Source: a virus (taxonomy: Duplodnaviria; Heunggongvirae; Uroviricota; Caudoviricetes). Taken from it: DNA of 43,511 nt. Position numbers and translations under genes: made by a program. The stretch is from IMG/VR virus record IMGVR_UViG_2529292919_000025; one strand, written 5' to 3'. A model generated the notes under the pieces. The model saw only the letters and a program-made list of their open reading frames with translations. It ran no database searches and was not told the DNA's origin. Of the stretch, positions 1 to 43,511 are shown in pieces; within the stretch, counting starts at the first letter, position 1, and every line of letters starts with the position of its first letter.

Positions 1-1260
1 ATGCCAAAACTCACAGATATGCAGATCCGCGCATGGATAAAGGCGGGAGACAGATTTGATGGCAAGGCAGACGGCAACGGCCTTTATATTTGCTACCCCA
101 AAAACTACACAGCCCCGTTCTGGCGATTCCGCTATAAGCTCGCAGGAAAGCAGCGGGCTATGGTTATAGGCTCTTACTCCGAACTGTCACTATCAAAAGC
201 CAGAGAAACAGCAAAAGAGCTGTCAGCCAGAGTTGCTCTTGGCTATGACGTAGCAGCAGAGAAACAGGAACGAAAAGCTGAAGCACTGGCAAAAATGGAG
301 GCTGAGAAAAACGCCATGCGTGTTTCAGATCTGGCCTCCGAATACTTCGAGCGCCAGATACTTCCGAGATGGAAACATCCCGATATCCTTCGCCGGAGAA
401 TTGATAAGGATATTAACCCCTGCATTGGGCATATGAAGGTAGAGGACGTTAAGCCACGCCACATTGACGACATGTTGAAAGGTATCGTTGACCGAGGAGC
501 ACCAACGATAGCAACAGATGTATTACGCTGGACACGCCGTATCTTTGACTACGGGATAAAACGCCACGCTCTGGAGATAAACCCTTGTTCAGCGTTTGAA
601 GTATCTGATGCTGGTGGTAAAGAGGTTTCCCGCGACCGTTGGCTAACTCGCGATGAGCTTATCAGGCTATTCGAGGCTATGCGCACCGCAAAAGGATTCA
701 GCCGCCAGAACGAACTGACATTTAAGCTATTGCTGGCACTATGCGTTCGTAAGATGGAGTTATGCGCCGCACGATGGGAAGAGTTTGATTTAGATGGTGC
801 GGTATGGCATTTGCCGGAAGAACGCAGCAAAAACGGAGACCCTATTGATATACCTCTACCTTCCCCAGCCGTTGAATGGTTGAGAGAGCTACACACCTTT
901 TCATGTAATAGCGCATGGGTGCTTCCAGCCAGGAAGATGCAAAACAGAATGATCCCACATATTCAGGAAAGCACTTTGCCCGTAGCACTGGCTAAGGTTC
1001 GCGCCGAAATGCCGGATGTGCCTAATTTCACGATTCACGACTTCCGACGCACCGCACGTACTCATTTAGCAGCGTTGGGTGTTGATCCTGTCGTGGCGGA
1101 ACGATGCCTCAATCATCGCATTAAGGGCGTAGAGGGGATTTATAACCGCCATCAGTATTTTGATGAGCGTAAAGCAGCACTGGCACAGTGGGCTGATCTG
1201 CTGGTGGCACTGGAAAGCGGAAAAGACTACAACGTAACGCCTCTCAGAAGGGCGAACTAA
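1..1260 (+). CDS. int: Tyrosine recombinase, P4-type island integrase
   Basis: 419-aa ORF starting at window base 1; C-terminal catalytic region with HDFRRTARTHL and terminal GIYNRHQY (R..H..R..Y tyrosine-recombinase pattern); N-terminal region typical of P4-family integrases. Confidence 0.85.
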   Translation: MPKLTDMQIRAWIKAGDRFDGKADGNGLYICYPKNYTAPFWRFRYKLAGKQRAMVIGSYSELSLSKARETAKELSARVALGYDVAAEKQERKAEALAKMEAEKNAMRVSDLASEYFERQILPRWKHPDILRRRIDKDINPCIGHMKVEDVKPRHIDDMLKGIVDRGAPTIATDVLRWTRRIFDYGIKRHALEINPCSAFEVSDAGGKEVSRDRWLTRDELIRLFEAMRTAKGFSRQNELTFKLLLALCVRKMELCAARWEEFDLDGAVWHLPEERSKNGDPIDIPLPSPAVEWLRELHTFSCNSAWVLPARKMQNRMIPHIQESTLPVALAKVRAEMPDVPNFTIHDFRRTARTHLAALGVDPVVAERCLNHRIKGVEGIYNRHQYFDERKAALAQWADLLVALESGKDYNVTPLRRAN

Positions 1261-1355
1261 CTGAATAGATTGAGCCTAGCTCGACGGGGCGAAAAGCGGG
1301 AAGCCTTACCGCCTGGCTCAATCACAAAATAAGGCGCAGCGTAAAAGGTGACGCA

Positions 1356-2321
1356 ATGAACGACTCTCATGAAACAACAGTGGTGCATAGAAATTTATGG
1401 CAGGAATCAGGTATTCCACCTTTGGACTACTGCACGATAGAGCGAGCATCAAAATTATTAAATTGTGAAATTGATGATATATGGCATTGGAAAGATAGAC
1501 TACATATAGACTTTTATGTCTATGCTGACTTTCTTGATTTCATTGAATCTGATGCCACCATCCACTTCAAAAAAGATGCTAATTTTATAACTGATTTATT
1601 ACTTATGTACCCAGAAGAAGTAAGGTTTACATTTCCTTTTCTTATTACCAGCGCAAGCAACGAAGTTTATATCCCAGCATCTGAAAGCGGTGCTTATGAG
1701 CTATTTTATGCACATAAACCACTGACAGTTGAAGACAGCGACAATAAAAATGTTTTTGAACAAATTGGCAAAAACTCTTTTATTGTAAGAAAATCAATTG
1801 CATGTGGATTGTTGCGTGTACGCGGTAGAACAACACGACATTATCATTCACAAGAATGTGGAGAACCATATGTGCGACTTGAAGCAACATTTGATTGTGA
1901 TCTATATAAATTCAAAATGCAAAGTTCCCAAATTCACCTGAGTAGCCTGTCAGATAAAAACATTTATATAACAAAGGCTGATTTAGAATACCTTCATGAC
2001 GCAAAGGTTAATGGAAGTTTTGACGCAGCTAAGAGCAAAAAACGATACGAAATGGCGGTAGAACAGGAACTAATACCTGAAATAAAAAATAGCAACCATA
2101 ATGCCGAGAGACATGCTGAAAACAGGGAAAAACTTTTCAAATCTGCAATATATCTTTTGTCAAAGTATCCTGATGAATGCCGTGGCAAAAAGAAAGAAAT
2201 AAGCCCTGAGAAGTGGCGGGATTGCATAGTGGCTCATAAAGACGAAATTCCACCGTTAGCAATCACAAATGAAGATGTGATTTTGAGACACTTACGTGCT
2301 GCCGCCAACGGTAAGGGGTAG
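1356..2321 (+). CDS. Hypothetical protein; AT-rich orphan island cargo gene, no recognisable motif
   Basis: 321-aa ORF, SD-like AAGGTG 5 nt upstream of ATG; visibly AT-rich compared with both flanks; stop codon TAG (2319-2321) abuts the prophage end; its probable terminator is found at 40131-40160 beyond the prophage. Confidence 0.6.
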   Translation: MNDSHETTVVHRNLWQESGIPPLDYCTIERASKLLNCEIDDIWHWKDRLHIDFYVYADFLDFIESDATIHFKKDANFITDLLLMYPEEVRFTFPFLITSASNEVYIPASESGAYELFYAHKPLTVEDSDNKNVFEQIGKNSFIVRKSIACGLLRVRGRTTRHYHSQECGEPYVRLEATFDCDLYKFKMQSSQIHLSSLSDKNIYITKADLEYLHDAKVNGSFDAAKSKKRYEMAVEQELIPEIKNSNHNAERHAENREKLFKSAIYLLSKYPDECRGKKKEISPEKWRDCIVAHKDEIPPLAITNEDVILRHLRAAANGKG

Positions 2322-2324
2322 AGT
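2319..2324. repeat. Left copy of prophage target-site duplication TAGAG(T)
   Basis: TAGAGT at 2319-2324 is identical to 40112-40117 immediately outside the other prophage end; 5-bp Mu-type duplication plus one ambiguous base. Confidence 0.55.
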
Positions 2325-2372
2325 TGATGCGCCGCGCGATAAATGCACTCTATCTTGTGCGATAAATGGCAT
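2325..2372. repeat. Prophage terminal inverted repeat, invertase-side end, with two transposase-binding-like motifs
   Basis: TGATGCGCCGCGCGATAAATGCAC...TGTGCGATAAATGGCA; the CGATAAATG motif occurs twice 23 bp apart; inverted counterpart at 40064-40111. Confidence 0.6.
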
Positions 2373-2402
2373 CCACGCGGCGTTTCATTATTTGAAAAAG
2401 AA

Positions 2403-2975
2403 TTACATTTCAGGTTGCGTTATGACAGTCCCAACAGGGTGGTAGCGGTAGATCGTTGACAGTCCAATATCATAGATAATTGCCAGCCGCTTTCTGTCAT
2501 ACCCTTTCTGGAGCAATCTTGCGATCTGCTCATGCTGCTCCTTCGTCAGTTTCGGGCGACGTCCTCCAACTCTCCCTTGTGCTCGCGCAGCAGCCAGTCC
2601 TGCCAGCGTGCGCTCAACTATCAGTTCACGCTCCATTTCTGCCAGTGCACCCATCATATGAAAAAAGAACCTTCCCATCGGAGTGCTGGTATCGATTGAA
2701 TCCGTCAGACTGCGAAAATTGACACCTTTTGCGCGTAGCTCTTCTGTGAGAGCAATGAGGTGTTTCATTCTTCTACCCAACCGATCCAGCTTCCAGACCA
2801 CCAATGTATCCCCTCTTTTAAGGCACTTTAAAGCGCGTTTCAGGCCTGGTCGTTCCGACTTGGTTCCGCTCATTTTGTCCTCAAAAATCTGTTCACATCC
2901 TGCGCACATTAATGCATTGCGTTGCAAATCTGTGTTTTGGTCATTTGCTGACACACGTATGTAGCCAATCAGCAT
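2403..2975 (-). CDS. Serine-recombinase DNA invertase, Hin/Gin/Pin/Cin family
   Basis: 190 aa; N-terminal resolvase/invertase catalytic motif (IGYIRVS...DxQ, GDTLVVWKLDRLGR) and C-terminal HTH; immediately adjacent to tail-fibre cassettes with hix/gix-like sites. Confidence 0.9.
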   Translation of the reverse strand: MLIGYIRVSANDQNTDLQRNALMCAGCEQIFEDKMSGTKSERPGLKRALKCLKRGDTLVVWKLDRLGRRMKHLIALTEELRAKGVNFRSLTDSIDTSTPMGRFFFHMMGALAEMERELIVERTLAGLAAARAQGRVGGRRPKLTKEQHEQIARLLQKGYDRKRLAIIYDIGLSTIYRYHPVGTVITQPEM

Positions 2976-3029
2976 TAAAAATACTCCCTTTTGAGTGGTT
3001 AAAGTACTGAGATAATGTGGGGAGGATTT

Positions 3030-3055
3030 GAGAGATAAACGTTGGTTTGGGGGAA
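3030..3055. other. hix/gix-like crossover site d (outer site; invertase-proximal half degenerate)
   Basis: GAGAGATAAACG-TT-GGTTTGGGGGAA; right half identical to site c. Confidence 0.55.
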
Positions 3056-3580
3056 GGCTCTGCGTTGCCCGTTGGTGTACCCGTTCCGTGGCCCTCAGCT
3101 ACACCGCCAACGGGCTGGCTGAAATGTAACGGCGCAGCATTTTCTTCTGAAGATTACCCCAAACTGGCACAGGCTTACCCCGCGAATAAATTACCGGATC
3201 TACGGGGTGAATTTATCCGTGGCTGGGATGATGGACGCGGCTTGGATGCTGGGCGTGCCTTGCTAAGTCTTCAGGATGACTCTTTTGAAGCGCACAGGCA
3301 TGAGTCCTTTTTTTATGCGGGTATTTCACGTAATGAAACCCCATTAAAAAATCTTCCAAGTTCAGACGAGATGCTGACTTTAAGTTCCACAACTAATGCC
3401 TTGTCCCCGGACGGTATTGATGCCACCAACTCGTTAATTGGTAATGACGATTACAACTGTCTTATCGAAGGGAATAAAAATAACAAACGAACAGCGACAA
3501 GACTGAGTACCAGTATTGTCGGCACAGCAGAAACACGCCCCCGCAACGTTGCATTCAATTACATCGTAAGAGCCGCATGA
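3047..3580 (+). CDS. Silent tail-fibre C-terminal cassette A (no in-frame ATG; expressed only after inversion)
   Basis: Begins with the shared GEGSALPVGVPVPWPSATPPTGWLKCNGAAFS segment and ends with the shared ETRPRNVAFNYIVRAA; track start is a TTG inside the crossover site. Confidence 0.6.
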   Translation: MGEGSALPVGVPVPWPSATPPTGWLKCNGAAFSSEDYPKLAQAYPANKLPDLRGEFIRGWDDGRGLDAGRALLSLQDDSFEAHRHESFFYAGISRNETPLKNLPSSDEMLTLSSTTNALSPDGIDATNSLIGNDDYNCLIEGNKNNKRTATRLSTSIVGTAETRPRNVAFNYIVRAA

Positions 3581-3599
3581 AAACGTTGGTTTGGGGGAA
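3574..3599. other. hix/gix-like crossover site c
   Basis: CGCATGAAAACG-TT-GGTTTGGGGGAA; exact reverse complement of site b (5135-5160). Confidence 0.6.
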
Positions 3600-4067
3600 G
3601 GCTCTGCACTGCCCGTTGGTGTGCCTGTTCCATGGCCCTCAGCCACACCACCAACGGGCTGGCTGAAATGTAACGGTGCAGCATTTTCTTCTGAAATGTA
3701 CCCCAATCTGGCAAAGGCCTACCCCACCAATAAATTACCGGATTTACGCGGTGAATTTATCCGTGGCTGGGATGATGGGCGAGGAATTGATGCGGCACGC
3801 GCTTTATTGAGCATTCAAAACGGGATGTTGGAAAAACACCGCCATATTGTTGTAGCTAACGATGGATATGACACAAAAGATGAATGGGAGTTGGCTACGA
3901 TTTTCAAAAAAACATATACACAAGGCAGGGGGCTTGATGCCACAAATACAGGAGGGAGTTTGATTCCATCACCAACGCTTCATTCACGAGGAAGTATTGG
4001 TAACACAGGTGGTAGTGAAACCCGCCCCCGCAATATTGCATTTAACTATATCGTGAGGGCGGCTTAG
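3591..4067 (+). CDS. Silent tail-fibre C-terminal cassette B
   Basis: Same conserved N- and C-terminal boundary segments as cassette A, different middle; no ATG start. Confidence 0.6.
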   Translation: MGEGSALPVGVPVPWPSATPPTGWLKCNGAAFSSEMYPNLAKAYPTNKLPDLRGEFIRGWDDGRGIDAARALLSIQNGMLEKHRHIVVANDGYDTKDEWELATIFKKTYTQGRGLDATNTGGSLIPSPTLHSRGSIGNTGGSETRPRNIAFNYIVRAA

Positions 4068-4073
4068 TTATAT

Positions 4074-4685
4074 TCAACTGGCTGCTGCCAGTGGTATTTC
4101 CGGCAAGTTGATATCTGGTACCATGTTTATATCCATTGCGTTCAGCGCGTCTATATAATCCAGCACGGCATTAAGCCGGGTGGTTTCTGCCTGCGTCAAC
4201 TTCCGCCCGGCCTGCAACTTCAACTGAATCAGACTTATGGAAGCCATTGCCGCATCAGCCAGTGACTGGCGCTTGGTTTCTGCCGCTTCTACTGCGGCAC
4301 GATGTTGTGCCTCAGTATCTGTCACCCATTTTTCACCATCCCATTTATCGTATGGTGTTAACGGGGCGATAGTGGTTGTAGTTTTCGGGTAGTCACCCAG
4401 CGCCGTGATTTCTTCGGTGTTTCCCGTGTCAGTGCTATAGACGGTTTCACCACGATGGTCTGGCGCATACTCCCATGAACTTAAATTCTCCGAACGGCGG
4501 ATAGCATAGCCCGCTTTATGTGCGCCCGGGGCATCTAAACAGGAATTTGCCGGAATACCGACACCCACAGCAAGATATTCAGTTGATTCGGAAATATATT
4601 CCCGTGTCTCACCATCATAGTTATAAACGACGATGTTTCCTGCCTGTACGGCAATAAGGTCATCATTTAATATCGCGTTATTCAT
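4074..4685 (-). CDS. Tail-fibre assembly protein (Tfa/U-like chaperone)
   Basis: 203 aa; start ATG overlaps the stop of cassette C (TAATG); typical Tfa-like sequence and position after a tail-fibre C-terminal segment. Confidence 0.75.
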   Translation of the reverse strand: MNNAILNDDLIAVQAGNIVVYNYDGETREYISESTEYLAVGVGIPANSCLDAPGAHKAGYAIRRSENLSSWEYAPDHRGETVYSTDTGNTEEITALGDYPKTTTTIAPLTPYDKWDGEKWVTDTEAQHRAAVEAAETKRQSLADAAMASISLIQLKLQAGRKLTQAETTRLNAVLDYIDALNAMDINMVPDINLPEIPLAAAS

Positions 4686-5143
4686 TATGCGGTTCTCACA
4701 ATATAATTGAAGGCAATATTGCGTGGGCGGTTTTCATTCCCATCTGAGGATTCCGTTCTGTATTGACTGGTAAATCTACCGTTAATTGCACCTTGCCGGA
4801 CGGCGTTATCTGTCGACAACAGACTATCCCCTCTTTTGTCATTTGGCACCAGTACCGTGTTATCCCACGCATCCCATGACCGAATATTATGATAATGACT
4901 TCCTGTTAACCACCCCTGCATGCTTAAGATGCCCCTTCCGGCATCCACCCCGCGCCCATCATCCCAGCCACGGATAAACTCACCGCGTAAATCAGGTAAT
5001 TTTAACGTTGGGTAAACCTTTGCCAGATTTGGGTACATTTCAGAAGAAAATGCTGCACCGTTACATTTCAGCCAGCCCGTTGGTGGTGTGGCTGAGGGCC
5101 ATGGAACAGGCACACCAACGGGCAGTGCAGAGCCTTCCCCCAA
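4685..5143 (-). CDS. Silent tail-fibre C-terminal cassette C (translationally coupled to the assembly gene)
   Basis: Shared N-terminal GEGSALPVG... and C-terminal RPRNIAFNYIVRTA; lies directly downstream of the expressed fibre gene on the same strand. Confidence 0.6.
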   Translation of the reverse strand: MGEGSALPVGVPVPWPSATPPTGWLKCNGAAFSSEMYPNLAKVYPTLKLPDLRGEFIRGWDDGRGVDAGRGILSMQGWLTGSHYHNIRSWDAWDNTVLVPNDKRGDSLLSTDNAVRQGAINGRFTSQYRTESSDGNENRPRNIAFNYIVRTA

Positions 5144-5160
5144 ACCAACGTTTTCATGCG
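5135..5160. other. hix/gix-like crossover site b
   Basis: TTCCCCCAAACC-AA-CGTTTTCATGCG; resembles hixL/gix consensus as I recall it (TTCTTGAAAACCAAGGTTTTTGATAA). Confidence 0.6.
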
Positions 5161-6650
5161 GCTCTTACGATGTAATTAAATGCAACGTTGCGAGGGCGAG
5201 TTTCTGTACCTACATTTCCACTAATTTCACCAAACCGTTTTACATTACGAGAGCTAATGGCTCGTAGTGAGGAAGGCACATTAAGACCGGGTTCGTCCGT
5301 TTTAACTATTCCCCCGTCACCGTATGTAGCCAGTATTCCTGGGTTTACTCCTTCCCGTGCACTTCCTGCGGCGAGTCCGTCCCCTGTCCATAATTCCATA
5401 TAGTGTGCATGGTCCAAAATTGTGTGTGGCTGCCAATTAAGCAAAGCGCGACCAGTATCAATCCCGCGACCGTCATCCCAGCCACGAATAAATTCACCGC
5501 GTAAATCAGGCAATTTATTGGTCGGGTAAGCCTTTGCCAGTTCCGGGTATTCTTCAGCAGAAAAAGCCGCACCGTTGCATTTCAGCCACCCCGTTGGCGG
5601 CGTGGCTGAAGGCCATGGAACGGGCACACCAACGGGCAGCGCCGAGCCTTCCCCTAAACCAAGGTAATTGAGGACTTCTTTTATACTGCCCATAGCGATA
5701 ATAGCGCGACCAATAGCTGTAAGGGTTGTCAGTGCTGCGCGGTCTGCTCCGGTAAAATAAGGCAACCGATCTGCTGCAGTGGCAAGTCCTGCCAGAGCAG
5801 TGAGCGTGGCATCTGCCGGTTGTTTTCCGTTTGCCAGATCGTATGCAGCCTTGACCGCTTTCGGTGTGGCGGCCAGTATTTCAGACGTGCTGTTGATGTC
5901 ACTGCTCAATTGTACGGTGCCTTTTGCCGTCAGCGAGGCAGCAGGCACTCCCGTTATCTGACTCCACGGGTGAGTGTGGCTGACGGGCGCCTTGCCGGCT
6001 GCAAGGTCGTATGCAGCCTTGACCGCCTTCGGTGTGGCGGCCAGTATTTCAGATTGACTGTCCGTGGCGCTGCTCAGTTGTACGGTGCCTTTTGCCGTCA
6101 GTGAAGCCGCAGGCACTCCCGTTATCTGACTCCACGGGTGAGTGTGGCTGGCAGGCGCCTTGCCGGCTGCAAGGTCGTATGCAGCCTTGACCGCCTTCGG
6201 CGTGGCAGCCTCAGTTTCTGATTGACTGTCCGTGGCGCTGCTCAGTTGTACGGTGCCTTTTGCCGTCAGCGAGGCAGCAGGCACTCCCGTTATCTGACTC
6301 CACGGGTGAGTATGGCTGACGGGGGCCTTGCCGGCAGCCAGGTCATATGCAGCCTTGACGGCCTTTGGTGTGGCGGCCAGCGTTTCAGAGGTGCTGTTGG
6401 TGGCACTGCTCAGTTGGGTGAACCCCTTAGCTGTCAGTGTCGCGTCCGGGTGGTTACGGGAACGTACGTGTTCAGCCAGTGACTGTGCGGCTTCCTCCGT
6501 TTTTTTCTTCAGCCATTTCGTCCTGTTTGCCAGTTGCCGGGGGGCTCGATTTGATATCCCGTCTGCACCACCCAGAACCGGATCTGATGTCTCCAGTTGA
6601 TAGATATTTTCTTCCCACTTTTCTGTTTCATTCAGGTTTCCCATAATCAA
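5154..6650 (-). CDS. Tail fibre protein (constant N-terminal part fused to currently expressed cassette D)
   Basis: 498 aa; N-terminal tail-fibre anchor region, 56-aa shaft repeats, then ...NYLGLGEGSALPVG crossover segment and a variable C-terminus ending ETRPRNVAFNYIVRAA. Confidence 0.85.
   Translation of the reverse strand: MIMGNLNETEKWEENIYQLETSDPVLGGADGISNRAPRQLANRTKWLKKKTEEAAQSLAEHVRSRNHPDATLTAKGFTQLSSATNSTSETLAATPKAVKAAYDLAAGKAPVSHTHPWSQITGVPAASLTAKGTVQLSSATDSQSETEAATPKAVKAAYDLAAGKAPASHTHPWSQITGVPAASLTAKGTVQLSSATDSQSEILAATPKAVKAAYDLAAGKAPVSHTHPWSQITGVPAASLTAKGTVQLSSDINSTSEILAATPKAVKAAYDLANGKQPADATLTALAGLATAADRLPYFTGADRAALTTLTAIGRAIIAMGSIKEVLNYLGLGEGSALPVGVPVPWPSATPPTGWLKCNGAAFSAEEYPELAKAYPTNKLPDLRGEFIRGWDDGRGIDTGRALLNWQPHTILDHAHYMELWTGDGLAAGSAREGVNPGILATYGDGGIVKTDEPGLNVPSSLRAISSRNVKRFGEISGNVGTETRPRNVAFNYIVRAA
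5649..5674. other. hix/gix-like crossover site a (inside the expressed fibre gene; fibre-constant-side half degenerate)
   Basis: TTCCCCTAAACC-AA-GGTAATTGAGGA; left half matches site b; encodes the LGLGEG junction. Confidence 0.55.
5811..6443. repeat. Tandem ~168-bp coding repeats (about 3.5 copies) in the tail-fibre shaft
   Basis: Protein repeat TAKGTVQLSSATDSQSE..ATPKAVKAAYDLAAGKAP.SHTHPWSQITGVPAASL recurs; accounts for the repetitive antisense ORFs at 5820-6482. Confidence 0.6.
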
Positions 6651-7225
6651 CTGCTCCCGTGGTTATAACTGCCATCATGGATGGCGGTATTGTTATAGCG
6701 AATGGCCACAGACTGATACTCCAGGCTGGCCAGATGGCAGCGGGCCGGTGCAAATGCAGCCAGCGTCTGACGCAGCATCGCGGCCTGATCGTTAGTAATG
6801 GGCTGTTTCAGAATAACGCGATAAACTGCCCAGGCGGCTGCATCTCCATGAACAAACAGTCCGTTATAGCTGCGATTGCCGTCGTAACTGAGACGACCTG
6901 TGCCTTCAATCAGATCCACTTCACCAAAGCCAAAACGGCGGATAACTTCCCGGATTGACCACGGCGTCCCTTTATACCGGTGCAGTTCGATGGCTGCTTT
7001 TATAAGCATGCGGCGAACATCGTCCGATTCCGCCAGCTCCCAGCCATCGCCAGACAGTGAGAACTGCTCGCCCAGCCATGGCAGCGCGGAACTGTCGACG
7101 ATATCGACGAGAAAGACCATCAGTACGCTCAGGTCGATGTTATCCAGCCGTCCTGCCAGTCTTCCCAGCGTCCTGAGACTGATATCACCCTCAAGCGGTG
7201 GCGGGAGTTGTAATGGCTCAGTCAT
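6647..7225 (-). CDS. Baseplate/tail protein (P2 gpI-like, Mu gp48 position)
   Basis: 192 aa between the baseplate J-like gene and the tail fibre; overlaps both neighbours by 4-8 nt. Confidence 0.6.
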   Translation of the reverse strand: MTEPLQLPPPLEGDISLRTLGRLAGRLDNIDLSVLMVFLVDIVDSSALPWLGEQFSLSGDGWELAESDDVRRMLIKAAIELHRYKGTPWSIREVIRRFGFGEVDLIEGTGRLSYDGNRSYNGLFVHGDAAAWAVYRVILKQPITNDQAAMLRQTLAAFAPARCHLASLEYQSVAIRYNNTAIHDGSYNHGSS

Positions 7226-8321
7226 CAGACACTCCAGTCATGTTAAGAGTGATTGCCGTACAGTTTGCCCATTCGTTTTCTGCCACCACCCGCAGTGCCG
7301 GTGTCACCAGTTCAACCTGGTACACCCCGGAAACGGACAATGCACTGATAATCTGGCTGGGGACAATATCGCGCCCCAGCGTGGCGGCACGTGATGCCAC
7401 CCAGTTCTGTATGGCGCTGTTAGCGGCATCTTTTACAGACCTGGCATCCTGATCACGATAGATCGTAATCCTGGCTTCAATGGTGTAATCCACCTTCACT
7501 GGTGTTTTAGCCCGCACTGTATCAGTGAGTGGCCTGACTTTCTCATCAGAGCAGAAACTCTCTACCAGCGTGAGAACACCGCCGTCCGGCAGACCGGTAC
7601 TGAGCAGCGGATACAGATCTACGGTCCCGGGAACCGGGGAAAGCACAGCAACATCGACAATGTTGGGATGGGCCTGCATGGCATGAAAGCGGTATGCGCC
7701 ACGGCTTCCGGCATTGGTGAATGACTCCGGGGCCAGCCTGATACGCTCCCGGAGCCTGTCATCGTCTTCCTGTTCTGAACCGCCGGAACTGGCCGTCAGA
7801 TTGCTCACCAGCAGGTCGACGTTATCAATCTCATCGAGTAACTGACTGACCTGCGCAGGTTGCCAGCCGTTACCAGCGGTACCGGGTTCGGTACAGGTGG
7901 ACGTGACATTGACCAGCAGCAATCCGGCCTTCAGTACCACATCTGTATCGGTGGCAAAAATAACGCTGTCGGAAGCGCTGACGCGGGTGCCTGCCGGGAT
8001 CAGCACATCAATGGCCAGTGCCTCATCTACGGAGAACTGGAGCGTGGTAGTGGCAGGCTGCGCGGCAAGACGGTATACACCGACCAGTTCACCGAGGTAA
8101 TCAATCATCGGCTCACGGGCAAAGGCGACCAGATTCTGCTTTGCTGCCTCCTGTACCGCAACCCTGACCAGCATTTCGCGATAGGCCCACAGATCAATCA
8201 GCAGACGTTCTGCCTGTGCCGGGTACAGCGTTTTGCCGGTATCCGCTTCATACTTCGCAATCATTTCTGCCGTGATTTTGTCGGCATCGCGTTCAATAAA
8301 ATCGGGTTCTGTCAGCGCCAT
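7218..8321 (-). CDS. Baseplate J-like protein (Mu gp47 / P2 gpJ-like)
   Basis: 367 aa, gene order W-J-I-fibre; sequence character of baseplate J family. Confidence 0.7.
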   Translation of the reverse strand: MALTEPDFIERDADKITAEMIAKYEADTGKTLYPAQAERLLIDLWAYREMLVRVAVQEAAKQNLVAFAREPMIDYLGELVGVYRLAAQPATTTLQFSVDEALAIDVLIPAGTRVSASDSVIFATDTDVVLKAGLLLVNVTSTCTEPGTAGNGWQPAQVSQLLDEIDNVDLLVSNLTASSGGSEQEDDDRLRERIRLAPESFTNAGSRGAYRFHAMQAHPNIVDVAVLSPVPGTVDLYPLLSTGLPDGGVLTLVESFCSDEKVRPLTDTVRAKTPVKVDYTIEARITIYRDQDARSVKDAANSAIQNWVASRAATLGRDIVPSQIISALSVSGVYQVELVTPALRVVAENEWANCTAITLNMTGVSDD

Positions 8322-8659
8322 AGCAGCTCCTGAGTCCGGGTCTGTCCGTCTGAGCCTTTCCAGCTCACCCGGAGCGTAAGATGTTCGCCGTCGACGGCGG
8401 GTTTAACTGACATAAGCTGGCAGCGGGGCTCCCAGCGCCGGATGGCATCGACGGATTCGCGCACCACATGCGGAATGGCCCGGTCTACAGGCCAGTCGAT
8501 ATAAAGATGCAGATTGCTGCCGAACTCCGGGCGATGCGGGTCGCTGCCGCGGGGAGTCCGCAGGATAATTTGAATCGCCTGCCGGATATCATCCAGCCCC
8601 CGGACAATTTCGCCGGGAGCCTGCAGGGTCGGTTGCCAGAATACTGAGGTTGTTTTCAT
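8312..8659 (-). CDS. Baseplate wedge protein (GPW/gp25-like, Mu gp46 position)
   Basis: 115 aa, size and position typical of GPW; GC-rich hairpin overlaps its start. Confidence 0.65.
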   Translation of the reverse strand: MKTTSVFWQPTLQAPGEIVRGLDDIRQAIQIILRTPRGSDPHRPEFGSNLHLYIDWPVDRAIPHVVRESVDAIRRWEPRCQLMSVKPAVDGEHLTLRVSWKGSDGQTRTQELLWR

Positions 8660-8713
8660 GGGGGCAGTATTGCCCCCGTGCGGGAACGCTGATATTAAAG
8701 GCGTTTAAAAAGC

Positions 8714-9310
8714 TCAGTGGGAGTGGTGGCTGGAGTTTTCGCCATCAGACAACATACTGCCCGTGGCATGGGCATTCCCTTTAATCTCGATATTGCCATG
8801 GATGGTCGCGGTAACACCTTCACCACCAGAACCCGCCATGCCTCCTTCGTAAATCAGCTTACCCCTGACACGCAGATCTCCGGTAAGTTCGGTTTCCGGT
8901 GCGTCAATCGTGGCTTTCTGTGTTTTCAATACCACATCAGCACCACACTCAATGACAATATGCTCAATGCCGCCCCGGATGGTCAGAGTGTGCGTCTTCC
9001 GGTTGTAGCTGTACTCTGCACCATCAGCAAACCGGGTTCCCCGGATATTTTTGTCACTGAACGGTGGTTTATCGACGTCTGAATACACCGCGCCCAGAAT
9101 AACACCATCCTCGCCGTTGGCATCGAGCAGCACCTCAACCTGCTCCCCCACGTCAGGGAGCCAGTAATCTTTGTTATCCTGGGTATTGCGCTGCAGCACG
9201 TTAAGCCAGTTTGTGCGCAGGTTATCGCATTCAGGCAGACGAACGCGGGCCTGAACCCTGTCGGCATCAACGGCACTGACCGTACCGACCTGACGAGTGA
9301 CACCAGTCAT
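8714..9310 (-). CDS. Baseplate spike/assembly protein V-like (Mu gp45 position)
   Basis: 198 aa, gpV-like N-terminal OB-like region and Gly-rich C-terminus. Confidence 0.65.
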   Translation of the reverse strand: MTGVTRQVGTVSAVDADRVQARVRLPECDNLRTNWLNVLQRNTQDNKDYWLPDVGEQVEVLLDANGEDGVILGAVYSDVDKPPFSDKNIRGTRFADGAEYSYNRKTHTLTIRGGIEHIVIECGADVVLKTQKATIDAPETELTGDLRVRGKLIYEGGMAGSGGEGVTATIHGNIEIKGNAHATGSMLSDGENSSHHSH

Positions 9311-10461
9311 TTTTTCTTCTCCTTAATCACCGTCGATGTACTGCCATCCGGGTGATAAACCGTGAGTTTCTGAGTTTTTTGTTTTTTCCCTCTTGTGACT
9401 GGCCCCCGTGCCACTTCCAGCTCTGTGGTGTAGCCGCTGTTACGGTCAAACGCATGGCGGGCAGTGGTTATGAGCCATGGCCCGGATAACTGCCCAAAAC
9501 CCACCAGTTCAATTTTGTTGCCTGCTGTCAGTTGAGGTGTTCCCGTCAGCGTCAGGGAGCCGTTCTGCTGGTATTCGTTATGTCTGGCCAGTGCTGAATC
9601 CGCTTTAATCCGGGCACTGTCCGGGTCGCTGACGCGGCTGTTAACTTGAAGTGAGTCAGCGCTGGTAACCTTACCACCTTTGAGCTTTTTGTCGCTTTCA
9701 CGGGTACCACCATCAGCTTCGTAGACGATCAGTTTTTTACTGCTGCTTTTCTGGTGTTTTACCTTTGCAGATTTATAGACCCGGTTGATGGTGTCACGCA
9801 GGGAAAAGCGGGCCACATCCTGCGGTTTTAACTGCCTGACCGGCTCCTGACTGCGCAGTGTGGCCAGATGAGAAAAAATCAGCTGGTCACTGACCACTTT
9901 CACTGCATAACCATACTCGCTGGCCAGCCGGCGCAGAAAACCCACGTCGGTTTCAGCATACTGGGTCACCCGGTCGATTCTGATGGACTCAATGCTGCCC
10001 ACCAGTTTCAGTCGGTGCTTTCTGGCAATCCGCCCCGCAACAGCTTCCAGCGTGGTGTTCTCAAAACCACGACTGGTTTTAGTCCGCAGGGCACTGTTAA
10101 CCGAGGTGGCCACCCCACGGATAGAAACAACGGAAGCGGGCGAACTCACTTCGATCTCGTCTATAGAGAACGTACCGCAGGACAGCAGCTTCTCGCCCTG
10201 ATAGCCCATTTTCAGCGTCAGCGTGTCACCCTTGCCCGGATACCATTTATCCAGCCAGCGGCCATCGGTGTCGTCCAGCTCCACCTCAATGGTATCGGAC
10301 TCATTTTTGATGTTATCGCTCCAGGTCACACGGGTGACATAAGGCGCGATATCAGAGGTGATGTTTTTCTGCAGATACCACAAAGTGAACACCGGTGTCA
10401 GCACATCGCTGACGCCGGTTAACGCTGATGTGACTTGCGCAGTGCTGTTTATCTCAGCCAT
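9307..10461 (-). CDS. Baseplate hub / tail protein D-like (P2 gpD-like, Mu gp44 position)
   Basis: 384 aa downstream of tape measure in the tail module. Confidence 0.65.
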   Translation of the reverse strand: MAEINSTAQVTSALTGVSDVLTPVFTLWYLQKNITSDIAPYVTRVTWSDNIKNESDTIEVELDDTDGRWLDKWYPGKGDTLTLKMGYQGEKLLSCGTFSIDEIEVSSPASVVSIRGVATSVNSALRTKTSRGFENTTLEAVAGRIARKHRLKLVGSIESIRIDRVTQYAETDVGFLRRLASEYGYAVKVVSDQLIFSHLATLRSQEPVRQLKPQDVARFSLRDTINRVYKSAKVKHQKSSSKKLIVYEADGGTRESDKKLKGGKVTSADSLQVNSRVSDPDSARIKADSALARHNEYQQNGSLTLTGTPQLTAGNKIELVGFGQLSGPWLITTARHAFDRNSGYTTELEVARGPVTRGKKQKTQKLTVYHPDGSTSTVIKEKKK

Positions 10462-10664
10462 GGGGCAATATCCTCTTCTGTACGGGCTTCTTCAGCCTCA
10501 ATCACCGGGATCAGTAACAACAGCCCGGAGGGCAGCACCGGCGTGATGGCCACGTGCGGATTGGCGGCAATAATCCGGGGATAGCCCAGCGGGTCACCGT
10601 AGTACTGCCATGCCAGCGAATCCCAGCGCTCTCCGTCACGGGTAACATGTTCAAGAAACATCAC
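10449..10664 (-). CDS. Tail protein X-like (LysM-like small tail protein)
   Basis: 71 aa with ...YYGDP...IIAANP... pattern reminiscent of P2 gpX; overlaps both neighbours. Confidence 0.5.
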   Translation of the reverse strand: MMFLEHVTRDGERWDSLAWQYYGDPLGYPRIIAANPHVAITPVLPSGLLLLIPVIEAEEARTEEDIAPWLR

Positions 10665-11545
10665 ACACTCCTCGTCAGTATTCTGGCGGCCATTGCACTT
10701 AATCCCGGAGACATGCGGTTGAATGCTGTGCCGGCGGCGTTAAGCTGCCCGGAAACGGTATCCAGAGCACCTGCAATATTTCTTTTGTCCACACCACTCA
10801 GCGCAGACTGTGCCTGCTGTACATACGTGACTGCTTCGCTGGCTGTTCTGGCCAGACTGATGGCATCGGGCATGGATTCAGAGAGTGCGTTAAACGCCGG
10901 AACACTTTTCCCCAGAGCCCCGGAGATATTACCCAGTCCGCTCATCAGCCCCGGCACACGGGTCAGTGCGACAACGGGGTTATCCTTCATTTTCTGTGTC
11001 ACCCGAACGGCGCTGATAGTGGTCTGGAGTACAGACTGCGCCTGTTTCGCATAGTTGACGCCGTTGCGGATGAACTGCGCCACCCCTGAAGGTGAAGGTA
11101 TGGCACCGGAGACCGCCCCGACACCCGGGAGCTTCGTGCGTATTGCCGGTGGTTGCAGAGGATTTTTCGGGTCACCGGTGTATTCCCGGAGAGACACGGT
11201 GGCACTGACAGCCAGCACGTTGCCGGTACTGTCAGTCTGCTCGCTGGTTGCAGTCACATCGGTAATCACGAACCAGCCGCGATAGTCACCGTTGCCGAAG
11301 ACCAGCGCCAGTGCCTGATGGGCTTTCATGGCTGTTCGCAGTCTCGCCAGCTCCACATCGGGTACACAATAATGCTGATGGAAAACCAGAGTTATCTGGA
11401 TTTCGTCCAGCCTGTCGCCGACGAACTGCAGGCCAGGCTTACCCCCGATGCGGGCATGCTCCGCATAATCGACGCCGAACGTGGCCTCGAAGCCGTCCCA
11501 GTAGGTAATCAGCTCAAACTCAATATCACCCAGTACGGCAAACAT
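10661..11545 (-). CDS. Tail protein (P2 gpU-like N-terminus; Mu gp43 DNA-circulation position)
   Basis: 294 aa immediately after tape measure; N-terminal ~110 aa gpU-like, Ser/Ala-rich C-terminus. Confidence 0.55.
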   Translation of the reverse strand: MFAVLGDIEFELITYWDGFEATFGVDYAEHARIGGKPGLQFVGDRLDEIQITLVFHQHYCVPDVELARLRTAMKAHQALALVFGNGDYRGWFVITDVTATSEQTDSTGNVLAVSATVSLREYTGDPKNPLQPPAIRTKLPGVGAVSGAIPSPSGVAQFIRNGVNYAKQAQSVLQTTISAVRVTQKMKDNPVVALTRVPGLMSGLGNISGALGKSVPAFNALSESMPDAISLARTASEAVTYVQQAQSALSGVDKRNIAGALDTVSGQLNAAGTAFNRMSPGLSAMAARILTRSV

Positions 11546-14496
11546 CAGCGGTACTCCTTACGTTGTTTCTGAGCCAGCAGACGCTCCAGCATTTTTTCCA
11601 GCTCATGCAGGCTCATATTCAGGGCGCCAGTCAGTCCGGCAGGCGCTGTGGTTTCCCTGCCATTGAGGAAAAACTGAGGATTAAAGCTGACCTGGATACC
11701 ACCAGACGTTCCACCGCCGGTTGCAGCTGCACCACGGCCTGAATATCCGGCAGCCATGATTTCAGGCGAGGGGATACGGGGAACATCCGGTGTCATCTCA
11801 TTTGCCAGACGTTGCCCTGGTAAAATCGATGCCCGGGTGGAGAGCGGGATAGCGGGCATGGAAGACAAACTATTGATTACGGCTCCGATCGCATTTTTAG
11901 CAGACGACATAAACCCGTTGATATCGGGCAACGGCATACTGAAGCGAACACCTGAAGTGTTATCCCGTATTTCTGGCCCCTGAATGCTCACGGGCATTCT
12001 GGGGAGCAGTTCACTGGCCATTCGCTGCCCGGCCAGAGCTGCAAGCGGAGTGGTCCGCTGCAGGCCAATGGCGGCCCCCTGCGCGATATTGTCACCAAAG
12101 CCCATAAACACGCGGCTCGGCGAATGAATACCCAGCTTTTCACTGAACCAGCCACTGATGCTGTCACCCATTCCGGTTACACTGGATTTGAGCGACTCCC
12201 ATTTGTTTTTGATACCGTTAATCAGACCGTCGACAAGATGGCCACCGAAGTCGGTGAACTTTGCCGGCAGATCAACACCAAGATATTTCAGCGCAGCTGC
12301 AAAGGCTTTATAGAGCAGACCTGCCGGCGACCAGTTAATCAGCAGCTTACCAGTTCCCGCGATACCGCCGTTAAAGGCTTCCTGAATGTCAGCCCAGCAC
12401 TGTTTAAACCAGCTACTGATGCTGTCACCCATTCCGGTTACACTGGATTTGAGCGACCCCCATTTGTTTTTGATACCGTTAATCAGACCGTCGATAAGAT
12501 GGCCACCGAAGTCGGTGAACTTTGCCGGCAGAGCAACGCCGAAATATTTCAGCGCAGCCGCAAAGGCTTTATAGAGCAGGCCTGCCGGCGACCAGTTAAT
12601 CAGCAACTTACCAATTCCCACAATGCCGCCGTTAAAGGCTTCCTGAATGTCTGCCCAGCGCTGTTTAAACCAGCCACTGACTGCCCCCCAGTTGCGGTAG
12701 ATAAGGTAAGCTGCTGCCGCGACAGCGGTGATAACGAGACCGATGGGATTCATCATCAGCGCACGTCCAATCCAGAGAACAGCACGTCCGGCGAGCATAA
12801 TTCCGCGAACCAGCCCCCCGGAGAGCACGCCACTCAGTGTTCTGGCTCCTCTGGCGACGGCGCTAAATCCGGTCACCAGCCAGCGGAGCTTACCGCCTTG
12901 CCCCAGTGCGAGCGACAGACGAAGCCAGTTGGCCCGAAGTAAAACAGCATTTTTCCAGACACTTACAAAGGGGGAAATAAGGAGATTCAGCCCCAGTTTG
13001 AGACCAACAGTCGCTATCTTAATCGCAAGGAGCGCACTGATGAGCTTAAAAGCCCCACTGACAAATTGCGGGTGAGTCGCTACCCAGTGTTTTGCCCCCT
13101 GAATGAGTGGAAGCAGTTCCTGAGTCAAAGAAATAAAAGATGGAGCTAATTGATCGCCCAGCGTAATTGCCAGATCGCGACTGCTGACCATAAGTGTTTT
13201 AGTGGCTTCAAGGGGGGATTTCAGCCGCTGATCATAAGCACTGGCAAGCAAATCGTTATCCGCAGCCCTGAGAGCACCGGCACGGATCTCTCGATATCTG
13301 TCCATGTTGGCCAGCATCGGGCGGATAAATGCCATGACCTGCATATCCGCGAACATATCGCCCAGACCAAAGTTTTTCGCCAGAGCCTGAAGTGCCTCAT
13401 CTCTTGCCGTATCATTCTTTATTTTCATGGCTGATTTGAAGCCGGCCAGCGCTTCGGGGCTTTTGGCATTGAGGTAACGTTCTATAACACTCAACATCCC
13501 TTCAATCGGAGAGATCCCCGCAGCTTTATAACTCGCAATAGATCCCTGCAAATCAATACCCAGATCAGCAAACTGTTTCTGAGTATCGCGGGCAAAAATT
13601 TTGGTAAGAAAGTTTTTAAAATTATTGGCTGCTTCGTCGGTGGAACCTGCACCGATTTTTGCTATCTGGAGACTGGCCCCGATTTCAGCAACAGCCTCTT
13701 TTCCACTGGCAATACCCGCCATCATTGGGGCCAGGGACTGCATCCACTTGACCTGATCCGGAATTTCAAATGACCCCTGGTCACCGGCATAAGCCATAAT
13801 ATTCTGAACGGCACCAAAATCTCTGGCCGCACCTTTCAGGGAGTTTTGCCAGACTGCGGCCACTTTTGCCCAGTCCTGAGCAGACGTGCGTGTTGCCGTT
13901 GCCGCGCGGGCAATATCCGGCATCAGAAAACCGATATCTGACACATTATCAATATTGTCGCTGATGAGTGAACCCACCGCCTCCTGCAACTCATCCTGAT
14001 ACTGATTGTATTTAAGCGCCCAGCCTTTTATCTGTCCGGCAAGTCCATCCCGCGTTTTATTGTCATATTTTGCGGTGATCGACATATCAATCATTTTGTC
14101 CTGAAAAGACATGGACTGCTGAACGGCAGGGGAAACCGTATGATAAACAGTCTGTGCCATGCCATACGCTTCAATCCCCTGACCATACAGCGCCATGCGG
14201 TTAGCTTTCAGCGCATCACTGGTAGCGGATGCCGCTGACAGACGGCGCTGCTGGCGCTCAATTTGCTCCATGGTGCGGCTTACCCGCAGCAGCTCGCTGT
14301 TGAGATGCTGCATCCGGGAAGAACCCAGTTGACCATAACGTTCTGTTGCACGGGTTAAAGCGTTCTGACGTTCCTGCAGGCGGCGTGAGGTATCGCTCAG
14401 GGAATCAAGCGCACGGCGGGTACCGCTCATTGCAGAACGGAATGTGCTACCAATCATCCCGCCGATAACAACGCCGACTGAAAACTGTCCCGACAT
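11545..14496 (-). CDS. Tail tape measure protein
   Basis: 983 aa, alpha-helical and Gly/Ala-rich, after the tail chaperone pair; contains an internal 88-aa tandem duplication. Confidence 0.85.
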   Translation of the reverse strand: MSGQFSVGVVIGGMIGSTFRSAMSGTRRALDSLSDTSRRLQERQNALTRATERYGQLGSSRMQHLNSELLRVSRTMEQIERQQRRLSAASATSDALKANRMALYGQGIEAYGMAQTVYHTVSPAVQQSMSFQDKMIDMSITAKYDNKTRDGLAGQIKGWALKYNQYQDELQEAVGSLISDNIDNVSDIGFLMPDIARAATATRTSAQDWAKVAAVWQNSLKGAARDFGAVQNIMAYAGDQGSFEIPDQVKWMQSLAPMMAGIASGKEAVAEIGASLQIAKIGAGSTDEAANNFKNFLTKIFARDTQKQFADLGIDLQGSIASYKAAGISPIEGMLSVIERYLNAKSPEALAGFKSAMKIKNDTARDEALQALAKNFGLGDMFADMQVMAFIRPMLANMDRYREIRAGALRAADNDLLASAYDQRLKSPLEATKTLMVSSRDLAITLGDQLAPSFISLTQELLPLIQGAKHWVATHPQFVSGAFKLISALLAIKIATVGLKLGLNLLISPFVSVWKNAVLLRANWLRLSLALGQGGKLRWLVTGFSAVARGARTLSGVLSGGLVRGIMLAGRAVLWIGRALMMNPIGLVITAVAAAAYLIYRNWGAVSGWFKQRWADIQEAFNGGIVGIGKLLINWSPAGLLYKAFAAALKYFGVALPAKFTDFGGHLIDGLINGIKNKWGSLKSSVTGMGDSISSWFKQCWADIQEAFNGGIAGTGKLLINWSPAGLLYKAFAAALKYLGVDLPAKFTDFGGHLVDGLINGIKNKWESLKSSVTGMGDSISGWFSEKLGIHSPSRVFMGFGDNIAQGAAIGLQRTTPLAALAGQRMASELLPRMPVSIQGPEIRDNTSGVRFSMPLPDINGFMSSAKNAIGAVINSLSSMPAIPLSTRASILPGQRLANEMTPDVPRIPSPEIMAAGYSGRGAAATGGGTSGGIQVSFNPQFFLNGRETTAPAGLTGALNMSLHELEKMLERLLAQKQRKEYR
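12151..12678. repeat. Tandem duplication (2 x ~264 bp) inside the tape measure gene
   Basis: Two near-identical adjacent DNA copies encoding SGWFKQ(R/C)WADIQEAFNGGI...GMGDSIS; boundaries approximate. Confidence 0.65.
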
Positions 14497-14571
14497 AGTG
14501 GTTAACCTCCGGGGAAGGTGAAAAGACGTGAGGGGATAACGCAGAACAGCCGCTACTGGCGGCTGTCTGTA

Positions 14572-14829
14572 CTATGATTTGTCGCCGTACTCGCTTTTGA
14601 TTTGCTCTTCAGCCTGCTCCAGCCACATCTCCAGATCGTCAGTATCGAGGGCATCAATCTCCCCCGGCTGAAACCGGAACCATCTCGCCAGCAGCCCCTG
14701 CGCCTGCGTCAGCGCCTTTGTCGCTCTCACCCATCCCCGTGATGAGCTGAAATCGTTTCTGTAACTGCAGGTAATCAGCCAGGTCCATATTGTCGAGATC
14801 TTCCGGGAGAAGACCAGTACTGCGGGCAA
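14572..14829 (-). CDS. Tail assembly chaperone frameshift extension (gpE'/GT-like), downstream frame
   Basis: ORF in the +1 frame relative to 14654-14989, overlapping it by 176 nt and extending 27 codons further towards the tape measure. Confidence 0.45.
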   Translation of the reverse strand: MPAVLVFSRKISTIWTWLITCSYRNDFSSSRGWVRATKALTQAQGLLARWFRFQPGEIDALDTDDLEMWLEQAEEQIKSEYGDKS

Positions 14830-14989
14830 TCAGCGGTTCGTCCCAGTCTGCCGGGTTTTTGCTGATTTTGCGCACCTGCTTCAGGTCTTTTACCGTCAGG
14901 CGTTTCAGTTCAACCTGCTCAATTCTGGTGCCTGCAGCAGTGGTGAAGGGATAAGACAATTTAAAAGTATCGGATGGGGTCTGTGACAT
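14654..14989 (-). CDS. Tail assembly chaperone (gpE/G-like), upstream frame
   Basis: 111 aa directly upstream of the tape measure; acidic C-terminus; overlapped by a second ORF in another frame. Confidence 0.6.
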   Translation of the reverse strand: MSQTPSDTFKLSYPFTTAAGTRIEQVELKRLTVKDLKQVRKISKNPADWDEPLIARSTGLLPEDLDNMDLADYLQLQKRFQLITGMGESDKGADAGAGAAGEMVPVSAGGD

Positions 14990-15086
14990 GATTGTGCTCC
15001 TGTGTAAGTTCAGGGCAGTATGTCGGGAGAAGCGCGTGACGGATATTAAAGGAGATTAAGAAGAAGGGGCCGGAGCCCCTGTGATG

Positions 15087-15368
15087 TCAGCAAGTGCGAA
15101 ACCCCTTGCAGTTACGCAGGAAAGCGATGAGAAGCGTCTTTCCCTCAGATTTGCCGATGCCGGAGAACCAGTGGTCGGGAGGCTCCCATGCTTCAATCAA
15201 ATCCGCCAGTTTGCGGGCCTTTGAACGTGTGCAGTCAATCGGGTCATTGGTTTTACGGGTATTAAAAAGGGTTTCCACCCCCGGAATATCAAGGAGGGTA
15301 AACCACGTACCATTTGACATGCCCAGTGCCGCACATCGTCCTCCTTTATCCGTCAGTTCAACACTCAC
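15087..15368 (-). CDS. Hypothetical protein between tail tube and chaperone
   Basis: 93-aa ORF starting 3 nt after the tube stop, on the late strand; no motif. Confidence 0.4.
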   Translation of the reverse strand: MSVELTDKGGRCAALGMSNGTWFTLLDIPGVETLFNTRKTNDPIDCTRSKARKLADLIEAWEPPDHWFSGIGKSEGKTLLIAFLRNCKGFRTC

Positions 15369-15370
15369 CG

Positions 15371-15892
15371 TCAGCCCCCGATATTGATACGGTAGTCAGT
15401 CAGTTGATCAACACCGCCGACCCGGAAGATGTTGGCCAGATAGTCCAGTTGCAGCAGCTCTTCACCATCCAGTACCTGTCTGATATACGTGCAGGTGAAG
15501 CTACTGGAGAACTCGGCGTTCTCGTGCTGTTTGAACGTCCCCAGCGGGTTCTTCTTGAACATAATCGTCAGGAAGGTGACCAGCGGGATTTCGTCAATCA
15601 GCCCCTGCGAGCTGTAGCGCTGGACGCTGGAACGACACTGCAGTGCCAGCGACCTGTACGGGTTCGCGGCAGACAGCATCGCATCGCGGTAAAAGCTGTT
15701 CCATTTGATTTCGCCTTCCAGTTTGTCAAAACCAGCCGGGAGTTCCACCTTACCCACCATCCCCAGCGCCTTGTGTTCCTGCATAATCATGGAGACATCG
15801 GGGAGTTTAACTTCCTCAGCCCGTCCCAGCAGGTTAGTACCATCCAGATAGATGTTGGCATTCGTGATGCGGTTTATCTCAATCTTTGACAT
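15371..15892 (-). CDS. Tail tube protein (FII-like / Mu M position)
   Basis: 173 aa immediately downstream of the sheath, 1-nt overlap. Confidence 0.75.
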   Translation of the reverse strand: MSKIEINRITNANIYLDGTNLLGRAEEVKLPDVSMIMQEHKALGMVGKVELPAGFDKLEGEIKWNSFYRDAMLSAANPYRSLALQCRSSVQRYSSQGLIDEIPLVTFLTIMFKKNPLGTFKQHENAEFSSSFTCTYIRQVLDGEELLQLDYLANIFRVGGVDQLTDYRINIGG

Positions 15893-17319
15893 CAGTTGCC
15901 CCCTTTCAGGGTTAACAGGTATTCCGAGGTGATCTCAGTCTCAAACGTCAGTCGCTCCAGCGGCGGTGGTGGCGTATATTTGTAGCTCAGCAACAGGTGC
16001 CCGGCGGCCAGCTCCGTCTCCGGATTGCGGGCCGGATCAAACCAGCAACGGAAGCCCAGTACCGCACCATCACCAGTCATTTTGCGACCGTAGGCGTTGA
16101 CCGACTCCGTCAGTGCATCAATCAGCGCCTGAGTAATCGGCATGTCGATGTACTGCTGGCTGAAATAACGAATGGACTCGTTGATCACATCACCGGTGCG
16201 GCGAACGTTCTCAAAGTTACGCATATGGGTGACCGTTGGCCATGCTGCCGTCCGGTTACCCCACAGACGAAGGCCGCTGCCGTAACTGCTGAATACCGTG
16301 GTGATCCCCTGTTCGTTAAGCAGGTTCACCTCACTCTGCGGGTCATCAATCATCGCGGACAGCTGGCGCTCCACGCCGGTGATCCCCAGAATCTCCTGAT
16401 TGGAGGATGACCACCAGTAGCCCTTGTCCAGATCGACTCTGGCACGCAGACCTGCTGCACGCTGGCTGAGCGGCTCCAGACGCTCTGTGTTTGTCACCGG
16501 GTCATATACCTTCACATGCGGATAGCACAGACGGACGCGGTCGGAGCTGGTATTGAAGTTGATGGTGCCTTCCGGGCCACGACCTGCCAGAGCCTGTGCA
16601 AAGGTGGTACCGACAGGCGCATCAATGTAGGTTACCGCGCCCAGCTTCTCTGCCATGGCGATAAGCTCAACTGCGACACTCTTCTGGGTGCAGAACACCG
16701 GCGCAATCAGAATTTTGGCGAAATAGCCGTACAGGTTGAAGCTGTCGTTAAGCAGCTTCATGCCGGTTCGGTTTCCGGCGCTGTTCACCCCGCCGATGAT
16801 GTCCGCCGCAGTCACCTTCGACGGGTCCGCGTACTCATAGCTCACCTTCACGCTGCCACCGGCCTCAATAGCCTTGCCCAGGTTCGTGAGCACACCCGCC
16901 TGCGCATCAACACGGTAGTCCGTGTTCGCCGTGTGGGTGGTGCTGCCTTCACTGTTTTTCACCACCACATTAGCGACAACCGGATGCGCCAGTCTGGCCT
17001 GCCCTGTCGATTTGTCAAAGGTAACCACCTCATCCTCGATCGCCGTTTTATGTTTCGCCGGGTCGAGGACGTTAATGACCAGAACGGTGCCTGCACCATG
17101 GTCATAAATCGCATCCAGCGCCTGCGGAATGGTAAAGCCGGTGAACTGGCTGCCAAATGCCGCTGCGTCTTTCTCAGACAGGCACTGTACCAGCGTATTG
17201 ACATCCCCCATCGGGGCGGTACCAATCAGGCCAATAACGGCAGATTTCACCGTTTTAACCGGGCGGGCTCCGTTTTCCACCTCAATGGTTTCGGGACCAT
17301 GCAGATAGTTAGCTGCCAT
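15892..17319 (-). CDS. Contractile tail sheath protein (Mu L-like)
   Basis: 475 aa, sheath-like sequence, followed by tube gene. Confidence 0.8.
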   Translation of the reverse strand: MAANYLHGPETIEVENGARPVKTVKSAVIGLIGTAPMGDVNTLVQCLSEKDAAAFGSQFTGFTIPQALDAIYDHGAGTVLVINVLDPAKHKTAIEDEVVTFDKSTGQARLAHPVVANVVVKNSEGSTTHTANTDYRVDAQAGVLTNLGKAIEAGGSVKVSYEYADPSKVTAADIIGGVNSAGNRTGMKLLNDSFNLYGYFAKILIAPVFCTQKSVAVELIAMAEKLGAVTYIDAPVGTTFAQALAGRGPEGTINFNTSSDRVRLCYPHVKVYDPVTNTERLEPLSQRAAGLRARVDLDKGYWWSSSNQEILGITGVERQLSAMIDDPQSEVNLLNEQGITTVFSSYGSGLRLWGNRTAAWPTVTHMRNFENVRRTGDVINESIRYFSQQYIDMPITQALIDALTESVNAYGRKMTGDGAVLGFRCWFDPARNPETELAAGHLLLSYKYTPPPPLERLTFETEITSEYLLTLKGGN

Positions 17320-17563
17320 GGGCGTCCTCCGTTTTCACTTCGCTGTCACTGCTGCTTCTGCGCTTTGGTGACTGCACAGCCGGTGTGACGGCGGGTTTAG
17401 TATCTTCTGGTACCGGCGTCAGATGCTTCAGCGCCACCAGTACCTTCACGTAGTCATGCTCCTCCGGCAGGGAAACCGCCTTCCCCGGCCAGAGCAGGAT
17501 TTCGGTTCCGTCCGACAGCGTGACGCCGCTGGCCGGGCCGGAATAGCGGTATGCTTTCATCAC
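17309..17563 (-). CDS. Hypothetical head-tail region protein (Mu gp38 position)
   Basis: 84 aa, overlapping neighbours in an operon-like arrangement. Confidence 0.45.
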   Translation of the reverse strand: MMKAYRYSGPASGVTLSDGTEILLWPGKAVSLPEEHDYVKVLVALKHLTPVPEDTKPAVTPAVQSPKRRSSSDSEVKTEDAHGS

Positions 17564-18024
17564 TCGCTTTCCTCATAGTTCACTTCGGTTAACAGCGGGC
17601 CGGACGGTAAATCGCTGTCTTCGATAAAGATGCTTTCAGTCGCGAAGTCGAGGGCGTATTGCCACAGCCCCCTGACTTCACCGATAAACACCTCGCGGGT
17701 CAGCCAGATACGGCGGCGGCAGCCGGGCGGGGTGTGGCCACCGAGAATGCGGCGGACAGCATCCAGGACATTAATCGCCCCTTTTTTACCGTTGAGCTGG
17801 CGGAAGACCACCGTGACGCAGAGCTGGATAGTCTGAGACTGGATCACCGCACCGGTATCATCCGGCCTGTCAAAGCGCGAACCGGCATAGCTCAGCAGCA
17901 ACGCGCCAACCGGATGGTTCAGGCGATATTCAGCCGGTTTCTCCGGGAAGTACTCCACCTGCAGTTGCGGCAGCTTCTCGCGTAACCGGGCCAGTACCGC
18001 ATCAAGGACGGGCAGAACGTTCAT
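17560..18024 (-). CDS. Head-tail connector/completion-like protein (Mu gp37 position)
   Basis: 154 aa in the head-tail joining block. Confidence 0.5.
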   Translation of the reverse strand: MNVLPVLDAVLARLREKLPQLQVEYFPEKPAEYRLNHPVGALLLSYAGSRFDRPDDTGAVIQSQTIQLCVTVVFRQLNGKKGAINVLDAVRRILGGHTPPGCRRRIWLTREVFIGEVRGLWQYALDFATESIFIEDSDLPSGPLLTEVNYEESE

Positions 18025-18470
18025 CAGTATTTCTCCAGTAAACCGTCACGACCGCCGAAAGTGGCCGGGCGACTGCGTACACGAAACTCGCCAGGCTCAG
18101 GCACATCTTTCTGAGTGGACGGCAGCCCCAGCGTGAGCCTGTTATCACGTAACTCCCTGAGTTGCCGCAGCACTTCTTTGTGGTCATCCTTCACCGTATC
18201 CGGGAGGTCACCTTCCGGGCGGCGGGCGTAGAGCCGGTAACGGACCAGCGTGATGGCAATGTCCCGCAGAACAGTCGGTATCTCTGCCAGTGGCAGGATA
18301 TAGCGTCCGCGCAGATGGGCATCAATCAGCTCGTCGGCATAGCGGATACAGCTGTCCACCACACGGGTATTCACTGTTGCAGGCGAGTCGAAGTCCATCT
18401 CTTCACTGGTGAGCTCGATAAGCGTCCGCTCCGGCACCTGCGCAAGCAAATCCTCCAGGGTGCAGTACAT
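18024..18470 (-). CDS. Head-tail joining protein (Mu gp36 position); start trimmed to internal ATG
   Basis: Track ORF 18024-18632 overlaps the upstream gene by 160 nt; in-frame ATG at 18470 (MYCTLEDLL...) abuts that gene's stop at 18472. Confidence 0.5.
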   Translation of the reverse strand: MYCTLEDLLAQVPERTLIELTSEEMDFDSPATVNTRVVDSCIRYADELIDAHLRGRYILPLAEIPTVLRDIAITLVRYRLYARRPEGDLPDTVKDDHKEVLRQLRELRDNRLTLGLPSTQKDVPEPGEFRVRSRPATFGGRDGLLEKY

Positions 18471-18471
18471 G

Positions 18472-18810
18472 TCACACCCCGCGCAGGATACGAATGACGT
18501 CGCCTTCACCCCCGGCTTCATCAAGTGCAATACCACAGGATTTACCGTCGCCGGACTGCGGCACGGCTCTGGCCTGAGCATCTGACTGAACAGCCACACC
18601 ACGGCTGACAGCGGCCCCGGCCTCGACAGCAATAATGCCCAGAACGCTCACCGGCGTGCTGTCGCCGGTAACAGCATCCACTTCGGCAACCCCGAGCGCT
18701 GCGGCACCGGCTTTACAGGGGGTATTATCTGCCCCGACAAAACGCTGCTGTGCCAGTGCTGCCCCTGCCGTTACGGTTGTGATCAGAATGACCTGCTGAG
18801 TGGTTCCCAT
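18472..18810 (-). CDS. Small Gly/Ala-rich head protein (possible decoration or head-completion protein)
   Basis: 112 aa immediately downstream of the major head gene. Confidence 0.45.
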   Translation of the reverse strand: MGTTQQVILITTVTAGAALAQQRFVGADNTPCKAGAAALGVAEVDAVTGDSTPVSVLGIIAVEAGAAVSRGVAVQSDAQARAVPQSGDGKSCGIALDEAGGEGDVIRILRGV

Positions 18811-18819
18811 AACGCCTCC

Positions 18820-19773
18820 TTATTTACTGATACCGGTAATGAGATACCCGGCATCGCCACCAACCACGGCGACTTTGTAGATATCGGTATAACGGCAGTA
18901 CTTCACCTTGCCACCGGCTCCGTCGTATTTGTCGGCAACAGGCATCCCCTTACGACGCAGGGTGTAGCCGAAGGACGGCTCGTTCTCGTCCGCGCTGTCC
19001 GCCCCCGGCTGCGGTTTGCCGACATAGTGCAGCATCAGATTGTCTCCCCAGATATCCGCCGGCACGCTGTTCTTATCCATTGCCGCTTTCATGGACGGCA
19101 GGGAGACTGGGGCACCGATGACGATCTCTTCGATCTGAAAGAGGTCCTGCAGGATTTCTGTGGTGATGCGCTTGCGTTCGTTGGCTCCGATGGCGGCCTG
19201 AATCGCCGGGTGGAACTTCAGCAGCGCCATCACGCCGGCCCCCATGGTCATCAGGTTAGGACGCAGCCCCGTGGCCGTACGGACCGCTTCCATACCGGCT
19301 TCAATCACCCCGATGGGGTCCCCCTTACCACCGGCCCAGCGATCACTGGCTGTCAGTTTTTTGACGTGCCCGGTACGGTAGACCTTTTCATCCTGAGCCA
19401 GACGGGCAGCGATAAGTTCACGGCGCAGGTTCACGCCATTCGTGGCGCGACGGATGGCCTTGCTCTCTTCGTTAAACATGGACTCCGCCTGCTCGCGATA
19501 GTCCACCGGCGCAGCCAGATCGTGTTCACCCAGCACCAGGTCCAGCGTGCCTGTTTTTTCACGGACCAGAACATTGCTGTCCGCCCCGACGGCACGCTCG
19601 GTGTCATATTCCACAAAGGCGGTTTTCCCGAAGGTCGGTACACGCACGCCTTCCTTGTCCGTCTGCACGACGGGGAAAATACGTTCGCCGATGAATGCGG
19701 CATTTTTATAGCCACGGGCGATACTGGTCAGTACCGGATCAACGACACGTTTACCTTTTAAGTAATCAGACAT
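18820..19773 (-). CDS. Major head subunit (Mu gpT-like)
   Basis: 317 aa; Mu-type major capsid sequence character; follows the protease/scaffold gene. Confidence 0.8.
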   Translation of the reverse strand: MSDYLKGKRVVDPVLTSIARGYKNAAFIGERIFPVVQTDKEGVRVPTFGKTAFVEYDTERAVGADSNVLVREKTGTLDLVLGEHDLAAPVDYREQAESMFNEESKAIRRATNGVNLRRELIAARLAQDEKVYRTGHVKKLTASDRWAGGKGDPIGVIEAGMEAVRTATGLRPNLMTMGAGVMALLKFHPAIQAAIGANERKRITTEILQDLFQIEEIVIGAPVSLPSMKAAMDKNSVPADIWGDNLMLHYVGKPQPGADSADENEPSFGYTLRRKGMPVADKYDGAGGKVKYCRYTDIYKVAVVGGDAGYLITGISK

Positions 19774-19787
19774 GCTCTCTCCTTAAA

Positions 19788-20903
19788 TTACAGGCAGCGT
19801 GCGACAGCAGCCTCATAGCTGATGCCTTCTTTTTTGGACAGGGCCACTGCTTTCTGATGCAGGGCCAGACGCTCAGGATCGGCTTCCGCAAACTCTGCCA
19901 CATCCACCTTCACCGTGTCGCCGACACGCTCTTTTGTGGCCTGTTCGGCGAAATTCATCACCGGCTCCCCGTCGGAGAGCAATGAACGAAAGGCGGTGGC
20001 CAGCGGTGTGCGGCTTTCCCCCTCAGCAAACTCCACCGGCTTGTCGCCACCGGCGACGGCATCCAGCAGGGCAACCACCACGGAGGAGGCGCGGGGAGCC
20101 AGACGGCCCTCTGCGACCAGTTTTTCTGCAAAGGCCACATTGTCCTTATGCAGTTGCTCCTGTCTGACCTGTGCATCACGCGCATCGCGATCAGCAGCCT
20201 GCTGCTTCAGGCGGCGGTTCTCCTCCTGAAGGGCTTCAATCTCTTCTTTTGTCATCGATGATTCCTCGTTACTTGCGGAAGACGGCCCCGGGCCTGTCTC
20301 ACTGAATTGTGCACCTGCTGCATCCTGCGACAGTGTGTCGCGGTACGCCTCTTCGCGCAGACTGTTGAGCTGCCATTCCGGCAGGACTTTTTCTGCCTCG
20401 TCCAGACTGAAGCGGGCGATCAGAAAATCGCGCAGCTTTCCCCACAGGGAGGCATTCGTGATGGCCTGCCAGTCGGCGAACTCCACCACACCTTCTTCCT
20501 GCTCACTGAAGGACACCTGTTTCAGCCCCTTGACGGAAGGTGGCTGTGCCCCGAGAAAGCCCACATGGCGAAGGTAGAGCACGCCGGGCTTCGGATTGGA
20601 CGGTGAATCCGGGAGGTAGAAAGAGGCGGACACTTTTTTGAATCGTCCGTCGGTGACCATCTCAGCAAACTGCGGGTCCAGCTGGGCAGGCTCTGCCATC
20701 AGATCGACGCCGCTGAGCGACAGGGCTTTCACCCAGCCCCACGCCGGGTCTTCCGTTCTGGGATGACCAATCACGAGTGGTGCTTCATGGACGGACGGGT
20801 CATAGGCTTTCACGCAGGCGGCAAGATCGTCTGGCGTGAACGGCAGTTTTTTGCCGTGCATATCGGTATGAGTACCGGCTTTAAAAATGTGAATGGCTGA
20901 CAT
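19788..20903 (-). CDS. Head protease/scaffold protein (Mu I-like)
   Basis: 371 aa; N-terminal protease-like region, C-terminal coiled-coil/acidic scaffold-like region (EEIEALQEENRRLKQQAADRDARD). Confidence 0.7.
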   Translation of the reverse strand: MSAIHIFKAGTHTDMHGKKLPFTPDDLAACVKAYDPSVHEAPLVIGHPRTEDPAWGWVKALSLSGVDLMAEPAQLDPQFAEMVTDGRFKKVSASFYLPDSPSNPKPGVLYLRHVGFLGAQPPSVKGLKQVSFSEQEEGVVEFADWQAITNASLWGKLRDFLIARFSLDEAEKVLPEWQLNSLREEAYRDTLSQDAAGAQFSETGPGPSSASNEESSMTKEEIEALQEENRRLKQQAADRDARDAQVRQEQLHKDNVAFAEKLVAEGRLAPRASSVVVALLDAVAGGDKPVEFAEGESRTPLATAFRSLLSDGEPVMNFAEQATKERVGDTVKVDVAEFAEADPERLALHQKAVALSKKEGISYEAAVARCL

Positions 20904-21117
20904 TTTGCTGTCCCGCGTTATGTTGTCGGAGACAGTTTGTGAGAAATGCAGGCCCGGCGATTTTAATCTGCTTTAGAAAACATCAGGGGAGAAGGACAGG
21001 GAAAGCAATGCGGTGAACCGGAGGCGGTTATAAAACAGAGGCTGTAAAGCCTTTATAAAGGTAATACAGCCCCTCATTCGCTGGCAATGATAAATCACCC
21101 GCCTGAAGAGAGAAAAC
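20904..21117 (-). promoter_or_regulatory. Candidate late promoter region upstream of the protease/scaffold gene
   Basis: Only sizeable gap in the head cluster; contains ATTAAAATC-N23-CTGTCTCC, the same arrangement found upstream of the lysis operon. Confidence 0.4.
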
Positions 21118-21576
21118 TCAGCGACGGGCCGCTGATTCAAGATGGCGGACAATGGTATCGAGGATGGGGATTACCACTTCAGGCTGTAGTTCTCCATCCC
21201 CTGTCACCGGCAGGAACGGGCGGGCCGGAAGTTCAACAGACTCATTACGCCCCGTTTTACCCCCGAACTGGTGAATGGCACCGTAAACAACGTTGGTCCC
21301 CACAACAGCCTGCCGGTCGTCATGGTCGGTTGATACTGACCCCATCAGACGCCCGGTATCCTGCAGTGTCTGCCCGTCACGTTCTTCCGCTGCCAGCGAG
21401 GGGATCCACCCCGGACGCCCCTCATCAAGAAAGTTAAACTGTGTTTCCGCCAGCAGGGTTCCGGCGATTTTGCGCATCGCGGGCTCCAGGTCTGTGGCAG
21501 CAAGATCCAGCGCACGGAGGCTCCGGCGCAGGGATTTATCGTTAATGGTGATACTGACCAGGTTATCGGAAGCCAT
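21118..21576 (-). CDS. Virion morphogenesis protein (Mu G-like)
   Basis: 152 aa after the F-like head morphogenesis gene. Confidence 0.65.
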   Translation of the reverse strand: MASDNLVSITINDKSLRRSLRALDLAATDLEPAMRKIAGTLLAETQFNFLDEGRPGWIPSLAAEERDGQTLQDTGRLMGSVSTDHDDRQAVVGTNVVYGAIHQFGGKTGRNESVELPARPFLPVTGDGELQPEVVIPILDTIVRHLESAARR

Positions 21577-21578
21577 TG

Positions 21579-22400
21579 TTATCCTCTCAGTTCCTGTTGT
21601 GCCAGTGGCTGAAGCGTACCCTGATAGCGGGCCAGGTCGGGACGGTATGCTGCCCCCGGTGCATAAGACCAGCCGACGTCGGTGGTCACCTTCGTGGTGC
21701 CGGTATTAAAGGTGGCCACGTTCCGCATTTCGCCGGTTTTCTCTGAGACCAGTTTCAGTTCCTGGCCCATGGCAGAGCCGGAGCTGATAACCTTCAGGCC
21801 ACGGGCACGTACATCCGCCGCACTCAGGGCAATCACACTACAGCGGCAGCGCCAGCCGTTCGGCGGGTAAAATGCCTGCCAGAACGGGTCATCCCAGCGC
21901 AGCACCAGACCATGCAGCGCCAGATGGCTCCTGCGGGTATGGCTGTCGTTGATGCCGGTATACATCCAGTACGGCCTGTCGTCGACGTTTTCCATCTGTT
22001 CCGCCCAACGACCGGCGCTGTAGAGTACGGACATATTGGTGCGAAAGATGGTATCGAGCCGCCACGGACTGCCCTGCTGAATGGTGACCGGCTCACCCGT
22101 TACCGGGTCAGTCGTGTCACGTGGTCCCCACCATCCCTTACGCTTCAGCACCGGCTCCAGCTCCTGCCGGAACCAGCGATCGGTTTTTCCTTCATCGACA
22201 GCCTGCTGCAGTGCCCCGCGAATATCTTCCAGGATATCCAGGCGGGTCACTTTAGCAACGGTAAAGGCGCGGGCATGGGCCTCCTGCCACATTTCTTCCC
22301 AGTCCCAGGTAATCTGATACCCTTTGGACTTCAGGTAACTGACTGCCCGCTTCGGGGGAAGCGTCATGCAGTACGCCAGTTCAGCCGTTGTCACGCTCAT
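21579..22400 (-). CDS. Head morphogenesis protein (Mu F-like); start set at first ATG
   Basis: Track ORF extends to 22427 from a TTG; first in-frame ATG is at 22400, 20 nt inside the portal end. Confidence 0.65.
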   Translation of the reverse strand: MSVTTAELAYCMTLPPKRAVSYLKSKGYQITWDWEEMWQEAHARAFTVAKVTRLDILEDIRGALQQAVDEGKTDRWFRQELEPVLKRKGWWGPRDTTDPVTGEPVTIQQGSPWRLDTIFRTNMSVLYSAGRWAEQMENVDDRPYWMYTGINDSHTRRSHLALHGLVLRWDDPFWQAFYPPNGWRCRCSVIALSAADVRARGLKVISSGSAMGQELKLVSEKTGEMRNVATFNTGTTKVTTDVGWSYAPGAAYRPDLARYQGTLQPLAQQELRG

Positions 22401-23877
22401 GCAGACGCCCCCGGATATTTGCCACAAAGAGAATACGGGCCAGCCGTTCCTGCAGATCGTCCGTGTTCATCTGAGGGTAGAGCTCCGCCAGTTCGCCCAG
22501 CAGCTCAGTCGGGTTAACCCCGTTTTCGACCCGCTTAAACAGAGGTGCCAGGACGGGTTCCAGCGTGCCATTTAACACACCTCCGTTCATCAGAATGTCC
22601 AGCGCGTCGTCAAGCTGCTGCTGAGCCTGAATATCGGCATCAATCGCCTCGGCAAATGACAGCGGCAGCATGTTATTCTGGCGTTCCGACGGTGATGTCT
22701 CGTCAATATCGCCGTCCTGCAGTTGGTACTCACGCTTAAAGTATTGCGGGGTCAGACGCAGACCCGCCCGGGTGAGTTTTTCGTCGCGGGTGGCGCGGGT
22801 GTCATCAATGGTCTCCTGTTCCCACATGGCCCAGACCGGACACGGCACATCGCCGAAGTTCAGGGTGACCACCGTTCTGATAACCTGATTCACTGCTGCC
22901 TGAATGATGTCCGCATCCGCATCGCGGATATCAGCCGTTACCTCCAGCCCGGCCTGTGCAGAGGCCTTGTTACTGTTCGCTTCCGTGGTCTGATTCTGAC
23001 CAAGTAATGCAATGGAGATCTCACTGCGTGACAGTGTGATCAGCTCGCGGAATACCTCGCTGCTGTCCGCCTTACCATCCGCGGCTTTGAGTTCGATGCT
23101 GCTGTCATCGGGGATGGCGGCCACCGCGTCCTCCACCATCTGCTCCATGGAGTCCAGCAGTTTTTCAATCTCTGCATCATTTGCACCCCTCGGGTGCTTA
23201 CCGATCACCCACGGGGAGCCAAACTTTTCGGCAAAGCGGAGCCAGAATTTCATCCCGCCTTTCTTGAAGGCGACCGGCCAGAAGCACATGGACAGGTCCG
23301 GGAAACCGTAAGGATTGTCATACGAGGCATCCTGTGCCGGCACCACGAATTTTGACGGTGACAGCAGCTCACCCTCCACACCCGCATCACGCGCCCGGAA
23401 GCGCAGGCAGTTGTCCGTATCAAACTGAAACCACTCAGGCGGTTTGCCGACAATATCCGTCACCGCCCACGACCTGACCGAACGGCCCCACATGATTTCA
23501 CAGGGCTGATACCCGTAGAGCACGGCATCGCTCATTTCACCGATGATGCGGGACAGATCCAGATCGTCGAGCATGTCGCGGATGAAACGGAAGACCCGGG
23601 CAGAGGCGTGACCACGCTCCAGTCCACGCTCCAGCGATTTGAGCGCTGCTTTACGTCTGCGGATACAGCCCCCGACCAGCGGGTCGGTGCGCAGTTCGCG
23701 GTAGATACGGATATCCCGTCCCTGAGCCTTGAGAATGGGATCAGGATTGGGCAGATACATGCCCAGTCCGTAAAAGTCGATCGCGCGGCTGCGGGAGGCA
23801 ATCTGCGCGGTCAGTGATTTCTGAGGCTCAGAAAAAGCAACAAATTCATCGGGTGAAACCCAGATACCCCTCGCCAT
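22381..23877 (-). CDS. Portal protein (Mu gp29-like)
   Basis: 498 aa immediately after the large terminase (1-nt overlap). Confidence 0.8.
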   Translation of the reverse strand: MARGIWVSPDEFVAFSEPQKSLTAQIASRSRAIDFYGLGMYLPNPDPILKAQGRDIRIYRELRTDPLVGGCIRRRKAALKSLERGLERGHASARVFRFIRDMLDDLDLSRIIGEMSDAVLYGYQPCEIMWGRSVRSWAVTDIVGKPPEWFQFDTDNCLRFRARDAGVEGELLSPSKFVVPAQDASYDNPYGFPDLSMCFWPVAFKKGGMKFWLRFAEKFGSPWVIGKHPRGANDAEIEKLLDSMEQMVEDAVAAIPDDSSIELKAADGKADSSEVFRELITLSRSEISIALLGQNQTTEANSNKASAQAGLEVTADIRDADADIIQAAVNQVIRTVVTLNFGDVPCPVWAMWEQETIDDTRATRDEKLTRAGLRLTPQYFKREYQLQDGDIDETSPSERQNNMLPLSFAEAIDADIQAQQQLDDALDILMNGGVLNGTLEPVLAPLFKRVENGVNPTELLGELAELYPQMNTDDLQERLARILFVANIRGRLHERDNG

Positions 23878-25472
23878 CAGAATCCCTCCAGCATACGGGC
23901 CGCCTGACGACGACGGCGTGAGCTTGCCTTCACCGGCTCTTTGTTAATTTCACGGCTGGCGAAATACGCCAGCGCCAGTGCGATGGCTGAATCCCCGTGG
24001 CGTTTACCACCGTCAGCCTTTGCTTTTGAGCGTTGCTCCGGTACGCGGGGGACACCGTTCACCACCTGAACGGCCCGCAGGTCATCCAGTGTGTCTTCAT
24101 CCTTTGGTAAGTCCACCAGGTTACCGTCTTCCAGTGCAGCTTTGACCGGAGGCATATGCTCCCGGTACCAGCCTTCGGTTGGCATCACCTGCTGAATCCG
24201 GCCGGAGCCGTAGCGCTGCATGGCGTATTCAGCCAGATAGGCACCATTACCACGGGCATCAAACGCTGCACCCAGCAGACCGGGCAGGCCATCCATCAGA
24301 TACCAAGTGATTTGCTCCTGCTGTCTGAACGGCACGTTACGCAGCTCCAGTACGAATGGCACGCGTCGTACCAGGTTCTTCTCCTGCAGCAGGGGATAGT
24401 CCACCGACAAATCACCGCTACGGCCAAAGTCGCGCCCCAGGAAAGAGCGGGCATCAGTGGGGAGTGCCTCCAGCAAGGGTTTCAGATACTCATCAAGCCA
24501 GTCCTGCGTCTCGCGGAAGCGAACCTCATCAGACAGCAGTTCATAACCTTCCTTGCAGGTCAGACGCAATACCGGCGTATCAGCGGACATGCGGGACTCT
24601 ATCAGGGCACGGGACAGCCAGGCACCGCCACCGTTGGCCGGAATACAGTCAAGCTCTTCGGATGCGCCGGCACCGTAGAATTTGTACACCGATGCCATCC
24701 AGGCCTGCTCGGATGCCTCCGACCATTCCTTCCCGGTGCGCAGACAGACGCGCCGGAACAGCCCCTCAGATACGGCTTCCCGGAAAGTGATGCGATGTAT
24801 GCTGCCTCCCTGACGTCCGGCACGGATATCCCCGATAAGCGTATTGAACGGATTGTCGTCACCGTCATGGGTGGAGATAACGCGTACCTTTCCCCCCCAG
24901 ATAAGCATCGCCAGCGCCGCTTTCAGCAGTTCGTCCAGTTGCTCATGGAACGCCGCTTCGTCGATAACAATAATACCCTGACGGCCACGCAGGTTAGACG
25001 GGCGGCTGGAGAGCGCAACAATACGAAAGCCGGAGTCAGGAAATTTGATGGTGTAAGTCCTGATGTGTTTGTCGTCGTCGTCCTCTTCCCAGAATCCTTC
25101 TTCAATTTCACTGGCCGCATAGTTGAATGCCCGTGCCCACATCGCACACGCCTGAATGTATTCGACGGTCATGTCCTGGTTATAAGCGATGTAATACACA
25201 TTCATCCCGCCTGCTGGCGCAGAAGAGGCGGCGGTCAGTACGTTATCGGATGCCTCAGCCCATGTAATACCGGTACGACGGCTCTTTTCTATCACCTTAA
25301 GCGGAGAGGTGTCTGCCACCCAGCGCTGCTGGTAAGGCAACAGAACGGGAGGAGCATCCAGCGCCGAGGTATCAGGCAAAACGGGAGCAAGGTTATTCCT
25401 CCCGTCCATGGGACTCATCCCTTCGGGGCCACCGCCAGCGGCGTTTAAAATCACTCCGGATGATTTTGTCAT
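23877..25472 (-). CDS. Terminase large subunit
   Basis: 531 aa, ATPase/nuclease-like terminase sequence; 4-nt overlap with small-subunit gene. Confidence 0.8.
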   Translation of the reverse strand: MTKSSGVILNAAGGGPEGMSPMDGRNNLAPVLPDTSALDAPPVLLPYQQRWVADTSPLKVIEKSRRTGITWAEASDNVLTAASSAPAGGMNVYYIAYNQDMTVEYIQACAMWARAFNYAASEIEEGFWEEDDDDKHIRTYTIKFPDSGFRIVALSSRPSNLRGRQGIIVIDEAAFHEQLDELLKAALAMLIWGGKVRVISTHDGDDNPFNTLIGDIRAGRQGGSIHRITFREAVSEGLFRRVCLRTGKEWSEASEQAWMASVYKFYGAGASEELDCIPANGGGAWLSRALIESRMSADTPVLRLTCKEGYELLSDEVRFRETQDWLDEYLKPLLEALPTDARSFLGRDFGRSGDLSVDYPLLQEKNLVRRVPFVLELRNVPFRQQEQITWYLMDGLPGLLGAAFDARGNGAYLAEYAMQRYGSGRIQQVMPTEGWYREHMPPVKAALEDGNLVDLPKDEDTLDDLRAVQVVNGVPRVPEQRSKAKADGGKRHGDSAIALALAYFASREINKEPVKASSRRRRQAARMLEGF

Positions 25473-26014
25473 GTGGCAATCCCCAGAATCTCGCGACGAA
25501 GCGCCTGTACTGCGTCGCTTGACAGTCCCCCCTTACGGGCAATTTTCTCGGCGTTGCTGGCTGCCTGCTGCGCTCTGGCCCGTACTTCAGACTGGAACTT
25601 TTTGAGGTTGACGGACGCGCGGGACAGCGTAGCCACATTCTTCGCCACCTTCGACAGCAGGGCCACGCGTTCTTTAGGATCGACTTCGCCTTCTTCCGCC
25701 TCCTGCAACTGGACAATACTCTCGAACAGCTCGGTCTGAATAAGGGCTATCACAGCCTCCGAACGCGCATCCTGATCGTCTGCTGCGCCTTCGGTCAGCA
25801 TGCGGGCCGCTTCTGTTGCCGCACGGATAGCACCATAGCGGCGCTCAATCTTCTGTCCATAGCGATGGATAGCGGATTTGCTGATAACGTACCCCCGCTC
25901 ACGCAGCAGGGACTCCAGCTCGTTATACCCGCTGAAGCCGGATTCAGTCAGCGCCCGTTCAAGCCAGCGGCGCACATCTTCCGGCAGCTTTTCTATTGTG
26001 CTGCGTCTGGCCAT
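25469..26014 (-). CDS. Terminase small subunit-like protein (Mu gp27 position)
   Basis: 181 aa basic/helical protein directly upstream of the large terminase. Confidence 0.6.
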   Translation of the reverse strand: MARRSTIEKLPEDVRRWLERALTESGFSGYNELESLLRERGYVISKSAIHRYGQKIERRYGAIRAATEAARMLTEGAADDQDARSEAVIALIQTELFESIVQLQEAEEGEVDPKERVALLSKVAKNVATLSRASVNLKKFQSEVRARAQQAASNAEKIARKGGLSSDAVQALRREILGIAT

Positions 26015-26325
26015 TATTCACTCCAGTACTTTTCCGGGCGGGCAATACCCGGACCACATTCCACGGTGTATTCCACCAGGTCTACGCCGAGGCGGGTCAG
26101 GTCAGCAAACCAGTCGCCAGAAGGTTTTTTCTCCAGATCAACCATTTTACGGTCAGCCAGATAATCCAGTTCGCGGCGCAGTTCCAGCGGTGTGGTGTCC
26201 GGGTAGATGGCACGGGACACATCCAGCAGCAGCGTCTCGCTGGCGGTGTAAGGGCGGGTCTTGTTCAGGGCAACCAGCAGACTCCAGCGCAGGGATTCGC
26301 GGCGTACCCGGGTAATATCGACCAT
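26014..26325 (-). CDS. Hypothetical protein (Mu gp26 position)
   Basis: 103 aa, overlapping neighbours within the late operon. Confidence 0.45.
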   Translation of the reverse strand: MVDITRVRRESLRWSLLVALNKTRPYTASETLLLDVSRAIYPDTTPLELRRELDYLADRKMVDLEKKPSGDWFADLTRLGVDLVEYTVECGPGIARPEKYWSE

Positions 26326-26651
26326 TATTGACCTCCGGTATTGCGGTACTGCTGTACCACTTCCAGTTTGTTATAAAGCGCGTCCAGTTTGGCCTCAATG
26401 ACTGTCTGGCCACGGATATAATCCTCTCGACGGACATAATTCAGCGGTAAATCCGCTTTAAATCGCATAAATTCTTTTTCCAGCTCGCCCCAGTTGGAGG
26501 CGGATTGTTGCAGGGCCTGTTCAAGGGAGGCGAATCGTGCCGCCTGGCGTTCTTCTGTTTTACTGAACAACCATTTGGCGAGCCCTCCCACAAACCCCAT
26601 GAAGGTGAGCAGAAAACTCACCACCGTCCAGAATTCAACCTGCAGTGTCAT
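26325..26651 (-). CDS. Hypothetical membrane protein (Mu gp25 position)
   Basis: 108 aa with N-terminal hydrophobic segment VVSFLLTFMGFVGGLAKWLF. Confidence 0.45.
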   Translation of the reverse strand: MTLQVEFWTVVSFLLTFMGFVGGLAKWLFSKTEERQAARFASLEQALQQSASNWGELEKEFMRFKADLPLNYVRREDYIRGQTVIEAKLDALYNKLEVVQQYRNTGGQ

Positions 26652-27298
26652 TTCTGTAATCCTTCCCGTTCATCCAGTAACGCGTTTATCTGGTTCCGCC
26701 AGCGACGACATTGTCCTGCGTTGTCGATGATGTTGGCGAGAACGTCACGCTGGGAGACACCCGAATCGCGTAACCGGGTGTCAGTGGTTTCAGGTTGCCC
26801 GGTCGCTGTGCCAGAGCGGGTGCCAGCGGCGGCAACTGAGTCTGAATGACCGGTGTCGACGGATGCGTTGTCATATCCGAGTGCGGCGTTGTACTGGCGC
26901 ACGAAACCGCGAGTAAACACGCACTCAATGGGATGGCTCTTACCTTTTTCATCAATCCAGCGCTGTGTGACATCGTTAATTTGCCCCTGTAGTTGTTTAT
27001 TCCGGCTCTCCAGTTGAGCAATCTGCTCAAGATAACCGGCTTCAGCCCGCTGCCCGGCGGCCACCTGCTCCTGATACCGTCTGGCCCAGGCCCGCAGCGC
27101 AGCATTCTCAAGCGTTGCCTGCTCCGTTTTGTACGCGTCAAATGCTGACTGCAACTGACTGAGCGCGGTATCACCGTCACGCTTTGCAGAGTCATGACCA
27201 CTTCTGTATCCCATGGCATAAAGGCCGACCAGAAAGGCATTGATAAGAATGGCCAGCAGAATGCCGCGCCACGGCAGCTTTTTAACCAGATGCCACAC
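26648..27298 (-). CDS. i-spanin (Rz-like); start uncertain
   Basis: N-terminal TM (WRGILLAILINAFLVGLYAMGY) then coiled coil; GTG start at 27298 preceded by GGGAGG; contains embedded Rz1-like ORF. Confidence 0.55.
   Translation of the reverse strand: MWHLVKKLPWRGILLAILINAFLVGLYAMGYRSGHDSAKRDGDTALSQLQSAFDAYKTEQATLENAALRAWARRYQEQVAAGQRAEAGYLEQIAQLESRNKQLQGQINDVTQRWIDEKGKSHPIECVFTRGFVRQYNAALGYDNASVDTGHSDSVAAAGTRSGTATGQPETTDTRLRDSGVSQRDVLANIIDNAGQCRRWRNQINALLDEREGLQK
26686..26952 (-). CDS. o-spanin (Rz1-like lipoprotein) embedded in the +1 frame of Rz
   Basis: MKKVRAIPLSACLLAVSCAS lipobox-like signal followed by a Pro-rich short protein, fully inside the Rz-like gene. Confidence 0.55.
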   Translation of the reverse strand: MKKVRAIPLSACLLAVSCASTTPHSDMTTHPSTPVIQTQLPPLAPALAQRPGNLKPLTPGYAIRVSPSVTFSPTSSTTQDNVVAGGTR

Positions 27299-28022
27299 AA
27301 CTGCTGCCTCCCCATGTGAGATATCGCGGTGCCAGTTCGCGCAGGATGCGCTGCGGATAATGGCGGTTCTCCCGCCAGCTGGCCGCATTGCGTCCGGCAT
27401 TCACCGTGGCGACATGTCCGAACCAGCGGGTGCTGTCCAGACCTTTCTGTGATGCAAGCCGCCTGTCCCGTTGTACCCAGCCCAGACCACCGTTATAGCC
27501 CGACAGTGTCATGGCCATACGCTCGCAGTCACTGGCGGCGCTGACACGCTGCCACAGCCAGCGGTCATAGCTGACCAGCGCCCGGATAGCCCATGCCGGA
27601 TTAAACGGCTCACGACTGCTCAGCATCGGTATCAACTGGCTTATCCAGTCGGCAGTGGCAGGCATGAACTGCGCCAGTCCCTGAGCGCCAGCCGGCGAGA
27701 TCGCATCAGGTCGCCAGCCGCTTTCCTGATGCAGTTGCGCGGCGAAATCGGCCACCGGCGCAGACAGTCCCCATTCAAGCCGGGCATTACGGATCACATC
27801 ATCGCGATACTGCAGCGCAGCCTGCGGAGGTTGTGCTGCGCATGCCTGGCTGAAAAAGCCGCCACACCAGAGCAACATTGCGACAAAGAATACCCATGCC
27901 ATATGAACCAGAAAGGTCCCGGCGCGGACTGACAGGCGTTCGGTTCTGATGAAGACCCGAAAGGCTTCGAAAGCCAGTTTCAGGGACATGCATACAATCC
28001 AGGTGATCTGCGGCCAGTTCAT
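27282..28022 (-). CDS. Endolysin, lytic transglycosylase (SLT domain) with N-terminal signal-anchor
   Basis: LHQESGW...GAQGLAQFMPATA motif; hydrophobic N-terminus; ATG overlaps stop of upstream membrane protein (TAATCATG). Confidence 0.75.
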   Translation of the reverse strand: MNWPQITWIVCMSLKLAFEAFRVFIRTERLSVRAGTFLVHMAWVFFVAMLLWCGGFFSQACAAQPPQAALQYRDDVIRNARLEWGLSAPVADFAAQLHQESGWRPDAISPAGAQGLAQFMPATADWISQLIPMLSSREPFNPAWAIRALVSYDRWLWQRVSAASDCERMAMTLSGYNGGLGWVQRDRRLASQKGLDSTRWFGHVATVNAGRNAASWRENRHYPQRILRELAPRYLTWGGSSCVASG

Positions 28023-28024
28023 GA

Positions 28025-28376
28025 TTAAAGCCCCATCGCAACAGCCAGGCAGACCGCTGCAACAATCAGTGCACGGCGGATTAACGCAGCAGAAAACACC
28101 AGGTGAAGGCCGGTCTGTACCGGGAAACGCCCTTCAGCCATCAGCCTGTCGTCATGTTTCAGGTACTGACCGGGACGGGCTTTGGGGAAGAGCGAACGGT
28201 CAAGCCAGTAACCCAGCACTGCTGCCAGCGTGATAAGTGCCAGCTTGTAGATCACAACAGGCAATTGCTGTGGCGAGACCAGAGCGATGATGCCCAGCAA
28301 CAGCACTGAGGTCAGCAGCCAGCCGCTGAGGCGAGGTTTTTTAACAGGGGGAATGAATTTTTTCAGGTTTTTCATG
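28025..28376 (-). CDS. Holin-like membrane protein (two predicted TM segments); start trimmed to ATG at 28376
   Basis: ATG at 28376 preceded by GAGGAG; conserved promoter-like motif lies inside the longer track ORF (to 28423). Confidence 0.5.
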
Positions 28377-28505
28377 TGTGTCTCCTCGTTTGGTGGAGAC
28401 AGCATCACAAATACAGGGCGCAAAGGATTTTAAAGCGCGTTAAGAGAGCCGGGGATACGGGATGTGCAGGATAAACGATGAATTATTCACAGAGGAGAAT
28501 ACGAT
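28377..28505. promoter_or_regulatory. Divergent promoter region: late (lysis) promoter candidate and promoter of the P-loop gene
   Basis: TTTAAAATC-N23-CTGTCTCC on the minus strand 18 nt upstream of the holin-like ATG, matching the motif upstream of the protease/scaffold gene. Confidence 0.4.
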
Positions 28506-29234
28506 ATGACGCAGACACTGAATCCGGTCATCACTGTCACCGTGTCCGGTCCTGTGGGCAGCGGTAAAAGTTACATATTGGCGCAGATAGAGGAAGTGGT
28601 GAAACAGGAATTCGGAAACAGCGTCATTGTCGACGCCGCAGACGTGGACGGTGAGCGCCGTATGAGTGGGGATGATCTGAGCACATGGCAGAAACCACGG
28701 GCTGGCACAGTGATCAGGCTGGAGGAATACACGGGACAGGGCCTGTTGTCATACGGCGAGGAGCGTATCTGTCGGACGAATGAGCTGCTGGATGTTATAT
28801 GCCCCACGGGCCGGCAACCCTGGATACTGCCCGATGCACTGCATGCCACCATTGCGGCACTGATGACAGTTTACGATCAGGAGCTGCTCATGAAGGAGTT
28901 ACGTAAACTCACCGGTCAGCCAACAGAATGTTGTTCGTCTCCGAAGTACGGCAAACAGGAACACATCCCGATTAACCAGCCTCCCCGGTTCTTCGACGAA
29001 TACCTTCTGACACCGGAAAATAAAGCTGAGCATGAAGAGATCAAAGCGGCGTTGTTCCGGGAAATCAGGAAGATTGCTGAAATGCAACTGGAGGGCGGGC
29101 TGGACAGAGTGATGGCGAGAGGAGAATGGGAATCGCTGTTTGAAAGAACTTCCCCGGAATTACTTCCCCTCGCACTGGCCATCGGGATTATGCAGACAGC
29201 GGATAAACCTCACTTACGTTCATTAAACACGTAA
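28506..29234 (+). CDS. P-loop NTPase/kinase-like protein, unknown function
   Basis: 242 aa; Walker A GPVGSGKS at residues 15-22, candidate Walker B VIVD; SD GAGGAG 9 nt upstream; on the strand opposite to the late operon. Confidence 0.6.
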   Translation: MTQTLNPVITVTVSGPVGSGKSYILAQIEEVVKQEFGNSVIVDAADVDGERRMSGDDLSTWQKPRAGTVIRLEEYTGQGLLSYGEERICRTNELLDVICPTGRQPWILPDALHATIAALMTVYDQELLMKELRKLTGQPTECCSSPKYGKQEHIPINQPPRFFDEYLLTPENKAEHEEIKAALFREIRKIAEMQLEGGLDRVMARGEWESLFERTSPELLPLALAIGIMQTADKPHLRSLNT

Positions 29235-29614
29235 CTCATAATCCGGGATACGCGTTCAGCGATGACTGCATTTTCACCGGTTTTTACTGCATCCAGAAGT
29301 GACTCTTTAAATGGTGCGGGCCGGGGCTGCAGAAGGGTCGGCGTGGCATTGAGCAGACGGAGCGTTTTTTCCGTGAGGACGACATCAGCCGCTCCCACAG
29401 CCAGCAACTGAGAGTAACGAATATAGCTGTTATCCCGAAGCCATATCAGCGTATCAATAAAATACCGGCACTTTTTCTGGTCGTGATCAACCTGGTCCGG
29501 AATATCGAAAAAACCAGAATAAATCAAAACCTGAGGTGCCGGATGCGTGTTCAGTAATCGGCAGAATATTTTGCCGGTGAGTGCATAAAAATCATCATTT
29601 AAGGAGTGCATCAT
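29210..29614 (-). CDS. Hypothetical protein
   Basis: 134-aa ORF convergent with and overlapping the P-loop gene by 25 nt; no motif recognised. Confidence 0.4.
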   Translation of the reverse strand: MMHSLNDDFYALTGKIFCRLLNTHPAPQVLIYSGFFDIPDQVDHDQKKCRYFIDTLIWLRDNSYIRYSQLLAVGAADVVLTEKTLRLLNATPTLLQPRPAPFKESLLDAVKTGENAVIAERVSRIMSYVFNERK

Positions 29615-29828
29615 GAATCCCCGATTAACGTTAACAGAACATCAGCGCCGTGCTGAAGCAGTGAACAATGTTCTGGAAGATATTATCCGGTTACATCGCG
29701 GAGAACTGAGTGTCTGTCGTGCCGCTTTTCATTTTCAGGGAATACAAAAGCAGTTTGATACTTCTGTTTTTGCAGAAGGTATTACTTATGCCCTGGACCG
29801 GATAAGGTCAGAAAATCGCCCCGGATAA
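29613..29828 (+). CDS. Hypothetical small protein
   Basis: 71 aa; strong SD AAGGAG 6 nt upstream of ATG; followed by a GC-rich hairpin (29885-29912) and then the methyltransferase gene. Confidence 0.5.
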   Translation: MNPRLTLTEHQRRAEAVNNVLEDIIRLHRGELSVCRAAFHFQGIQKQFDTSVFAEGITYALDRIRSENRPG

Positions 29829-30018
29829 TCCCTAAACCACATTAACAGAAATCCCGCCATCCCTGCCGCATCATGAAAGAACGACCAGCCCGGCACCCGA
29901 AAGCCGGGCTGGTCATCGCCCCACAGGAATGCGCTGTGAGCCGACCAAGGTTCAGTCAGTCTCGCGAGACCTGACCAGACTGCCATATTTTTTAATAATT
30001 GTAAAAGGCTTACAGATT

Positions 30019-30783
30019 ATGAAAATGCAGACATTACCCATCGTGCCGTGGATTGGTGGCAAACGCCGCCTTGCAAAACACATTCTGCCGCTGTTTCCGG
30101 CGCATGAATGTTATGTGGAGCCGTTTTGTGGGGCAGCAGCGCTCTATTTTCTTAAGACACCCGGCAAGATCGAAGTCATCAATGATATCAACGGTGAACT
30201 GGTGAATCTGTACCGGGTGGTAAAGCATCACCTGGAAGAATTTGTCCGCCAGTTCAAATGGGCGCTGGTCAGCCGTCAGATCTACAAATGGCTGCAGATC
30301 ACCCCGGAAGAAACACTGACGGATATCCAGCGTGCGGCACGGTTCTACTACCTTCAGAAGCAGGCGTTTGGCGGCAAGGTGGCAGAGCACAGCTTCGGTA
30401 CCTCCACCACATCCCCGCCACGCTTCAACCTGCTGCGTATTGAAGAAGAACTGTCAGCGGCACACCTGCGGCTTTCCAGAACAGTCATAGAACACATGGA
30501 CTGGCAACAGTGCATTGAGCGTTATGATCGTCCGCACACGCTGTTCTACTGCGACCCACCGTACCTGGGTACGGAAGGCTATGGTGTGGATTTTCCTGAA
30601 GGGAACTACTCGCGGCTGGCAGAGCTGGCCCGGTGCATCAGAGGAAAAATGATAATTTCGGTGAACGACATCCCGCAGATGCGCGAGGTGTTCACTGGAC
30701 TGAACATACAGACAGTGAATATCAACTACAGTCTGGCGGGTAAACCCACGCCGCGCCGTGAACTGCTAATCTGCAACTTCTGA
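30019..30783 (+). CDS. Orphan DNA adenine methyltransferase (Dam-like, DPPY motif)
   Basis: N-terminal VPWIGGKRRL, FxGxAA (EPFCGAAA) and catalytic DPPY (FYCDPPYLGTEG); no adjacent restriction endonuclease gene visible. Confidence 0.8.
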   Translation: MKMQTLPIVPWIGGKRRLAKHILPLFPAHECYVEPFCGAAALYFLKTPGKIEVINDINGELVNLYRVVKHHLEEFVRQFKWALVSRQIYKWLQITPEETLTDIQRAARFYYLQKQAFGGKVAEHSFGTSTTSPPRFNLLRIEEELSAAHLRLSRTVIEHMDWQQCIERYDRPHTLFYCDPPYLGTEGYGVDFPEGNYSRLAELARCIRGKMIISVNDIPQMREVFTGLNIQTVNINYSLAGKPTPRRELLICNF

Positions 30784-30790
30784 AACAAAA

Positions 30791-30813
30791 CCGGAAAGCA
30801 CAATGCTTTCCGG
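30791..30813 (-). terminator. Rho-independent terminator candidate downstream of the repressor gene
   Basis: Perfect hairpin CCGGAAAGC-acaat-GCTTTCCGG followed on the minus strand by TTTTGTTTC. Confidence 0.5.
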
Positions 30814-30899
30814 TAAACCAAACAACTTCCACTATGTCACTGGCGATGTTTTCTGAAAGCATCCAGATCAACCACCTGTCCTTTGTGTCCGGGTCAGTA

Positions 30900-31256
30900 T
30901 CAGCCTGCGATTTTTCCTGGTTTTGGCTGAGTATAGAATCGCCCAATCTCAAGAAATGAGCGTTGTTGGTCTGGTGTCATGTCGTCAAAAGTATCTATTA
31001 GTTTTTGTTTTTCTGGGGAAATTTGATTCTGGTTTCTAGTCATACCATCTGTGCTCATTCCAGTGAGCAACCAATTTACATCAACATTAAACTCTTGATG
31101 CATCTTTAACAGAAACTCCCCTCCAGGCATCGCCTTTCCATTTTCAATCTGACTGATACCACCATTAGAAATACCTAAACGAGCTGCAAATTCTCTCTGG
31201 TTCAACCCTGCTTTCTTCCTCACAGAAATAACGCGCTCTCCTATATCTTTGCTCAT
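30900..31256 (-). CDS. Prophage repressor, XRE-family HTH
   Basis: 118 aa; HTH QREFAARLGISNGGISQIENGK; divergent from the Cro-like gene with a palindromic operator between them. Confidence 0.75.
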   Translation of the reverse strand: MSKDIGERVISVRKKAGLNQREFAARLGISNGGISQIENGKAMPGGEFLLKMHQEFNVDVNWLLTGMSTDGMTRNQNQISPEKQKLIDTFDDMTPDQQRSFLEIGRFYTQPKPGKIAG

Positions 31257-31280
31257 AAAAGTGAATCTCTATCTTGATAT

Positions 31281-31296
31281 GCTCATAATTATGAGC
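31281..31296. promoter_or_regulatory. Operator candidate: perfect 16-bp palindrome GCTCATAATTATGAGC
   Basis: Lies in the 93-bp divergent intergenic region; an extra half-site GCTCATAA (31251-31258) overlaps the repressor start codon. Confidence 0.5.
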
Positions 31297-31349
31297 AATA
31301 ATCTAACACATATAAGGCAAACATCATTGCATCAACAAAGGAGACAACG

Positions 31350-31538
31350 ATGACTGCAGAACAAGTCAAAGCTCTCTTCCGCCAGCGCGGGATCACTTTC
31401 ACCCGCTGGGCAGAAGAAAACGGCTACAACCGCAATGAGGTATACCGCGTTCTCAACGGGCAGACCAAAGCCCGTTACGGTAAATCCCATGAAATCGCCG
31501 TGAAGTTGGGACTGAAATCAACAGCTCAGGCGGCCTAA
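31350..31538 (+). CDS. Cro/Ner-position small HTH DNA-binding protein
   Basis: 62 aa, first gene of the rightward early operon, HTH-like ITFTRWAEENGYNRNEVYRVLNG; does not carry the WPxRY signature I associate with Mu Ner. Confidence 0.6.
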   Translation: MTAEQVKALFRQRGITFTRWAEENGYNRNEVYRVLNGQTKARYGKSHEIAVKLGLKSTAQAA

Positions 31539-31584
31539 ATATTTTGAGTCTTTGTAAAAGGTTATCACATATCGCAAAAGAGGT

Positions 31585-31899
31585 ATGCAGATGAGTAAGA
31601 CGAATGTTTCAAGCTCCGGCAGTCGCATCCTCCGGGTACTCAAAGCGCTGCGCGGTCATGCCCTGAACGGTATTTCTAACGGTGAACTGGCGACAGCACT
31701 GCACGAGTCACCGGCAAACATCAACCGGGCACTCAACACCCTCATTGAAGAAGGGCTGGCTCTGAAACTGGAGAACGGACGTTTTGCACCGGGCATCCAG
31801 TTACTGCAGATCGCCATGGCCCACAGTAACGAGATGGCACGTGCACAGGATCGTATTAACGAAATTAACCAACGTGTCATTTCAGGTAGTCGTTTGTAA
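31585..31899 (+). CDS. Winged-helix DNA-binding protein, hypothetical regulator
   Basis: 104 aa; ILRVLKALRGHALNGISNGELATALHESPANINRALNTLIEEGL resembles IclR/MarR-like wHTH. Confidence 0.5.
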   Translation: MQMSKTNVSSSGSRILRVLKALRGHALNGISNGELATALHESPANINRALNTLIEEGLALKLENGRFAPGIQLLQIAMAHSNEMARAQDRINEINQRVISGSRL

Positions 31900-31909
31900 G
31901 GAGTAATCA

Positions 31910-32830
31910 ATGGGACGTACCAAATCACCGATTAACACTGAACTGAACGCCGATGTACCGCTGTCGGATGATCTCAACGTCAGCCTGAATGCCATGACAC
32001 AGCATCGCATGGAGATCATGCAGCAGTTTGGTGATGGACTGCCTTATGAACGTGAACGCATCGTTCACGAAGCACGTTTTTATATGGCGCAGAGTGCTGA
32101 ATCTATGTTGGAAGCGGGTAAGCGGCTGATCATCTTAAAAGAAAATGAACCGCATGGTGATTTCACAAATATTCTGGAAAACGACCTCGGATTAGCACCA
32201 CAGGTAGCTCGTCGCATGATGCAGGCCAGCGTGAAATTTCTCGGCAATGGAGATGAACAGCCAAAACGCTCAGCGCTGAGCGTTTTGGGAAAAACCAAGT
32301 TATATGAACTGATGGTTCTGGATGACGAAGAACTCGACGCATTAGCTGATGGTGGAACCGTCGCCGGTGCAACGCTTGATGATATTGATCGCATGACCAG
32401 CCGCGAACTGAAGGCCGCCCTGCGTGAAGCGCGCGAAACCAACGCAGCTCAGCAACAGGTGCTTGCCGGAAAGGACGAAAAAATCAACGAACTGGCCACA
32501 AAACTGGAGAAGAAATCGCGCCTGCAACCTCCGCCGCCAGACGAAGAACTGAAAAAATTGCGGGCGGAAGTGATGGCATTAGCGGTTGAGGCCGAATCGG
32601 CTATCGCCGTCCAGCTGTCCAGTGTTTTTGAGACCCTGTGTGAATACTGCACCAAAAACATGATCGATACCCCCAGAGATTTCATGGCCGGTCTGGTCTG
32701 CCAGATTGAACGCAGTGTTCATGCATTACGTGAGACGTTTGACCTTGAGGCCGCTCCATCGGGTAACGATGCCCCCGCCTGGCTGACCGAACCGGAACCT
32801 GAAATCAACCGACCGGAGGATATGCAGTAA
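31910..32830 (+). CDS. Hypothetical early protein with coiled-coil and Pro-rich segment
   Basis: 306 aa between the regulators and the transposase; no catalytic motif recognised. Confidence 0.5.
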   Translation: MGRTKSPINTELNADVPLSDDLNVSLNAMTQHRMEIMQQFGDGLPYERERIVHEARFYMAQSAESMLEAGKRLIILKENEPHGDFTNILENDLGLAPQVARRMMQASVKFLGNGDEQPKRSALSVLGKTKLYELMVLDDEELDALADGGTVAGATLDDIDRMTSRELKAALREARETNAAQQQVLAGKDEKINELATKLEKKSRLQPPPPDEELKKLRAEVMALAVEAESAIAVQLSSVFETLCEYCTKNMIDTPRDFMAGLVCQIERSVHALRETFDLEAAPSGNDAPAWLTEPEPEINRPEDMQ

Positions 32831-33147
32831 TGAATACGAATAACACACAAAATACCCTGATGGACAGCCCGGAGGCACTGGGGCACGCACTGTGTAATCT
32901 GCTGCCGGAGATGGTGCAGGGTTTCCGCGTGGTGACCCCTTCCGGTGAAATCTGCGTACCCGCACAGGAGACGCACCCGTTTGTACTGACGATGGAGGTG
33001 ATGCTGATGCAGCAGATAAGACGTCTGCAGAATCAGTCAGCATTACGCCCGGTAGTTGCACCGCAACCGGTAAATACCGTGGTGAAAACCTGCGATGGCG
33101 AAACACTGTGCGACCTCGCCAGAAAAATTGCCGCCAGAATCGGATAA
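32830..33147 (+). CDS. Hypothetical early protein
   Basis: 105 aa, start overlaps upstream stop (ATGA-type coupling). Confidence 0.45.
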   Translation: MNTNNTQNTLMDSPEALGHALCNLLPEMVQGFRVVTPSGEICVPAQETHPFVLTMEVMLMQQIRRLQNQSALRPVVAPQPVNTVVKTCDGETLCDLARKIAARIG

Positions 33148-33162
33148 CAGGGAAGACAAGCT

Positions 33163-34932
33163 ATGACCCCGGCACTGACTGAAAAACTGGTTGAAACAGC
33201 CCGCGCGGCACGTGACGCGGGGCATGGTAAACGCGGTGCAATATACGACGCTGCCTGTGCTGAACTTGGCATGTCCCGCGCCACTCTGCTGCGCAGGCTG
33301 AAGGAGGTCTCTGTGACTGATAAACGCAAAAAACGCGCCGATGCCGGGCGCAGCGCCCTGACCCGCGACGAAGCCGCGCTGATATCTGCCACACTGCGTG
33401 AGGCCACCCGCAAGAACGGTAAGCGTCTCTATTCCATCGCGGATGCAGTGGAAACCCTGCGGGCTAACGGCTTTATATCCGCAGGCAGAACAGATGAAAC
33501 CACCGGTGAGTTTTTCCCGTTGTCCGAAGATGCCATCAGCCGAGCCCTGCGTAACTATGGCCTGCACCCGGAACAACTGGATGCCCCTGCGCCGCATACC
33601 GAAGTGGCCAGTCTGCATCCCAATCATGTCTGGCAGATTGATGCCTCGCTCTGCACGCTTTACTACCTGAGTAATGGACACAAAGGACTGCAGGTGATGG
33701 ACAGCGCGAAGTTCTACAAGAACAAGCCCGCTAACCTTGCCCGTATCGCCAGTGACCGCGTGTGGAGTTACGAGATTACCGACCATGCCAGCGGCTGGAT
33801 TTACGTTGAGTATGTGACGGGTGCGGAATCCGGTGAGAACCTGTGTTCTGTGCTTATCAACGCCATGCAGGAGCGTGGCGGCGCAGACGTGCTGCACGGC
33901 GTGCCGAAAATACTCTATCTCGACCCCGGCTCGGCAAACACCGCGGGTATGACGAAAAACATGTGCCGCTCACTGGGCATCGACCTGATAGCACACAAGC
34001 CGCATAACGCCCGCGCCACCGGACAGGTGGAAAAGGCGCGTGACATTATCGAACGCAAGCTGGAGCCGGGTCTGAAGTTCCGGCCGGTTCACAGTCTGGA
34101 AGAACTCAACGCGCTGGCCGCGAAATGGCGCAGCCACTTTAACGCCACGGCTGTTCACAGCCGCCACGGTAAAACCCGCACGGATATCTGGCTGAAGATT
34201 ACTGCTGAGCAGCTGAAAAAAGCGCCTTCCGTTGAGGTATGCCGTGAACTGGCTGTGGCGACACCAGAACTCCGCAAAGTCACGCCAAAACTTCGTGTCT
34301 CGTTCCGGGGCACTGAATTTGACGTATCAACGGTACCGGGCGTACTGGTCGGTGAAAAACTGATGATTACCCGTAACCCGTGGCGCAGCGATGTGGCACA
34401 GGTGGTTCTGACCGGTGAGGACGGCCACGAGGCGTTCTTCCTGGTCGAAGAGGTCAGAAAGAACGAGTTTGGCTTTGCTGAAAGCGCGGCGGTATTTGGC
34501 GAAAGTTACAAAGCCCTGCCGGAAACCCCGGCGCAGATGGCGGCAAAAGAAACCGAAGCGCTGGTCACCGGTACAGACAACGCCGCAGATGCAGCTGCCG
34601 CACGCAAGGCGAAGGCGCTGCCGTTCGGCGGGCGGCTTGACCCATATAAACATATTGATGACGCCACACTTCCGGCCTGTATACCGAAGCGAGGTCAGGC
34701 CTCTGACGTACGCGGGCTGCGCACTGAACAACGTCCCATGACTCATGTGGAGGCCGCGAAAGCCCTGCGCGATAAGTTCAGCGCCGACGGCCTTACCTGG
34801 ACGCCGGAACATTACCGCCAGTTAACGGCACAGTATCCGGACGGCGTACCGGAAGCCGCACTGGATGAAGTCATGGCCACGCTGACCACGCCGGCCCGCA
34901 GCAGCGTTATCAGCATTGTTAACGGCAACTGA
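33163..34932 (+). CDS. DDE transposase (MuA-like function)
   Basis: 589 aa; N-terminal HTH, central integrase-core-like region with candidate catalytic D residues (HVWQIDAS, ILYLDPGSANT) and a downstream E; followed by AAA+ ATPase, as in transposable phages. Confidence 0.75.
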   Translation: MTPALTEKLVETARAARDAGHGKRGAIYDAACAELGMSRATLLRRLKEVSVTDKRKKRADAGRSALTRDEAALISATLREATRKNGKRLYSIADAVETLRANGFISAGRTDETTGEFFPLSEDAISRALRNYGLHPEQLDAPAPHTEVASLHPNHVWQIDASLCTLYYLSNGHKGLQVMDSAKFYKNKPANLARIASDRVWSYEITDHASGWIYVEYVTGAESGENLCSVLINAMQERGGADVLHGVPKILYLDPGSANTAGMTKNMCRSLGIDLIAHKPHNARATGQVEKARDIIERKLEPGLKFRPVHSLEELNALAAKWRSHFNATAVHSRHGKTRTDIWLKITAEQLKKAPSVEVCRELAVATPELRKVTPKLRVSFRGTEFDVSTVPGVLVGEKLMITRNPWRSDVAQVVLTGEDGHEAFFLVEEVRKNEFGFAESAAVFGESYKALPETPAQMAAKETEALVTGTDNAADAAAARKAKALPFGGRLDPYKHIDDATLPACIPKRGQASDVRGLRTEQRPMTHVEAAKALRDKFSADGLTWTPEHYRQLTAQYPDGVPEAALDEVMATLTTPARSSVISIVNGN

Positions 34933-34942
34933 GGAGGGAAAC

Positions 34943-36109
34943 ATGCTGGTACTGAAGCAGCAACTGAAAGAGGCCCGTATTCCACAGGCGGTGGTGGCGA
35001 GAGCTGTCGATGTTTCTGAGGCCACGCTGGCCCAGATTGTGAATCATAACGCGTGGCCCCGCACCAGCCCCGGAGAAGTGCGCCGGCGTCTTGCGTCCTG
35101 GCTGGAAAGTCAGGGGATTGATACAGCGAAGAGTTTTGATGCTGTACAGGGCGCGGCCACGCCCCGTACAGCGGGTACCACAGATAAAACGAGCCTCAGT
35201 GAGGAAGAGAATATGTTACTCAAAAAACAGGTGTTATTTCCAGCAACCAAAAAAGCGTTTGGTCTTTTCCGTGACCCGTTCGCCGACGAAGCCATGCAGG
35301 GTTCTGATGATGTGTTCACCACACCAGACATTCGCTACGTGCGTGAGGCGTTGTACCAGACAGCCCGTCATGGTGGGTTTATGGCCGTCATCGGTGAGTC
35401 CGGTGCGGGTAAATCCACGCTGCGCCGTGACCTGACTGAACGTATCAACCGCGAGAATGCGCCGGTAATTGTTATCGAGCCATACATCATTGCCATGGAA
35501 GACAACGATGTGAAAGGGAAAACCCTGAAGGCAGCAGCTATTGCCGAAGCCATTATCAGTACCATCGCGCCACTGGAAAGCATCAGACGCAGTCAGGACG
35601 CCCGCTTTCGCCAGTTGCATCGCGTCCTGAAAGACAGCAGCCAGGCGGGGTTCAGCCACGTTCTGGTGATTGAGGAGGCCCACAGTCTGCCCATTCCGAC
35701 ACTGAAACACCTCAAACGCTTTTTTGAGCTGGAGTCCGGTTTCAAAAAACTGCTGTCCATCGTGCTGATTGGCCAGCCGGAACTGGCGACAAAACTGTCT
35801 GAACGCAACATGGAAGTCCGCGAAGTCGTTCAGCGCTGTGAGGTGGTCGAACTTCTGCCTCTGGACAATCACCTTGAAGAATTTCTGACGTTCAAACTGC
35901 AACGGGCCGGTAAACAACTGACGGACATTATGGACGCCAGCGCAGTGGATGCCATACGTACCCGCCTGAGCAATCCGGGAAGTCATCGTAAAAATATGGT
36001 TAGCCTGCTGTATCCGCTGGCCGTCAGTAACCTGGTAATAGCCGCCATGAATCTGGCCGCTGAAATCGGGGTTCCACAGGTCAACGCTGACGTTGTCAAA
36101 GGGGTTTAA
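34943..36109 (+). CDS. MuB-like AAA+ ATPase, transposition target-DNA activator
   Basis: Walker A GESGAGKST, Walker B VLVIEEAH; ATG at 34943 preceded by GAGGAGGG; N-terminal HTH-like region. Confidence 0.75.
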   Translation: MLVLKQQLKEARIPQAVVARAVDVSEATLAQIVNHNAWPRTSPGEVRRRLASWLESQGIDTAKSFDAVQGAATPRTAGTTDKTSLSEEENMLLKKQVLFPATKKAFGLFRDPFADEAMQGSDDVFTTPDIRYVREALYQTARHGGFMAVIGESGAGKSTLRRDLTERINRENAPVIVIEPYIIAMEDNDVKGKTLKAAAIAEAIISTIAPLESIRRSQDARFRQLHRVLKDSSQAGFSHVLVIEEAHSLPIPTLKHLKRFFELESGFKKLLSIVLIGQPELATKLSERNMEVREVVQRCEVVELLPLDNHLEEFLTFKLQRAGKQLTDIMDASAVDAIRTRLSNPGSHRKNMVSLLYPLAVSNLVIAAMNLAAEIGVPQVNADVVKGV

Positions 36110-36111
36110 TA

Positions 36112-36381
36112 ATGAAATCCACCACAGGTATCAACCAGCAAATCAGTAAAGTGCAGTCAGCCATTATGGCGCTTAAGGCGACGAACACGGATGTACAAAG
36201 CATCACCATCAGGGGTAACAAACCTGTCATCCGCGTTTCCAGGAGTGCGCATTGCATGCGCATGCTTGAGCAGGGAAAGGCCTGTTATCTGTATACCGGA
36301 CATGACCACAGGGGATATTTCCGTCAGGGCGTTTTCGAACTGCACGGCTGTCGCGTCGTGTGGCCGGAATCTTTGTGGTAA
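36112..36381 (+). CDS. Hypothetical early protein (Mu kil-region position)
   Basis: 89-aa ORF directly after the ATPase gene. Confidence 0.4.
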   Translation: MKSTTGINQQISKVQSAIMALKATNTDVQSITIRGNKPVIRVSRSAHCMRMLEQGKACYLYTGHDHRGYFRQGVFELHGCRVVWPESLW

Positions 36382-36408
36382 TCAGCACAACTGGAGAAAT
36401 CATAAAAA

Positions 36409-36939
36409 ATGGCAAAAAGTACAAAAGGTGCAAAACGTATCAAGGCCGCAGCAGCACTCTGGGTGCCGGGGACACGTGAAGAGGTCATTGAGGGCATCAG
36501 ACTGCTCGGTGACGCACACCGTGAACTGGTCAGGGCTGAAACAGAAATGAATGACGCCATTGGCGATATCACCGCACGTTATGCCCCGCTCACCGAGAGC
36601 CTGAAAAAACGCATGGCCGAACTGCAGTCCGGTATTCAGACATGGTGTGAGGCACACCGTGATGAACTGACCGGCAACGGGAAGGTGAAGTTCGCTAACC
36701 TCACCACCGGCGAGGTGCAGTGGCGAAACCGTCCGCCATCAGTCAGTATCCGTGGGGCGGATAATGTTATTGAATTACTGAGACGTCTGGGGCTTGAGCG
36801 CTTTATCCGTGTAAAGGAGGAAATAAATAAAGACGCTATCCTGAATGAAAAGGACGCCGTGAAAAATATTCCCGGTATTACCATAAAAAGTGATATTGAG
36901 GATTTTTCAATAATTCCTTTTGAGCAGGATGTGCAGTAA
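36409..36939 (+). CDS. gam: Gam-like host-nuclease inhibitor (DNA-end binding protein)
   Basis: 176 aa with Mu Gam-like sequence character (coiled-coil N-terminus, Ku-like core); SD GGAG upstream. Confidence 0.7.
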   Translation: MAKSTKGAKRIKAAAALWVPGTREEVIEGIRLLGDAHRELVRAETEMNDAIGDITARYAPLTESLKKRMAELQSGIQTWCEAHRDELTGNGKVKFANLTTGEVQWRNRPPSVSIRGADNVIELLRRLGLERFIRVKEEINKDAILNEKDAVKNIPGITIKSDIEDFSIIPFEQDVQ

Positions 36940-37036
36940 ACACACCACGTTAATTATTTAATAAAAACATTTTCTTTTTTATTCCGGCGTCAGCGCCGTG
37001 GGCTTCTGCACGCCGGAAACAGAGGAGAATTAAATT

Positions 37037-37231
37037 ATGATATTTAAATGTATTCAGTGCGAGAGGGATATAACAGCCCTGCGTTTTCACAGCGCCATCG
37101 CCGTGATGTCCGGTAAGTACCACGTACCTGCAGTACGTGTCACCCTGGTCTGCCCGTACTGCAGCCAGCATTTTTCGGCAGACGTGCCCGTCATGGAATT
37201 CTCCCGCCCTGACAGGGAGGACTCGCAATGA
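37037..37231 (+). CDS. Zinc-ribbon small protein
   Basis: 64 aa with CIQC...CPYC pair of CxxC motifs. Confidence 0.5.
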   Translation: MIFKCIQCERDITALRFHSAIAVMSGKYHVPAVRVTLVCPYCSQHFSADVPVMEFSRPDREDSQ

Positions 37232-37500
37232 TTACCCCACAGGAAGCACGACAGCGCACCCGAACCCTTGTTGAACACTATGTCAACGAGTGTGAATGCC
37301 GCGACCTCACCGATGTGAAGCACGTCCTGACGGCGCTAATCAGCATGACCGCTCAGGCCATTGTGGCGACCAACGGAAAGGCGGCTGCCCTGCAGGTACT
37401 GGTGAACACACTCACCCACACGGCAGAGCATGAGGTGTCGTACCGGATGGAAACCACTGCAGAAGGCGGCCTGCACATCACCGTCAGCCGGAAGCACTGA
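37228..37500 (+). CDS. Hypothetical early protein
   Basis: 90 aa, 4-nt overlap with upstream gene. Confidence 0.45.
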   Translation: MITPQEARQRTRTLVEHYVNECECRDLTDVKHVLTALISMTAQAIVATNGKAAALQVLVNTLTHTAEHEVSYRMETTAEGGLHITVSRKH

Positions 37501-37509
37501 GGGCGCGGC

Positions 37510-37806
37510 ATGACACGGAACACCATACTCACCCGCACCGCCCTCTACCGTCTGGCCCTGCAGCGTTTCGGGCCGGACGCACAGGCCCTGAAACTGACAG
37601 AAGAGGCCGCAGAACTGGCGGCCAGTGCTGCCCGCAATCTGAACGGACAGGGCAGCGAAAGTGACCTCGCGGCAGAGCTGGCAGACGTGGAAATCATGAC
37701 AGAGCAATTGCGCCTTCAGGGGATGGACCGGCTGATTGACTTCCACAAACAGAAAAAACTGGAACGTCTGGCTGCACGACTGGGCGTGATTTACACGAAC
37801 GAGTAA
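37510..37806 (+). CDS. MazG-like nucleotide pyrophosphohydrolase domain protein
   Basis: 98 aa; EEAAELAAS and ELADVEIMTEQL acidic helix motifs typical of all-alpha NTP pyrophosphatases. Confidence 0.55.
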   Translation: MTRNTILTRTALYRLALQRFGPDAQALKLTEEAAELAASAARNLNGQGSESDLAAELADVEIMTEQLRLQGMDRLIDFHKQKKLERLAARLGVIYTNE

Positions 37807-37820
37807 CCGGGAGGCATTCA

Positions 37821-38036
37821 ATGGCTGACATACTCAGGGAAATCACCGCATGGACACTGATTCTTACTGGCCTGGCGACATGCCTCAGTGCGGGGGCAGC
37901 CCTGGCTGCCCTGCTGATGCACATAACAACACAGTGGTTATGGGAAAAGCTTAAAGCAGCATACAGCCTGAAAGAGCTGTCCGACGCTGTCCGGGCATGG
38001 AAACGGCAGAAAAATACCGGAGATACAGAACAATGA
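37821..38036 (+). CDS. Small membrane protein
   Basis: 71 aa with hydrophobic helix WTLILTGLATCLSAGAALAALLM. Confidence 0.4.
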   Translation: MADILREITAWTLILTGLATCLSAGAALAALLMHITTQWLWEKLKAAYSLKELSDAVRAWKRQKNTGDTEQ

Positions 38037-38716
38037 CAGACCAGAATAAACACATTGAGAAACTGAAAAAGTTGCTGGCGCTGGCCGCATCCGGCAACCC
38101 GCACGAGGCCGCTCTGGCACTGCGCCGAGCCCGTAAACTGATGGATGTTCACGGCATCACACATTCCGACATTGCTATGAGTGATATTGATGAAACCATC
38201 AGTCATTACTGGCCGACAGGCAGTCTCCGTCCACCGCGCTACATGCTGGGCCTGATGAACATCATCCGCGAGGCATTTGGTGTTAACTCCATCATTCACC
38301 CCGGCACGCATCCGTCTGTGGGGTTCTACGGTAACCGGGAACGAGCGGCACTGGCTGCGTACACCTGGGAAGTGCTGGTCCGCCAACTGAAAAAGGCGCG
38401 TCAGCAGTATATCAGCGCACAGAACAAAAGAATAAAAAACGCCACCCGTACCAGCCGTGGAAACCAGTTTGCTGAAGGCTGGGTACTGGCCGTTATCAGT
38501 GAAATACAGTCCTTTGCCCTGACCGATGATGAGCGTGAACTGATGCAACAGTGGCTGGAACATAAATACCCGCAAACGCAAACCACCAGGGCGCGTAAAC
38601 CGGGAAGAAGCCGCAATGGCGACGCCTCGCGCTATGCGGGGTTTCGTGAAGGGCAGAACGTCAGACTGCACCGCCCGGTCAGTGGGCAGGAACAACAGAA
38701 ACTGGAGGCCAGATGA
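38033..38716 (+). CDS. Hypothetical early protein (conserved phage N-terminal helical domain)
   Basis: ATG at 38033 (MTDQNKHIEKLKKLLALA...); track ORF starts earlier at 37997. Confidence 0.5.
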   Translation: MTDQNKHIEKLKKLLALAASGNPHEAALALRRARKLMDVHGITHSDIAMSDIDETISHYWPTGSLRPPRYMLGLMNIIREAFGVNSIIHPGTHPSVGFYGNRERAALAAYTWEVLVRQLKKARQQYISAQNKRIKNATRTSRGNQFAEGWVLAVISEIQSFALTDDERELMQQWLEHKYPQTQTTRARKPGRSRNGDASRYAGFREGQNVRLHRPVSGQEQQKLEAR

Positions 38717-38943
38717 TTACGCTATCAGGTAACAGCCGGAAATTAAAAGCCTGCCGAATATCTGCCAGATACCTTTTTGCCCGCGCCTTTTTTAAGAACG
38801 TCAGGCCGGGGATCACAATTGGTGTTATTGCCGGACGCGAACAGGTTGAAAAATACATGTCAGGTGCATGGTGGAATAACGACCCTGTCATTGCTGCCCG
38901 TAATATTCATATCAGTTGGGGGGATATTCAGAATGACGGCTGA
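38713..38943 (+). CDS. Hypothetical small protein
   Basis: 76 aa, start overlaps upstream stop. Confidence 0.35.
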   Translation: MITLSGNSRKLKACRISARYLFARAFFKNVRPGITIGVIAGREQVEKYMSGAWWNNDPVIAARNIHISWGDIQNDG

Positions 38944-39148
38944 ATCTGTTGTATGTGCCCTGTTCTGGTATTGTTTTGTCGGTTGGTGTACTGCTGAACT
39001 GCACCGCCGTTCAGGGTTTTATTCACGTTACAGTGGTGCCGGCTACTGGATTAGCTGGTCGGTGATGTTCCTGTGCTGGCCTGTGGCGCTTCCTTTATAT
39101 GTCGATTATATCGGTGGCGCAGGTAAAAGGAGCAACGATGATGACTAA
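38933..39148 (+). CDS. Small membrane protein; start trimmed to internal ATG
   Basis: ATG at 38933 (MTAESVVCALFWYCFVGW...), two hydrophobic segments; track ORF 38777-39148 overlaps the previous gene in another frame. Confidence 0.4.
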   Translation: MTAESVVCALFWYCFVGWCTAELHRRSGFYSRYSGAGYWISWSVMFLCWPVALPLYVDYIGGAGKRSNDDD

Positions 39149-39590
39149 ACAACGTCTTATCCAGCTCATTCATATTGCCCGTAATGAACTGGGTATGGAT
39201 GAAGACACCTACCGCCAGATGTTACAGGGGCTGACCGGTAAAGCCTCAACCAAAGGAATGGATACCACACAACTAAACTGCGTGCTGGAATCCATGAAAA
39301 GGAAAGGCTTTCGCGTTAAGCCTGCCGGAAAAGCCAGCTCAGGTTTACCGCTGGATAACCATCCGCAGTCCAGGAAAATCCGTGCGCTATGGCTTGAAAT
39401 GGCTGCTGCCGGCATTGTTCGTGACCGTTCAGAAAATGCATTAGCGCGGTGGATCAAGCGGGAAACGGGCATCAGCGCCCTGCGCTGGCTCAATACTGAA
39501 CAGGCAAGCAGTGTTATTGAGAAACTGAAGAAGTGGCAGCACAGAGCTGCGGGAGTAAAACATGAGCGACCTGAATCAGTTTCGAAGTAA
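39138..39590 (+). CDS. gemA: GemA-like protein (Mu gp16 family)
   Basis: ATG at 39138 preceded by AAAGGAG; GemA-like sequence and position immediately before Mor. Confidence 0.6.
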   Translation: MMTKQRLIQLIHIARNELGMDEDTYRQMLQGLTGKASTKGMDTTQLNCVLESMKRKGFRVKPAGKASSGLPLDNHPQSRKIRALWLEMAAAGIVRDRSENALARWIKRETGISALRWLNTEQASSVIEKLKKWQHRAAGVKHERPESVSK

Positions 39591-39951
39591 AGGGCCGGAA
39601 CTCCTGGTGGAACTGGCACAGCATACCTCTGAGACCGTTCGCGAGATTATTGATATTGAGCCCGCAATTGCCGACCAGATTGGTCAGGCCGTCGCGAACC
39701 GCATGATGCAGGTCTGGGGCGGGCAAAACGTTTATTTCCCGATGGGCATGGTATGGAAGGTCAGTCAGCGCGACCGGGAAATCTTCAGGGAGTTTAACGG
39801 ACGTAACCACCATGAACTGGCCCGCAAATTTGGTGTTTCGCTTCAGTGGGTCTACAGCGTGGTTAAGCGGGTAAGAAAAGAAGAACTGGATCGGATGCAG
39901 GGCAAGCTATTTGCTGATGAACCCGATGTAGATACGGAGAAAAAAGAGTAA
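39562..39951 (+). CDS. mor: Mor/C-family transcription activator
   Basis: 129 aa with C-terminal HTH ELARKFGVSLQWVYSVVKR; last gene before the prophage end. Confidence 0.7.
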   Translation: MSDLNQFRSKGPELLVELAQHTSETVREIIDIEPAIADQIGQAVANRMMQVWGGQNVYFPMGMVWKVSQRDREIFREFNGRNHHELARKFGVSLQWVYSVVKRVRKEELDRMQGKLFADEPDVDTEKKE

Positions 39952-39980
39952 TATCTGCAATCAGGCTGGAGCGAGTTCTG

Positions 39981-40117
<137 letters not shown>

Positions 40118-40130
40118 TAGCTAACTATTC

Positions 40131-40160
40131 AGGCACAGTATCATTACTGTGCCTTTTTAT
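40131..40160 (+). terminator. Rho-independent terminator, probably of the orphan island gene 1356-2321 displaced by the prophage
   Basis: GGCACAGTA-tcat-TACTGTGCC followed by TTTTTATT; lies 20 nt past the orphan gene's stop in the reconstructed empty site. Confidence 0.6.
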
Positions 40161-40227
40161 TGTTCATATATGTACAGATACTTCCTCCCGTAACGAAGCA
40201 ACAACTATCGCTAAGAGGTTACGGGAA

Positions 40228-40235
40228 GCATGAAC
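40228..40235. repeat. IS66 target-site duplication GCATGAAC, left copy
   Basis: Identical 8-mer at 42937-42944 immediately outside the other IS end. Confidence 0.6.
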
Positions 40236-40265
40236 GTAAGCGACTCGTCAGAACCGTATTGATAT

Positions 40266-41837
40266 TTACTGAGAGCTCAGATCAACTTTCCAGGGCAACA
40301 GATCGCGTACCCGGTTTGCCGGCCAGTCCTGGATATGTTCAATGACGTAACGCAGCCACTTTTCTGGCTCCACATTGTTCAGACGGCATGTGCCGATCAG
40401 CGAGTACAACACCGCCGCATGTTCACCACCGCTGTCGGAACCCGCGAACATCCAGTTTTTCCGGCCTACGGCCACTCCCCGTAAGGCGTTCTCTGCGATG
40501 TTGTTGTCGATTTCCACCCAGCCATTACTGCAGTACACGTTCAGTGCATCCCACTGTTTCAGCAGGTATGCGAACGCTTTTGCCGTATCTGAGTGACGCG
40601 ACAGTGTTTTCATCTGTTGCTGTATCCAGTCATACAGTGACTGCATCAGTGGCGCGGCTCTGGCTTTTCTTGCCGCCAGACGCTGTTCTGCTGAACAGCC
40701 CCGGACCTCTGCCTCGATGGCATACAGTTCACCGATACGCTGCAGGGCTTCCGTGGTGATGTAGGTGGGCGCTCTTGCATGCACATCGTGGATTTTTCTC
40801 CGGGCATGAGCCATACACGCGGCTTCCGTTATTCTGCCGGATTCGTATAACGCCCGGTAACCACCGTAAGCATCGGCCTGAAGCACACCGCTGTAACCGG
40901 CCAGGTGATTTTGTGGATGGATACCTTTCCGGTCCGGACTGTACGCGAACCAGACCGCCGGGGGCATCTGTGAACCGGCGTTACGGTCATCACGGACGTA
41001 GACCCACAGCCGGGCTGTCCGGGTTTTACCGCTGCCCGGCTCCTGGACCGGGACGGGGATATCATCAGCATGGACTTTACCGGGCATCAGCACATACTGG
41101 CGCAGGACGTCATACAGCGGCTCCAGCAGTTCAGCAACAGCACCTGTCCAGCGCCCCAGTGTGGCACGGCTCAGCTCCACTCCCTGACGACGGTATATTT
41201 CTGACTGGCGGTATAACGGCAGATGGTCTGCATATTTCCCGGTGACAACATGGGCCAGAAGCCCCGCTCCGGCATAACTGCGTGCAATGGGTTTTGAAGG
41301 TACTGGTGCCTGCACGATATGGTCGCACCGGCAACAGGCCTGTTTCGGACGTTGTGTTTCGATAACCTTAAAGGCGCTGCTGATAAGCTCCAGTTGCTCT
41401 GACACATCACATCCCAGAGAACTGAGTTCACCACCACAGGCAGGACAGCATTCCTCTTCCGGCCGGATAACCCGGGTTTCACGGGGAAGTGAGGCCGGTA
41501 ACGGTTTACGGGCTGAAGACTGGCGCAGGGCGGATGGCAGTACCGGGTCATATTGCTCACCCAGCGTTTCCGCCATTTCTTCCTGAAGTGCGCTGATTCG
41601 CTCCTGTGCTTCCTGTATCTGCCGTTCGGTTTTTGCACGAAGTTTTTCTGAGCTTTTACCGAACTGCATACGTTGCAGTTTCGCAACCAGCGCCTTCAGC
41701 CGGTTGATTTCGGAAGCATAAGCCGCCACCCGCTGTGAGAGCAGGCGGTTGTATTCAGCCATCTGGCGGATGGTGTCCTGTTGCGTCTGCAACAGTGCCC
41801 GCAGGCGGGCGTTCTCATGAGCAAGTGAGGTGTCCAT
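40266..41837 (-). CDS. tnpC: IS66-family transposase TnpC
   Basis: 523 aa, N-terminal coiled coil/leucine zipper, Cys-rich zinc-finger-like segment, IS66 transposase sequence character. Confidence 0.8.
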
Positions 41838-41856
41838 ATCCTCACTTTACAACGGG

Positions 41857-42204
41857 TTATATGCGGATTCCAGCGCGTTCCGTTCGTTTCGGGTGCTTCC
41901 AGTTGATACCTTCAAGAAGCATGGATAACTGAGCCGGAGTAAGGTGCACCTTGCCGTCACGGGTGACTGGCCAGACGAAGCGGCCCCGCTCCAGGCGTTT
42001 GGTGAAGAGGCACAGTCCGTCACTGTCAGCCCACAACACTTTTATCTGGTCACCCCGGCGTCCGCGGAAGATGAACAGGTGTCCGGAGAACGGGTCATCC
42101 TTCAGGACGTTCTGAACTTTTGATGCCAGGCCGTTAAAGCCATTTCGCATATCGGTGATACCTGCAACCAGCCAGATACGCGAACCTGCAGGGAGAGATA
42201 TCAT
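41857..42204 (-). CDS. tnpB: IS66-family TnpB (Orf2)
   Basis: 115 aa with sequence character of IS66 Orf2 proteins. Confidence 0.75.
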   Translation of the reverse strand: MISLPAGSRIWLVAGITDMRNGFNGLASKVQNVLKDDPFSGHLFIFRGRRGDQIKVLWADSDGLCLFTKRLERGRFVWPVTRDGKVHLTPAQLSMLLEGINWKHPKRTERAGIRI

Positions 42205-42366
42205 CAGTGGCTGCTCCCTTTTATTTCGCGGATAAGTGTCTGTAATAACGCCGGCGTCAGTTTACCTTTAAGCCTGAGAGTTCCGGCCGGCAGAACCAGC
42301 TCACAACACAGACTGTCGGACGGTGTATTTATCTGCTCTGGTTCCTGTGCGGGGGCCGGGATTTTA

Positions 42367-42786
42367 TTATTCCGGCTCCGGCGTTAACGTCACGGGAAGC
42401 AGTGCCGGCATATTTTTTCCGGAAGGCAGCAGGCCACCTTTCCGGTATTGATGGCGCCAGTTGAAGAGCAGGTTATCGTTGATTCCGTTTTCCCGGGCGA
42501 TCTGCGCCACACAGGCTCCGGGCTGCAGTGACTGCTCCACTAAGGCGATTTTAAACTCATAAGGGAAGTTGGGCCGCCGGGGACGTTTTTTTACCACGGG
42601 GGCTTCGGATATAACGGTGCTTTCAGGACGTACGACTGGTACCGTGGAAAATTGTCCGTAAAGGCAGGCATCAAGTTCCTGCTCCGACATGCCTGCGGGC
42701 AAAGGCCACGAAAGGCCAGCTCTCCGAAAGCGCACGAACATACTACAAACTGTTGATTTTGGTACACCCAGGCGACGCCCGGCCAC
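42367..42786 (-). CDS. tnpA: IS66-family TnpA (Orf1); true start uncertain
   Basis: C-terminal RRPNFPYEFKIALVEQSLQPGACVAQIARENGINDNLLFNWR HTH pattern. Confidence 0.6.
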   Translation of the reverse strand: MAGRRLGVPKSTVCSMFVRFRRAGLSWPLPAGMSEQELDACLYGQFSTVPVVRPESTVISEAPVVKKRPRRPNFPYEFKIALVEQSLQPGACVAQIARENGINDNLLFNWRHQYRKGGLLPSGKNMPALLPVTLTPEPE

Positions 42787-42936
42787 AACCCGGGGTAAAT
42801 GTTCTTCAAAGTGTAAGACGTAAAGCTTCAGTGATCCAGGTCCGGTGTTTCATACGATAGTGTCCATTAAAAATGATGGACATTATTTTTGTAGAGCCGG
42901 AGGAAACAGACCAGACGGTTTAAATGAGCCGGTTAC

Positions 42937-42944
42937 GCATGAAC
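42937..42944. repeat. IS66 target-site duplication GCATGAAC, right copy (contains alpA ATG)
   Basis: See 40228-40235. Confidence 0.6.
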
Positions 42945-43142
42945 ACCGACACTATTCCTACAAAAGGCTATATCAGACGCTTCCGCCTGGCTGAATTGCT
43001 GGGCGTTAGTGTATCCACCATCGACCGTAAAGTAAGAAACGGTTCACTACCACGTCCGGTAAAGCTGGGAGAAAAAATAACTGCGTTTGATGCGGTTGAG
43101 ATTCACAACTGGCTGGCAGAACGCCGCGGGAAGGTGGCCTGA
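42939..43142 (+). CDS. alpA: AlpA-family phage/island transcriptional regulator (excisionase-like)
   Basis: RLAELLGVSVSTIDRKVRNGSLPRPVKLGEKITAFDAVEIHNWL; ATG at 42939 lies in the IS66 target duplication; track start 42924 is inside the IS end. Confidence 0.7.
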   Translation: MNTDTIPTKGYIRRFRLAELLGVSVSTIDRKVRNGSLPRPVKLGEKITAFDAVEIHNWLAERRGKVA

Positions 43143-43208
43143 TGGAAAAGAAAAACCGCCCATTACAGGCGGCTAATTCAGATATTCGCGTATCTGATGT
43201 TACGCCCC

Positions 43209-43511
<303 letters not shown>

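Follow-up and report, generated by a model that had tools for sequence, protein, structure and literature searches.

The methyltransferase gene at 30019-30783 of the window, that is, of the whole stretch of 43,511 nucleotides of viral DNA analysed here (IMGVR_UViG_2529292919_000025), is preceded by a conserved and structured 5' leader, which is the most interesting thing in the neighbourhood of this gene. Comparison of related leaders reveals conservation with covariation of the paired segments. Tentatively, the leader may represent a previously undescribed translational RNA switch, widespread among prophages of beta- and gammaproteobacteria (transposable phages of BcepMu or B3 type, and siphoviruses of phi1026b type), which would gate a Mom-analogous anti-restriction methyltransferase or its Com activator, the enzyme having a non-GATC and possibly relaxed specificity. 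Orphan phage methyltransferases are commonplace, and the gene itself is ordinary, already catalogued and not a new discovery, because its product is 100% identical to M.EcoMIV. This protein is a stand-alone enzyme, orthologous to the Com-controlled 'Dam' methylase of phage B3, a type that some transposable phages have in place of Mom; it would probably be silent in the lysogen and methylate phage DNA protectively in the lytic phase, as an analogue of Mom at another map position. The four rival explanations considered below are all less well supported than the Mom-analogue explanation.

The prophage and its methyltransferase

The prophage ends were mapped by junction comparison against independent insertions in Escherichia coli genomes (EC958, E-1246). 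The element begins with TGATG, finishes with AATCA and is flanked by the direct repeat TAGAGT, with copies at 2319-2324 and 40113-40118. It sits in an island having a tyrosine integrase (1-1260) on one side and an IS66 copy (40266-42786) on the other. Its main features are as follows.

2325-40112: complete BcepMu-like (Bcepmuvirus) transposable prophage, 37,788 bp, with TG...CA ends and the 6-bp target duplication TAGAGT
2403-2975, minus strand: Gin-like serine invertase (Resolvase and HTH_7 matches; 76% identity to Mu Gin)
28025-28375, minus strand: holin, opening the late lysis/structural operon, which extends leftward as far as the tail fibres (PF13272, E 9e-42; RefSeq annotation of the same prophage)
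28506-29234, plus strand: p242, variable cargo ORF
29210-29614, minus strand: p134, variable cargo ORF
29613-29828, plus strand: p71, variable cargo ORF
30019-30783, plus strand: D12/Dam-family (alpha-class) N6-adenine DNA methyltransferase, 254 aa plus stop (PF02086, TIGR00571, DPPY)
30790-30814, minus strand: intrinsic terminator of the repressor transcript, an 11-bp stem followed by TTTGTTT, 7 nt past the methyltransferase stop codon
30900-31256, minus strand: CI-type HTH repressor, convergent with the methyltransferase (HTH_3, E 4.6e-15; Phage_CI_repr, E 1.8e-5)
31274-31302, plus strand: early promoter-like site, TTGATA-17-AATAAT
31350-31538, plus strand: BcepMu gp16-family small DNA-binding protein, first early gene (TIGR04111, E 3e-28)
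33163-34932: DDE transposase
39562-39951: Mor

An invertible tail-fibre region adjoins the invertase. The minus-strand late block comprises tail, head, terminase and lysis genes as far as the holin, and is followed by a short plus-strand block with p242, p134 (on the minus strand), p71 and the methyltransferase. The plus-strand early operon encodes, in this order, the gp16-family protein, an IclR-like protein, DUF3102, the DDE transposase, an ExeA-like protein, Gam and Mor. The element is placed in Bcepmuvirus by the gp16-family gene, the DDE transposase with its ExeA-type partner, Mor, the inversion of early relative to late genes, and the TG..CA ends with target duplication. A putative operator, the perfect 18-bp palindrome TGCTCATAATTATGAGCA (31280-31297), takes up the spacer of the early promoter-like site.

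Escherichia phage PhiKM is 99.2% identical to the window across the 3-kb region 28400-31400. At least part of this region is carried by 633 of 5426 complete E. coli genomes, and 461 have 80% or more of it; about one tenth of complete E. coli genomes, the pandemic ST131 lineage included, contain the prophage.

The preliminary description had recognized a DPPY adenine methyltransferase directly before the repressor terminator, and both points hold: the terminator is a minus-strand hairpin with a T-run (30814-30790), and the ORF product matches PF02086 (MethyltransfD12) with E 6e-29 and 102 bits vs a cut-off of 22. It passes the cut-off of the TIGR00571 dam subfamily marginally (116.6 vs 114.85 bits). 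The order of motifs is that of D12 enzymes, with motif I in the N-terminal part, the target-recognition domain after it, and the catalytic DPPY (D179-P-P-Y182) in the C-terminal part; motif I reads F-C-G-A-A at residues 36-40, having FxGxA instead of FxGxG, a variant kept across the clade.

The protein corresponds to WP_000783854.1, listed in REBASE as M.EcoMIV (EC958_1101), and the gene is annotated in hundreds of genomes. In EC958 (E. coli ST131) the identical methyltransferase resides in prophage Phi2 between aroA and ycaL, the prophage and the gene order being the same as in the window and the chromosomal site, here the island with integrase and IS66, being different. M.EcoMIV has been described as a type II orphan of the D12 class, identical in more than 80 genomes, having no characterized homologue above 65% identity, and predicted to be a 'Dam homolog' (Forde et al., 2015; PMC4659465). 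The same publication draws no tie to the B3 com-dam family and describes no leader (PMC4659465). A literature search for published work naming M.EcoMIV did not find a specificity. Identity with M.EcoGI or M.EcoGII was rejected, these being beta-class enzymes of 349 aa.

The designation 'Dam-like' given in the preliminary description is appropriate for family and fold; it fails for the residues that read GATC. The window protein shares with E. coli Dam, T4 Dam and DpnM the Pfam family, the motif order and the catalytic DPPY, and the nearest solved structures are those of the GATC enzymes DpnM and EcoDam. Unlike in E. coli Dam, the beta-hairpin GATC-contact residues and K9 are not conserved, and overall identity is 27%. 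The GATC-reading residues of EcoDam, which we take from the structures of Horton et al. to be K9, N120, L122, R124, and P134, are replaced by P, G, K, A, and S, respectively, in HMMER and MAFFT alignments. In their place the family has a motif of its own, AFGGKVxxxxFGTxTTSxP, which is maintained from E. coli to Pseudomonas and Burkholderia. The score with the Dam equivalog NF008152 is 67 bits vs a cut-off of 441. GATC is also depleted in the prophage, with 90 sites observed vs 174.5 expected (ratio 0.52), and is absent from the operator region 31257-31349. Because the reading residues are lost, the equivalog score is low and GATC is depleted, GATC specificity appears unlikely.

A methyltransferase of true Dam specificity could top up the GATC methylation of phage DNA during rapid replication, or exert epigenetic control over phage promoters or transposition, comparable to the action of host Dam on mom, IS10 and P1 packaging. 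The marginal TIGR00571 match, the structural neighbours and the 'Dam homolog' prediction (PMC4659465) agree with such an enzyme, but the replaced residues with their family-wide substitute, the low identity, the scarcity of GATC and the fact that the E. coli host already supplies Dam make it an unlikely explanation.

Kinship to the B3 methylase and the absence of mom

ORF48 of Pseudomonas phage B3, annotated as 'Dam modification methylase', is 64% identical to the window methyltransferase over the full length (E 3e-124), and the alignment supports orthology of the two. At its start, ORF48 overlaps with ORF47, whose product is a Com translational regulator (PF10122, E 4e-22), and this com-methyltransferase module lies within the late structural operon of B3. 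A scan of relatives, taking one genome per species, gave 80 loci encoding methyltransferase relatives, of which at least 10 have a Com-family ORF directly upstream of the methyltransferase homologue. In Burkholderia phage phi1026b the homologue gp26 (65% identical) is located behind the lysis cassette. The gene contexts in B3 and phi1026b speak for a late function similar to that of Mom. Drozdz et al. (2012; PMC3299994) considered B3 ORF47 and ORF48 as a Com homologue and a methyltransferase replacing Mom, the activity being undemonstrated. Mu-like prophages employ adenine methyltransferases instead of Mom, which has an acyltransferase fold unrelated to methyltransferases (PMC3299994).

Similarly to B3, the window element is a transposable phage devoid of Mom, and its methyltransferase has the same target-recognition motif and the same leader family. 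The arrangement differs. The B3 leader precedes com, and com overlaps the methyltransferase start, whereas the window leader abuts the methyltransferase directly, with no com in between. The window gene has the immunity region on one side and, on the other, the late operon, from which it diverges, whereas its B3 counterpart is inside the late structural operon.

The preliminary description had also stated that the invertase stop codon is 78 bp from the prophage end, which agrees with its position at 2403 vs the mapped end at 2325, and that no com-mom module is found there; the latter can be extended to the whole window. When Mu Mom, Mu Com, B3 Com and three further Com proteins were used as tblastn queries, the window gave no homologue of Mom or Com (best E >0.04), and Pfam (PF10122) found no Com either, while Mu Gin retrieved the window invertase. 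At the invertase end, where Mu has its Mom-type enzyme and Com zinc-finger activator, the window has only the 78 bp beyond the invertase. An ORF with four cysteines at 37037-37231 was rejected as a Com substitute, having no match to the Com profile. BcepMu-type phages normally lack mom.

In common with com-mom of Mu, the window system is a DNA adenine modification of a transposable phage, silent in the lysogen, with a Gin-type invertase near the same genome end. In Mu, translation of mom is gated by an mRNA structure hiding the start region, and Com melts this translation-inhibition structure (PMC6483171); the window leader, as judged from its sequence, is reminiscent of such gating. Unlike Mu, the window has another map position for the gene, no Mom or Com, and a three-element leader instead of the Com hairpin and translation-inhibition structure.

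The FluMu-type, non-specific enzymes Hia5, Hin1523 and Nma1821 (PMC3299994) are, like the window protein, alpha-class, Dam-related DPPY methyltransferases that replace Mom and are silent in the host, but they constitute a different sequence family. Membership in the Hia5 family was rejected: SuMu_53, the com-linked protein of Haemophilus phage SuMu that served, by inference, as a proxy for this family, is similar at the motif level only (E 0.02) and scores 23 bits with PF02086 vs 102 bits for the window protein. B3 ORF48 is not among the Hia5 relatives of Drozdz et al. (PMC3299994). The tie to the B3 com-dam family provides a concrete, testable functional hypothesis for M.EcoMIV.

The structured leader

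Across genera, the 150 bp preceding the ATG at 30019 show the kind of conservation that is typical of structured RNA. The elements in this region are listed below.

29883-29914, minus strand: hairpin H1, a 12-bp GC-rich perfect inverted repeat followed by a T-rich run
29919-30026, plus strand: conserved structured 5' leader of about 108 nt (covariance model R1 match, 71.3 bits, E 6e-17)
29922-29926, plus strand: leader element 1, CACAG
29934-29942, plus strand: leader element 2 (anti-SD), CUGUGAGCC
30007-30015, plus strand: leader element 3, GGCUUACAG, including the Shine-Dalgarno GG and ending 3 nt before the AUG
29922-29926 with 29934-29938: paired arms of hairpin H2
around 29959-29970: long central hairpin H3, between elements 2 and 3, centred on a palindrome at these positions

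Element 2 can pair alternatively with element 1, forming H2, or with element 3, by which the Shine-Dalgarno region is occluded (SD helix). Among 31 diverse leaders, H2 has 95.9% of cells paired and changes on both sides in three of its five pairs. In the same set, 83.5% of SD-helix cells are paired vs 20-46% when the partner is slid (81-84% vs 20-47% over all counts), and both-side changes are seen in six of nine pairs in a model-fitted alignment, which leans towards the modelled structure. A duplex search that uses no alignment selects the same anti-SD element in about 27 of the 31 leaders. The SD helix contains abundant G-U pairs, compatible with the sense strand only, and it has been rebuilt from other sequences in separate lineages: CUGCAAGUC:GGCUUGCAG in Iodobacter and Chromobacterium, UGAAUUAGCC:GGCAAUUCA in Paraburkholderia, GUGAGCC:GGCUCAC in Cupriavidus, and CGUAGGC:GCCUACG in a Sinobacteraceae MAG.

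The covariance model R1, built on the occluded form of the leader, has a single match per locus, in coding-strand orientation, in 67 of the 80 genome loci and also in the Klebsiella element KP12, in phi1026b and in B3. The match ends at the methyltransferase start codon in com-less loci and at the com start codon in com-linked loci, as in B3 (28.3 bits, E 1e-4). No R1 leader was found in BcepMu or SuMu, and an Rfam search with the leader gave no match. The published Com target motif, CC(N)2-3GAG (PMC6483171), is seen as CCUGUGAG in many leaders; the window version, GCGCUGUGAG, lacks the CC of the motif.

Relatives have stop codons and frame-breaking indels in the leader region, which is therefore non-coding. 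On the same grounds the leader was rejected as an N-terminal extension of the ORF, as implied by the PhiKM annotation of a 284-aa protein (start at 29929), which is probably an over-extension.

Folding energies of the window leader are -23.5 kcal/mol for the constrained OFF form, -26.1 kcal/mol for the ON form and -27.1 kcal/mol for the minimum free energy (MFE) structure, all within 3.6 kcal/mol. The OFF fold being slightly less stable than the ON and MFE folds, thermodynamics does not ensure occlusion in the window. Folded as a single sequence, the window leader has an MFE structure that lacks the consensus helix; for the Brenneria and Iodobacter leaders the MFE is the consensus fold.

The upstream region might instead contain DNA-level signals, such as a promoter, operator or activator sites, or a decaying com remnant. 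The core of H3 forms a palindrome in the DNA whose centre is about 44 bp before a possible start site, similarly to the Mor/C sites of Mu; the outer H3 and Shine-Dalgarno sequences hardly vary; and the leader precedes com in com-linked loci. Against DNA signals, the two strands of the SD helix covary across a distance of about 70 nt, their many G-U pairs fit sense RNA only, and the H3 palindrome has no second copy near the late promoter; a coding role is excluded by the stop codons and indels of non-multiples of three in relatives. This explanation is accordingly regarded as improbable compared with an RNA structure. The palindrome GTCTCGCGAGAC was rejected as a shared Mor-type site, no second copy being present in the window beyond chance.

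Hairpin H1, lying just upstream of the leader, has a folding energy of -36.3 kcal/mol (z -3.8) and shows compensatory changes across genera. It is probably a second minus-strand terminator, which would insulate the late (lysis/structural) operon from repressor-side read-through.

Simple and mutable in its three-element design, the leader is a candidate for a new cis-regulatory RNA, and it offers a way into how phages hold potentially toxic DNA-modifying enzymes off until lysis.

Proposed role and orphan status

In the proposed mechanism, the methyltransferase would be off in the lysogen, where the repressor terminator and the probable terminator H1, both on the minus strand, would bracket the gene against repressor-side transcription. 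In the mRNA leader, the Shine-Dalgarno region GGCUUACAG would be paired with the upstream CUGUGAGCC, hiding the translation start, and the competing hairpin CACAG/CUGUG would free it. During lytic development the gene would be transcribed and the leader opened by some factor or condition. The enzyme would then methylate replicating phage DNA ahead of packaging, probably at sites other than canonical GATC, and the progeny DNA would thereby be protected from restriction in the next host. The suggestion of restriction protection in the preliminary description has thus gained comparative and indirect support from the B3 ORF48 orthology (64%) and the leader able to occlude the ribosome-binding site, the protective function as such staying conjectural. 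If M.EcoMIV is a broad anti-restriction enzyme, it would affect the crossing of restriction barriers by the phage and by any DNA that the phage moves.

The preliminary description had offered epigenetic self-regulation as another possibility, with methylation-aware sequencing of the lysogen as a check. This check has effectively been made in published work: the identical gene in the EC958 lysogen gave no transcript in RT-PCR, and SMRT sequencing found no motif attributable to M.EcoMIV (PMC4659465). Epigenetic self-regulation in the lysogen is disfavoured because of these two results. They also weigh on the broader proposal of a regulator acting through lysogenic conversion or epigenetically, whose synthesis in the lysogen would change the expression of host or prophage genes or 'vaccinate' the chromosome of the host. 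The gene adjoins the immunity region, a weak sigma-70-like site is present at 29971-29999, and orphan methyltransferases can regulate, as is generally known (cited in PMC5778455); but the leader is able to sequester the Shine-Dalgarno region and the B3 and phi1026b homologues are embedded in late operons, and such a regulator is an unlikely explanation.

All 17 homologues of at least 80% identity among the 80 loci scanned belong to BcepMu-like prophages, where they have the same slot and orientation, between the holin (minus strand) on one side and the immunity region and transposase (plus strand) on the other, the methyltransferase being on the plus strand. These loci span 10 other enterobacterial genera, Trabulsiella, Buttiauxella, Pantoea, Brenneria, Photorhabdus, Xenorhabdus, Symbiopectobacterium, Citrobacter, Serratia, and Erwinia. 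BcepMu itself is without a methyltransferase in the slot, and its gp18 was rejected as a hidden one.

The three cargo ORFs vary. In the 17 loci of other species that keep the methyltransferase, p134 and p71 are matched in none and p242 weakly in two, so that 15 of 17 lack all three; in KP12 the methyltransferase has the same slot with unrelated neighbour genes. The products of p242, p134 and p71 fall into PHROG families of unknown function only, and no nuclease or otherwise informative family was found for them in Pfam, NCBIfam, PADLOC or PDB sequences. Single-sequence AlphaFold models are of low confidence (pLDDT 38.8 for p242 and 45.1 for p134). The adjacent and co-inherited endonuclease of a type II restriction-modification system is therefore lacking, the neighbours having no nuclease signature and not being co-inherited, which is in line with the preliminary description, where no partner endonuclease had been recognized. 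As judged from these comparisons, p242, p134 and p71 are not partners of the methyltransferase. The methyltransferase is fixed and syntenic while its neighbours vary, and is therefore a true orphan. That it is the modification half of a restriction-modification or defence module, with p242, p134 and p71 as effector, is very improbable: the best PADLOC model is labelled 'Type II methyltransferase', p242 has a Walker-A-like GPVGSGKS with weak AAA matches, and restriction enzymes are often missed by sequence detection, but the cargo ORFs are replaced among relatives and in KP12, have no nuclease family or PDB relative, and the methyltransferase family recurs alone in unrelated phage contexts.

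The dN/dS of the methyltransferase vs its relatives is 0.05-0.11, values that indicate purifying selection. Synteny, turnover of the neighbours and dN/dS together therefore identify the methyltransferase as a selected stand-alone function of the enterobacterial BcepMu-like branch.

Start and predicted downstream transcription of the methyltransferase gene

In the GenBank record of Escherichia phage PhiKM (L001, PQ738613), the methyltransferase CDS (29908-30762) begins at an upstream ATG, equivalent to window position 29929, and encodes 284 aa. This CDS runs across the non-coding leader, the conserved structured RNA segment before the methyltransferase ATG. RefSeq and the N-termini of homologues support the start that gives 254 aa. 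No + strand terminator was found 3' of the methyltransferase stop codon in 30784-31256, where the sole hairpin is the - strand terminator of the repressor gene; therefore, methyltransferase transcription would continue antisense across the repressor gene, and such read-through could reinforce lytic commitment.

Predicted early and late promoters

Two candidate regulatory regions were located, one between the repressor gene and the gp16-family gene, and the other adjoining the holin gene:

31274-31302, predicted early promoter (-35 TTGATA, -10 AATAAT)
31280-31297, perfect 18-bp palindrome TGCTCATAATTATGAGCA in the spacer of the predicted early promoter
28425-28446, motif GGATTTTAAAGCGCGTTAAGAG, reading TTAACGCGCTTTAAAATCC on the - strand

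The -35/-10 spacer of the predicted early promoter is exactly the palindrome, which is likely the operator of the repressor. The holin-adjoining site is probably the late promoter, dependent on Mor. Its - strand reading includes a -10-like hexamer, TAAAAT, and the motif is kept in multiple genera. In the compared loci L012-L024 it lies ~190 bp upstream of the methyltransferase; in Photorhabdus and Xenorhabdus its distance to the divergent methyltransferase is only ~240 bp.

Accessory ORFs and repeated modules

Three ORFs without a known function separate the late promoter region from the leader of the methyltransferase gene, and the early operon includes a further small ORF:

28506-29828, p242, p134 (antisense) and p71
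37037-37231, + strand, 64-aa ORF with two CxxC pairs (phrog_3401, unknown function)

p242 carries a Walker-A-like GPVGSGKS, and all three ORFs are absent from most related prophages. The two copies of a 24-nt direct repeat that enclose p71 lie at 29616-29639 and 29827-29850 and share 75% identity, an arrangement suggestive of inserted cargo. Pfam did not place the 64-aa ORF in the Com family, but it is the only zinc-ribbon-like candidate in the prophage for an RNA- or DNA-binding factor. Near-identical leader-com-methyltransferase modules occur multiple times per genome in Paludibacterium denitrificans (L049, L060, L062) and Methylophaga thiooxydans (L072-L087), consistent with multi-copy transposable prophages.

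Prophage composition and insertion site

Within the prophage (2325-40112), GATC is rarer than expected from a maximal-order Markov model (90 observed vs 174.5 expected, ratio 0.52), and CTAG is almost missing (1 observed vs 9.9 expected). The flanks carry the following genes:

1-1260, tyrosine integrase, left flank
40266-42786, complete IS66 (TnpA, TnpB, TnpC), right flank

The insertion target is a mobile island (flanks 1-2324 and 40113-43511), not the core chromosome. When window positions 1-6000, flank and prophage together, were used as the query, the best-ranked E. coli matches all started at position 2325 or beyond.

Follow-up and report, generated by a model that had tools for sequence, protein, structure and literature searches.

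The perfect palindrome between the repressor gene and the divergent gp16 gene of this prophage is, at a probability that we put at roughly 0.8, the primary operator (O1) of a 118-aa repressor of the XRE/434 type; at this site the repressor would silence the predicted early promoter Pe, assisted by two further sites (O2 and O3), the ensemble being exchanged between phages as a cassette. The window, by which we mean the whole 43,511-nucleotide stretch of viral DNA analysed, is 100% identical over a 1,151-bp query to Escherichia phage PhiKM (PQ738613, locus L001), a Bcepmuvirus. Its early operon runs on the plus strand from 31350, whereas long tail and head ORFs occupy the minus strand. Downstream of gp16 the operon encodes an IclR-like regulator (31585-31899), a DUF3102 protein, an rve-type transposase (589 aa, with rve as its sole match) and an AAA+ transposition protein; together with the Bcepmuvirus affiliation, the latter two genes bear out the previous description of the phage as transposable.

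A perfect palindrome occupies the spacer of the predicted early promoter

The features of the immunity region, counted from the first nucleotide of the window, are as follows:

30900-31256, minus strand: prophage repressor gene, 118 aa, with the ATG read as CAT at 31254-31256
~30903-31019, minus strand: conserved C-terminal module of the repressor, ~40 aa (residues ~80-118)
~31020-31256, minus strand: coding region of the variable XRE/434-type HTH domain
31020-31297, no strand: proposed exchangeable immunity cassette, ~280 bp (HTH-domain coding region with O3, O2 and O1)
31053-31068, no strand: O3, distal operator-like site within the repressor coding sequence, GCTCATTCCAGTGAGC
31251-31266, no strand: O2, putative weak auxiliary operator, GCTCATAAAAGTGAAT, with 8 of 10 core positions
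31274-31302, plus strand: Pe, predicted early promoter (-35 TTGATA at 31274-31279, 17-nt spacer, -10 AATAAT at 31297-31302)
31281-31296, no strand: O1, proposed primary operator, GCTCATAATTATGAGC, core GCTCA-N6-TGAGC
31318-31336, plus strand: leader motif CAAACATCATTGCATCAAC, downstream of the predicted Pe start and ahead of the gp16 ribosome-binding site
31350-31538, plus strand: gp16, 62-aa HTH protein and first gene of the early operon (TIGR04111, phrog_925)

The preliminary description of this DNA had reported a perfect 16-bp palindrome within a 93-bp divergent region. Both elements were recovered: the gap between the repressor ORF and the 62-aa HTH gene measures 93 bp, and GCTCATAATTATGAGC lies at 31281-31296, its symmetry remaining perfect for one further base on either side (18-mer TGCTCATAATTATGAGCA, 31280-31297). 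The arms GCTCA and TGAGC are 11 bp apart, centre to centre, a geometry in keeping with a dimer bound to an inverted repeat. Placed on the predicted promoter, the palindrome accounts for the entire 17-nt Pe spacer save the single T that precedes it, its centre lying ~20 nt upstream of the predicted start of early transcription (near 31309). Pe, which matches the consensus at 10 of 12 positions and faces the early operon, was the sole sigma-70-like site found by consensus scan in 30700-33300 and is predicted from its sequence to drive this operon.

Since the 43.5-kb window is expected to contain about 0.74 perfect palindromes of at least 16 bp, and contains two, the occurrence of one somewhere in the window is unremarkable. 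For the AT-rich 93-bp gap, 20,000 shuffles of its sequence gave a perfect palindrome just 41 times (p ~0.002). A search for the half-site elsewhere in the prophage, suggested previously, returned six copies of the 8-mer GCTCATAA where 1.05 were expected for the window, and three lie inside the 46 bp from 31251 to 31296; the exact full core GCTCA-N6-TGAGC occurs in two places only, O1 and 31053-31068. The remaining GCTCATAA copies (1694, 2232 and 9468) are isolated, have no partner arm and were dismissed as chance occurrences, as were three sites with one mismatch to the core (6408, 16876 and 20355). The second perfect palindrome of the window, the 18-bp ACGCTCAGCGCTGAGCGT (32266-32283) inside the DUF3102 gene, repeats the GCTCA/TGAGC arms of the operators at a spacing of N4 instead of N6. 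It is missing from all fetched relatives except PhiKM, including those of the same immunity type, and was set aside as unrelated or fortuitous.

The palindrome varies with the DNA-binding domain of the repressor

The N-terminus of the repressor matches Pfam HTH_3 (PF01381; 55.8 bits, cut-off 23) and HTH_19 (53.3 bits, cut-off 30.2), the protein matches PHROG repressor families, and the nearest PDB relatives of its HTH are the 434 repressor (E=3.4e-8) and P22 C2. Based on the HTH_3 match and these nearest structures, the earlier assignment to the XRE type, and not to the Mu c type, is upheld. No Pfam or NCBIfam match to a Peptidase_S24 domain was obtained for the repressor. As to existing annotation, RefSeq E. 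coli genomes list the repressor as a helix-turn-helix domain-containing protein, and the GenBank record of PhiKM lacks the gene (L001 4884-5240, equivalent to window 30900-31256), giving instead a 41-aa ORF on the opposite strand at L001 4818-4943.

Heteroimmune E. coli prophages match the window from ~31298 rightwards, that is, over the -10 element, the leader and gp16, at 84-97.5% identity, whereas leftwards the N-terminal domains of their repressors are unrelated to that of the window. In exactly this spacer, every one of these prophages has a palindrome of its own:

L002: TCCCATTATTGGGA
L003: TACACATTTGTGTA
L005 and L006: ATGAGAACAATAGTTCTCAT
L007: GGTTGAAAATTTTCTACC
L004 (E. coli 83972): GGTG...CACC

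The same design was found in a wider set of 64 further loci with gp16 relatives, taken from species-representative genomes and spanning Enterobacterales, Pseudomonas, Pasteurellaceae and Burkholderiales. Using a criterion of arms of at least 7 with at most one mismatch, a palindrome was present in 34 of 51 distinct Pe spacers, compared to 3.0 expected from shuffles, and BcepMu itself and B3 show the same succession of -35, palindrome and -10. A different geometry was seen in Fc02 (L072 1325-1375), in which three GTCCC/GGGAC half-sites stand astride the -35 element (GTCCC-TTGACTAT-GGGAC-TTTGAT-GTCCC) instead of a single palindrome confined to the spacer.

Relatives of the same immunity type, drawn from Symbiopectobacterium, from Serratia and from several contigs of IMG/VR, provide the complementary comparison. 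In L009, L019, L080 and L083, the repressors are 64-67% identical to that of the window and share the recognition helix ISNGGISQIE. Their core GCTCA-N6-TGAGC is invariant, while the central six bases (TAATTA, AAATAA, TTATTG) and the flanks vary. Operator similarity followed repressor similarity (Mantel r=0.31, p=0.0005) more closely than gp16 similarity (r=0.15), and among pairs with close gp16 proteins it reached 0.80 when the repressors were similar, compared to 0.53 when they were not.

Natural domain swaps were also encountered (chimeras L085-L088). A window-type C-terminal module joined to an L015-type HTH domain goes with GTCTAATTTTTTAGAC, and the same module joined to an L002-type HTH domain goes with TCCCAATTTTGGGA; at the level of sequence, these chimeras map specificity to the N-terminal HTH domain. 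Together, the position in the promoter spacer and the covariation of operator with HTH domain make the earlier proposal of a repressor operator very probable.

gp16 and the conserved leader

The product of the first early gene belongs to the BcepMu gp16 family (TIGR04111, 97.4 bits, cut-off 34; phrog_925, E=3.8e-33), and the gene shows DNA similarity to the ner-like genes of B3 and Fc02. By position it corresponds to Mu Ner and to the 'ner-like' gene of B3/Fc02; it is not demonstrably a homologue of Ner. The match to HTH_35 (PF13693) reached 17.9 bits against a cut-off of 25, hhalign with an approximate Mu Ner query gave a probability of 2.4%, and a PDB profile search returned no Ner among the gp16 matches.

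The -10 element of Pe and all sequence downstream of it are kept in heteroimmune relatives. Within this constant stretch, the non-coding motif CAAACATCATTGCATCAAC, which holds the direct repeat CATCA-TTG-CATCA, is kept from E. coli as far afield as Pseudomonas and Betaproteobacteria, irrespective of immunity type, and may, judging from this conservation, be a candidate binding site of the equally conserved gp16. A search of 30800-32000 against Rfam (E up to 1) returned no RNA family in the leader. In Serratia sp. Ag1 (L019, 1822-2689), Pe and leader precede a 184-aa ORF that begins with the five gp16 residues MTADQ and then diverges, an intact gp16 gene being found ~600 bp beyond, as though an insertion or a recombination event had occurred immediately inside the gp16 start.

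Which protein reads the palindrome

The preliminary description had seen in this region a lambda-like switch, of which the XRE repressor divergent from a small HTH protein stands. Its further implication, that the repressor and gp16, acting as Cro, compete for the palindrome, we consider improbable, even though the divergent genes reproduce the classical CI/Cro geometry and the small HTH protein would be the first to be expressed from Pe. The gp16 proteins of the window and of L004 are 100% identical, as are those of L002 and L003, and within each pair the palindromes differ completely; between the window and L004, the leader is 97.5% identical, while both the N-terminal domain of the repressor and the palindrome are different. 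On this comparative evidence, gp16 does not read the palindrome. In agreement, operator similarity tracks the repressor and not gp16, and what stays constant alongside gp16 is the leader after the -10 element and not the palindrome. The other lambda attributes are absent as well: there is no S24 domain, and in place of an adjacent operator triplet, the 93-bp gap holds one perfect and one weak site, with the third lying 228 bp away inside a gene.

Recognition by some other regulator appears less probable still. The early operon does encode a second HTH regulator, the IclR-like protein, but the very same protein (WP_000047758.1) is found in L002 and L004 beside different palindromes; a host factor would leave type-specific palindromes within one host species unexplained, and the variable cassette codes for the repressor HTH domain and nothing else. 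The least likely reading is that the symmetry is a chance or structural property of an AT-rich spacer with no regulatory role, and that the extra GCTCATAA is a by-product of a Met-Ser start. One or two perfect 16-bp palindromes are indeed expected per 43 kb, and 6 of the 8 nucleotides of the extra half-site are coding; against this stand the low shuffle probability for the 93-bp region itself, the recurrence of palindromes at the same position in two thirds of the distinct relatives, the invariance of the arms around a variable centre in diverged phages of the same immunity, and the far greater frequency of cognate over non-cognate sites described below. A repressor operator remains the reading that we retain.

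Two further sites accompany O1

Aligned on their arms, the three sites read as follows:

O1, 31280-31298: T GCTCAT AATT ATGAGC AA
O2, 31250-31268: T GCTCAT AAAA GTGAAT CT
O3, 31052-31070: T GCTCAT TCCA GTGAGC AA

These relationships were independently recovered by a repeat finder, and all three sites are conserved in the relatives with 64-67% identical repressors.

The half-site previously noted 30 bp from the palindrome, over the repressor ATG, was located at 31251-31258, where GCTCATAA lies exactly 30 bp from the arm of the same orientation at 31281. It forms the left arm of O2, which covers the start codon at 31254-31256 and whose centre is 30 bp (~3 helical turns) from that of O1. This is the only good arm of O2 (9/12 in the strict arm score), and 6 of its 8 nucleotides are the coding bases ATGAGC. 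The form GCTCA-N6-TGAAT is retained in all relatives of the same immunity. Throughout the family, extra half-sites 29-34 bp upstream of O1 are more numerous than expected (36 observed, 9.8 expected), the upstream cognate half-sites clustering where an O2 at ~30 bp would place them, and by the strict score a proximal cognate site occurs in 6 of 27 immunity types compared to 1 of 702 non-cognate pairs. These sequence comparisons support the view that the extra half-site is not coincidental and represents the strong arm of a weak operator.

O3 lies inside the repressor gene, 228 bp from O1, and its arms are coding (Leu-Leu-Thr and Met-Ser, within the encoded peptide LLTGMS). Its core is exact in every same-immunity relative fetched, comprising five distinct repressors of 64-94% amino acid identity plus near-duplicates. 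The arms are invariant in the five distinct sequences, while invariant codons make up 20% overall of those for conserved residues; the Thr codon in the centre of O3 varies by synonymous change. In heteroimmune chimeras, the same LTGMS peptide is encoded as CTT ACG GGT ATG AGC, by which O3 is destroyed. As for O2, cognate sites prevail in the family: distal intragenic ones were found in 8 of 27 immunity types and in 12 of 702 non-cognate pairs (strict score). This excess indicates that the extra sites are real features of the family, though not universal ones, the types possessing them by the strict score amounting to about a quarter to a third of the 27. Across immunity types the O1-O3 distance ranges from 175 to 259 bp with no common helical phase, and we accordingly do not propose a rigid in-phase loop.

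The specificity determinants probably form an exchangeable cassette

The C-terminal module of the repressor (SPEKQKL.DAFD.MTPEQQRSFLEVGRFYTQPKPGK.AG) is conserved across heteroimmune E. coli repressors with unrelated HTH domains; it might serve in oligomerisation, or be a shared target of induction or anti-repression. Homology between the window and the heteroimmune E. coli prophages ends at ~31298 on the right-hand side and, on the left, is picked up again within the 3' portion of the repressor gene. As the C-terminal module on one side and the -10 element and leader on the other are conserved, the variable unit is a cassette of ~280 bp, with the conserved coding region of the C-terminal module at its left edge and the -10 element of Pe at its right edge.

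A more speculative view, which we put forward only tentatively, is that immunity specificity throughout the BcepMu/B3-like transposable phages would be borne by such a self-contained cassette, recombining between the C-terminal module and the -10 element of Pe; that its operators would constitute a small repression loop around the DNA that encodes the recognition domain; and that gp16, the leader and the C-terminal module would make up an immunity-independent system of counter-repression, effective on all heteroimmune members.

A model for repression of the early operon

The sequences themselves display where the sites lie and how the operator covaries with the HTH domain; repressor binding with its stoichiometry and cooperativity, the parts played by O2 and O3, and the place of the repressor's own promoter are inferences. 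In the resulting model, a repressor dimer bound to GCTCA-N6-TGAGC would fill the whole spacer between the -35 and -10 elements of Pe, RNA polymerase would be excluded and the early operon (gp16, the IclR-like regulator, DUF3102 and transposases A and B) would stay silent, thereby maintaining lysogeny and conferring immunity. O2 would probably be filled cooperatively and, because it covers the start codon, would probably limit repressor synthesis, making negative autoregulation probable. O3 would probably raise occupancy via looping or serve as a roadblock. Between otherwise near-identical phages, the HTH domain and the three operators would be swapped together as a unit of ~280 bp.

Consensus scans of 30700-33300 for a minus-strand repressor promoter found Pe alone, and manual inspection yielded weak candidates only; with no convincing promoter on this strand, autoregulation of the repressor is conjectural. 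By analogy with Fc02, the repressor could be transcribed from a distal promoter beyond gp16.

Relation to known systems

The gene layout itself is already known. BcepMu has a lysogenic repressor, gp17, and a divergent DNA-binding protein, gp16, with the same layout in KS10 (PMC2628397); for phiE255, a "lambda CI-like" regulator has been described in the corresponding position (PMC2920897). In a temperature-sensitive repressor mutant of the B3-like phage Fc02, heat inactivates the divergent repressor and thereby turns on the early promoter pE, homologous to Pe, whose first gene is ner-like; the lysogenic repressor transcript starts at a distal promoter, pC1, beyond ner (PMC9936078). This experiment in a relative favours the model given above. 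All five phages (BcepMu, KS10, phiE255, B3 and Fc02) resemble the present one: an XRE/CI-type repressor gene faces away from a small HTH gene (gp16/ner-like) with which the early transposition operon begins. Operators are left undefined in PMC2628397, PMC2920897 and PMC9936078; the original BcepMu and B3 genome papers, which lie beyond the scope of this work, may hold more. The site sequences and the O1/O2/O3 layout are new detail for the E. coli lineage.

With the 434 and P22 systems the present one shares an HTH of the 434/P22 C2 kind, inverted repeats with a variable central 6 bp, and overlap with a divergent promoter region. The 434 and P22 C2 repressors bind inverted repeats whose arms are about one helical turn apart, and in the 434 operator, ACAA-N6-TTGT, it is likewise the outer arms that are constant and the 6 bp at the centre that vary. 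Unlike these, the repressor of the window has no S24/RecA-cleavable C-terminal domain, its sites are one strong, one weak and one distal intragenic instead of three adjacent ones, and the small partner protein does not share the operators.

The contrast with Mu that had been drawn earlier holds in part. The repressor is of the XRE type and not of the Mu c type, but the opposition was overstated, as Mu follows the same divergent repressor/Ner logic: both are transposable phages with a divergent repressor and small early regulator, three operators, and lysogeny through repression of the early promoter. The DNA-binding domain of Mu c is related to the enhancer-binding domain of MuA, and the Mu operators double as transposition enhancer. 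In the window, by contrast, the repressor matches XRE-type HTH families only, and the transposase shows the rve core only.

A main promoter operator combined with a weaker intragenic site a few hundred bp away also recalls lac O2, located in lacZ, and the reported distal operators of the lactococcal phages TP901-1 and r1t, which are generally explained by looping via an oligomeric repressor. Here, O3 differs in lying inside the repressor's own gene, within an exchangeable specificity cassette.

Overall, we are dealing in all probability with a genuine operator of a familiar kind that had not previously been pinpointed for a common family of E. coli prophages. The three-site layout, the exchangeable cassette and the immunity-independent gp16 are useful refinements and not surprises; they correct the picture of the switch, in that gp16 is not an operator-sharing Cro, and leave the general principles of phage regulation unchanged.

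Distribution of the immunity module and neighbouring features

Of 5,426 complete E. coli genomes, 391 carry the immunity region with essentially no change, O25b:H4-ST131 isolates among them. The early-operon backbone occurs 682 times, in 623 E. coli genomes and with up to three copies in one genome, compared to 399 places in 397 genomes for the window-type immunity module. It follows that BcepMu-like prophages sharing a genome mostly differ in their immunity cassettes, and the counts are consistent with the exclusion of homoimmune phages, clonality being a confounding factor in this comparison.

With the heteroimmune versions included, more than 620 E. coli genomes are concerned. For these, the operator, the promoter and the cassette bounds offer a simple means of typing immunity groups, and knowledge of the operator helps predict the co-residence of BcepMu-like prophages. 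The same elements lend themselves to the design of reporters, of virulent operator-mutant derivatives and of orthogonal repressor-operator pairs.

Between the convergent dam methylase and repressor genes lies a G+C-rich hairpin of 11 pairs (ACCGGAAAGCATTGTGCTTTCCGGT, 30790-30814), which heteroimmune relatives also possess and which probably serves as a terminator in both directions. The neighbouring Dam-type methylase ORF (29929-30783) encodes 284 aa in both the window and PhiKM. In RefSeq relatives, the methylase genes are 765 bp long and start at an internal MK.Q(T/S)LPIVPW; accordingly, the true start of the Dam-type gene is probably near 30019.

Follow-up and report, generated by a model that had tools for sequence, protein, structure and literature searches.

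A stretch of viral DNA of 43,511 nucleotides (the window) carries a run of short genes between a MuB-like ATPase gene and gemA. This raises the question of what such a block contributes to the phage and, in particular, which role its MazG-like protein takes on.

Layout and setting of the block

Nine closely packed ORFs on the + strand span positions 36112–39148, between the ATPase gene and gemA/mor. A preliminary description of the window had noted this run of nine small genes, and the RefSeq annotation of Escherichia coli E-1246, which contains a 100%-identical stretch, holds the same nine CDSs. The genes were called correctly, apart from two starts: g9 begins at the ATG at 38933 and not with the long TTG ORF at 38777, and g7 begins at 38033, not at 37997. 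The features are as follows.

34943–36109, + strand: MuB-like ExeA/AAA ATPase gene (RefSeq "ExeA family protein"), upstream boundary
36112–36381, + strand: g1, 89 aa
36409–36939, + strand: g2, Gam, 176 aa
36982–37018, + strand: conserved hairpin in the Gam–g3 spacer
37037–37231, + strand: g3, 64 aa
37228–37500, + strand: g4, 90 aa
37510–37806, + strand: g5, 98 aa
37821–38036, + strand: g6, 71 aa
38033–38716, + strand: g7, 227 aa, the largest gene in the block
38713–38943, + strand: g8, 76 aa
38933–39148, + strand: g9, 71 aa
39141–39590, + strand: gemA (PF06252 at E 2e-40), downstream boundary
39562–39951, + strand: mor, downstream boundary together with gemA

All nine proteins match PHROG families (E 2e-14 to 1e-77), and in comparisons with related phages all of the genes except g4 show purifying selection (dN/dS about 0.05–0.25). 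The domain AAA_22 was found in the equivalent of the ATPase gene in the related locus L136. From the ATPase gene to gemA there are ten junctions. Five of them overlap (g3/g4, g6/g7, g7/g8, g8/g9, and g9/gemA) and are probably translationally coupled via their overlapping stop and start codons, while the others leave 2 to 97 nt between the genes. A Shine–Dalgarno-like motif is present at most gene starts in the block. Promoter-like sites (3 versus 4.0 expected) and terminator-like sites (6 versus 4.6 expected) are no commoner in the block than expected by chance, and none of them is strong there. Judged by this layout, the nine genes would be read within a long early transcript that also encodes the transposase and the MuB-like ATPase. 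Transcription as part of the early operon would leave the block silent in the lysogen and lead to its expression on induction or infection.

The block sits in an intact transposable prophage of 37.8 kb (2325–40112) that has the termini TGAT...ATCA (TG..CA ends) and is flanked by a 6-bp target duplication, TAGAGT. Among 5426 complete E. coli genomes, 640 match the block, 624 of them with an identity of at least 95%, and it is also present in phage PhiKM. The early-operon gene types (rve transposase, ExeA-like ATPase, GemA, and Mor) resemble those of BcepMu. The region is an ordinary early accessory block of a common Mu-like (BcepMu-type) E. coli prophage; it is real but ordinary and has already been annotated in hundreds of genomes. 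Beyond the preliminary description, the analysis adds the DUF2786/DUF7168 assignment of g7, the Kil position of g1, the fast evolution of g4, the intergenic hairpin, the linkage of g5 to gemA-mor, and the DUF3164 gene in the Gam slot of relatives.

In phage Mu, the semi-essential region between B and gemA/mor is transcribed together with A and B and is harmful to the host; growth does not depend on it, but host viability and phage yield are affected by it (PMC3325207). The block as a whole is probably the counterpart of this region, to which its location corresponds; the preliminary description had called this the classic position for host-takeover and counter-defense functions in transposable phages. 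The Mu region, from kil to gemA, takes the same place after the transposition genes A/B and before gemA and mor, is likewise built from small, closely packed ORFs on the same strand, and harbors a Gam that is orthologous to g2. Mu gp6 is a small CxxC...CxxC protein analogous to g3, without significant similarity to it. Apart from Gam, no protein of the block is significantly similar to Mu gp5–gp15, and the MazG-like and DUF2786 genes of the block are both absent from Mu. The two phages also differ in their transposition genes, as the window phage combines a transposase of the rve/Tn552-like type with an ExeA-like ATPase, and in the window phage the early genes are oriented divergently to the late genes. 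In its early region (gp01–gp08), BcepMu shares the transposase and ATPase types with the window phage, and its GemA and Mor are 44% and 54% identical, respectively. It lacks Gam, however, and carries a gene for HU and a small gene annotated as SSB-type instead of g3, g4, and g6–g9.

Gam, the intergenic hairpin, and the gene in the Kil position

The protein encoded by g2 is certainly a homolog of Mu Gam by its sequence, and the earlier assignment proved unambiguous. PF07352 is matched at E 1e-40 (139.5 bits, cutoff 28.3), with residues 23–169 covering profile positions 1–148 of 149; phrog_491 is matched at E 9e-73, and Mu Gam at 62% identity (61.5%) over 169 aa (E 3e-72). The gene has a dN/dS of 0.09. 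By homology, g2 would bind linear DNA ends in the manner of Ku and shield them from nucleases of the RecBCD type. In Salmonella/Citrobacter-type relatives, the Gam slot is taken by a DUF3164 gene, and gp05 of BcepMu is a DUF3164 protein as well.

The 97-nt spacer between Gam and g3 contains a conserved hairpin. Folding of 36940–37036 yields a minimum free energy of −29.5 kcal/mol (z −4.3). Pairing in the 15-bp core reaches 98% across 15 distinct sequences and includes one compensatory change from a C-G to a U-A pair, and in the outer stem of this phage type a U-run pairs with the Shine–Dalgarno sequence of g3. The hairpin is kept even where dS of the flanking genes is saturated, and it occurs once per phage in 54 viral contigs. 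An Rfam search gave no match for it.

As the first gene after the ATPase gene, g1 starts 2 nt past the ATPase stop codon and thereby holds the position of Mu kil, which starts 18 nt after B. It matches phrog_2041 (E 3e-36), is named "HI_1482 family" by PGAP, and has a dN/dS of 0.14; gp07 of BcepMu, which is located in the same position, matches phrog_2041 at E 0.008. The sequence similarity between g1 and Kil appears weak. The only resembling part is a C-terminal motif, LHGCRVVW in g1 and LNGCQIIW in Mu Kil. An hhalign comparison of the two families gave a probability of 10.6% over 11 C-terminal columns, and the Smith–Waterman score of 40 against Mu Kil compares with 23.5 ± 4.4 for shuffled sequences (z 3.8; 0.5% of shuffles reach this score). 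At E ≤ 0.01, g1 matched none of the Kil PHROGs (2743, 6381, and 2679).

The small genes around g5

Together with g1, the genes g3, g4, and g6–g9 may be exchangeable small cassettes for host interaction. Among the viral loci compared, g4, g6, and g8 behave like cassettes in that they are present in some relatives and absent in others.

The CxxC...CxxC protein of the preliminary description is g3, a putative zinc ribbon that matches phrog_3401 (E 2e-40) and reaches Pfam zinc-finger profiles only below their thresholds. Both CxxC pairs are retained in a 58%-identical relative, and the dN/dS amounts to 0.08–0.18. The stop codon of g3 overlaps the start of g4 in an ATGA. The fastest-evolving gene in the block, relaxed or fast-evolving, is g4 (phrog_3691, E 2e-54). 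Across 23 close loci it occurs as 17 alleles that show 40.5 nonsynonymous versus 26.5 synonymous changes (per-site ratio 0.51), and it differs in this from the other ten genes (Fisher test, p 5e-5).

Two small membrane proteins had been proposed in the block. One of them is g6, a predicted single-pass membrane protein and dispensable cassette, with a strong hydrophobic segment at residues 12–36 (mean Kyte–Doolittle 1.98) and a match to phrog_3958 (E 1e-41). The gene is missing from five loci (L072, L075, L077, L079, and L084) that are otherwise 95–100% identical. The other, g9, is only a probable two-segment membrane protein, as both of its aromatic-rich hydrophobic stretches stay under the strict cut-off. 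It matches phrog_6436 (E 2e-14), has a dN/dS of 0.12–0.15, and overlaps gemA by 8 nt. Close relatives carry one of two allelic types of g9, which are either 94–100% or roughly 41% identical to it.

In g7, numbered along the 239-aa ORF from 37997, residues 20–56 match PF10979 (DUF2786; 42.9 bits, cutoff 23.9) and residues 58–201 match PF23771 (DUF7168; 92.6 bits, cutoff 25.5); one or both of these domains are found in all 58 g7 homologs. The protein is composed of an N-terminal helical hairpin, a KH-like α/β core, and further helices, and no conserved GXXG loop is found between the two core helices. The basic protein encoded by g8 (K+R 11, D+E 5) matches phrog_3681 at E 4e-54.

The MazG-like protein g5 and its role

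By its sequence, g5 is a small relative of the MazG-type all-α NTP pyrophosphohydrolases whose catalytic residues appear intact. Its MazG-like identity had been proposed from the strings EEAAELAAS and ELADVEIMTEQL, which both occur in g5, and it was borne out. The protein matches phrog_2245 "NTP pyrophosphohydrolase" (E 3e-34) and is named "NTP pyrophosphohydrolase family protein" by PGAP. Members of the MazG-like superfamily are recognized by EExxE, a spacer of about 12–28 residues, and a subsequent ExxD; the acidic motif of g5, E31-E32-A-A-E35 ... E56-L-A-D59, reads EExxE(x20)ExxD and fits this pattern. Absence of the catalytic acidic residues had been named as the result that would speak against the assignment, and the EExxE...ExxD pattern is kept across relatives. 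Among 22 close relatives, E31, E32, E56, and D59 do not vary. In 69 distant ones, the same holds for E31 and D59, and E32, E35, and E56 are at least 90% conserved. The acidic residues are kept in relatives down to 32–40% identity.

The family is very large, with 10,186 matching cluster representatives at E ≤ 1e-3, and its relation to characterized folds becomes visible mainly at the family level. On its own, g5 stays below every Pfam gathering score (best PRA-PH, 14.5 bits, cutoff 21.3, E 0.047), has no match in NCBIfam, and retrieves nothing relevant from the PDB, including none of the solved small MazG-like enzymes. The family profile matches Bacillus MazG 5ie9 (E 0.0065), with the acidic residues aligned to the catalytic ones of 5ie9, and also iMazG, YpjD, and SSO3215; PF03819 (Pfam MazG) is matched by 17 of the 69 distant relatives at E ≤ 0.01. 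The solved small MazG-like enzymes (5ie9, integron iMazG 2q73/2q5z, YpjD 2gta, and DCTPP1) are all-helical proteins of ~100 residues like g5, to which the likeness is marginal by family profile (E 0.0065–0.16). The predicted model of g5 is all-helical with a moderate pLDDT of 79, and confidence dips at residues 70–80, where a fourth helix would begin. Its best Foldseek match is DCTPP1 (E 0.17, probability 0.93), and the top 44 fold matches include iMazG, BcMazG, AF1178, HisE, YpjD, and EcMazG, none of the matches of this model reaching E ≤ 0.001. DCTPP1, iMazG, BcMazG, HisE, and EcMazG are enriched among these fold matches.

Among 80 viral loci that carry a g5 relative, 75 have gemA downstream of it, often with the g5 relative and gemA-mor joined by overlapping stop and start codons. 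This linkage holds where g5 is only 41–52% identical and the other block genes are gone, and L136 has the same layout. More distant relatives are located in unrelated phages, within modules for replication or early functions, one example adjoining a PolA gene. In BcepMu, the "pyrophosphatase" gp06 is of the MazG type and is also located between the ATPase gene and gemA. It is, however, 145 aa long, belongs to other PHROGs, and has no detectable similarity to g5, so that the two genes may have been acquired independently at the same place.

The glutamates and the aspartate of g5 would hold Mg2+ and cleave an NTP-like substrate into the monophosphate and pyrophosphate. The most likely task of g5 is to adjust the nucleotide pool or rid it of unwanted nucleotides while replicative transposition is in its burst; its substrate could be (p)ppGpp, a canonical dNTP, or non-canonical dNTPs. 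Mu has no MazG-like gene, which indicates that replicative transposition as such does not depend on the enzyme.

The preliminary description had instead suggested that the protein could hydrolyze nucleotide signals or alarmones, and had pointed to counter-defense. In this reading, g5 would be a dedicated enzyme that blocks abortive infection by hydrolyzing (p)ppGpp, immune nucleotides such as chain-terminating ddhNTPs, or signaling nucleotides, and g4 and others would be further antidefense factors. A single precedent makes the proposal plausible, but nothing in the sequence supports it, and it is rather unlikely. The precedent is Atd1, a MazG-like pyrophosphatase of Pectobacterium phage PcCB7V that hydrolyzed ppGpp and gave protection from the toxicity of TIR-STING and retron-TIR (bioRxiv 10.1101/2022.06.09.495361). 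Like g5, Atd1 is a phage-encoded protein with a catalytic MazG-like domain, and it shows how such an enzyme can blunt abortive infection via depletion of (p)ppGpp; compared by description, it was found adjoining phage nucleotidyltransferase genes and not within a Mu-like operon. The full catalytic motif of g5 and the location in a variable, cassette-like region that is early-expressed by its layout would suit such a function. By description and by tblastn, however, no likeness between g5 and Atd1 beyond superfamily membership came to light. A tblastn search of g5 against 50,697 GenBank phage records gave five matches, none from Pectobacterium phages and PcCB7V not among them, and detectable similarity in GenBank phages is confined to the subfamily of g5. 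Slow evolution (dN/dS 0.12–0.2) and wide conservation are more typical of a metabolic enzyme than of a protein in an arms race, and no defense-related model was matched by any of the nine proteins (PADLOC). The replication and early genes, such as PolA, next to distant relatives also count against a dedicated counter-defense enzyme and agree with a role in the nucleotide pool no less well. The nonsynonymous excess in g4 is what an arms race would give, but with a ratio of 0.51, below 1, it may be a mere sign of relaxed constraint. Some of the small ORFs, g4 above all and possibly g8 and g6, could even be decaying or spurious frames carried along in the operon. For this speak nonsynonymous/synonymous ratios from 0.5 to above 1 for g4 among close relatives, the relaxed appearance of g8 (4 synonymous versus 11 nonsynonymous) and g6 (1 versus 3), albeit at small counts, the many relatives that lack g4, g6, or g8, and the absence of Pfam domains from all three. 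It is nevertheless highly improbable, as g4 is intact and recognizable at 41–44% identity where it is kept, g8 is intact in 67–79%-identical relatives with a dN/dS of 0.10–0.25, and no frameshifted or stop-containing allele occurs among 23 ungapped full-length g4 matches from close loci. Moreover, the starts of all three genes keep a Shine–Dalgarno motif or ATGA coupling, and each gene has a full-length PHROG family.

The persistent linkage to gemA-mor, often with stop/start overlap, could also mean that g5 is a helical protein that assists GemA/Mor as a structural or regulatory partner when transcription switches to the middle phase, with catalysis irrelevant and the MazG likeness a relic, in line with its scores below the Pfam thresholds. 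Metal-binding acidic residues that remain invariant down to 32–40% identity would be unexpected in a relic, though, some phages with a g5 relative have no detected GemA or Mor, and Mu possesses both proteins without such a gene, which makes this partnership very doubtful. A role of g5 in the nucleotide pool, on the other hand, would explain both the linkage to gemA-mor and, in other phages, that to replication genes.

The early accessory block and its prophage

Nine plus-strand ORFs separate the gene for the MuB-like ATPase (34943-36109) from gemA (39141-39590). The RefSeq CDS annotation of Escherichia coli strain E-1246, which carries a 100%-identical stretch, lists the same nine genes, here termed g1 to g9.

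Genes of the early block as annotated in E-1246 (RefSeq CDS)
36112-36381, +, g1
36409-36939, +, g2 (Gam)
37037-37231, +, g3
37228-37500, +, g4
37510-37806, +, g5 (MazG-like)
37821-38036, +, g6
38033-38716, +, g7
38713-38943, +, g8
38933-39148, +, g9

All nine proteins match a PHROG family over approximately their full length. Stop and start codons overlap at five of the ten junctions from the ATPase gene to gemA, and a Shine-Dalgarno-like motif precedes most of the block starts. Promoter-like and terminator-like matches within the block do not exceed their frequency in shuffled sequence. The nine small ORFs of the preliminary description and their coordinates are therefore confirmed, except that the starts of g7 and g9 are better placed at 38033 and 38933. 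None of the nine proteins matched a PADLOC defence model, and the sole NCBIfam match among them, for g4, is a chance match far under the cutoff. In the literature, no functional study was found on DUF2786, HI1482, PhiKM proteins, or MazG in transposable phages.

Homology to many genomes sets in at positions 2323-2325 and ends at 40112-40124. These limits, the TGAT...ATCA termini, and a flanking 6-bp TAGAGT repeat (2319-2324 and 40113-40118) thus define an intact transposable prophage of 37,788 bp (2325-40112). They suggest that the element arrived by transposition, with TAGAGT as its target-site duplication. GATAAATG-like repeats are found near both prophage ends. The late genes are on the minus strand and the early genes on the plus strand. 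The prophage encodes an rve-type transposase and an ExeA-like ATPase, and its GemA and Mor are 44% and 54% identical to their counterparts in the transposable phage BcepMu.

Of 5426 complete E. coli genomes, 640 contain the block; coverage reaches at least 80% in 619 of these, and identity is 95-99% in almost all. The block also occurs in PhiKM, an isolated phage that its depositors file under Bcepmuvirus. As an early accessory block it is ordinary, belonging to a Mu-like prophage that is very common and annotated already, and the present results add annotation while leaving current understanding unchanged. Functions that kill or take over the host, such as Mu Kil and Gam, are known from the early accessory regions of transposable phages. 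This prophage block is present in about one in eight complete E. coli genomes and six of its nine proteins are without a known role, which makes it a sensible but not exceptional place to search for new inhibitors of host or defence functions. Its positional counterpart in Mu is the semi-essential early region, a set of 14 ORFs that is transcribed together with A and B and reduces host viability (PMC3325207). As targets, g5 ranks highest (intact active site, conserved linkage to gemA and mor), followed by the fast-evolving g4, g1 for its Kil position, g7 as a phage protein of the widespread DUF2786/DUF7168 kind, its core KH-like, and finally a hairpin, of RNA or DNA, that is conserved in the spacer between Gam and g3.

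The MazG-like protein g5

As a single sequence, the 98-aa g5 reaches no Pfam or NCBIfam threshold. A single-sequence PDB search returns chance matches only, such as IWS1 and EsrB, and a PDB search with a profile of close relatives returns nothing relevant. The protein matches phrog_2245, “nucleoside triphosphate pyrophosphohydrolase,” at 3e-34, and newer PGAP runs use the same name. At E<=0.001, 10,186 cluster representatives match a profile built from 22 g5 relatives, and most of them are 90-110 aa long; 17 of 69 g5 relatives match Pfam MazG. The motif E31-E32-x-x-E35 ... E56-x-x-D59 shows little or no variation in either the close or the distant alignment. A2, a broad profile of distant relatives, places this motif opposite the catalytic Glu and Asp residues of Bacillus MazG (5ie9, E 0.0065) and further matches iMazG, YpjD, and SSO3215. 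These matches are weak, and A2 is the sole profile that reaches MazG structures. The structure predicted by AlphaFold consists of helices throughout (pLDDT 79); among its best fold matches, which are weak, members of the superfamily are enriched (DCTPP1, iMazG, BcMazG, AF1178, HisE, YpjD, and EcMazG). The catalytic acidic residues, whose loss would have spoken against the earlier MazG-like call, are thus retained, which supports membership in the superfamily. By its sequence features, g5 is a bona fide-looking small MazG-family enzyme of putative activity.

In some relatives, about 70 aa are added at the C-terminus as an extra domain (P0012 and P0031, 169 aa; 5986-6483 of viral contig L109, 165 aa). 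One cluster, P0036 (166 aa, seven member sequences), was called as a g3-like zinc ribbon fused to the MazG-like domain; this call probably reflects either a frameshift or the loss of g4.

The genomic context of g5 was surveyed in 80 viral contigs encoding a relative. In 75 of these, gemA lies just downstream on the same strand, and in most mor does too. The linkage to gemA persists at 41-52% g5 identity, where all other block genes, Gam sometimes excepted, have been replaced. Around a 53%-identical relative in contig L136, the order is transposase, AAA ATPase, DUF3164, small ORFs, MazG-like protein, GemA, and Mor. Remoter relatives (37-48% identity) belong to non-Mu phages, with a PolA gene adjacent or an integrase nearby. 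By tblastn, only 5 of 50,697 GenBank phage records contain a relative, whereas relatives are common in IMG/VR viral contigs; nearly all known members of the subfamily come from prophages and metagenomes. BcepMu encodes a MazG-type pyrophosphatase, gp06, in the same region, which looks unrelated, whereas Mu is without a MazG-like gene. As BLASTP, hhalign, and hmmsearch with filters off gave nothing significant between g5 and gp06, orthology is not claimed; the two share only superfamily and position.

The linkage to gemA and mor, the remote contexts, and strong purifying selection (dN/dS 0.12-0.2) point to a conserved enzymatic role of g5 tied to early or replication functions. Control or cleaning of the nucleotide pool is the favoured role. 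A counter-defence function has a precedent in the MazG-like phage enzyme Atd1, which guards against TIR effectors and depletes (p)ppGpp (bioRxiv 10.1101/2022.06.09.495361). A tblastn search of g5 against the 50,697 GenBank phage records revealed no specific link to Atd1, and counter-defence by the block is hypothesized by analogy. In its most elaborate form, this hypothesis would make g5 an immune-evasion or host-physiology enzyme, conserved among transposable phages, that removes (p)ppGpp or defence-made nucleotides and so lets replicative transposition proceed, with g4 as an inhibitor that diversifies against a variable defence or target of the host. This combination is considered improbable, and nucleotide-pool control or cleaning is preferred for g5.

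Fast evolution of g4, the Gam slot, and the other small genes

Compared with related phages, g1, g2, g3, g5, g7, g8, g9, gemA, and mor show dN/dS values of about 0.05-0.25, and g4 is the sole block gene with a strong excess of amino-acid changes. Among 23 close loci, g4 has 17 alleles with 40.5 nonsynonymous versus 26.5 synonymous changes, a crude count because the alleles are not independent. The resulting per-site ratio of 0.51 compares with 0.05-0.16 for g1, g2, g3, g5, and g7 (g4 versus the other genes pooled, Fisher p 5e-5). In several pairs of sequences, six to nine changes alter an amino acid and one is silent. A high dN/dS could also mean that g4 is non-coding. This explanation was rejected, as homologs are intact at 41-44% identity and no disrupted alleles were seen among the 23 close loci; g4 is accordingly a real, fast-evolving gene. 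The crude change count fits relaxed and diversifying selection alike and does not separate them.

With 139.5 bits against PF07352 (cutoff 28.3) and 62% identity to Mu Gam, g2 is, by sequence, a true Gam. A sister lineage found in hosts of the Salmonella/Citrobacter type has a 203-aa DUF3164 protein in this slot, as BcepMu does (gp05); in related phages the DUF3164 protein has about 205 aa (5110-5721 in contig L089 and 3673-4293 in L136). The slot is therefore exchangeable, and Gam and DUF3164, although unrelated, may be alternative solutions to the same step.

A stable hairpin (MFE -29.5 kcal/mol, z -4.3) is predicted in the 97-nt spacer between Gam and g3 (36940-37036), a previously unreported feature that matches no Rfam family. 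It exceeds its flanking genes in conservation. Its 15-bp core (36982-37018) is about 95% identical across lineages whose flanking genes show saturated synonymous divergence, and it is retained even where DUF3164 replaces Gam. Over 15 distinct sequences the core is 98% paired, with one compensatory change from C-G to U-A, and each phage has a single copy (54 viral contigs). In the phage type of the window, the ribosome-binding site (Shine-Dalgarno) of g3 is base-paired with a U-run in an outer stem. The hairpin may be an element of RNA processing, stability, or translational control, or a DNA site.

The g1 gene (PGAP name “HI_1482 family”) starts 2 nt past the ATPase gene, which is the place of Kil in Mu; BcepMu gp07, in the same place, weakly matches the PHROG of g1. 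The resemblance to Mu Kil is confined to a C-terminal L-x-G-C-x-[VI]-[VI]-W motif. A shuffle test is suggestive (z 3.8), but the hhalign match to Kil families covers 11 columns at 10.6% probability, which is not significant, and the PHROG families differ. Kil relatives from an IMG/VR scan are only those 84-100% identical to Mu Kil, too shallow a set for a good profile. The g3 protein retains both CxxC pairs in its relatives and is analogous to the small Mu protein gp6. A predicted single-pass membrane protein, g6 is cleanly absent from some otherwise near-identical prophages. The small, basic g8 varies in presence among relatives, and g9, probably a two-segment membrane protein, has two very different alleles. 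For the 227-aa g7, a BFVD fold search retrieves uncharacterized DUF2786/DUF7168 proteins only. Assignment of g7 to the KH domains was rejected, as the GXXG loop is not conserved and Pfam KH is not matched.

Flanks and remaining features of the window

Other features of the window
1-1260, tyrosine integrase gene, left of the prophage
1269-1335, int-alpA RNA (Rfam RF02996, 60.6 bits)
1356-2321, 321-aa ORF, left of the prophage
2403-2975, -, Gin/Cin-like serine invertase gene
3047-3580 and 3591-4067, two alternative tail-fibre C-terminal ORFs with Collar domains, adjoining the invertase gene
4074-4685, tail-fibre assembly gene
29929-30783, D12-class N6-adenine DNA methyltransferase gene, leftward part of the early region
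40131-40154, strong terminator-like hairpin (10-bp stem and T-run), just right of the prophage
40266-41837 (tnpC), 41857-42204 (tnpB), and 42367-42786 (tnpA), -, IS66-family element

An integrative island seems to have been the insertion site of the Mu-like phage, given the features at 1-2321. The int-alpA RNA there, outside the prophage, is the only Rfam match at gathering score in the whole window. In E-1246, lambda-like tail genes, and not the IS66-family element, come after the identical prophage; the window therefore derives from another insertion site or strain. Within the prophage, 2403-4685 looks like an invertible host-range segment similar to the Mu G segment, and the D12-class methyltransferase is a candidate anti-restriction function of the phage.

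Follow-up and report, generated by a model that had tools for sequence, protein, structure and literature searches.

In the 43,511-nucleotide stretch of DNA analysed here (the window), a copy of the insertion sequence ISCro1 interrupts a phage-inducible chromosomal island (PICI) exactly at the start codon of alpA. The insertion is a simple ISCro1 transposition, whose target duplication spans the alpA ATG. We consider it probable that this insertion into an EcCIMP1-type PICI amounts to an effective null allele of the satellite master activator. The satellite also appears to have been crippled several times over, because only 117 bp separate the ATG from a transposable prophage on its upstream side and an IS100-type element follows alpA. 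Both the inserted element and the kind of island were already known, and the significance of the insertion beyond the source strain is small.

ISCro1, a member of the IS66 family, occupies positions 40236-42936 on the minus strand (2,701 bp). Its boundaries are fixed because many unrelated loci carry annotated ISCro1 copies with which it aligns end to end (query 1-2701, 99.9% identity). Two perfect copies of the 8-bp sequence GCATGAAC directly abut its ends, the left one at 40228-40235 with an orphan alpA ATG inside it at 40230 and the right one at 42937-42944 with the alpA ATG at 42939. Across the plus strand of the 43.5-kb window, the octamer has just three occurrences, and the chance of an eight-of-eight duplication match at both ends is about 1 in 65,000. 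The terminal inverted repeats are imperfect (GTAAGCGACTC... and GTAACCGGCTC..., 17 of 23 positions complementary) and begin with GTAA, which, like the 8-bp duplication, is a hallmark of IS66 elements. Removal in silico of ISCro1 and one repeat gave a sequence 100% identical to the uninterrupted alleles of more than 100 E. coli genomes. The sequence-only reading, which had placed an IS66 element precisely on the alpA start codon and had called for a comparison with uninterrupted islands, was thus borne out: GCATGAAC stands on both sides, contains the ATG, and the empty site is rebuilt perfectly. By blastn, window positions 40113-40235 and 42937-43210 correspond at 100% identity to 8001-8123 and 8116-8389, respectively, of locus L001 in cq9, which carries an intact relative of the island. 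The ATG at 42939 is the annotated start of a 204-bp HTH gene there (L001 8118-8321).

ISCro1 was first named in Citrobacter rodentium. The window copy resembles the named element in its 99.9% full-length identity, its gene order tnpA-tnpB-tnpC, its GTAA... repeats and its 8-bp duplication, and differs from it in length (2,701 instead of 2,699 bp) and in a tnpA that is frameshifted twice. As in other IS66-type elements, tnpA and tnpB lie upstream of tnpC on the same strand, here the minus strand. Two of these genes are intact: tnpC (40266-41837), encoding a DDE transposase of 523 aa (Pfam DDE_Tnp_IS66, PF03050, 2.5e-103, with zf-IS66, LZ_Tnp_IS66 and DDE_Tnp_IS66_C), and tnpB (IS66 Orf2, 41857-42204), encoding 115 aa (Pfam TnpB_IS66, 4.7e-40). 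Alignment to the 2,699-bp ISCro1 copy of strain 504838 located two 1-bp insertions in tnpA (42204-42883), at 42370 and 42814, and the middle fragment of the broken gene matches Pfam HTH_Tnp_1. Neither insertion was present in any other ISCro1 copy of the E. coli genome and plasmid collections. The tnpA-proximal end (IRL) lies at 42936 beside alpA, and the tnpC-proximal end (IRR) lies at 40236 beside the leader.

Many E. coli genomes contain several ISCro1 copies, in up to 34 places per genome, and an unrelated copy adjoins the same phage end in strain 504838 as in the window. Both observations would be compatible with homologous recombination between two ISCro1 copies in place of a single transposition. 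A recombinant element would show non-matching flanks, whereas the flanks here carry an identical 8-bp duplication and the intact locus is rebuilt without a base gained or lost. We regard recombination as effectively refuted by this match and reconstruction, and its probability as negligible. Strain 504838, which aligned over 91% of the query, was also considered as an instance of the same locus and rejected: its ISCro1 entered csiE independently, made a separate duplication there, CATTTCCC, and lies 52 bp from the mor-side end of the phage in the same orientation.

The simple transposition left alpA itself undamaged. The gene (42939-43142, plus strand) encodes 67 aa followed by a stop codon, is 100% identical to the uninterrupted allele, and specifies the same protein as in cq9. 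Its product passes the family threshold of PF05930 (Phage_AlpA) with 34.3 bits against a cutoff of 21 (E=2.2e-8), a 98%-identical allele in RefSeq carries the label 'AlpA family transcriptional regulator', and the closest solved chain is 8c3t_A, an 'AlpA family phage regulatory protein'. The remainder of the alpA promoter and leader is native island sequence at 40155-40229 on the plus strand. It includes a weak -10-like GATACT (40177-82), a site that scored 7/12 in our own scan, and a leader with a 9-bp stem (40186-94 paired with 40218-26). The stem is present in the minimum free energy fold with a z-score of only -1.46, its covariation across five alleles was no better than in shuffles (304/500, not significant), and a comparison of the hairpin with Rfam gave nothing at E<=1. 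The Shine-Dalgarno sequence AAGAGG (40214-19) remained on the leader side of ISCro1. About 45 nt of leader including AAGAGG are conserved in five alleles, even where the upstream DNA is unrelated. Further upstream, an intrinsic-terminator-like hairpin with a T-run (40131-40154, plus strand) lies 3' of the preceding island gene, again in native sequence; alleles 600029 and GF43 retain this hairpin, with different bases in its stem. Behind the leader, codons 1-2 of alpA are now joined to the end of ISCro1 in a remnant ORF of 10 codons (MNVSDSSEPY plus stop, 40230-40262, plus strand). The proposal that 2.7 kb now separate the alpA coding sequence from its leader proved correct; the ribosome-binding site stays with the leader, and the reading frame is intact. 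The companion claim that the native leader is kept upstream held in that the leader is present, but native DNA extends only over 40113-40229, and a transposable prophage ends immediately to the left of it.

Regulated expression of alpA is likely lost in this arrangement, as judged from the positions of its signals. The ISCro1 genes cannot read through into alpA because all three are on the minus strand and point away from it. Alternatively, alpA could be rewired and not silenced, either by constitutive transcription from an outward promoter in the ISCro1 end or as a chimeric protein. Relaxed promoter scanning gave a single plus-strand 8/12 site, TTCATA-17-AATGAT (42849-42877), about 60 nt before the alpA ATG, and an in-frame ATG at 42924, supplied by the end of the element, opens an uninterrupted ORF of 72 aa (MSRLR + AlpA, 42924-43142, plus strand). 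However, the 8/12 site is under the scan threshold and within chance expectation; at the threshold of 9/12, the consensus scan found no sigma-70-like site facing alpA on the plus strand of the ISCro1 end. Both ATGs lack a good Shine-Dalgarno sequence, GGAGG (42898-42902) being about 21 nt from 42924, and the 72-aa product had no exact match in the gene-position collection. Where ISCro1 has been tested, in the afa regulatory region, it lowered transcription and promoter-reporter activity (PMC8764528). Constitutive AlpA in EcCICFT073 caused uncontrolled PICI replication and loss of viability (PMC6092414), so that a constitutive allele would be selected against if the remainder of the island worked. 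Continued expression of alpA thus seems unlikely. We also considered whether alpA is a recurrent target of insertion sequences and rejected this, as a spread sample of 595 matching genomes had the gene as single uninterrupted pieces. Partial alpA matches break at mosaic-allele boundaries inside the gene (query 169, 202 and 254) and not at IS junctions.

The sequence-only reading had spoken of an 'integrase island' with an AlpA regulator. The AlpA assignment stands by family (PF05930); the island is, by its gene content, a phage satellite, an EcCIMP1-type PICI. The window starts at the ATG of the island integrase gene and ends inside the IS100-type element, and the att sites and the remainder of the island lie outside it. 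About 2.8 kb of the island is visible, namely int, a hypothetical gene, alpA and 69 nt of the next gene. The integrase is an intact tyrosine recombinase of 419 aa (1-1260, plus strand; Pfam Arm-DNA-bind_3, Phage_int_M and Phage_integrase). The hypothetical gene (1356-2321, plus strand, 321 aa) lies between int and alpA, is the same gene as L001 7038-8003 in cq9, and its product matched no Pfam or NCBIfam family. Window positions 1-2324 align with cq9 L001 5683-8006 at 99.2% identity. The intact relative in cq9 extends from yicC to dinD over about 19 kb, with int, the hypothetical gene as an extra gene, alpA and an operon in this order on one strand. It contains int, alpA, antA/B, DUF4222, ash, a TOPRIM-DUF927 primase, DUF2824, ejection proteins and PerC. 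The relative thus has the features by which Gram-negative PICIs are recognised, namely int, alpA and a primase/replication module within about 10-20 kb and no phage structural/lysis set. From its family membership, its place after int and the shared downstream operon, we infer that the AlpA of the window is the PICI master activator, although its allele differs from both experimentally characterised ones (EcCICFT073 and EcCIMP1).

According to the explanation that we favour, ISCro1 transposed into this PICI and duplicated the 8 bp of GCATGAAC across the start codon. The promoter region, leader hairpin, Shine-Dalgarno sequence and orphan ATG stayed on the left, and intact alpA came to lie 2.7 kb to the right, against the tnpA-proximal end of the element. 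Most likely, alpA would then be left without regulated transcription, since its leader and promoter are cut off and the ISCro1 genes are transcribed away from it, and with poor translation initiation only. In related PICIs, a helper phage switches the activator on, and the activator drives its own promoter and is needed for excision, replication and transfer. In published deletions of alpA, both excision and transfer were lost; in EcCICFT073 the deletion abolishes transfer, and overexpression of AlpA alone leads to excision and replication (PMC6092414). Because the island is a PICI and the AlpA of EcCICFT073 has no effect on int regulation (PMC6092414), the expected consequence of the insertion would be the loss of helper-phage-induced excision, replication and transfer, not of integrase control. 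On these grounds, we infer that both alpA expression and island mobility were lost. Cross-talk has been reported among AlpA-family excisionases (PMC11773190), and if another element in the cell encodes a protein of this family, that protein might stand in for the activator in trans.

The same island is also split by a BcepMu-type transposable (Mu-like) prophage of 37,788 bp (2325-40112, 37.8 kb), with termini TGATGCG...TAATCA. It is flanked by a 6-bp target duplication, TAGAGT, at 2319-2324 and 40113-40118, which the comparison of both flanks with cq9 revealed; the cq9 target reads GGGGTAGAGTAGC. The left terminus, TGATGCGCC..., is common to four independent insertion sites, right-end matches stop at 40112 in many genomes, and an independent insertion in potG of strain MS 21-1 has a second 6-bp duplication, TAAAGG. 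The invertase, tail and head genes lie on the minus strand, and the early genes run on the plus strand toward alpA: the transposase (33163-34932), a MuB-like ATPase (34916-36109), Gam, gp16/GemA and Mor (39562-39951). This set, headed by a DDE transposase, is that of transposable phages; Pfam matches include rve, AAA_22 and Mor, and near-identical prophages are annotated in RefSeq. The transposase is 67.6% identical to gp09 of BcepMu and 98.5% identical to that of phage PhiKM, and the late region is 98.6% identical to PhiKM. With Burkholderia BcepMu and phiE255, the prophage shares a transposase of about 68% identity, early and late blocks on opposite strands, and transposition with a short duplication; unlike them, it is an E. 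coli representative, nearest PhiKM (98.5%). Its 6-bp duplication was measured at two sites. The prophage separates int and the hypothetical gene from alpA and leaves only 117 bp of native DNA before the alpA ATG, and the hypothetical ORF is preserved because its TAG stop codon lies within the TAGAGT duplication.

On the other side of alpA, the left end of an IS100-type element of the IS21 family (43211-43511, plus strand) begins with TGTCACGAACGG, carries istA from 43296 and runs off the window. It matches the annotated 'IS21-like element IS100 family transposase', with HTH domains in the N-terminal 72 aa. It sits 68 bp past the alpA stop codon, inside the next island gene, of which only the first 69 nt remain (43142-43210, plus strand). 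Homology to cq9, where the intact gene measures 432 bp (L001 8321-8752), ends at 43210. The three junction sequences created by the insertions of the window (GGGAAGCATGAACGTAAGCGACTC, TCTAATCATAGAGTAGCTAAC and GTTACGCCCCTTGTCACGAACGG) occurred in none of 5,426 complete E. coli genomes: the prophage-leader junction gave no match, either with alpA intact or as an exact pattern, the island-IS100 junction gave none, and the exact leader-ISCro1 junction was not found in the GTDB species representatives either.

These additional disruptions raise the possibility that ISCro1 is functionally irrelevant, having entered the neutral wreck of a satellite already killed by the prophage, the IS100-type element or both. 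This reading shares the anatomy of the favoured one and departs from it solely in the timing of events and in what caused what. About 900 bp of native island sequence contains three independent mobile elements, and truncation of the first operon gene downstream of alpA by the IS100-type element would be polar on the satellite operon. The prophage and insertion sequences would enlarge the island from about 19 kb to about 60 kb, which probably exceeds what a satellite can package, and the two private tnpA frameshifts fit a long neutral residence of the ISCro1 copy. On the other hand, the flanks match the intact allele at 100% identity and offer no clock for the order of events, and no related genome was found with only one or two of the three insertions. 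Moreover, the prophage spares the hypothetical ORF and the whole 117-bp region upstream of alpA, and alone it need not have inactivated alpA. We therefore treat a satellite dead before ISCro1 arrived as a serious contender, though one that we would not favour. Since ISCro1 is one of three disruptions, immobilisation is overdetermined, and the 'locking' of the island cannot be attributed to ISCro1 alone. ISCro1 is one step of decay and not necessarily the immobilising step, and its insertion is best seen as ordinary decay because the same island was also split by a Mu-like prophage and a second insertion sequence.

A more speculative view of the three elements around alpA is that they reflect a mobile-element conflict, in which ISCro1 at the ATG was selected as a suppressor silencing the satellite. 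The early/middle operon of the prophage, which ends in mor, points toward the alpA leader with only 117 bp left before the ATG, and read-out from the induced prophage might switch on the satellite master activator, harming the phage, the host or both. We think this very improbable. In a weaker version, ISCro1 would simply prefer DNA just outside the mor-side end of the phage, as the insertion in strain 504838 might suggest.

The insertion provides a clean natural case in which an insertion sequence disconnects the master switch of a phage satellite, and an instance of mobile-element nesting, with a transposable prophage and two insertion sequences inside one PICI. Annotators should assign int and alpA to a single small satellite despite the 40 kb between them, and should not count the intervening prophage as a piece of an 'integrase island'. 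Should the strain be available, its natural alpA-uncoupled allele could also be used to gauge how far PICI induction depends on the native leader.

Among known systems, AlpA of the cryptic prophage CP4-57 and Vis of satellite P4 are the founding members of PF05930. The AlpA of the window resembles them as a small winged-helix DNA-binding protein of an integrase-bearing island. The roles reported for the family differ: CP4-57 AlpA is said to raise int expression and P4 Vis to act in excision, whereas in PICIs the target of AlpA is the satellite operon instead of int (PMC6092414). A precedent for the insertion itself comes from E. coli ST131, where ISCro1 entered the afa/dr regulatory region and transcription of the neighbouring gene dropped (PMC8764528). 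That copy lies 440 bp upstream of the start codon, whereas the copy in the window lies on it; the comparison concerns position. The functional analogue of the presumed ISCro1 effect is the alpA deletion of EcCICFT073, in which loss of the activator abolishes PICI induction and transfer (PMC6092414). The deletion was engineered and its phenotypes were measured, whereas the allele in the window, known from its sequence, arose by a natural insertion that left the coding sequence whole.

For the island as a whole, the closest known system is EcCIMP1, the PICI of E. coli MP1, which is mobilised by the P22-like phage Kapi1 (PMC11773190). The cq9 relative has the same module order after alpA and shares with EcCIMP1 the protein accessions WP_000476150.1 (DUF4222), WP_001024679.1, WP_000181940.1 and WP_001018524.1. 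In both, alpA occupies its canonical place downstream of int, and antA/B, ash, the TOPRIM-DUF927 primase, DUF2824, the ejection protein and PerC are also common. The two islands differ in integrase and attachment site (yicC/dinD here, tRNA-Thr between proA and yagU in EcCIMP1), in the extra 321-aa gene between int and alpA, and in the AlpA allele: an unaligned, position-by-position comparison of the two proteins gives only 9 matches in 68 positions. In contrast to EcCIMP1, the island in the window is interrupted three times.

The 8-bp sequence GCATGAAC occurs at 40228-40235 and again at 42937-42944, and between the two copies lies the IS66-family insertion sequence ISCro1, with its genes on the minus strand (40236-42936; 2,701 bp by end-to-end alignment to annotated copies). 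Copies labelled 'IS66-like element ISCro1 family', on chromosomes and on plasmids at numerous unrelated sites, match it at 99.9% identity over its full length. Because the match runs from end to end at unrelated loci, both boundaries are fixed; judged by its sequence, this is a known element. The terminal inverted repeats are imperfect (GTAAGCGACTC... and GTAACCGGCTC...). On the minus strand, TnpC (DDE_Tnp_IS66, E=2.5e-103) and TnpB (TnpB_IS66 match) are intact and TnpA is only a fragment (HTH_Tnp_1 match); tnpA is frameshifted by two 1-bp insertions at 42370 and 42814. Searches of the E. coli genome collection (about 5,000 ISCro1 places) and of the plasmid collection (about 1,700) turned up neither insertion in a second copy, the best match to the frameshifted region elsewhere being 484/486 nt. 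Elsewhere in the window there is no net gain or loss of length against the references. Either this copy is decaying or the two insertions are sequencing errors.

The sequence-only reading had placed an IS66 element exactly at the start codon of alpA, the AlpA-family regulator gene of the island, and every coordinate proved correct. The comparison with uninterrupted islands that it suggested gave the same picture: with the element and one repeat copy removed, the rebuilt site matches, at 100%, the uninterrupted alleles that many E. coli genomes carry. In E. coli cq9, which carries an intact relative of the island (locus L001), blastn aligned 40113-40235 with 8001-8123 and 42937-43210 with 8116-8389, both at 100%. 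Because the two flanking repeats match and the empty site is rebuilt perfectly, an origin of this arrangement by recombination between two ISCro1 copies is rejected.

In cq9, a 204-bp HTH gene is annotated as starting at the ATG that lies within the right repeat (42939); the 67-aa product encoded in the window scores above the Pfam Phage_AlpA threshold (34.3 bits versus 21) and does not differ from the cq9 protein. The alpA coding sequence is intact, and everything upstream of position -2 has been displaced by ISCro1. Comparison of five alleles revealed a conserved leader block of about 45 nt, CGTAACGAAG...AAGAGGTTACGGGAAGCATG (40186-40229; 8074-8117 in L001), which is kept even in alleles whose more distal upstream DNA is unrelated. 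It holds the Shine-Dalgarno sequence AAGAGG and a 9-bp stem, TCCCGTAAC / GTTACGGGA (40186-94 / 40218-26), enclosing a 23-nt loop with the Shine-Dalgarno sequence at the loop end. All five alleles keep the stem, which varies by a single double change (C-G to U-A) and by wobble changes, five being too small a sample for significance. The leader has no match in Rfam and may act as an RNA element or as an operator for AlpA.

This whole block now lies beyond ISCro1, on the far side from the alpA coding sequence. The tnpA-proximal end of the element directly precedes alpA, and the IS genes are transcribed away from it. Residual or rewired expression of alpA from the ISCro1 end is weakly possible: a consensus scan of this end found no promoter-like site toward alpA, and a relaxed scan found one 8/12 site at 42849. 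The native ATG is left without a good ribosome-binding site, as is an in-frame ATG at 42924 that would give a 72-aa MSRLR-AlpA chimera, for which no record of the exact product was found. In the sole experimental case that we found, transcription of the neighbour fell when ISCro1 lay in a regulatory region (PMC8764528). Given the displaced leader, the divergent IS genes, the poor promoter and ribosome-binding signals and this precedent, we consider it likely that regulated alpA expression has been lost. The proposed uncoupling of AlpA from its promoter is well supported by the anatomy, with leader and Shine-Dalgarno sequence beyond the IS.

Upstream of the leader lies a complete-looking BcepMu-type transposable prophage of 37.8 kb (2325-40112; TGATGCG...TAATCA). 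Its left terminus, TGATGCGCC..., is common to four independent insertion sites, and matches in many genomes end at its right terminus, ...TAATCA (40112). Only 117 bp of native DNA (40113-40229) are therefore left between the prophage and the orphan ATG. It is flanked by a 6-bp duplication, TAGAGT, which takes in the TAG stop codon of a 321-aa gene, and in strain MS 21-1 a separate insertion into potG likewise carries a 6-bp duplication, TAAAGG, in contrast to the 5 bp of Mu. The genes include an rve-type transposase (67.6% identical to BcepMu gp09 and 98.5% to that of phage PhiKM), a MuB-like AAA ATPase, Gam, gp16/GemA and Mor. At the left end, a minus-strand serine invertase (Gin/Cin-like; 2403-2975) adjoins tail-fibre genes (up to about 5560); this segment is unmatched in PhiKM, matches tail-fibre and recombinase segments of other coliphages, and is probably an invertible host-range cassette. 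At the right end, a promoter-like site (TTCACA-16-CATATT, 9/12, plus strand, 40003-40030) points outward toward the alpA leader, the count of such sites in the region equalling chance expectation. E. coli 504838 has an independent simple ISCro1 insertion in csiE (L002 10112-12870, duplication CATTTCCC), 52 bp outside the mor-side end of the same prophage type; the ISCro1 of the window lies 123 bp outside, in the same orientation. This is the sole other such case found among about 600 genomes with this phage end, and the recurrence may be coincidence or target preference.

Owing to the prophage, the first gene of the window, a 419-aa tyrosine integrase (1-1260), and the 321-aa gene (1356-2321) lie about 38 kb from alpA; in cq9 they are directly upstream, 114 bp apart from alpA. 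The 321-aa gene belongs to no Pfam or NCBIfam family; a single RefSeq record, otherwise matching identically, labels one of the genes under the match 'PM1773 family protein'. Satellites often carry accessory or defence cargo at this position between int and alpA. Downstream, homology to the intact island ends at 43210, 68 bp past the alpA stop codon and within the next island gene, which is cut after 69 nt by an IS100-type IS21-family element (43211-43511, past the window end; starting TGTCACGAACGG). About 900 bp of native island sequence has therefore received three independent mobile-element insertions.

In EcCICFT073, an experimentally characterised phage-inducible chromosomal island (PICI), deletion of alpA abolishes transfer, AlpA overexpression alone leads to excision and replication, and int expression is not under AlpA control (PMC6092414). 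The suggestion that the IS locks the integrase island in place is accordingly plausible in kind, as PICIs without alpA fail to excise, but the effect is not attributable to ISCro1 alone: the IS100-type element would exert a polar effect on the operon of the satellite, the window contains neither att sites nor the rest of the island, and the prophage enlarges the island to about 60 kb versus about 19 kb when intact, probably too large for satellite packaging. The same anatomy is compatible with a neutral ISCro1 insertion into an already dead satellite. The early and middle prophage genes are on the plus strand with mor last (ending at 39951), directed toward alpA; a scenario in which selection favoured ISCro1 because it silenced alpA, once the prophage had brought outward transcription alongside, is speculative and very improbable.

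All three insertion junctions are absent from every complete E. coli genome searched, and neither the leader-IS nor the prophage-leader junction, the two scanned there, was found in GTDB representatives. This allele is unreported but nothing unusual. It is commonplace for an insertion to uncouple a regulator, and the island belongs to a described kind. In cq9 the island extends over about 19 kb from yicC to dinD and comprises int, a hypothetical gene, alpA, a 143-aa gene, an AntA/AntB antirepressor, DUF4222, Ash, several small ORFs, a TOPRIM-DUF927 primase, DUF2824, P22-type ejection proteins and a PerC-family regulator. E. coli MP1 carries a PICI, EcCIMP1 (PMC11773190), that has the same gene set and several identical protein accessions, whereas its integrase, attachment site and AlpA allele differ. 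By these sequence comparisons, the island is a phage satellite of the EcCIMP1 type whose module for integration and regulation is a different one.
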